A stretch of 27,873 nucleotides of DNA from a virus (lineage: Duplodnaviria; Caudoviricetes), in IMG/VR virus record IMGVR_UViG_3300025251_000061, positions 1-27,873 of that record. One strand, written 5' to 3'. Positions 1 to 27,873 of this stretch are shown one piece after another. The stretch's first letter is position 1. Each line of letters begins with the position of its first letter. Position numbers and translations under genes: made by a program. Under the pieces are notes generated by a model. That model worked only from the letters and a program-made list of their open reading frames with translations. It searched no databases and was not told where the DNA came from.

Positions 1-1
1 A

Positions 2-3000
2 TTCGCCATAGTTAGTATTAGATGAGCGACCACTTGGCACTTCGGTATTCAGCGTACCTGCGCCTGCTAATATAGTAGCACCTGTCGGGCTTGGTAGCCC
101 ATTATATTCATCACCAAAACCGAGATATGTGTTAGAAGAGAAAATGTCACCTGTCTCTTCCGGTGGTAAGTATTCGCGAAGGGTTGTGATAGGGGCGAAT
201 GGTCGCCCTTGTTTGTTAATCGGCATCGGGGCAGGGTGCATATTTTCACCGAGCAGTTCTTCCGGCTGACACCAAAAGTTACGGAACCTGCCACCGTGCC
301 CGACAAGGAATTGAGGCCGATAAGGCGACTGCGCCTTACTGTTGTCAAGCCACACGCAGAAATTGCGACCGCTCGCGCCGGGTACAGTAGAGTGAATAAC
401 TATCGTGAATCCTTCAACACCGTCTACATCTTCCACCACTCGCCCGATATGCGCTCGCATGTACCCCATGTGACTACCGCGGTCAAAGGACGAGAACGCG
501 GTATCGTCCCAAAATGGCGCAGGGTCGTGAGTACTACCTGTCACTGCGAAATCAGCCTTATGGTGAGGCGCAGTAGGGTCTGATTCTTGTTCGGTGTCGG
601 GGCTGTTAGCGGAACGGTTTGTGCCCTGCTTAGTAATATCAAATCGTTCGCTCTCACCGGGGTACTGGTCGGCAGGTCGGCGTTGGTTGCTACGACCGTT
701 TGGTGCCCCTGCTTGGTTGATGAGACGGACAACTTCACGAGCCGCCGCTTCAATATCAGTGACACCCTCTTTCACTCCCACTTCGCCTAAGTCTAACTTG
801 AGCCTACGCACGAAATCCATTTCCGTCCAATGCGGTAAGTGTTTGAGTCGCGCTTCTGAATGGTTAGCAAGGTCAAGATTAGTCGTCCGCTTACCTTTCA
901 GCGCGAGGAATGTAGGGATACAGCGAGTACCTTCGGGTGTATCAAAGAATGTGGATTGGAACGGATAAGCGTCTGCCGCATCATTCAATGTTTTGTAAAT
1001 TGGTGTTTGTTCTATTGATGTCCACGGGTCTGTTGAGTACCAAATAAGACTGCGCGCGTGCCTGTCAGTAGCCGAACCCGGGCAACACACACTGTTCTCT
1101 GTGCGGTCAATACTACCCGGTGTCGGGCACGCGTCAGCAGTATCATTAGTTATCAAATAATTAGGAGCCTGCCGATTCTTCGCAACAGCCGCTAAGACAC
1201 TGAAAACATCATTGAAAGGTGAATTGATATGATACCAAGAGTAGTGGGAATAAGCGCTTTCCATGAACTCAGATTTCCCGTCAATAGCCAATATAGTATC
1301 AACACCACCGGGCGCGAAAAGGTCTGTCACCCCTGCTAATGCGAAACTTTTGGTCACGCCCCTGTCTCGGCGTTGCGTGCGGAACCCATTGGCTACATCA
1401 AGGTCTTTGACTTTCATTTCACGCTGGCTTGATTGAACTTGCATCCACAAGTCTTGGAAACATACTGCTTCGCGGTCATGCGCGACATCATAAAGCAGAA
1501 CTCGGGCATGCTCCTGTGTGGATAGATACGGGTCAACAAACGCTACAACAGGCGCGGCATCACTACGCCCGAGATTTGTCCAATTAAGTTCAATGGTTTT
1601 ATTGACATGCTGAGCATAGTTACGCGCAGTTGTAAGGCAGTCATCACCAATGAGAAAGTTCTCCATATAGACTGTATTGCGGGCTTCAACACCAGCATTA
1701 GTACGACCGCTGTTGAATCCGCTCCACACCTCAAACTCGTTTAATACCCCGCGCGATTTGGCAAACACACCTTCCACCGCATGCGGATTAGTGTACTGCA
1801 TATTCATCCAAACAGTGTCACCTTGACGCAATCCACCGGGCGCGAACGGGTTATTCCAAGTAGCGTTACATAGCCCGTCTTCCATTTTCTGTGGGAATTG
1901 CGTTGCCGATATAGCGTGAACTGATTTGATTGTGAATATGTCTCCTATTGATATACCGGGCGCACCGGAATCAAGAACAGGGTGAGCGACTATGGTTAGT
2001 TCTGTGGCAGAACTATGTACAGTAGCATTAGGGTCAACTGTTAAACTGTAAGTACGGCCGGTTGATTCATTCACACAAGCGTATGTATATACCCCTCCGT
2101 ACAAAAGTGTGGCCTCAACCCACGAGAAGAATTGAATACTCTCTGAATCTTCTGCGTAATAGATAGCGCCACCGGGGTTAGTAGTTACTGTGAACTTTTG
2201 CCCCCCGCTCTTAATACGCGGTAAGTGAGGGTTCTCTTGTGGCCCTGCTTTGAACTCAACAGCGCTGACATATTGTCGTAGGCCGTAGTCTACATTCCCG
2301 CCTTGAGTCTGTACATTCGCCCGGTCGTAATAATACGGGCGGCGAAACTCACGCTTAGTGGTTTTACTATATTCGTCATCTCCGATAATAGGTATATTAT
2401 CATCAATAAATGCGCCACCGGGTCCAATATAAACACCTATTTCTGCGTGTTTTAGGAAGTTTTTACTCATCCCGTTGGTAACACCACCAAGTATATCAAT
2501 CTGTAAATAACCATCCACAGTAGGGTCATTACGATATGTACACCACTCGCCGTTGGCGAGAAATGCGCGCCGTTGTCGCAAGGAATTGTCCATCTCTCGC
2601 ACTTCGCCTGTGCCTGTACTGTAATTACTTGAATCGGGGAAAATTGTACCTTCATCTACATATACTCGGTAATCGCTAATACTCACCGGGCGAGATATTC
2701 TTGTGCCTTTCACATGCTTATCGTTAATCCAATTGATATGATAGGCTCCCATAACCTCTCGGTCAGCGGGCGCGTAATCGGGGCAACGGCGCCCAACAGG
2801 ATTAGGGTTCCAAGTGTGCGCAGTCATCGTGGCGTCAAGCATCAATTTCAGCGAGTTGTCCGGTCCCGGTAATATACCCCTATCTCTATCTTCAAAGAAA
2901 TGGTAAGGGAATACTGGGATTTCCACAAGCGCGCGAGTTGAAGCGTACTGCGTACCGAGTTGGTAATCGTGATTCACGCTACGCAGTGACTGAAACAATC

Positions 3001-6000
3001 GGTCATTGACGGTCGTTCCATCGCTACATAATGCTCCGTCATCAAACAAATTATCAACGAAAAATTGCGTGCCGGGAACTACATTATTAGTAGCAACCCA
3101 AATAGTGTAAGTGGCGGATTCGCTACCATCAGCGTTGAGATATACACCGGTACCTACTGTGGGGACAGAAGGGAACGCGAAAGTCGCAGGTGTTTTACTC
3201 ACATATTCCGCGCTTGCGCCATTAGCGAGATACACGCGCCCCACTTCGGGGAAACAGTAGGTCCCCCATGCTATGAGTGATGTACTGTTATTATTCAAAG
3301 GAACTACTGTTATAGTTGAATTGGGCATAGCAGGTGCCCCAACTACTGATACACGAGCAGCGCAATCGCGCCGCGTAGACCACCCGAGACGACTGAGTGG
3401 TGAAGGGTCAAAAGTAGGTTTAGTATTGACTGCACCTTGACCCGGCCCACCAAGCGTGACCGTGACTACAGGAGCACCCGGCGCTATCTCTTTGATAGGG
3501 TGAGAATCGGGCGAACCATCCCCCAATAAGTCAGCGCTGACATTAACATCGTCCATAAGACCGCGACACTCAATCACTACTTGGCGACCGGTGGCCCCCT
3601 GCCCACTCTCAATAGCGGTTATTCTACCTCGTGCTTGTAGGAACTCAAGCGACACAAACGATGGGTCACCCCCTGTATCCGATTTGCCCACCGCTTTTGC
3701 GAGTTGCATTACACGGTTACGATTAGACGGTTGGAGAATCAGTACATGGTTGCCGCGGTCACGATAGTTGTCAATCACATCAAATACTTCGTTAGCGTGA
3801 GTAGACTGATTCGTAGCACCAACATCAAAAGCGCCGGCTGTATTATCGTTGTCAACAGCAGGGGGTTGGCGATAGTAAGTAGGCGCGGTGCCTACCGGAG
3901 GGTCGGGTATAGCGCGGTTCTGCATACGCATAATCACGCGATTATAGACCGAAGCATGAGTAGGGTCAAGCGAGTGTGAAGAATCAATACCTTGTGGTGG
4001 TCTACGACCGGGGTCACCGACTACGACAGGTGTATGGTTTGAGGGTATCAAACTCTCGTCAAGTTCAATCTCGTATTGTCTACCGCCTGTATTATCACCC
4101 ACTAATCGGTGAGGTTTGAGAGCATCGTGACCATCGCCTGCGGTCTCTTCGCTTATGAGCATCATACCGCCGGGAGAATGAATAGTCAGCCCTGCTGCTA
4201 TCGCGGCCGCAATATGAGCAGCCACGCTTGACCCGCCTATGACCGACCCGCCGGCAGGCACAGTCTTTTCAATCAGTAACATCGCTCCTGTGCCGCCCAT
4301 CTTGCCACCGGTTAGGTCTATCGCGTTGTAGTGGATTTGGACATAGGGAGCCGCATTAGGGGCGAGAGACGGCACTTGGAGGATAGCCACACGCGACTCG
4401 GTCTCCGGTGCCAAATGCAAGTCGTAGACATTATCAGTAGCCAATACAGCCTCAGCCGCGTGACCTTTCAGTAAGAACGGACGGACATTAAAATTAGGAC
4501 CGCCGATTGCGATAATCTCCCTTTTATGTTCAGCGCTTGTAGCACCAGCGGTATGCCCGCTTTCGGTGATTTCTGTCACTGTACTGCTTGTCACCAACGA
4601 TTCAACAGGACCGATGAACGCTTGGCGATGTAATGATACTTGGGTGTTAATTGGTACTTGGTCTTTCAGACCGATTGACTGTCCGTCAAAAAATGCGCTG
4701 AAACTATCGCTCGCCCCATCAACGGTTTTAGTTACTATTTCTTCGTGCGCGGGTGGGAACACTCGTAAGAATGGGTGACCTGTACGCTGGTTATATTTAT
4801 GGCGCGCAGTGTGACCTTCTTTGAATTGGTCTTTGAGAGCGGTAGGCCACGCCGCCGCATCAAACGGGTTTGCGCTTTTACCGATTGAGAGAAAGCGTGA
4901 GTATATTATTCCGTGATTTAGGTTACCGGATTCGTCTATTACCATTTGGCCTGTCCTGTCAATCATCTGTGAGCCGAGGCCCGGTGGTCGGTAAGGCGCG
5001 CCTGTACCACTATCCACTAACAGGTCTCCCTTGACGAGCACCACGAGGCTGTCATTAGCGAGATTGGTGGCTGTCACGAATGCAGTACGAGCGTGTAGTA
5101 CACCTCGCGCGCCAGTGGCATGAGTATCAAAATCAAGATGGACGCTGTTCACTGTGAGGTCGCCATTGGTCGCTACATTGAGTAGACGCACACGCTCCGG
5201 CGGGCTGAGGTTAGCCTTGCCTGTTTTAGTATCACAAATGGTTGGATTGATGAGCAGGTTGAATGGAGTATGAGCGAGAGACTGCAAGCCTGTTGGTGTT
5301 GATACTTGGTAGTTACCGAGACCGTAGTCTGTCGCTACATTGAGCGTTGTTGTAAAAGTGGATTTGTCTTTACCTGTAATGGCCTCATACAGAGCCTGCG
5401 CGCCTGTGGCCCCTACATTGATTGTAGTAGCACCCTCAGCGACATTAGTAGCGATAAAGAAATCGTTTTGGTCTACTTCTGCTGGTTCCTCAAACCGCCA
5501 TAGGCCGATTGTATCGCTACTACTGAGTAGCGGTTCGGGCGTGATTTGTTCACTTATGCCTGTTCTCCAATGAACCGACTCAATGTAACCTCGGAACTCG
5601 CCCCCGCGCCCACCGATATACAAATCGTTCTCGTTCATCTTGAGCGCGTATGTTTTGTCCAATTTCGTTGAAGAGACCAATTCTCCATTGACATAAAGTT
5701 TAATGAGTTTCCCATCAAACGAACCGACAACATGCAGCAATTCACGCCCCTCTTCGTTGAGACAGTTACCGGATGCCATGAACGATGCGTTGTCGCGCGG
5801 ATAGACAAGACCGTTCCAGCCGACACGAGAACTACCTGCTATGACCGGTTCAGCACTGACCGCCCGAAAAATCTGTTTCCCAATATCCGCGTCCTGTACA
5901 TGCACGGAGAACTCAGCCGGTCGTGGTGCTCCTACTCCACCGATTCGTAATTCAAACAGGTCGGCTTTGACCGCCACTACTCCACCGTGGTCGGGCGCTA

Positions 6001-6214
6001 CCCATGCTTCTATGCTGAACGAGTTAAGGACACGCGACACATCTCTTTTGTATGTACGCGAAAAGCCGTTAGCCTGTCCTGTTGTTGTACCGGACGACCG
6101 CGCTCCGTTAGAGAGAGACAAGCCCGTTCGCTCAAAACCGGCTTGAGGAACTACGATACCGTCAGCAACACCGTTGAAGAACAGCGCGTTGCTTGTCTTA
6201 CCGATTAGTGTTAT
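2..6214 (-). CDS. Giant (>2070 aa, 3'-partial) tail tip/baseplate/receptor-binding protein with N-terminal LamG (concanavalin A-like) domain
   Basis: Not in the ORF track, as expected if the frame has no stop in the window. Manual translation from 6214 gives ITLIGKTSNALFFNGVADGIVVP...SFSIEAWVAP...LLHVVGSFDGKLIKLYVNGELV...DLYIGGRGGEFRGYIESVHW...GLWRFEE, which is LamG-like. The same frame is open where spot-checked near 3000 (DYQLGTQYASTRALVEIP) and at positions 2-70. It lies after TMP and Dit. Confidence 0.88.
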   Translation of the reverse strand, partial: MTLIGKTSNALFFNGVADGIVVPQAGFERTGLSLSNGARSSGTTTGQANGFSRTYKRDVSRVLNSFSIEAWVAPDHGGVVAVKADLFELRIGGVGAPRPAEFSVHVQDADIGKQIFRAVSAEPVIAGSSRVGWNGLVYPRDNASFMASGNCLNEEGRELLHVVGSFDGKLIKLYVNGELVSSTKLDKTYALKMNENDLYIGGRGGEFRGYIESVHWRTGISEQITPEPLLSSSDTIGLWRFEEPAEVDQNDFFIATNVAEGATTINVGATGAQALYEAITGKDKSTFTTTLNVATDYGLGNYQVSTPTGLQSLAHTPFNLLINPTICDTKTGKANLSPPERVRLLNVATNGDLTVNSVHLDFDTHATGARGVLHARTAFVTATNLANDSLVVLVKGDLLVDSGTGAPYRPPGLGSQMIDRTGQMVIDESGNLNHGIIYSRFLSIGKSANPFDAAAWPTALKDQFKEGHTARHKYNQRTGHPFLRVFPPAHEEIVTKTVDGASDSFSAFFDGQSIGLKDQVPINTQVSLHRQAFIGPVESLVTSSTVTEITESGHTAGATSAEHKREIIAIGGPNFNVRPFLLKGHAAEAVLATDNVYDLHLAPETESRVAILQVPSLAPNAAPYVQIHYNAIDLTGGKMGGTGAMLLIEKTVPAGGSVIGGSSVAAHIAAAIAAGLTIHSPGGMMLISEETAGDGHDALKPHRLVGDNTGGRQYEIELDESLIPSNHTPVVVGDPGRRPPQGIDSSHSLDPTHASVYNRVIMRMQNRAIPDPPVGTAPTYYRQPPAVDNDNTAGAFDVGATNQSTHANEVFDVIDNYRDRGNHVLILQPSNRNRVMQLAKAVGKSDTGGDPSFVSLEFLQARGRITAIESGQGATGRQVVIECRGLMDDVNVSADLLGDGSPDSHPIKEIAPGAPVVTVTLGGPGQGAVNTKPTFDPSPLSRLGWSTRRDCAARVSVVGAPAMPNSTITVVPLNNNSTSLIAWGTYCFPEVGRVYLANGASAEYVSKTPATFAFPSVPTVGTGVYLNADGSESATYTIWVATNNVVPGTQFFVDNLFDDGALCSDGTTVNDRLFQSLRSVNHDYQLGTQYASTRALVEIPVFPYHFFEDRDRGILPGPDNSLKLMLDATMTAHTWNPNPVGRRCPDYAPADREVMGAYHINWINDKHVKGTRISRPVSISDYRVYVDEGTIFPDSSNYSTGTGEVREMDNSLRQRRAFLANGEWCTYRNDPTVDGYLQIDILGGVTNGMSKNFLKHAEIGVYIGPGGAFIDDNIPIIGDDEYSKTTKREFRRPYYYDRANVQTQGGNVDYGLRQYVSAVEFKAGPQENPHLPRIKSGGQKFTVTTNPGGAIYYAEDSESIQFFSWVEATLLYGGVYTYACVNESTGRTYSLTVDPNATVHSSATELTIVAHPVLDSGAPGISIGDIFTIKSVHAISATQFPQKMEDGLCNATWNNPFAPGGLRQGDTVWMNMQYTNPHAVEGVFAKSRGVLNEFEVWSGFNSGRTNAGVEARNTVYMENFLIGDDCLTTARNYAQHVNKTIELNWTNLGRSDAAPVVAFVDPYLSTQEHARVLLYDVAHDREAVCFQDLWMQVQSSQREMKVKDLDVANGFRTQRRDRGVTKSFALAGVTDLFAPGGVDTILAIDGKSEFMESAYSHYSWYHINSPFNDVFSVLAAVAKNRQAPNYLITNDTADACPTPGSIDRTENSVCCPGSATDRHARSLIWYSTDPWTSIEQTPIYKTLNDAADAYPFQSTFFDTPEGTRCIPTFLALKGKRTTNLDLANHSEARLKHLPHWTEMDFVRRLKLDLGEVGVKEGVTDIEAAAREVVRLINQAGAPNGRSNQRRPADQYPGESERFDITKQGTNRSANSPDTEQESDPTAPHHKADFAVTGSTHDPAPFWDDTAFSSFDRGSHMGYMRAHIGRVVEDVDGVEGFTIVIHSTVPGASGRNFCVWLDNSKAQSPYRPQFLVGHGGRFRNFWCQPEELLGENMHPAPMPINKQGRPFAPITTLREYLPPEETGDIFSSNTYLGFGDEYNGLPSPTGATILAGAGTLNTEVPSGRSSNTNYGE

Positions 6215-6218
6215 AGTA

Positions 6219-7472
6219 TCACAACCCGAAAATCTTGTCTATTGGTTGGAAGGTAATTTCTGCGGCATAGGTTGTCTCCGATGCGTTGTAGGTGAAATTG
6301 CACTGAGTCACAGTGCCGCGAATACCCGTGGAGGAATCGCGTGAATCAAACTTGACAGAAGCGGGATTGGCGTTACCTTGCGCGTTTTGAGCATCGGGTG
6401 AAGTAAGGCCGGTGACAATCATAAAATTGCGTGTGCCGTATCCATTAGGTAACAAAGAGGCATCCACAGGAGCGTGTAGTAACGAATTGTAAGGAATCTG
6501 CAAACCGACTATGTAGTCGTCAGCGCTACCATGTAAATTGAGCGATACATCGCTGTCCCAGCCTCCTCTATCCGCTACACCACCCATGATGTTGAATGCG
6601 CTACCGACCGCTCCACCGACATTAGAGTTAGAGACATTGGCAATCAAGTCTTGCATTTTGTCCGCCGCGCTACGACACGAATGGGTGTTTGTCCCATTAC
6701 TGAAAGTTTGCACGCTTGGTGATGCGGGATGCTCTTCTGCATCGTCTGTCCAAAAGAAAGGTGTAGCGCTATTACCACTCGCCCCTATCTCTGCTTGGGT
6801 TAGCACAATTTTACAGTTACCGAGACCCTCATTAGCACCTGTTGTGAGCGCGACAGTAAATGCAGAATCTGCGGCAGGGTCCCCAAAATCAGTCCCACCA
6901 GTGGAGGTGATAGCGGGGGAGAACGCGCCACCGTGGCCGGTGAACGCCGCGGCGAGTATGGTAGCGATACTGACGCCTGTATCAGCGGCAGCGCTTAGAC
7001 CGACAGTTAGAACATTAGTAGCCGCGCTATGCGACCCTGTGCTTGTATCAAACAATACTTTAATTGCGGTAGCGCCCGTGTTCGCTTGATGCGTAGTTCG
7101 TATAGAGAACGATTTACCGTTGAGGTCGGCCGCTGTGACTTCACCACCATCAGTAGCCATCAATGTATCAACCGCATCTTCGTCTCCTGTATCAGTAAAA
7201 GCACCAAGTGTACTGAAATCAATATAACCCGATGCTGCTGATGCTGCTTGTGCTGTACCGGAGCAGTCGTCATCGGTGAGAACACAATTGAGGCGAATAT
7301 CCGCCATCACGAGATTGAGGTCAGCGCCGATTCGTTCTCCTAATACAGGCACGGGTATAGCGGGAACAGCGCGATTCATACCGAAAGTATAGTCAGTACA
7401 ATGCAAATAGATGAGGTCACCGTTTCGTTGGACGAGGCGAATAGGTAGACCACCACTGGTGCTTGTTCCCAT
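6219..7472 (-). CDS. Distal tail (Dit)/baseplate hub-like virion protein, 417 aa
   Basis: Immediately follows TMP with a TGATG overlap. The beta-rich N- and C-termini (..GIRGTVTQCNFTYNASETTYAAEITF) flank a Gly/Ala/Thr-rich insert. Function is inferred from synteny. Confidence 0.6.
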   Translation of the reverse strand: MGTSTSGGLPIRLVQRNGDLIYLHCTDYTFGMNRAVPAIPVPVLGERIGADLNLVMADIRLNCVLTDDDCSGTAQAASAASGYIDFSTLGAFTDTGDEDAVDTLMATDGGEVTAADLNGKSFSIRTTHQANTGATAIKVLFDTSTGSHSAATNVLTVGLSAAADTGVSIATILAAAFTGHGGAFSPAITSTGGTDFGDPAADSAFTVALTTGANEGLGNCKIVLTQAEIGASGNSATPFFWTDDAEEHPASPSVQTFSNGTNTHSCRSAADKMQDLIANVSNSNVGGAVGSAFNIMGGVADRGGWDSDVSLNLHGSADDYIVGLQIPYNSLLHAPVDASLLPNGYGTRNFMIVTGLTSPDAQNAQGNANPASVKFDSRDSSTGIRGTVTQCNFTYNASETTYAAEITFQPIDKIFGL

Positions 7473-9154
7473 CAGTAACCTCTCCTTGTTGTACCGCGAC
7501 CGTATCGCCGCATCTCTTTCTGAATCTCGTCACTTATTTGCATGGCGAACGCCCTCTTGTCTGAGCGGTCAGTCATACCGCTGACATCAATGTTGATGTT
7601 GAAAGTATTACCCATACCGCCGCCCTTACCGAGTGGTACCACCGCTTCGGGTCCAGCCTCACCGATTAGCGCGAGGGTCGGGCCTGTTACAATTCCACCT
7701 TCCGCGAGACCGGGTATATTGAACTTCTTTGGCATCGGTCCAATCTCCCCCCCACCGAGAACCTTTGGTAATGTAAAATGAATCATCTCCGCGATATTAT
7801 TATTATACCATTTGATAATTTCAAGACCCAGTGCTCTTATCGCGGCCATAAACTTCGCTTTAGCACCACCGGGGGTATTCGCTATAATATCGGCTAACCA
7901 TTTTACCTTCTTTCTTATCCAGTTAATACCAAATCTTATCCCTTTAATGAGTGCTCCTCCCAATTTCCATATTATCTTCCACGGGGTTAAAATGAATCCT
8001 AAAATAGCCTTAGCGGCGGTCTGAACTCTTGACTCCCCTCTACCTAAACTCGCGCTTGCGTCTGCGCCGCCGCCTGTGAATAGCCCTGTTATTTGGTCCC
8101 AATAGCGGATAACGAGCGCTACTATACCAACGATTAATGCAATCACAATCGCGACAGGCCAAGTCAACCCCAATATAATTACCAACCCAATAGCCAGCAT
8201 AGCAACACCAACAATAGTGACAACCCACGCGACACCATCACTGAACTTTCCTGTCGCTACCATCCATAACGCGACAAGCCCTCCGATGAGGAGGCCCCAT
8301 GCCAACATAACGCCCGCCATCGCGGCGACAGTTATTCCATAAAATTGAGCAATTGCGACAACCACTGTGCTGATGAACCCCGACCCAAAATATCCAGCAA
8401 ATAGTATGACGCCGGATAATAATACCGCCACCACTGCTACCAACCCCCAAAAGGTGATAACGACATTATCTGTCTCTTCCATCAACCATCTATAAGAACC
8501 AACGAGGAGAACAACAGCGCCCACTGCTAAGGCAATCGGGGCACCGACAACCATCAGCATTATACCGACTGCCAAAAGCGAAGCGGCTACAACATCAAGC
8601 GCTCCCGCTAACCCACCTGCTCCATCTTCACCCGTCAGAACAAAAACGAGACCCACGACCGCGTCACTCAATAACGGAATATCGGCAGTGAGTTGCACTA
8701 CAGGCGAGTTCATTCCGTCAAACGCGAGGGAAACCACCGCCAGCGCGAAACCTATTACTAAGAATATGGCGAACAGGCCAAACAGGCGTGCTGTGAATCG
8801 CCCGAGTAGTGTGTTACTCGTGGCTGTAATTTTATTCATCCCTTTACCGATTTTGCTGTAAGCCATCATAGGGATAAGGATTTTCTGCATAATTGTCATG
8901 TTTTCTTTACGCTTCTTTTTCTCTTTGTCGCTCAGTTGGTGCCATTCGCCCATATTGTGTAGACTCTTCTTCAAGGATTTACGGTAATTGTCTATCCCTA
9001 TTACCATCTTAACAAACGGCATCCCTCTTATGGCTCCTCTGAGACCTGCCATTTTTCTTTCAACGATGCCGACAGATGACGCCATTGAGTCAAAGCCTTT
9101 CTGCATCTCAATAATTTTTGTAATATCGCCGGGTGCTATTACGGGGTCTGCCAT
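7472..9154 (-). CDS. Tail tape measure protein, 560 aa
   Basis: Helical, Ala/Gly/Ile-rich protein with many hydrophobic segments. It has the TMP-typical C-terminal motif GLAEGGIVTGPTLALIGEAGPEAVVPL and lies downstream of the chaperone pair. Confidence 0.88.
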   Translation of the reverse strand: MADPVIAPGDITKIIEMQKGFDSMASSVGIVERKMAGLRGAIRGMPFVKMVIGIDNYRKSLKKSLHNMGEWHQLSDKEKKKRKENMTIMQKILIPMMAYSKIGKGMNKITATSNTLLGRFTARLFGLFAIFLVIGFALAVVSLAFDGMNSPVVQLTADIPLLSDAVVGLVFVLTGEDGAGGLAGALDVVAASLLAVGIMLMVVGAPIALAVGAVVLLVGSYRWLMEETDNVVITFWGLVAVVAVLLSGVILFAGYFGSGFISTVVVAIAQFYGITVAAMAGVMLAWGLLIGGLVALWMVATGKFSDGVAWVVTIVGVAMLAIGLVIILGLTWPVAIVIALIVGIVALVIRYWDQITGLFTGGGADASASLGRGESRVQTAAKAILGFILTPWKIIWKLGGALIKGIRFGINWIRKKVKWLADIIANTPGGAKAKFMAAIRALGLEIIKWYNNNIAEMIHFTLPKVLGGGEIGPMPKKFNIPGLAEGGIVTGPTLALIGEAGPEAVVPLGKGGGMGNTFNINIDVSGMTDRSDKRAFAMQISDEIQKEMRRYGRGTTRRGY

Positions 9155-9160
9155 TTTTCA

Positions 9161-9460
9161 TCACCATCCTTCGCTGCCCGGAAACGGCCTGCCCGTATCA
9201 GTTCCCGCGACACGCTGCCCCTGCTTCATATCTCCGGTCGCTTTCTTCATTTCGTCCGCTTCGTAACGCTGCGCGGCAGTCGCCCACGCGAACGAAGTAG
9301 CGAAGTCTTCCTTGCTCATTGAGCGCGCTTCGCTCATGCTAATTTTGAAATGCCGTGCTACAAGGTAGACCATACCATCAATGAGATGCTCAACGCTATT
9401 ACTACTATGCGGATTTTTCATGGATTGATATACGGCCTCGGCCCTCTCGGGCCACTCTAC
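9161..9460 (-). CDS. Tail assembly chaperone -1 frame extension (lambda gpT-like); includes the 86-aa ORF 9161..9421
   Basis: The -1 frame is open from the slippery site (VEWPERAEAVYQS) directly into MKNPHSS...EGW. The predicted fusion is about 229 aa and sits directly upstream of TMP. Confidence 0.8.
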   Translation of the reverse strand, partial: VEWPERAEAVYQSMKNPHSSNSVEHLIDGMVYLVARHFKISMSEARSMSKEDFATSFAWATAAQRYEADEMKKATGDMKQGQRVAGTDTGRPFPGSEGW

Positions 9461-9466
9461 AAAGGG
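9440..9466 (-). promoter_or_regulatory. Programmed -1 ribosomal frameshift signal
   Basis: Minus strand reads GCC CCT TTG TAG AGT GGCCC GAGA GGGCC. This gives an X XXY YYZ heptamer CCCTTTG (9466-9460), a 6-nt spacer, and a 5-bp GC stem with a GAGA tetraloop (9453-9440). Confidence 0.85.
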
Positions 9467-9849
9467 GCAGAGACGATGTCCTGTGGCTGGGGAAGCAGGG
9501 CAGTCAACTGCTGTCCTACATAGGCGCTAAGGCCCATCATCTGCGTCTTTGATAAATTAGGCTCAGTGCGTTCAATGCACTTATCCATCATGTATTTCCA
9601 ATACCCTGCAAGGTCAAGGTCTACACCGCCGCCAGCATCTATGCTAACGAACGATTTAACCGCCTCTTGCATTTGTAGGAAGGTCAAATCCTTGACCCAA
9701 ACTTTCATCACCATATTCTCATCTTCGGCGTCTACGCGAACCGTATGTTCACGAGCAGCCGGTGCAACCATCAAATTATTGATGTCGCTAACAATCGTAT
9801 AGTTCTCTTTCTGCGCTCTATTCTGTTCTGTCGTCTCCTGTTGACTCAC
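9457..9849 (-). CDS. Tail assembly chaperone (lambda gpG-like), 130 aa
   Basis: Size, position between tail tube and TMP, and a terminal slippery site. Confidence 0.8.
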   Translation of the reverse strand: MSQQETTEQNRAQKENYTIVSDINNLMVAPAAREHTVRVDAEDENMVMKVWVKDLTFLQMQEAVKSFVSIDAGGGVDLDLAGYWKYMMDKCIERTEPNLSKTQMMGLSAYVGQQLTALLPQPQDIVSAPL

Positions 9850-10186
9850 TTACTGTACCCTCCTCGGGTGGTTTTGCCGCGAGCGTGGGGCAATTTGCTT
9901 TCGTGTGACCGGGTTCTCGGCACACGCTGCATTTCCTCACGGGCATCGGCGTTTCCTCGTCAGCGGCCGCCTCTTCATCGGCGGGGGCTTCGGGGGAATC
10001 TGATACGGGCGTCTCTAACTCGGGCGCCTCGGGGAATGGATTGTTTGACGGCTTACCGACTTCGGGGTCAAAGGTCTCTTTGAGAGCGAGCGCTGCTGCT
10101 TCACGCTCGGCTAACATCGCGCGCACTTTCTTGACTTGCGCTCTACGCGCTTTACGGTCGCTTAGATTGAATAGGAATCTGCCCAT
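9818..10186 (-). CDS. Hypothetical protein with CCHC zinc knuckle, 122 aa
   Basis: Contains CSVCREPGHTKANC (CX2CX4HX4C), with a basic N-terminus and an acidic Pro/Glu linker. Confidence 0.75.
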   Translation of the reverse strand: MGRFLFNLSDRKARRAQVKKVRAMLAEREAAALALKETFDPEVGKPSNNPFPEAPELETPVSDSPEAPADEEAAADEETPMPVRKCSVCREPGHTKANCPTLAAKPPEEGTVSESTGDDRTE

Positions 10187-10187
10187 T

Positions 10188-10472
10188 TCATGACCTCCTA
10201 TAGTATGTATCTTCTGAGCCGGGATAATGTTCTTCCACTTCCGATTGAAGTTGCACGATTTGTGCTGCTATATCATCCAAACCAAGTTCTTCGGCGGCTG
10301 TTGTTGCGATACTCAAACCCTTATGTAATTCTTGTACTAACTGTTCATTGGGGTCGGGTCCTTGTCCCTCTTGACTACCCGATTGTTCGTACAATGCCTC
10401 ATCAGTAGTTCCACGGTATGTATCGGGTAATTCATACTTCAAAATGACCCATGCGTTGTCCATCGGATTCAT
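10188..10472 (-). CDS. Acidic hypothetical protein with AWxxLK leader (MNPMDNAWVILK), 94 aa
   Basis: Start moved from 10511 to the ATG at 10472. This ATG follows the stop of the upstream small ORF (TAA-A-ATG) and opens the shared leader. Confidence 0.75.
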   Translation of the reverse strand: MNPMDNAWVILKYELPDTYRGTTDEALYEQSGSQEGQGPDPNEQLVQELHKGLSIATTAAEELGLDDIAAQIVQLQSEVEEHYPGSEDTYYRRS

Positions 10473-10473
10473 T

Positions 10474-10620
10474 TTACTGATACCCCCCTTCGGGTGGGCA
10501 TCCACATTCATCAGTGCGTATTAAATTATGATGAGCGGCTGTGCAGCGCCGGCAAATTGGGGCTGGTGATGGTGGGTCGTAGTTTTTCAAAACGCCCCAT
10601 GCCGTATTCATCGGATTCAT
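10474..10620 (-). CDS. Unannotated 48-aa Cys/His-rich protein with AWxxLK leader
   Basis: Manual translation: MNPMNTAWGVLKNYDPPSPAPICRRCTAAHHNLIRTDECGCPPEGGYQ*. It has the RBS GGTGA-ATAAA-ATG and fills the gap between the tail tube stop and the next ATG. Confidence 0.8.
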   Translation of the reverse strand: MNPMNTAWGVLKNYDPPSPAPICRRCTAAHHNLIRTDECGCPPEGGYQ

Positions 10621-10629
10621 TTTATTCAC

Positions 10630-12612
10630 CTAACAATGCAATAGCGCGTCATGCGAGACCACTTTCACATGCTTCGGCTTGATTTTCAGTTCGCTCTTGA
10701 TGACTCCTTTGTCATCGGGGATTTGTAGAGGTGCTTCTGCTATAATATACTCGTCAATAATAACAACCATCTGCTCGCGAGCAGTTCCGGGGCCTGCCTT
10801 AGTCATTGTGAGCGTGATAGGATTACTGTCGTTACGCTCGCGATTAGTGCGGAACTCGTGCCATAGTAGCGGGTCATCAACGATGACTGTCATGCTCAAC
10901 TCGTACTCGTTCTTCCCTTCAACAATTAGCGCGGGGTTTCTGCTACCACCGAACGGTATTTGTTCTAAGGAATCGCCTGCTGTATTACGCGTCTCAGCAG
11001 CGGGCGAACCGCGCACTGTATAGTGTGTCACGGTATTATTATTCCCAGTGAGATTAAAATTAGTTACTTGAGCCATTGGTTGCCCAAACGCGGTAATACT
11101 ACCATTGTAAAACATGAACGGCTTTTCGGTGTTAGGCGCGATACCTGCCTCTTTGCGCTCTTGAATACCGTTGCCTATATTCTCAAACATTCGGTGCGCA
11201 GTGTATCTGTCACCTTTGTTTGAGTTTTCCAACCTACCTGTGTCAGTATAGCACATTAGCGCATCAAAATTGATACTTAGTTTTGCTTCTGCGTCAGCGT
11301 CAGCAGTTAGCGACCAGTCTTTGACTTTGCATCCTTTGTAGATACGCGTCAATTGTTTGCTGTCGTTCGCGGAACCGGGTACATTAGCGGCTGACTCTAT
11401 ACTATACGAGCCAACATCGCGTGAGCGCATTGAGGTCTCAACCGAAAACGATGGTATGTGCCAACCGGAGAATAATAGTCGTGAGACACGATTCTGAATG
11501 TTGCCGTATGTGGCAGCACCTGTCTCAAAGTGTGGGCTACCGTTCGCATTAGTAGCACTAAACTCCATTTTCATAATTTGACAACCTGCCGCATGGTCAA
11601 AGCAGAATGGGTCATCAACATAGATGCGGCGTTCTGTCCCGACTCGGGCGTCATACGCAATAACCCGCCGAATCTCGTTAGATTCGCTACGAGTAAAAGA
11701 GGTGTGGCTTGCGGGCCATAGAGTACCTGTTGCTTGCGCGGCATTACTTGATGGGATAGCGACAGGAGTAGCGTCACAAACTTGAATATAGTCACCCACT
11801 GCTGGCACACCAACTGACGGTGCGCCACTCAATTGAATATAATTATCACCCATATTAATAGCAAGAGCATTCCCTGCGCCTGCATGTGGCGTACCTGCTG
11901 TGATGACCACAGCGCCCGATATTGAAGCATCAACAGCATCAACTGTCGCTTCGTTACCAAGACAGTAGTAAAGCCAACGCGCGCTGTTCATCATAGTATC
12001 AAGAGTACCGCCTTCGTTAGACATTTTCTGTGGAACCTGTACGACAACATCGCGGCCGATACCGACTACATGTTGGCGCAAAACCTCAACTTTAGTTTCG
12101 GGCAGAGTGAGTGTAGCAGCAAGACCGACAAATTGGTCAGTAAGAACAGTCTCGTCACTTGCCGCCGCGCTTGCGTTATATCCACCCATCTCTGTATCAA
12201 TTGTTGGGCAACCCAGCGCGTCAATGATGATTGTGTCATGGTCGTTGGCCCCTCCACTTTGACTACCCGAAGCCCCCGCGAGCGCAGGTGTGACTGTGAT
12301 TGTCGCGCCCGAATTGGCGATGATTGTGAATAACCGGCCTGTCGTTGCGTAGTCGTCAGCATCATAATTCGCTTGGGTACTCTTGATGCGCAAGTTGCAT
12401 CCAACAAGTAGACCGGCTGGGTACTTCAAAACACCTACTCCTGAAAACATGTCAGCAGTGTGCGCGCCACCAAATGTGATGACCGAAGTGTCGCCTGTAG
12501 TGGCGTGTGTCCATGTTAAAGCGTTGGCGTGATGACTGTGCGTAAGCACGATTCCGCTTTCGTGACCGAAGGTTACTTCGGCCAAATCTCCTTTGTACAC
12601 TGTTGATGGCAT
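10630..12612 (-). CDS. Major tail tube protein with inserted domains, 660 aa
   Basis: Tube-like segments (YKGCKVKDWSLTADADAEAKLSINF; PFMFYNGSI...VTNFNLTGNNN; EGKNEYELSMTV) and position between terminator and chaperone. Confidence 0.75.
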   Translation of the reverse strand: MPSTVYKGDLAEVTFGHESGIVLTHSHHANALTWTHATTGDTSVITFGGAHTADMFSGVGVLKYPAGLLVGCNLRIKSTQANYDADDYATTGRLFTIIANSGATITVTPALAGASGSQSGGANDHDTIIIDALGCPTIDTEMGGYNASAAASDETVLTDQFVGLAATLTLPETKVEVLRQHVVGIGRDVVVQVPQKMSNEGGTLDTMMNSARWLYYCLGNEATVDAVDASISGAVVITAGTPHAGAGNALAINMGDNYIQLSGAPSVGVPAVGDYIQVCDATPVAIPSSNAAQATGTLWPASHTSFTRSESNEIRRVIAYDARVGTERRIYVDDPFCFDHAAGCQIMKMEFSATNANGSPHFETGAATYGNIQNRVSRLLFSGWHIPSFSVETSMRSRDVGSYSIESAANVPGSANDSKQLTRIYKGCKVKDWSLTADADAEAKLSINFDALMCYTDTGRLENSNKGDRYTAHRMFENIGNGIQERKEAGIAPNTEKPFMFYNGSITAFGQPMAQVTNFNLTGNNNTVTHYTVRGSPAAETRNTAGDSLEQIPFGGSRNPALIVEGKNEYELSMTVIVDDPLLWHEFRTNRERNDSNPITLTMTKAGPGTAREQMVVIIDEYIIAEAPLQIPDDKGVIKSELKIKPKHVKVVSHDALLHC

Positions 12613-12626
12613 GCCCCTTTCCCCGT

Positions 12627-13067
12627 CTACGCGATAAGTTCACTGAATATGACTATTTCTATTTGGAAGGTGTAGCGATGTAACTGTTTTGAGCGGTCTG
12701 AGAGGTCAGTTCGCGTCTTGTAAAGCAGCCTGTCAAAGTTGATTCCATCCCCTTTTCGCTTAGAATGCACGATTCTGCGAACTTCGTCTTCCATTTTACC
12801 GAGTCGCTCTCGTCCGCGGACCGTTCTCGCGTCAATTGTTACATTGATTCGCGTGTGCACGAAGTCGTAGAACACTTCGGGCTGCTCTTCGTTGTGCGCG
12901 GTCTCGTACAGGAACACGCCATCGTTGCGGTTTAGGTTGAACCTTTTACCGCGCCCTGCGTCTAAGGTAGTGATGTCGGTTATGACAGGCTTGACTTGGT
13001 CTGTGTTAGACCTGTTCCAGTTATCATCAAGGATGCTGCGGATTAGTTCAACGGATTCTGTCGCCAT
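12627..13067 (-). CDS. Tail terminator/completion-like protein, 146 aa
   Basis: Size and alpha/beta pattern (N-terminal helix, RINVTIDART, helix, HRYTFQIEIV). Lies directly upstream of the tube gene. Confidence 0.65.
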   Translation of the reverse strand: MATESVELIRSILDDNWNRSNTDQVKPVITDITTLDAGRGKRFNLNRNDGVFLYETAHNEEQPEVFYDFVHTRINVTIDARTVRGRERLGKMEDEVRRIVHSKRKGDGINFDRLLYKTRTDLSDRSKQLHRYTFQIEIVIFSELIA

Positions 13068-13070
13068 TAT

Positions 13071-13508
13071 TCATCCCCCCCGCTTCCTTTTTCTCCATTG
13101 TGACAGCCTCTCCTTCTTCTCTTGCCGCATTCTTTCTTTCTCTTGCCGCATTCTTTCTTTCTCTTCCCGCTTCTCTTCCCGCTTTCTTTTTGCTTCTTCC
13201 ACTCTTTCTTTGTGCTCACCCGAGTTCCCTCGCACCATCCCCGGGTCATAAGGTTCTGACTCAAAAACGGGTTTCGGCGGCGGCTTCGGCGTTGGTCTGC
13301 TTTGAAGGATGGGTCTAAGTCTATCCCATTCACTCATTATCTCTTCGCTGGGGTTCATATCGTCACCGATTGCGAATTGTTGTGTTAATTCTTCCTCTAT
13401 CTCCTTCATCCTTGCTCTCGCCTGTGCGTACTCTTCGTCCGAGTATTCATCTTCGTCACCAAACTCGTTTGCTTTCAGCACAGCCCAAGCCTTTTCTAAC
13501 GGATTCAT
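13071..13508 (-). CDS. Charged low-complexity protein with AWxxLK leader (MNPLEKAWAVLKA), 145 aa
   Basis: Start placed at ATG 13508, 4 nt after the upstream stop. Acidic N-half, Pro-rich hinge and an E/K/R-rich helical tail. Confidence 0.75.
   Translation of the reverse strand: MNPLEKAWAVLKANEFGDEDEYSDEEYAQARARMKEIEEELTQQFAIGDDMNPSEEIMSEWDRLRPILQSRPTPKPPPKPVFESEPYDPGMVRGNSGEHKERVEEAKRKREEKREEKERMRQEKERMRQEKKERLSQWRKRKRGG
13117..13182. repeat. In-frame tandem repeats (21 bp x2, then 12 bp x2)
   Basis: ttctcttgccgcattctttct twice (13117-13158), then ttctcttcccgc twice (13159-13182). They encode the KREEKREEKERMRQEKERMRQEK stretch. Confidence 0.85.
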
Positions 13509-13873
13509 ATTTTCACTCTCTCCTTTGATACCCGCGACTTCCGCCACCAAGTTGATACGCCCACTCTTCCGCCTTCGCGCTTATTTCATCAAGGTCTATT
13601 TTACTGGATAATGTTGGGTCCATAGTTGCTTCTATGTCACAAAACCATGCAAGATTTAACAACATTTTTATCAATTGGTTTTGCTGACTATTCGCTTCCT
13701 CAGTGCGTTGCATCATAGTATCGGGTGGTAAATCATATTCACCTGTTTCCCGGTTCTCAATAAAATTACCTACCTCCATCGGATGCACATTAAGGCTATT
13801 TCCCCGTTCATCTACAGGCCCGAAATAAGGGTTGTTTTTCAGCAAAACCCAAGCCTTTTCTAACGGATTCATA
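13484..13873 (-). repeat. 26-bp perfect direct repeat at two adjacent gene starts
   Basis: TATGAATCCGTTAGAAAAGGCTTGGG at 13509-13484 and 13873-13848. Similarity continues through TGCTGAAA after 2 mismatches. Confidence 0.9.
13513..13872 (-). CDS. Hypothetical protein with AWxxLK leader (MNPLEKAWVLLKN), 119 aa
   Basis: ATGA overlap with the upstream gene and the shared leader. The gene is more AT-rich than the adjacent adaptor gene. Confidence 0.8.
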   Translation of the reverse strand: MNPLEKAWVLLKNNPYFGPVDERGNSLNVHPMEVGNFIENRETGEYDLPPDTMMQRTEEANSQQNQLIKMLLNLAWFCDIEATMDPTLSSKIDLDEISAKAEEWAYQLGGGSRGYQRRE

Positions 13874-14117
13874 GATTTGACCTCAGTAGTTCTTCGCCTG
13901 TTTGGCTTGTAGTCTCCATTTGCCTGCGCGTAGTCTCCATGATAGGACCGAGTACCTCTTTGTCTGTAACTATCGCGAGTGTGTCGGAGTCTATAACATT
14001 CCCCTGTTCATCTACAGTGTAATCGGGTAACGCATTGACTTTCAGTATCTTGATACCGAGAGGCGTAACACCCGCTTCCGCGCGGCGCTGAGCCATAACC
14101 ATCTCCTTCACTCCCAC
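13869..14117 (-). CDS. Hypothetical protein, about 82 aa (start uncertain)
   Basis: Fills the gap after the adaptor, and its stop overlaps the next start. The start could instead be the ATG at 14102. Confidence 0.6.
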   Translation of the reverse strand: MGVKEMVMAQRRAEAGVTPLGIKILKVNALPDYTVDEQGNVIDSDTLAIVTDKEVLGPIMETTRRQMETTSQTGEELLRSNL

Positions 14118-15742
14118 GGTGTCATCATCTCCACATAGCGCGGTAGCGTCTCAGCAATCTGCTGTTTGAGTAATTGGTACTTTGAACCGAGGTCTATGTT
14201 CTGCGTTCCCTCGGGGAACAACACGCTTCGGTCGTCCGAAATCAGTAAATCCATAGCGACATATTTGGTGCAAATGTCTTCAATCGCTTTCTCAACATAC
14301 CGCTCTCCGTAAATGTAGGACACCTTTATCGCGTTCCACTGGAAATAGGGGTAAGTGTTATTGAAATAAATAATACCCAATTCGTAATCGCACCACCAAT
14401 CGCGCAGACGAGCCTCGTCCCCGGTGGTGGTTCCGACATAATCAATTAGGAACTTGTGCTGATTGACAGCAATTGCTGCTCCCGACATCGCGGCAGTGAA
14501 GCCAGCAGGTGCGAGGTCTGTCACGCCCGTAAGAGTATTACCGGTTTTACCGGTATAGTATGCCGCGACCATAGCCGTACCTGTACCTGTATAGACGATA
14601 CCATAGTTAGCGAACTCGCTCGCATCAGTAAGAGCGAGTGAGCCGCCGCCGATAGCACCGGTCGTAGTTGTAGGGAGGCTTGTCAGCCCAGTAATTGCTA
14701 CGCCTGTCTCATTTGTAGTAGCGATAGTAGCGTTCTCACCACCATCACCGCGCCTCATGGAGGTAATTTTCATTTTACCGCCACCGTAGTCGGCGTTAGC
14801 GGACGAAAAGAACTCATGATGCACATTGGCTGTTTCTAAGCCGCCTGCTGCGTGGTTTGATTCAAGGGTGAATGAAGGGGAAAATGCGACACCCGCTTTG
14901 TTTCTGCGGTTATCTTTGTTAATCAAATCAGATAGATTGCTCGCGGTTGATTCGTTGTCAAAATCCGCCCGCCAATTGCCTGTGCCTGTACCCACTTGTA
15001 GTGATGCGACACCACCGTCACCGGGGCATAGATAGAGATAGTCAGTCGCGTCAATCACGCTATTATCAAGAATCTCAACATGCGCTTCTGCCGCTGCTAT
15101 CTCTCGGTATTCTTGGCCCTGCCAAATCTCAAGTCTCACGATTTGCTGAACATTACGGAACAGCAAGGGGGTTGTACCGACATAATCGGTGTAGTACCTA
15201 CGCCTGTATGGTTTGTAAGTGTCAAAGTTCTTGTATTCAGCCGTCTGTAACATAGGACGCCACGCGTTATTCGTAAGGTTGTCAATCTTGTCTTGCGCCC
15301 TGCGGATGAGATGCTGTACAGCCGACTTTGTTATACCGCGCCGTTTGCCGTTAGTGAATGATTGTAAGTTTTGCGCGGTTGCATTATTGGCTATAGTGTG
15401 TGATGCTGTGAGACTGTACGCTCCGCCACCCACTGCTGTTTGCTGTAGAGCCAAACGCGCTTCGCCACCAACGAGAGTGATACCGCTAATGTAAGCGGTC
15501 TCGGCGAGAGTAGCGTCACTAAGCACCTCAATTTGGTCACCCACTTCGTATCCTGTCTGTCGCAGGTCAATGGGGCTGATTTCAATATAGGCGTTACCGG
15601 CTGTCGCGTTGACCGAGAGGTCATCGGGGTCGGGGAATTGGATTTGTAGTAGGTCGGCTACCTTTTGCGGGGTAGTGTAGATGGTAGCATCGGGGTCAAG
15701 GGGTTGAGGGGGTCGCTCACCGGGCTGAAATATAACTGGCAT
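14108..15742 (-). CDS. Head-tail adaptor (HK97 gp6/SPP1 gp15-like) with large insertions, 544 aa
   Basis: Adaptor-like segments YTTPQKVADLL, VQHLIRRAQDKIDNLT and VSYIYGERYVEKAIEDICTKYVAMDLL. RBS GAGGTGA. Confidence 0.75.
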   Translation of the reverse strand: MPVIFQPGERPPQPLDPDATIYTTPQKVADLLQIQFPDPDDLSVNATAGNAYIEISPIDLRQTGYEVGDQIEVLSDATLAETAYISGITLVGGEARLALQQTAVGGGAYSLTASHTIANNATAQNLQSFTNGKRRGITKSAVQHLIRRAQDKIDNLTNNAWRPMLQTAEYKNFDTYKPYRRRYYTDYVGTTPLLFRNVQQIVRLEIWQGQEYREIAAAEAHVEILDNSVIDATDYLYLCPGDGGVASLQVGTGTGNWRADFDNESTASNLSDLINKDNRRNKAGVAFSPSFTLESNHAAGGLETANVHHEFFSSANADYGGGKMKITSMRRGDGGENATIATTNETGVAITGLTSLPTTTTGAIGGGSLALTDASEFANYGIVYTGTGTAMVAAYYTGKTGNTLTGVTDLAPAGFTAAMSGAAIAVNQHKFLIDYVGTTTGDEARLRDWWCDYELGIIYFNNTYPYFQWNAIKVSYIYGERYVEKAIEDICTKYVAMDLLISDDRSVLFPEGTQNIDLGSKYQLLKQQIAETLPRYVEMMTPWE

Positions 15743-15744
15743 TA

Positions 15745-16851
15745 TTATTCACCTCTCCGTGGTGGCCCTCTCCGTGGTTGTGTTCTAACACCACCGCGCC
15801 TACCACTGCGGGTAGGTCTCGCTCTTGTAGATTGGGTAATAGGCGGTTTATTTTGACCTTCTTCCCATTCCTTGCTTCGCAGTGCTTGTCGCACCTCCTC
15901 AAGTTCTTCCATAAAATCGGGGTCTGCTTCCTGTTCTTCGTCTGACATACTGTCATATTGTTGTGCCAATGGTCTATACACATCTTTGAGTTCATCGGTA
16001 GTCATATTAGCGTAGGTATTCGGTTCACTCCTTTCTGCGCCTTCTGTGAAATAATTTTCCGCTTCTTCACCCAATTGTCTTGCCATTTCATTCAACTGTG
16101 ATTTTTCTTCTTGGGCCTGCTGTTCTTTTTCTTCGGCTGGCCTTAGATGTTCTCCTAATTCGTCCGCGGCAGTGCCCCCGCTACCGGTAATTTCTCTCCA
16201 TGCTGACTCAAGGCTGGGTTCCGGCTCTTCTTCTTCTTCGTACCCGTGCGGTACTTCGGGCCTATTTAGGTCTCTAAATGTTCTTGGGGGTCGCAGTTTT
16301 TCCGTGAAACGCTGGCCGTAGTCGCCGCGCCTGTTTATGCGTGTTAAAGTAGTAGTATCGTCTCGCATCTCCGGTTCTAATTCGTGTGGGTCGGGCATTT
16401 CAGCGCCTTCGCCAGCGAGTGCTTCATCGCGTTCAAATAGTTCTAATTCCGGCCTCTTGTCTTTTTTACCGGGTGGCCTGCCGTAGGCACCGGATGCTCC
16501 ACCTTCATAGACAGGGTCCATCGCGTCCTTTGTTTCGTCAAACAATCTTTGCCATTCTTCACCCTCCAAAAACCCGCTGTCGCTCTGCGCATGCGCATCA
16601 CGCCATTTTTGTTCCGCATCATGAAAGTCATCCGCTATCTTATTTTGCTCGTCTATATCACTACTGAACTCCGGCGGCATCGTGCCTTCCAAGCCTTCTA
16701 TCCCACCGGTACGCGCTGCTTGACCCCTATGGCGCTTACGCGCAGGGTGCGTAAGAGGTAGGTGACTCGTAGGGAATCGTTCTTTCTCACCCTCTTCGGG
16801 TGGGTCCGGCCACGCTTTCAATAATTGCCAAGCAGCGTCTATCGGGTTCAC
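15745..16851 (-). CDS. Highly acidic, probably disordered protein with AWxxLK leader (MNPIDAAWQLLKA), 368 aa
   Basis: GTGA overlap with the upstream gene. Glu/Asp/Pro-rich body and Arg/Gly-rich C-terminus. Confidence 0.8.
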   Translation of the reverse strand: MNPIDAAWQLLKAWPDPPEEGEKERFPTSHLPLTHPARKRHRGQAARTGGIEGLEGTMPPEFSSDIDEQNKIADDFHDAEQKWRDAHAQSDSGFLEGEEWQRLFDETKDAMDPVYEGGASGAYGRPPGKKDKRPELELFERDEALAGEGAEMPDPHELEPEMRDDTTTLTRINRRGDYGQRFTEKLRPPRTFRDLNRPEVPHGYEEEEEPEPSLESAWREITGSGGTAADELGEHLRPAEEKEQQAQEEKSQLNEMARQLGEEAENYFTEGAERSEPNTYANMTTDELKDVYRPLAQQYDSMSDEEQEADPDFMEELEEVRQALRSKEWEEGQNKPPITQSTRARPTRSGRRGGVRTQPRRGPPRRGE

Positions 16852-17231
16852 TGACTCTCCTCCGGTGGTAATCCGTGAGCCGTTCGCATTTGATTAAGCA
16901 TAGCGGTATGACATTCTTCACAGATATTATCACCGTGCCATTCGTCTACGGCGGGATTCACACGACATAAATCGCATACAGGGCCTTCCATCCGACTCTG
17001 CTGTCTTTGTCGCTCTTGTTCTTGTTGTAAATTACGCCACATAGAAGCCTGCTCATCGGCTCTACTCTTGTCTTCTTCATTACCCCTATACGCTTGCTTA
17101 AGGAATACCCACGCTTTCTCTAACGGGAAAGAACGATTGAGCGCTTCACGATGCACAGCGCAAAACTTCTCGTTCTGAGCGCACGCTGAATTACAACCCG
17201 ATACTGTGCAGGTTTCCCACCCTTCGTTCAT
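16848..17231 (-). CDS. Two-zinc-finger protein with internal PLEKAWVFLK motif, 127 aa
   Basis: CTVSGC...FCAVH and CDLC...CEEC motifs flank the AWxxLK peptide (aa 36-45) and a Gln/Glu/Arg-rich helix. Confidence 0.75.
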   Translation of the reverse strand: MNEGWETCTVSGCNSACAQNEKFCAVHREALNRSFPLEKAWVFLKQAYRGNEEDKSRADEQASMWRNLQQEQERQRQQSRMEGPVCDLCRVNPAVDEWHGDNICEECHTAMLNQMRTAHGLPPEESQ

Positions 17232-17509
17232 TGAGCATCCCTCACCACTCCGAGGTTATAATCCATTGGTTTGTTACACGCGCCACAGCGCTCAAGCCAA
17301 CAAAAATGTAGCATACCACAAGACCCGCAACGAGTACCGCTACCGATGTCAAGGACATCACGCGCGTTACGCGTACGAATGTTTTGCTTCTGTATGATTC
17401 CCGCGAGTGGGTCTTCCGGTGCGGTAACGCTACCTGCGCCGATTGATTCAGCCATACGCCAGCCTTTTTTTTCCATACGCGAGAGGTCGTCAACAGTATA
17501 GTTGGACAT
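17228..17509 (-). CDS. Zinc-ribbon protein, 93 aa
   Basis: RCGSCGMLHFCWLERCGAC (two CxxC pairs). RBS GAGGTGG. Confidence 0.8.
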   Translation of the reverse strand: MSNYTVDDLSRMEKKGWRMAESIGAGSVTAPEDPLAGIIQKQNIRTRNARDVLDIGSGTRCGSCGMLHFCWLERCGACNKPMDYNLGVVRDAQ

Positions 17510-17518
17510 CTATCCACC

Positions 17519-17944
17519 TCAAGCGAGTGTAGCCACCGTATAGACAATTTCGCCGCGAACTATATTCATTTCAATAATAGTATCCGCACTCGGGGCAACA
17601 CCTGTGTTCAGCATCTGACCGTAAAGTGGCGCTGCTGAGTCTTCAACATATAGAATCTCGTTATCGGCTACAGCGACAGTAATCCCTGCCCCAATAGTGA
17701 CAGCGGCTGCACCAATAGCGGTACAGACACCTAATCGTGTGTAGTTCGCGCCTTTATCGGTTTTCTTTACCCAAATGACATCACCAACAGTGATAACATC
17801 ACGCGCGTCTCCTGTAGTATAATCATCATCTACAGTCATCGCGCCGGCTTCGGCGGCTGCATAGCCGGCACCGTTATTGATTTGGATACCCGAATCGTAA
17901 GGCCCGTGAGGGGAAAAACGAAATGTCCATACTCTTCTGACCAC
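17519..17944 (-). CDS. Beta-rich virion protein, 141 aa
   Basis: Ala/Gly/Val/Thr-rich composition. RBS GGGGTGA before a GTG start. Confidence 0.7.
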   Translation of the reverse strand: MVRRVWTFRFSPHGPYDSGIQINNGAGYAAAEAGAMTVDDDYTTGDARDVITVGDVIWVKKTDKGANYTRLGVCTAIGAAAVTIGAGITVAVADNEILYVEDSAAPLYGQMLNTGVAPSADTIIEMNIVRGEIVYTVATLA

Positions 17945-17960
17945 GAGGTCTCACCCCGCA

Positions 17961-18224
17961 TCAGCGCTTACCTAAAGCCCACCATGTACCGTCAAGACCT
18001 GCTGCGGTAACTAATGTAAGTGTTGAGTTGACCGCTATGTCAATCTCAGTATCAGTCAGACCCGCAGCACTACCATTCGCACCGGCGGCTACAGCCTTTG
18101 AGAGATGAGTAGCCAACGCTATATCTCCACCGGTTGTTACACCAGTATTCGTAAATGTTCCAGTCATGAGCAACAAATTGCCCAGTACGCTCGGTCGTTC
18201 GTCTATTGTAAATGTAAATACCAT
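17961..18224 (-). CDS. Small beta-rich virion (possible head decoration) protein, 87 aa
   Basis: TAATG overlap with the upstream gene, RBS GAGGTGA, Gly/Ala/Thr-rich, and located in the post-capsid cluster. Confidence 0.7.
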   Translation of the reverse strand: MVFTFTIDERPSVLGNLLLMTGTFTNTGVTTGGDIALATHLSKAVAAGANGSAAGLTDTEIDIAVNSTLTLVTAAGLDGTWWALGKR

Positions 18225-18661
18225 TATTCAGTCACCTCAGCCTCTTGTAGGTCTGCTTCGCCCTCTACGAGGGCGGTCTCATTCATAACCTCTTCTGTTA
18301 AAACAACCTCTTCGGTCTCTTCCGCGACCTCTTCTGTTTCTTCTTCTGAACTTATACCGAGTGTATCGCGCACGCTACTCAAGAGTTGTGCTTTAGTCAA
18401 GCCCGCGCGCACTCTTACATCATGTAGAGTAAGCCAATCATAGAGTTGTTGCCGCGTCCATTTTGTGTCCGGTTGTCCATCACCGTCTAAATCTACTAAC
18501 TCATTCGCGTCACTTCCCACGACAAAGTCGGGGTCGTTAGTAATTTTACGGCGGTTAGACTCAAGCCATTCTTGGGTAACCTCTTGTGAGATACCACGAG
18601 TGAATGTCCCGAAGGCTGCGCGCTTAGTGGGCCAACGCCCACGATATGTTACGGTTGGCAT
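18224..18661 (-). CDS. Protein with HeH/LEM/SAP-like motif and acidic tail, 145 aa
   Basis: WTRQQLYDWLTLHDVRVRAGLTKAQLL resembles helix-extended-helix motifs common downstream of phage capsid genes. Confidence 0.7.
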   Translation of the reverse strand: MPTVTYRGRWPTKRAAFGTFTRGISQEVTQEWLESNRRKITNDPDFVVGSDANELVDLDGDGQPDTKWTRQQLYDWLTLHDVRVRAGLTKAQLLSSVRDTLGISSEEETEEVAEETEEVVLTEEVMNETALVEGEADLQEAEVTE

Positions 18662-18670
18662 TTAACCACC

Positions 18671-19114
18671 TTAACCGCATATCATCCAAATCTGTGTAGC
18701 AGCGACTGTTACATCACTGATACCGCCCGGATAAGTAAGGGTCAAAGTGTTATTGACTCCGGTAGTACCGGTGTCGCTAAGTGCGCCTCGCACACCACCA
18801 CCGAGACCGGTAGTACTGTGGTCTAATGTACCTGCACTGCCGAGCATGTAAGCCACGATTTGTGTTGCTTCGCCCGATACTTGTAGAGAGATTGCTGCTG
18901 CCTTATAGTTAGCAGCAGCCAATTCTCCACAAAGTAGTTTCAAGCCCGCTACATTTGTTCTGTCAGTCTGCGCCGGTTCAAATGCAGTCAATGCACCCGG
19001 ATAATCGCTACCTTGCCACAGTGTGCCATCTTCCGGTGACCCTGCGTATAGGTCTAATTCAAGACTGACGGTAAAACCAGTCGCCCCTGCTCCTCTTGTT
19101 ATTGTTATTGCCAT
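18671..19114 (-). CDS. Putative capsid decoration/minor head protein, 147 aa
   Basis: First gene after the MCP and Gly/Ala/Thr-rich. Function is inferred from synteny only. Confidence 0.6.
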   Translation of the reverse strand: MAITITRGAGATGFTVSLELDLYAGSPEDGTLWQGSDYPGALTAFEPAQTDRTNVAGLKLLCGELAAANYKAAAISLQVSGEATQIVAYMLGSAGTLDHSTTGLGGGVRGALSDTGTTGVNNTLTLTYPGGISDVTVAATQIWMICG

Positions 19115-19150
19115 AATTAATCAACTCCTATTTCTCCTATGTCTCCAACC

Positions 19151-20284
19151 TCATGTAAGGTCACGAATACTCCCTTGTGCTCCAAAGAAAGAACACCACA
19201 TTTCGCCCATCGTTCTATACAATCCTTCCTGTCCGAGGCGGTTGATAGCGAACGGGTCGCCAGTTTCAATTCCGCTCTCAAAGTACTGAGTCGGTATCGC
19301 TGTTTGGAACCATAGGTAGTCTGTATCAAGATAATAGATACGACTACTACCGTCTGCTGTAACATCTTTGCTTGGGATGATTGGCACACCGTTGTAGGTA
19401 GCCACGATGAATCCGGCTTCTATACCGGGTACACCTTTCACACCGCTGTATGATGGAGTAACTCTCTTTGTTTCCATGAATCGCTGTTGGGTCTGTAATA
19501 ACTGCTGGATATTCATTAGTGTATCATAGCCAGTTAGGATAACCTTTGGATTACCACCACGAGTCCATACTTGCTGGAAGATGGTGTCAAGGAAATCAAG
19601 ACTTAGCGCGCGGTTGGTGCTTGTTGCATCAACGCTAACTTCTGCACTGTGGAAATCTGCGGTACCGTTACGAGTAATTGAATACATATCGTGGTCGGTA
19701 AGAGCGCTTACATGCACACCGGCAGTCATATTGTCCGGGTCTGATGTAATTCGGTCAAGTGATTCAAAGTCGTTTGCTGCTGGTGTATCAACATCAGTTG
19801 TTAGCATTCGGTTGATATGGTCTGCGTGATGCTTACCCATCTCTTCCTTCAATACTTGTCGGACATCGCCCATTCCGTCATCCTTGTCGGATAGGAACAT
19901 AGCAACCTCTGATAGGTCAAAGGTGTGCGCGACAGTCTTCGGCTTTGCAGCCACATGTAGGAAATCGGGTTTGGTAGTCTCCGGTAGGGTTGCGTTTTCA
20001 GCAACACCGCCGCCCTTAGTGAAGGACGCCTTAGAGGTAATGATTCTCCAACCACTCTTTTCCCACGGTTTCTTAGGTAGAATACTAAACGCATTGAACT
20101 CTTGGTTCAACTGAGACCAAACCTTTCGGCCGTAAATTGCTTGGTAAGAACCAGCAGTAGTACTCATTAGCGGTGCATCCGCTTTGAGTATATCCCCGCT
20201 ACTGTATGTATATCCAGTTAGCGCTGTTCCACCGTAGTAATACCGTTCCATGTCTTGAATTGTGCGTACATAATCTCTTGCCAT
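19151..20284 (-). CDS. Major capsid protein (HK97 fold), 377 aa
   Basis: Follows the protease and has a perfect RBS. HK97-like segments include GVAENATLPET, KPKTVAHTFDLSE, FESLDRI and ATYNGVPIIPS. Confidence 0.9.
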   Translation of the reverse strand: MARDYVRTIQDMERYYYGGTALTGYTYSSGDILKADAPLMSTTAGSYQAIYGRKVWSQLNQEFNAFSILPKKPWEKSGWRIITSKASFTKGGGVAENATLPETTKPDFLHVAAKPKTVAHTFDLSEVAMFLSDKDDGMGDVRQVLKEEMGKHHADHINRMLTTDVDTPAANDFESLDRITSDPDNMTAGVHVSALTDHDMYSITRNGTADFHSAEVSVDATSTNRALSLDFLDTIFQQVWTRGGNPKVILTGYDTLMNIQQLLQTQQRFMETKRVTPSYSGVKGVPGIEAGFIVATYNGVPIIPSKDVTADGSSRIYYLDTDYLWFQTAIPTQYFESGIETGDPFAINRLGQEGLYRTMGEMWCSFFGAQGSIRDLT

Positions 20285-20286
20285 AC

Positions 20287-21693
20287 TTATTCACCTCCTC
20301 GTAGTGCGCCAGCAGCGAGTCTGTGGACATCATCCCAACTCATATCTGCAAGTGCGTCACTTGAAGGAACTTCAACAAGAGCGCGGGATGCACTCTTAGT
20401 AATTGTCTCACCGGCTTCGCCGCTGGACAGGTTGTTAATACGCTCATTTAGCGCGATAACTGCTTTTTGTATGTCTTCTAATGGCTTACGAGAGTCAAAT
20501 GACTGTCGTGCTTCCTCATTAGATTTCTGAGTCATCTCGGAAGTGTAGCGTTCATCAAACGCGCCACCGAGTTCTCCTTTGAACTCTTGTTCCGCGCGTG
20601 CTGCCTTGTAGACTGCATAAGCCTCTTCAAGTTGCGCGCCGCTGACATTCTCCTTGATTACGAACTTGCTACCAGTAGGTGCTGGGTCTGCGCTTGCGCG
20701 GATTGCGAACTTGTTGCCGCTTCCACCGCTACCGAAATCCATCTTTGGACGCTTTTTGGAATCTTCCTCACCTGCGCCTTCAAGAGAACCTTGTCCGCGA
20801 TGGTCAAAGCCGGATTCTCCGGGGCCGTAGCCCTTTTCAAACTGACTTCGCGCCTTGTTAGTGTCATAGCCAGCGCCTTTCACGGTGCTCTCTAACCACT
20901 GCAAGTACTCGGTGCTGATAACATCATCAAATCCTTTTTCAACTTCTTCATCAGAATAAGCCATCTTTTCTTTGTCATCCCCCCCATCATCGCTGTCTTT
21001 CTTTTCGTCTTTCTTTTCGTCTTTCTTCTTGTCGTCTTTGCTGTCCTTCTTGTCGCCGAACGGGAACCCACCCTTGTCGTCTCCATCAGACTCAGCATCG
21101 TCAAGTTTCTTTGACAATCGTTCCAATACATCATGTAACTGTGTTACTACTTCTGTTTCTGTCATTTTTTCATCGTCCTGTTTTAGTATTCTGAATTGTG
21201 CTTCCGGGTTTATTCCTTTCTCGCATATTGTTACTTCATGCAACTCCATGCGCCGGATTTCCCGGTAACTGCCTCGCTCCTTGCTGCTTTTGCTGACTCG
21301 CTCAAATGCTTGTCCGCCGATACTGAAAGACTTAAGATTGCCTTTTCGCACCTCGGATGCAACTTCGCGAGCCTTTTCAATGTCATTCCGTAGTCTAATG
21401 ACAACGAACATGCCGCTGTCGTCAACTTCGGATTTCCATAAGCGCCCGGAGGAATCTGTGTATTCGGGGACAACTTCCCCGACTTGTATATTGGAGTGCG
21501 CGAGTTGTACATTTCTGCATTGTGCGTTATCCATGAACTTGTGGAACGCTTCATTAAGCGCGCCTGTGGTAATGAGGTCTCCTTGTTTATCAACGAGTTC
21601 AACGCTTGCGTATCCGGCGACAATGAGGTCATCTCCAATCCCCTTAATGAGGAGGGGTGATGATTGGCTTGATAGGACTGCACTCGCGACCAC
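20287..21693 (-). CDS. Prohead maturation protease (HK97 gp4-like) fused to C-terminal scaffold, 468 aa
   Basis: IVAGYASVELVDKQGDLI, AHSN (His), KSFSIGG (Ser) and LHEVTICEKGINPEA motifs, followed by a charged coiled-coil-like region. RBS GGGGTGA. Confidence 0.9.
   Translation of the reverse strand: MVASAVLSSQSSPLLIKGIGDDLIVAGYASVELVDKQGDLITTGALNEAFHKFMDNAQCRNVQLAHSNIQVGEVVPEYTDSSGRLWKSEVDDSGMFVVIRLRNDIEKAREVASEVRKGNLKSFSIGGQAFERVSKSSKERGSYREIRRMELHEVTICEKGINPEAQFRILKQDDEKMTETEVVTQLHDVLERLSKKLDDAESDGDDKGGFPFGDKKDSKDDKKKDEKKDEKKDSDDGGDDKEKMAYSDEEVEKGFDDVISTEYLQWLESTVKGAGYDTNKARSQFEKGYGPGESGFDHRGQGSLEGAGEEDSKKRPKMDFGSGGSGNKFAIRASADPAPTGSKFVIKENVSGAQLEEAYAVYKAARAEQEFKGELGGAFDERYTSEMTQKSNEEARQSFDSRKPLEDIQKAVIALNERINNLSSGEAGETITKSASRALVEVPSSDALADMSWDDVHRLAAGALRGGE
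20291..20298 (-). promoter_or_regulatory. Shine-Dalgarno site GGAGGTGA of the capsid gene
   Basis: GAGGAGGTGA-ATAAGT-ATG. Similar GGTGA motifs precede most genes in the operon. Confidence 0.8.
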
Positions 21694-21721
21694 TGGCTCA
21701 CCCCACGCGAAGTTATGGTAT

Positions 21722-24700
21722 TTAATCCGCGCGCAACTCTAACACTGCCTCTTCATCGGTGATACTAAGCCTCGCTTTTTCACCTTCTTCTGTTGTAATA
21801 CTGCTGTTTTTCTTTGATTTGCTACCGGATTCGGGGGTTTTCTCCTTCTCGCGTCCATCGGGATAGAAGTCGGGAAGCGTCTCGGGGCGCGTTAATTCGG
21901 TCGGACCGCGTGGCGCAGCATCTTCTGTGCCAAGACCGACTGCGAGACCCTTCGGTCCTGTCCAAGTCATCTTCTCTTTCGCGAGTAATTCTTCTAAAAC
22001 GAGTAGCGCCTTGACGATGACGGGGTCTTTCAGTAACTGATTCGGCATAATTTTCTTCGGTTTTTTGTCTTCCGGCCGCGGGTCGGGTGTAACCTCCGCT
22101 TTCTTCTTACGCTTTTTGTCGTGCATGTATTCACGCGGGTCATAATCTATCTTAGCCACACCTTTCAGCATCAACGCGGCGAGTGGTTCCCAACATGGGC
22201 GTAGTGTTTCTGCTACGCGTACGGGGTAATCGCCCTGTAATGACTCTCCTTTACCTATTCTCCACACATCAAGTAACACACCTGTCTCATTTTCCAGTCG
22301 GCGGGCTTTGTAAATCACATCATCATCAATAGTGGGTAGCGATACTATGACTTTGACACCCTCAACAGCCACGCTATGCGGTATGTGAGGGATTCCCGAC
22401 TTAGTGAGCATACCGAGAGTGGCTATACTATCAGTCGCTTTAGATTCAGCCGCTCCTTGTAATTTTGCGCCGTGCAAAGCATACACCGATTCGCCGCCGC
22501 GCTCCCTACGGGAGACGCTACCAACGCTCACAGTAGCGAAGTCACCTTCGTCAAACGAACCATCACCGCTCGCTGTTCCAATATCCATGTACTGCTTACC
22601 ATCAACTTTAGCCGCGCGATTACCGAGTTTTTCAGCAATTTCGTCACTAACCGGCCCTATCCCGAGCCTATACACAGGGTTGTTTTGCCCCCGCTGTCCG
22701 AGAATAATCACACTGACGCGCTTCTCATCATCAAGTAGTACCCATTTCGGATGACGCGCTTCGCCCTCCATGTAAGTTGATTCGGAGTCGCGGAGCATGA
22801 TACGCCCGCCTTCTATTTCCTTCACCGATTCAGCGAGACCTTCGTCATCCGTCTGCCGCGTGTTAATCGGCTGTGGTGTTTTCACCTTCTCATTAGCCTC
22901 AAAACTACCACGGAGCGCACGCATTCGGTGTTTTAGCATCTCTTCGGTGACATCTTCTGTAGCGACTCGTAACAAGTCAACGATATGCAAAACCTTACCG
23001 TCATAGATTGCATCTACCACGAAGTTCTTTTCGTTAATCTCTTTCACTGATTCTTCTAACTCATCAGAAATTGTCGCCCCTGTGACTTTGACATCGTCAT
23101 CATCGCGCTCAATTATCACTCGCTGGCCTTCGGGCCACGAGTTCACTATCCATTCCCCACTGAACCCGCGCAGGTCTTCTAAGTCTGAGAGGTCAAAAAT
23201 GCGGTGAGCGGCTTTTATCGGTGAGGCGTCTCCCTTTTCTCTCTCCTCGTCTTCCTCTTTAAGAATATCAAGGAAAGTCAGACGCTCAAGCGGCTCACCG
23301 CGCCGGAATCTTTCGTTTATCTTAGTAGGTTTGGTGTTTCTTCTGCCTAAGTGCGACAACTGTGGTTTTGTATCGGCGGTATCAATGTCAAAGTAATCCC
23401 CCATTTCCGCCATTTTGTTTGCAGCGAAATCCATAGGCATAATCCCTTCGTTAATAATTCGCATGAGAGAGATGGGTGGTAAAGCCAAATCCGATATTTT
23501 AGGTTGGCTAACATTTTCCAAAAAGACAGGCTCACCAGTTCTCTTATCGTAATCAACAGTGAACGGAGGTTTGGTTGGATAACCATGATGTCTTTTTATG
23601 GCGGGCGATGTGTATAAAGGCATAATAGTCTGTGTCCCAGCGTTCATTCGCCCCAACGGTTGTGGTCTAAATACTGTGTCATTTTCGCTCCCACCTTCGC
23701 TTTTATTCTGGAGAGGTTGCCCGAGGTACCGTGATAATTTACCAATTATATCATCGGCTTTCCCTTGTGACTTTCTTCGCGCGCTTTTGCCACCAGCGGA
23801 ACCCTTCGCGCCTTTTGTGCCGGCTTCCCAGTTAGTATTTTTAGTCAATTCATGTCTGAACTTTTTGTACATTCTGTCCATTAACTCTGCTTCGGTGCTT
23901 GCCGGCCATTTGTAAGGTGTTGCTTTGCCGTGAATACTACCACTCTGTTTAGCGAATCGGTCAGACAACGATTGAGCAATCTCTTCGGGGTGATTTTTCA
24001 GCATAGTGTTTATAGAAGAATCGTCAAGGTCGTCCATAAAACTCGTGACCCAATTGTGTCGTCTCTTTCGGTCCTTTTCACCGGCTTTCCCTACAACAGC
24101 ACCCGCGGGGTTCTTTGATTTCCATTCCGGGTGTTGCGTGGCTTTGACTCTCGCGATAGCGTGTTTGATAATATCGCGCATGTGCTCTTCGTCAGTTGTA
24201 GGTCCTGTCGGCTCTGCCCCTGCTACTGGTGGTAGAGCAGCGTCCTCGTTGAAAACTCTACTATACGGGTCAAGCCATTCATGGAATAGATGCAACATAC
24301 TCGGGTTACCTTTCTGCTTAAAATCTTGGATTCTGTCATGTAAGGCTTCGTCATTAGGCTTCACCCCTTCATTGGCTATTGATAAAGGCAGGTCATGGTG
24401 ACTCATGATATTTCCATTCTCATCACCAATACCGAGTTTTTTATTCATCTCGGGTGTTTGGTGATTAGCGACATAGCGCTCAGCCGCTTCCACAAGAGCC
24501 ATTATCGCGGGTGTAGCGGCATTCCAATCTTCTTCTCCTTGATTATCTGTAGTACTATCAAATAGACCTCCCCCTAAGTGTTTCTCTGCAAGTTCTTTGA
24601 ACACTGGTAATACCGCTTCAATAGCCGCGTGCGTATTATTACAATCTTCTGCTATTTGCGCTACTCTCCTTCGGTGTGGAGATTGAGAAGACTTATTATC

Positions 24701-27700
24701 AGCCGTCTCTAAGGGGACGAGGGGCGTGTGTCTATCCCTCAAATCATTCACGATTTGTCGTTGACGCTCAATGGCATTATTCAAACCATCTATATTTCGT
24801 TTGGGGCCTTTCTCTTTTTTCGCTTTATCCGCGGTTTCAATAGCCGCCGGTAATCCCTCTAAAAGGTCAAGGAAGTATTCTGCCATATCAACAGGGTGCT
24901 CTCGTGACATAAAGGCCCTGTTCCCGTTCTGTAAAGGGAATGAAAAGTTTGAGCCGTCCACCGCGTCAGCATTAGGCTTCTGTCCCGGCCCCCCTGTCAA
25001 ACTATGGATATTCACTTTTGCCGCGCTGGGGTCATCTGAAAGGATATTATGCGTGTTCGCTAATTGCTCAGCGGACATGTGCTGAGGCACACTTTGGGGG
25101 ACATTAGGACCAAAGTCTCCGTGTTCTAACAAATACTGTGACGCCTCTTCTCTATCCAAATTAATACGCGGCTCTCCTTCATGGTCGTCTGCTATGAACG
25201 CGTCCGGGTTAAAAATCGGCATCTCTTCTTTACCCGAAGTGTCAATCATACCACCAGCGACATTATCATAATGCGATAAAAGGGAACTTAGGGAATGTTG
25301 GTCATAATCTCCCTTTGGTTCAACCGAGTAAAACGAATACCCACCCCCTAAATCATCATCTTCGGGAGACAATAACTTATCACTCAAATCTCCATACCGT
25401 GTTTTGTCTCCCGCTTCACGCGAAAAACCCATTTCTCTCATCCATCTACCAATCTGTTCTTCGTTCTGCTCACCGGTAGGGTGGTCTTTATCCACACCCG
25501 GCAGCCAACCATTATCCCAATACCCATGCGTAGTTATCAGTTTATCTAATCCGTCTGTTGGTATCATGTGGGTTGATTCACCTTCCGAACCTAATGGCCG
25601 GTCGTGTCTATCAGCCGGCCGAGCAAGCCCACAAAGGGCCGCTATCAAATCTGTGGTTTGTGGCATCACGAATTGAGATTTCATAGATGTAGGATTACCA
25701 TGATAAGTGGGGAGTTTTTTCCCTTTTTTGGCGACAAATCCCGGGGTGAGGGTATTCATATTTGGTGAGCGCCATTTTACATTACTCGGGTTCAAATGAG
25801 ACTGTGTAGCACTTCTATTAAACTCACCTGTGCGCGCATATCCGAACATAGATTGCATCTCGTCATGGGGCACAATAGGTTTATCGTACGCCCCCTCGGG
25901 ACCTCCCGCTTGCGCGAAACGCTCAATTTCTTTCGGCCAAGCCAACATAGCCTCTTGTCGTGTCAAACCTTCTTCGCTCTTTGTATCAAACCACTGCTCG
26001 TTCGGTTCCATTAACATTTTATCAACCGGGCCTGTAAATACACCGGGGTACATTTGGTGGACACCGTGCAAATACGCATTCTCGTCCAACCCCATACCTC
26101 CACCATCCATATCAAACATGTGAGAGAATGACGGAGTACCGTCAGCGTTTAGACCACCTATTGCTGGAGCACCGACCTGTCTTATCGCGGCGCCACCAAC
26201 TAAATCTTGCTGGTGTTTTTCCGCTACCCCTTCGTTAAACAATTGGTCTCTAACACTCTCGTCTAACCAACCGTTCTCTACATATTGGTCTATGACTTGA
26301 GGAGTAAGGTGGCTTTCTTCCTCTTGACCCTTTTGGCCGCCCCATATCGCCATACCTTCATCACTAATCTCACCAGTAGGTAAATTGAGACCACTAAGCA
26401 TGTGCTCGTACTCATCCATAAGATTTTCTTCACCTAACGCGTTGCGCATAATATGATGTCTCGCGCTCATTGAGCCTTCTTCTTCGTCCCCATAATGTGA
26501 AAATACTCCATCGTGCTCAGTGACATGCAACCTGTCAAGCGCGTTCCCGATAGCCTCGCTACCGGCCCCTTCCCCAACATCGCGTAATTTCACTTCATTA
26601 TTATCAGCCCAATTAACTATCGCGCCCGGTATGTAAGGAAACGCTCGTGTTTTTTGGTGTACTCGTGGACCTCTTACCATACCTTTCTGTCGTTTTAGGA
26701 AAGGTAGCCAATGCTCCCATCCATGAAAATCAAGATTATCAAAATCTTCTCTCGCTTCCTCATTATGAGGAGCGCCGTTCAATAACCAGCGCATGACATG
26801 GAGTCTTTCTTGTGGCTCCAACATCTCTAAGCCGTAGAGGTGAGACATAAAACCGAGTCGCGCGTTAGGGTTCCTCACACCTTCCTCCGACATTTTTTCT
26901 GCCAATCCGCTTTCGTTATGTCTACCTGTCTCCTCATCAAGCAACTTGTCGGGATTATACCCTTCCCACTCAAGCAATTTGTGAGCCATAAACATCTGCC
27001 GGTACTCATCATCACCATCTTCGGGTTTTTCCCAGCCGTTTTCGTCCGCGTTATTCTGCCAGCGGTCTAACCACTTATTGAATCCGCGCTCATACAACGA
27101 AGAGAGCGATACTTGGCCTGTATGTTTTCCAAAATTACTATCGCTATTATGCGGATAATCAGCGTATTTTGATTCATGAGCATCAAGCCCTTCATCAAAC
27201 TCTCGTGCGCCGGAACCATCACGATACAAATAACGGTATGTCTGATGAACGGGAGCGGACGGGAGCAACGAGTGCTTGTTCTCAAACAGGCCAATATCCA
27301 TCATAGGGTGCCTGTCGGGTCGGACAGCGTCAGACCCCGGTGCTCTACGCATATCTCCTTCTGTTGCGGGAGCGGTCTCCATTCTCCCCGATGCCATTTT
27401 CCAAAGCATTATGGTTTGTTTATGCACCTTCTCTTTTCTCACCGCTTCTGAATCACCTTCGTCAATTTGCGCGTCTTCCCATTCCCCTGCTGATATGATT
27501 TCTTTGAGGTCACTATGGGGTTCACGCGGTAATGTACCTTGATTGGCAGGGGGGTGGGCTACCATTTTAGGTGAATAATCATATAATTCACGAACAGGTT
27601 TTATGCCACCTAAATCAGTCTGTTTTAGTATCCCTCTCGCGGATTTTACCAACAAAAGGTCATTAGTATCAATCGGTACATTTCTCCTGTAAGCGTCAAG

Positions 27701-27805
27701 CGCTGCGAACATAAAATCGGCAGCGTCATCGGCATCGGCATCGGGTAAGCATTTGAAGAACTCGTAACGAGAGCGCGCCCAAAATCGTTCTGCCGACTCT
27801 CTCAT
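21722..27805 (-). CDS. Giant acidic protein (about 2027 aa) with C-terminal degenerate ATP-dependent DNA ligase-like NTase and OB domains
   Basis: The likely start is ATG 27805 (MRESAERF), after a purine-rich RBS and the upstream stop. Ligase-like motifs appear in order at about 23220-22400: WIVNSWPEGQR, FVVDAI, LHIVDLL, RIMLRDSESTYMEGEARHPKWVLL, then VSVIILG...YRLGIGP...IGT. Confidence 0.8.
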   Translation of the reverse strand: MRESAERFWARSRYEFFKCLPDADADDAADFMFAALDAYRRNVPIDTNDLLLVKSARGILKQTDLGGIKPVRELYDYSPKMVAHPPANQGTLPREPHSDLKEIISAGEWEDAQIDEGDSEAVRKEKVHKQTIMLWKMASGRMETAPATEGDMRRAPGSDAVRPDRHPMMDIGLFENKHSLLPSAPVHQTYRYLYRDGSGAREFDEGLDAHESKYADYPHNSDSNFGKHTGQVSLSSLYERGFNKWLDRWQNNADENGWEKPEDGDDEYRQMFMAHKLLEWEGYNPDKLLDEETGRHNESGLAEKMSEEGVRNPNARLGFMSHLYGLEMLEPQERLHVMRWLLNGAPHNEEAREDFDNLDFHGWEHWLPFLKRQKGMVRGPRVHQKTRAFPYIPGAIVNWADNNEVKLRDVGEGAGSEAIGNALDRLHVTEHDGVFSHYGDEEEGSMSARHHIMRNALGEENLMDEYEHMLSGLNLPTGEISDEGMAIWGGQKGQEEESHLTPQVIDQYVENGWLDESVRDQLFNEGVAEKHQQDLVGGAAIRQVGAPAIGGLNADGTPSFSHMFDMDGGGMGLDENAYLHGVHQMYPGVFTGPVDKMLMEPNEQWFDTKSEEGLTRQEAMLAWPKEIERFAQAGGPEGAYDKPIVPHDEMQSMFGYARTGEFNRSATQSHLNPSNVKWRSPNMNTLTPGFVAKKGKKLPTYHGNPTSMKSQFVMPQTTDLIAALCGLARPADRHDRPLGSEGESTHMIPTDGLDKLITTHGYWDNGWLPGVDKDHPTGEQNEEQIGRWMREMGFSREAGDKTRYGDLSDKLLSPEDDDLGGGYSFYSVEPKGDYDQHSLSSLLSHYDNVAGGMIDTSGKEEMPIFNPDAFIADDHEGEPRINLDREEASQYLLEHGDFGPNVPQSVPQHMSAEQLANTHNILSDDPSAAKVNIHSLTGGPGQKPNADAVDGSNFSFPLQNGNRAFMSREHPVDMAEYFLDLLEGLPAAIETADKAKKEKGPKRNIDGLNNAIERQRQIVNDLRDRHTPLVPLETADNKSSQSPHRRRVAQIAEDCNNTHAAIEAVLPVFKELAEKHLGGGLFDSTTDNQGEEDWNAATPAIMALVEAAERYVANHQTPEMNKKLGIGDENGNIMSHHDLPLSIANEGVKPNDEALHDRIQDFKQKGNPSMLHLFHEWLDPYSRVFNEDAALPPVAGAEPTGPTTDEEHMRDIIKHAIARVKATQHPEWKSKNPAGAVVGKAGEKDRKRRHNWVTSFMDDLDDSSINTMLKNHPEEIAQSLSDRFAKQSGSIHGKATPYKWPASTEAELMDRMYKKFRHELTKNTNWEAGTKGAKGSAGGKSARRKSQGKADDIIGKLSRYLGQPLQNKSEGGSENDTVFRPQPLGRMNAGTQTIMPLYTSPAIKRHHGYPTKPPFTVDYDKRTGEPVFLENVSQPKISDLALPPISLMRIINEGIMPMDFAANKMAEMGDYFDIDTADTKPQLSHLGRRNTKPTKINERFRRGEPLERLTFLDILKEEDEEREKGDASPIKAAHRIFDLSDLEDLRGFSGEWIVNSWPEGQRVIIERDDDDVKVTGATISDELEESVKEINEKNFVVDAIYDGKVLHIVDLLRVATEDVTEEMLKHRMRALRGSFEANEKVKTPQPINTRQTDDEGLAESVKEIEGGRIMLRDSESTYMEGEARHPKWVLLDDEKRVSVIILGQRGQNNPVYRLGIGPVSDEIAEKLGNRAAKVDGKQYMDIGTASGDGSFDEGDFATVSVGSVSRRERGGESVYALHGAKLQGAAESKATDSIATLGMLTKSGIPHIPHSVAVEGVKVIVSLPTIDDDVIYKARRLENETGVLLDVWRIGKGESLQGDYPVRVAETLRPCWEPLAALMLKGVAKIDYDPREYMHDKKRKKKAEVTPDPRPEDKKPKKIMPNQLLKDPVIVKALLVLEELLAKEKMTWTGPKGLAVGLGTEDAAPRGPTELTRPETLPDFYPDGREKEKTPESGSKSKKNSSITTEEGEKARLSITDEEAVLELRAD

Positions 27806-27821
27806 TCCTCTCCCCCCGCTA

Positions 27822-27872
27822 TCATAGGCGGCGGGCGAGGGATTCAGCCTTTTCGGCAAGTTCGCTCAATAG
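27822..27872 (-). CDS. 3' end of upstream gene (partial)
   Basis: The frame reads LLSELAEKAESLARRL* and stops 16 nt before the giant gene ATG. Confidence 0.55.
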   Translation of the reverse strand, partial: LLSELAEKAESLARRL

Positions 27873-27873
27873 G

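Follow-up and report, generated by a model that had tools for sequence, protein, structure and literature searches.

In phage T4, the internal proteins IPI-III and the Alt protein carry a capsid-targeting sequence (CTS) that is removed by the prohead protease gp21; this sequence is 10-19 aa long, residues around positions 4 and 7 serve for targeting, and the protease site lies at its end (PMC9026906, PMC3012670). Prohead proteases of the S78 family, as described in the available text of PMC13517437, cut after Lys in HK97 and T5; the available text of PMC12991175 holds nothing bearing on Lys specificity. Effector domains that phage virions deliver include ART and GNAT domains, according to the accessible sections of PMC5512222. 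In HFTV1 the capsid protein is processed and the scaffold is nested, and the available portions of its descriptions report no tag (PMC12494034, bioRxiv 10.64898/2026.09.13.751334). Finally, magroviruses have been described as viruses of Poseidoniales (Philosof 2017, PMC5434244), and in the accessible text of the magrovirus papers searched, this one included, a shared peptide motif was not found. Here, we compare these systems with a peptide tag found on late genes of a magrovirus-like virus.

The window, by which we mean the whole stretch of 27,873 nucleotides that was analysed, comes from a magrovirus-like archaeal tailed virus and comprises its late module. Its capsid protein is 34% identical to those of haloviruses HCTV-1, HCTV-5 and HVTV-1 and is of the SU10 type by the Pfam and PHROGs searches. 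The magrovirus-type gene set is present, with halovirus-like capsid, portal and protease, a ligase-like gene located among the structural genes, and replication genes of archaeal type; the complete genome of one relative (G001) encodes a thermosome and PolB. None of the 11 phage-collection matches is a reference magrovirus genome, and a profile search of the capsid protein against PDB gave nothing significant. The sequencing runs that match the window are marine, and the presumed host, on the basis of the literature, is Poseidoniales. The features needed for the argument are listed below; the two labels marked "probable" come from gene position.

10188..10472 (-): tagged gene with acidic cargo, 94 aa counted from the tag Met; tag MNPMDNAWVILK at 10437-10472
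10474..10620 (-): tagged gene, 48 aa, four-Cys cargo; tag MNPMNTAWGVLK at 10585-10620
10630..12612 (-): core gene for the tail tube protein, next to slot 3
12627..13067 (-): probable tail terminator, a conserved core gene next to slot 2
13071..13508 (-): tagged gene, 145 aa; tag MNPLEKAWAVLK at 13473-13508
13513..13872 (-): tagged gene with acidic cargo, 119 aa; tag MNPLEKAWVLLK at 13837-13872
14108..15742 (-): probable neck/head-tail joining protein, a conserved core gene next to slot 1
15745..16851 (-): tagged gene, 368 aa, GTG start; tag MNPIDAAWQLLK at 16816-16851
16848..17231 (-): tagged gene, 127 aa, CxxC cargo; internal tag SFPLEKAWVFLK at 17097-17132
19151..20284 (-): major capsid protein; predicted propeptide cut ILK/AD at 20177-20197 (Lys34)
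20287..21693 (-): prohead protease fused to scaffold; Pfam Peptidase_S78, 40.6 bits against a cut-off of 21
21640-21660, 21178-21213, 20602-20634 and 20389-20409 (-): conserved hydrophobic-x-Lys sites of the protease-scaffold
20602-20634 (-): tag-like helix QLEEAYAVYKA of the protease-scaffold
20314-20343 (-): conserved C-terminal helix of the protease-scaffold

The tag consensus, M-N-P-hydrophobic-x-x-A-W-x-hydrophobic-L-K, covers 12 residues and 36 bases. An initial annotation had listed six copies. When the window is translated in all six frames, AWxxLK turns up exactly six times, each time in frame within a minus-strand gene of the late module and never on the other strand. Six tags in the 9,221 aa of the 24 window genes is far above chance: the maximum after residue shuffling was three, reached in one of 5,000 shuffles, and 4,477 shuffles contained no tag at all. 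The genes form three tandem pairs, each between core genes, as had been proposed; a small correction is that the gene at 16851 begins with GTG. All five N-terminal tag starts are preceded by ribosome sites of the GGAG/GGTG/GAGG/GGGG type and abut or overlap an upstream stop (the tail tube stop directly precedes the gene at 10474..10620). The sixth copy is internal, behind a 35-residue Cys-rich leader. Because the runs X11, X13 and X14, none of them marked as a possible source, cover parts of the tagged genes with few or no differences, an assembly artefact is excluded; contigs of four runs contain no joint that skips a cassette. One X13 contig matches the window only at 10585-10620, the tag itself, and its flanks are foreign.

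Downstream of the Lys, the lack of visible similarity among the six cargoes stands: by BLAST the only match is a weak one, of 23 residues, between the two cargoes that contain Cys (E 0.006). The 13071..13508 product is acidic in its N-terminal half and basic and coiled in its C-terminal half, and the 368-aa product has an acidic, low-complexity cargo, one of a family of 7 among the loci examined, that has no match in the phage collection.

Extending the motif scan to relatives, as the initial annotation had suggested, yields 234 unique tag copies in 228 loci. The 226 cargoes of at least 25 aa group into 115 families, of which 81 have a single member; the tagged proteins are not one homologous family. 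The search patterns fix A, W and K, and loci L081-L198 were picked with M-N-P as well, so the conservation of these residues is partly by construction. When contigs were found by the tag pattern alone, 38 of 43 carried this capsid protein, and in those 38 the capsid-gene strand holds 212 of 218 tags (summed from the tally); a reversed control pattern gave one match in the 43 records. In G001, the ten pattern matches are all found on the late strand, from 2.6 to 61.1 kb, and the replication half has none. Genomes carry up to 10-12 tags, a tagged gene is absent from the slots studied here in 4 of 28 related late modules, and the strict pattern has no match in 185,579 cellular genomes.

The tag has the pattern of an amphipathic helix, as judged from a hydrophobic periodicity that peaks at 110 degrees and from the predicted model of one tagged cargo, which has a helix at residues 3-13. 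In the relatives, 28 unique copies are internal, in frame and without a start codon, and three of these lie near a C-terminus. Moreover, there are multi-tag polyproteins, with three tags in a 577-aa frame and three in a 949-residue frame, in which the tags separate repeated domains. The picture of an N-terminal leader describes five of the six window copies but is incomplete: the tag can also stand inside a protein, close to its C-terminus or several times over, and the DNA that encodes it doubles as an exchange site (see below). A second Lys lies upstream of 15 of the 28 internal tags, compared to 5 of 28 in a control window; the internal copies share descent, so this is not counted as support.

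What would happen at the end of the tag? By sequence, this end resembles the conserved capsid propeptide site ILK/AD. Lys34 is retained in 84 of 116 distant capsid proteins, and the next residue is Ala in 61. The protease-scaffold has conserved hydrophobic-x-Lys-small sites at 9 of its 443 columns, and such columns make up 0-0.4% in the tail tube, tape measure, chaperone, terminator and neck proteins. Directly after the tag Lys, Ala occurs 46 times (12.3 expected) and Pro never (12.6 expected), a bias that common descent or helix capping might also explain. Within the core proteins, the site most like the tag is the conserved internal scaffold helix, which tops 5,708 aligned sites and also the 8,110 11-mers of the window. 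Its likeness to the tag is not significant genome-wide: the score is equalled by 55 of 300 column-permuted profiles and in 484 of 1,000 rounds in which all core proteins were shuffled, and it is rare only within the scaffold alone (15 of 1,000 shuffles). Mimicry of the scaffold tail was also considered and rejected, as the tail helix (SWDDVHRLA) does not rank among the top 14 sites for the tag profile.

The reading that we favor, with a probability of roughly 0.6, is that of a portable, T4-CTS-like tag, likely used for capsid loading and cleavage of unrelated late proteins. The tag helix (hydrophobic 4, Ala7, Trp8, hydrophobic 10, Leu11) would bind either the scaffold or the capsid protein on its inner face. 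The prohead protease, whose Peptidase_S78 gene lies upstream of the capsid gene in the same operon as the tagged genes, would then cut after Lys12, freeing N-terminal cargoes and splitting multi-tag polyproteins. Some cargoes might reach the host along with the viral DNA and there counter its defences or help to take it over; others may be core or DNA-packing proteins. In this form the packaging tag of the initial annotation is partly supported: the peptide is selected, portable and amphipathic, sits on unrelated, interchangeable late genes and ends in a site like those of the head protease.

A docking helix could also serve another destination, such as the outer capsid or tail surface, the virus chaperonin or a late host factor, with Lys as a binding residue rather than a cut site. 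No receptor was found for the tag; the tagged genes lie among neck and tail genes and past the tail module instead of adjoining the portal; G001 encodes a thermosome; and three copies are near-C-terminal. Against this, the tag ends like the capsid propeptide site, Ala is favored and Pro excluded after its Lys, tags separate the repeated domains of polyproteins, and delivery suits GNAT- and ART-like cargoes better than decoration does. We consider such a destination unlikely.

If the tag does load the prohead, what is loaded? Among 157 cargoes, 59% have a pI below 5.5 and 14% a pI above 9, none of 163 has a membrane segment, and some are just 8-36 residues long. A Pfam domain at cut-off strength is seen in no more than 3 of 149 representatives (HD_4 and DUF6321, with YAcAr just under it, hence strictly 2), and matches below cut-off, such as TcdB_toxin_midN and PCB_OB, were dismissed as noise. 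The proposal that the cargoes are effectors finds nothing in the window, where Pfam and PHROGs searches assign no domain, recognizable enzyme or other, to the six cargoes. Candidates come from the relatives, which have a GNAT cargo (atlas 0.95, TM 0.6-0.7), an ART-fold lead (the fold search gave no match at E <= 0.001), an HD domain and an intact-looking ParB-like cargo. Profile searches of three cargo families against PDB gave nothing significant. Searches for homologues of the GNAT and ART-like cargoes returned close relatives only, and all 16 full-length homologues examined carry the tag or a near variant. The DUF6321 cargo begins immediately after its tag, and the same domain is untagged in phage CRP-4 gp31 and in S-CBS2 gp046, the latter just downstream of that phage's capsid gene; the tag is an addition to domains that bacteriophages carry untagged. 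The untagged occurrence of such cargo domains in other phages also counts against the favored reading.

Mostly acidic, low-complexity and domain-free cargoes, some of them tiny, would also be expected of passengers or core filler, degraded or inert, that spread with the tag as an insertion site, and in the accessible text of PMC9026906 T4 IPII and IPIII have no known effector role. This reading accepts prohead loading but denies an effector function to most cargoes. Against it, the GNAT, ART-fold, ParB-like and HD cargoes look intact, and the rapid turnover of cargoes in each slot suggests host-driven selection. Inert passengers are, in our estimate, distinctly improbable as the main content of the system.

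The initial annotation had argued from synonymous differences between distant copies that selection acts on the peptide. The 162 representatives make use of every one of the six Leu codons, the third base of the Pro codon shows 1.99 bits, and Asn (AAT 47, AAC 40) and Phe (TTC 39, TTT 33) codons are mixed. Since synonymous codons vary freely, selection acts on the peptide, and conservation only as DNA is contradicted. In the window, the two copies at 13.5-13.9 kb are identical in their first 25 bases, so neighbors are alike at the DNA level too. Exchange also leaves its mark: 116 of 193 same-upstream pairs lose identity within -3 to +6 bases of the Lys codon end, and in 37 of 45 pairs with the same cargo identity sets in at the tag, a pattern which indicates that cargo cassettes are exchanged there. 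That the shared start is nothing more than a relic of such recombination or a translation-start sequence, its peptide functionless, would account for these breakpoints and for the DNA common to neighboring copies, but it is very improbable, being largely refuted by free synonymous variation in a strict frame and opposed by the 28 internal copies without a start codon and by the helical periodicity.

Returning to the capsid-loading tag, its 36 bases would in addition provide the crossover point at which cargoes are shuffled among slots and viruses. A bolder version, which we put forward tentatively and at somewhat less than even odds, is that one 36-base element combines a capsid address, a head-protease cut site and a cassette crossover. 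For abundant marine archaeal viruses this would mean a plug-in library of more than 100 proteins delivered by the virion, among them enzymes that modify proteins and polyproteins that split themselves; a means of injecting cargo that evolved in archaeal viruses independently of T4; and a usable loading tag for HK97-type capsids. Term searches of the supplements of PMC9502166 and PMC12014285 (the latter on other phages) found nothing. Magroviruses are uncultured and function has been assigned to few of their genes. If the favored reading is true, the tag would sort part of these unassigned genes as predicted head cargo and yield candidate proteins by which these viruses meet the defences of marine archaeal hosts. 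It also makes exact predictions for virion metaproteomes, namely new N-termini after the tag Lys, and would mean that T4-style tag loading arose again in archaea with a different protease family.

How closely does this system match those already described? The likeness to T4, within the available accounts of its CTS, lies in a short shared N-terminal peptide (here 12 aa) on unrelated, variable proteins, in the same spacing of conserved residues in the window tag, and in an ADP-ribosyltransferase among the T4 cargo, to be compared with the ART-fold lead in the relatives. The differences are equally clear. T4 gp21 cuts after Glu. Here the virus is archaeal, with an HK97-type capsid, an S78 protease and a Lys site; there are more than 100 cargo families and up to 10-12 tags per genome; tags are also internal, C-terminal and repeated; and the cargoes, known from sequence alone, are mostly acidic, unlike the basic internal proteins of T4. 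The head machinery is not of the T4 type (gp21 protease, gp22 core, gp23 capsid), and because the virus has a Peptidase_S78, an SU10-type capsid and haloviruses as its nearest cultured relatives, the tag is CTS-like in its working rather than a member of that system. The halovirus HVTV-1 keeps the capsid K/AD site but shows no AWxxLK in the ends and Lys motifs of eight head-region genes. HK97 gp4 and T5 pb11 (MEROPS S78) belong to the same protease family as the window enzyme and share Lys sites, here predicted, at the capsid propeptide and the protease/scaffold borders; no polymorphic tagged cargo set is described in the accessible text of PMC13517437. The polyvalent and MuF-fused phage effectors, as presented in the available parts of PMC5512222, are virion-packaged and polymorphic, with ART, GNAT and ParB-like domains as among the cargoes of the relatives, but they travel on a folded carrier domain or within one large protein, whereas the present virus uses a 12-residue tag on many small genes.

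The window constitutes a single late operon. Its products are a 2,045-aa protein, a fusion of S78 protease and scaffold, the capsid protein, neck proteins, the tail tube protein, a chaperone and the tape measure. By capsid protein, its nearest cultured relatives are the haloviruses HCTV-1, HCTV-5 and HVTV-1 (34%). A ligase-like gene is located within the head module, the complete genome of a relative (G001) carries a thermosome and PolB, and the runs matching the window are marine; a magrovirus description (PMC5434244) agrees with all of these features, the halovirus-like capsid included. The group name magrovirus and the host Poseidoniales are both inferred. Two genes of the operon are as follows.

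21722-27859, minus strand: the 2,045-aa protein, between the portal side and the protease; its G001 orthologue has a weak DNA ligase match.
9818-10186, minus strand: a gene of 122 aa whose C-terminus resembles a zinc knuckle (Pfam match below threshold) and which overlaps the tail chaperone start; its position is kept in relatives.

The site GATC is absent both from the window (188 expected) and from the related genomes G001, G002, G004 and G005 (L229-L247; 2,809 expected), while CCWGG is absent from the window (15 expected) and depleted in those genomes (86 versus 307 expected). This shortage suggests that the host restricts DNA at both sites.

The initial annotation had placed six copies of a 12-residue tag (M-N-P-hydrophobic-x-x-A-W-x-hydrophobic-L-K) in the window, and all six are indeed present, in frame and on the minus strand; a six-frame scan found no tag copy on the plus strand. 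Five copies stand at the start of a gene and one lies 35 residues inside. Chance would give far fewer than six copies in 9,221 residues: 5,000 shuffles reached a maximum of 3. The further claim, that the cargoes behind the tag Lys share no similarity, holds broadly, except for a weak 23-residue match between two Cys-containing cargoes. Contigs from three runs, none of them flagged as a possible source, partly cover the tagged genes, nearly unchanged.

With the capsid protein as the sole query, 80 loci were retrieved; in these, AWxx[LIVM]K appears 84 times on the strand of the capsid gene (a few of these being out-of-frame chance matches) versus 4 times on the opposite strand. The DNA pattern of the tag matched 118 stretches of the viral collection, and the strict pattern had no match among cellular genomes. 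All 228 loci together hold 234 unique tag copies. In 170 of them a start codon lies precisely six codons ahead of the tag Ala (a figure inflated by the pattern), and the 226 cargoes fall into 115 families. This capsid protein is encoded by 38 of the 43 longer records matched by the pattern, the other five comprising four fragments and a 258-kb record that matches once; in those 38, the capsid strand carries 212 of 218 tags. G001 has ten pattern matches, none of them in its replication half. Tagged genes occur in 24 of 28 late modules (a subset of the 80 loci picked for long flanks, the window's own among them). They occupy the same three slots as in the window plus a fourth one, and each slot holds zero to three of them; the same stretches hold 93 unassigned untagged frames, many resembling diverged core genes. 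Four loci (L096, L118, L123, L127) carry arrays of 4-6 tagged genes; this second cluster rich in tags, located past the tail genes, is home to most enzyme-like cargoes (ART-, GNAT- and ParB-like). Its ART-like cargoes have a second short peptide in common behind the tag.

The peptide itself is under selection, as had been proposed, because synonymous positions are nearly free across 162 representatives, with all six Leu codons in use. The hydrophobicity pattern is that of a helix. GCC is never used for the tag Ala, which fits avoidance of CCWGG, a site absent from the window. Besides the peptide, the tag DNA matters too. Where pairs share their upstream flank, 116 of 193 diverge within -3 to +6 bases of the point at which the Lys codon ends. 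Same-cargo pairs with different flanks join at the tag in 37 of 45 cases, and 23 of 37 slot groups contain at least two cargo starts. These pairs are not independent of each other, and the ungapped comparison scores some diverged homologues as different. Moves between slots are nevertheless real, as shown by same-cargo pairs with 75-100% identity. DUF6321 is a clear bolt-on, starting directly behind the tag here and untagged in phages CRP-4 and S-CBS2. In cyanophage S-CBS2, two adjacent small basic domains (gp045 and gp046, L250:2534-3282) lie untagged just downstream of the capsid gene; the same domains are tagged cargoes in magroviruses, suggesting exchange between bacterial and archaeal marine viruses.

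No domain could be assigned to the window's six cargoes. When 149 of 163 representatives were scanned, HD_4 and DUF6321 passed the Pfam cut-off, and GNAT, ART-PolyVal and SLOG gave sub-threshold matches. One cargo family of the relatives is GNAT as judged by its features and predicted structure, and another is a lead for an ART fold: its atlas neighbours are PARP, Tox-ART-HYD1 and Arr, its model has pLDDT 73, and the fold matches listed all belong to the ART superfamily (KptA/Tpt1, Arr, toxin and PARP domains), none at E 0.001 or better. A third family presumably has a ParB-like motif, read by eye. The cargoes are soluble, with a median of 125 aa, and mostly acidic, as are most core proteins.

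What might the tag do? S78-type prohead proteases act inside the prohead, and a cut site in the tag would therefore imply loading into the prohead. The protease-scaffold is rich in conserved hydrophobic-x-Lys-small sites (9 of 443 columns), and so are small proteins located behind the portal; in tail, neck, portal and the 2,045-aa protein such sites are rare. The end of the tag resembles the predicted capsid propeptide site ILK/AD, in which Leu-Lys is invariant among 46 close relatives and the Lys is kept in 84 of 116 distant capsid proteins, HVTV-1 also; behind the tag Lys, Ala is enriched and Pro absent. The S78 proteases of HK97 and T5 cleave after Lys, according to PMC13517437. Capsid loading with a cut at the Lys is the likeliest, still putative, mechanism of a real and widespread tag, with a probability of about 0.62.

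A variant, G-E-P-M-D-L-A-[WFM]-R-L-L-K, occurs inside proteins in 28 unique copies. A 577-aa frame and a 949-residue frame each contain it three times as a separator between domains, and it is present near C-termini as well. Such copies fit a putative site for both docking and cutting. Upstream of the G001 terminase, a 436-aa protein (L231:13821-15131, minus strand) has several hydrophobic-Lys sites near its start and, at its very end, a longer variant, H-A-W-D-Y-L-L-K, with the spacing of the sister tag W-x-x-I-L-K.

Within the core proteins, the stretch most like the tag is a conserved helix of the scaffold, QLEEAYAVYKA versus PLEKAWAVLKA in the tag; 70 scaffold sequences yielded 57 distinct matching segments. 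An equal score arose anywhere in core proteins in 18-48% of control trials, and within the scaffold in 1.5-4%; from its sequence, the helix is a candidate tag partner as a lead only. In many relatives (for example, loci L017, L049 and L072) the portal C-terminus has a helix, T-P-[ILM]-E-Q-A-L, that resembles the tag but lacks its Lys, a likeness not significant by itself.

Searches of openly accessible papers, and term searches in the main texts of PMC5434244, PMC11706807 and PMC10160649, found no description of the tag. In HVTV-1 (L248:3080-11868), two genes that lie between portal and protease, 115 and 116, have a common repeat of about 25 residues following a Lys, with a weaker copy in gene 113; this repeat may be a loading motif of another kind, and it occurs in a cultured, testable halovirus. 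The tag would work like the T4 capsid targeting sequence (PMC9026906, PMC3012670), but it does not belong to that system, because the head machinery and the peptide both differ.
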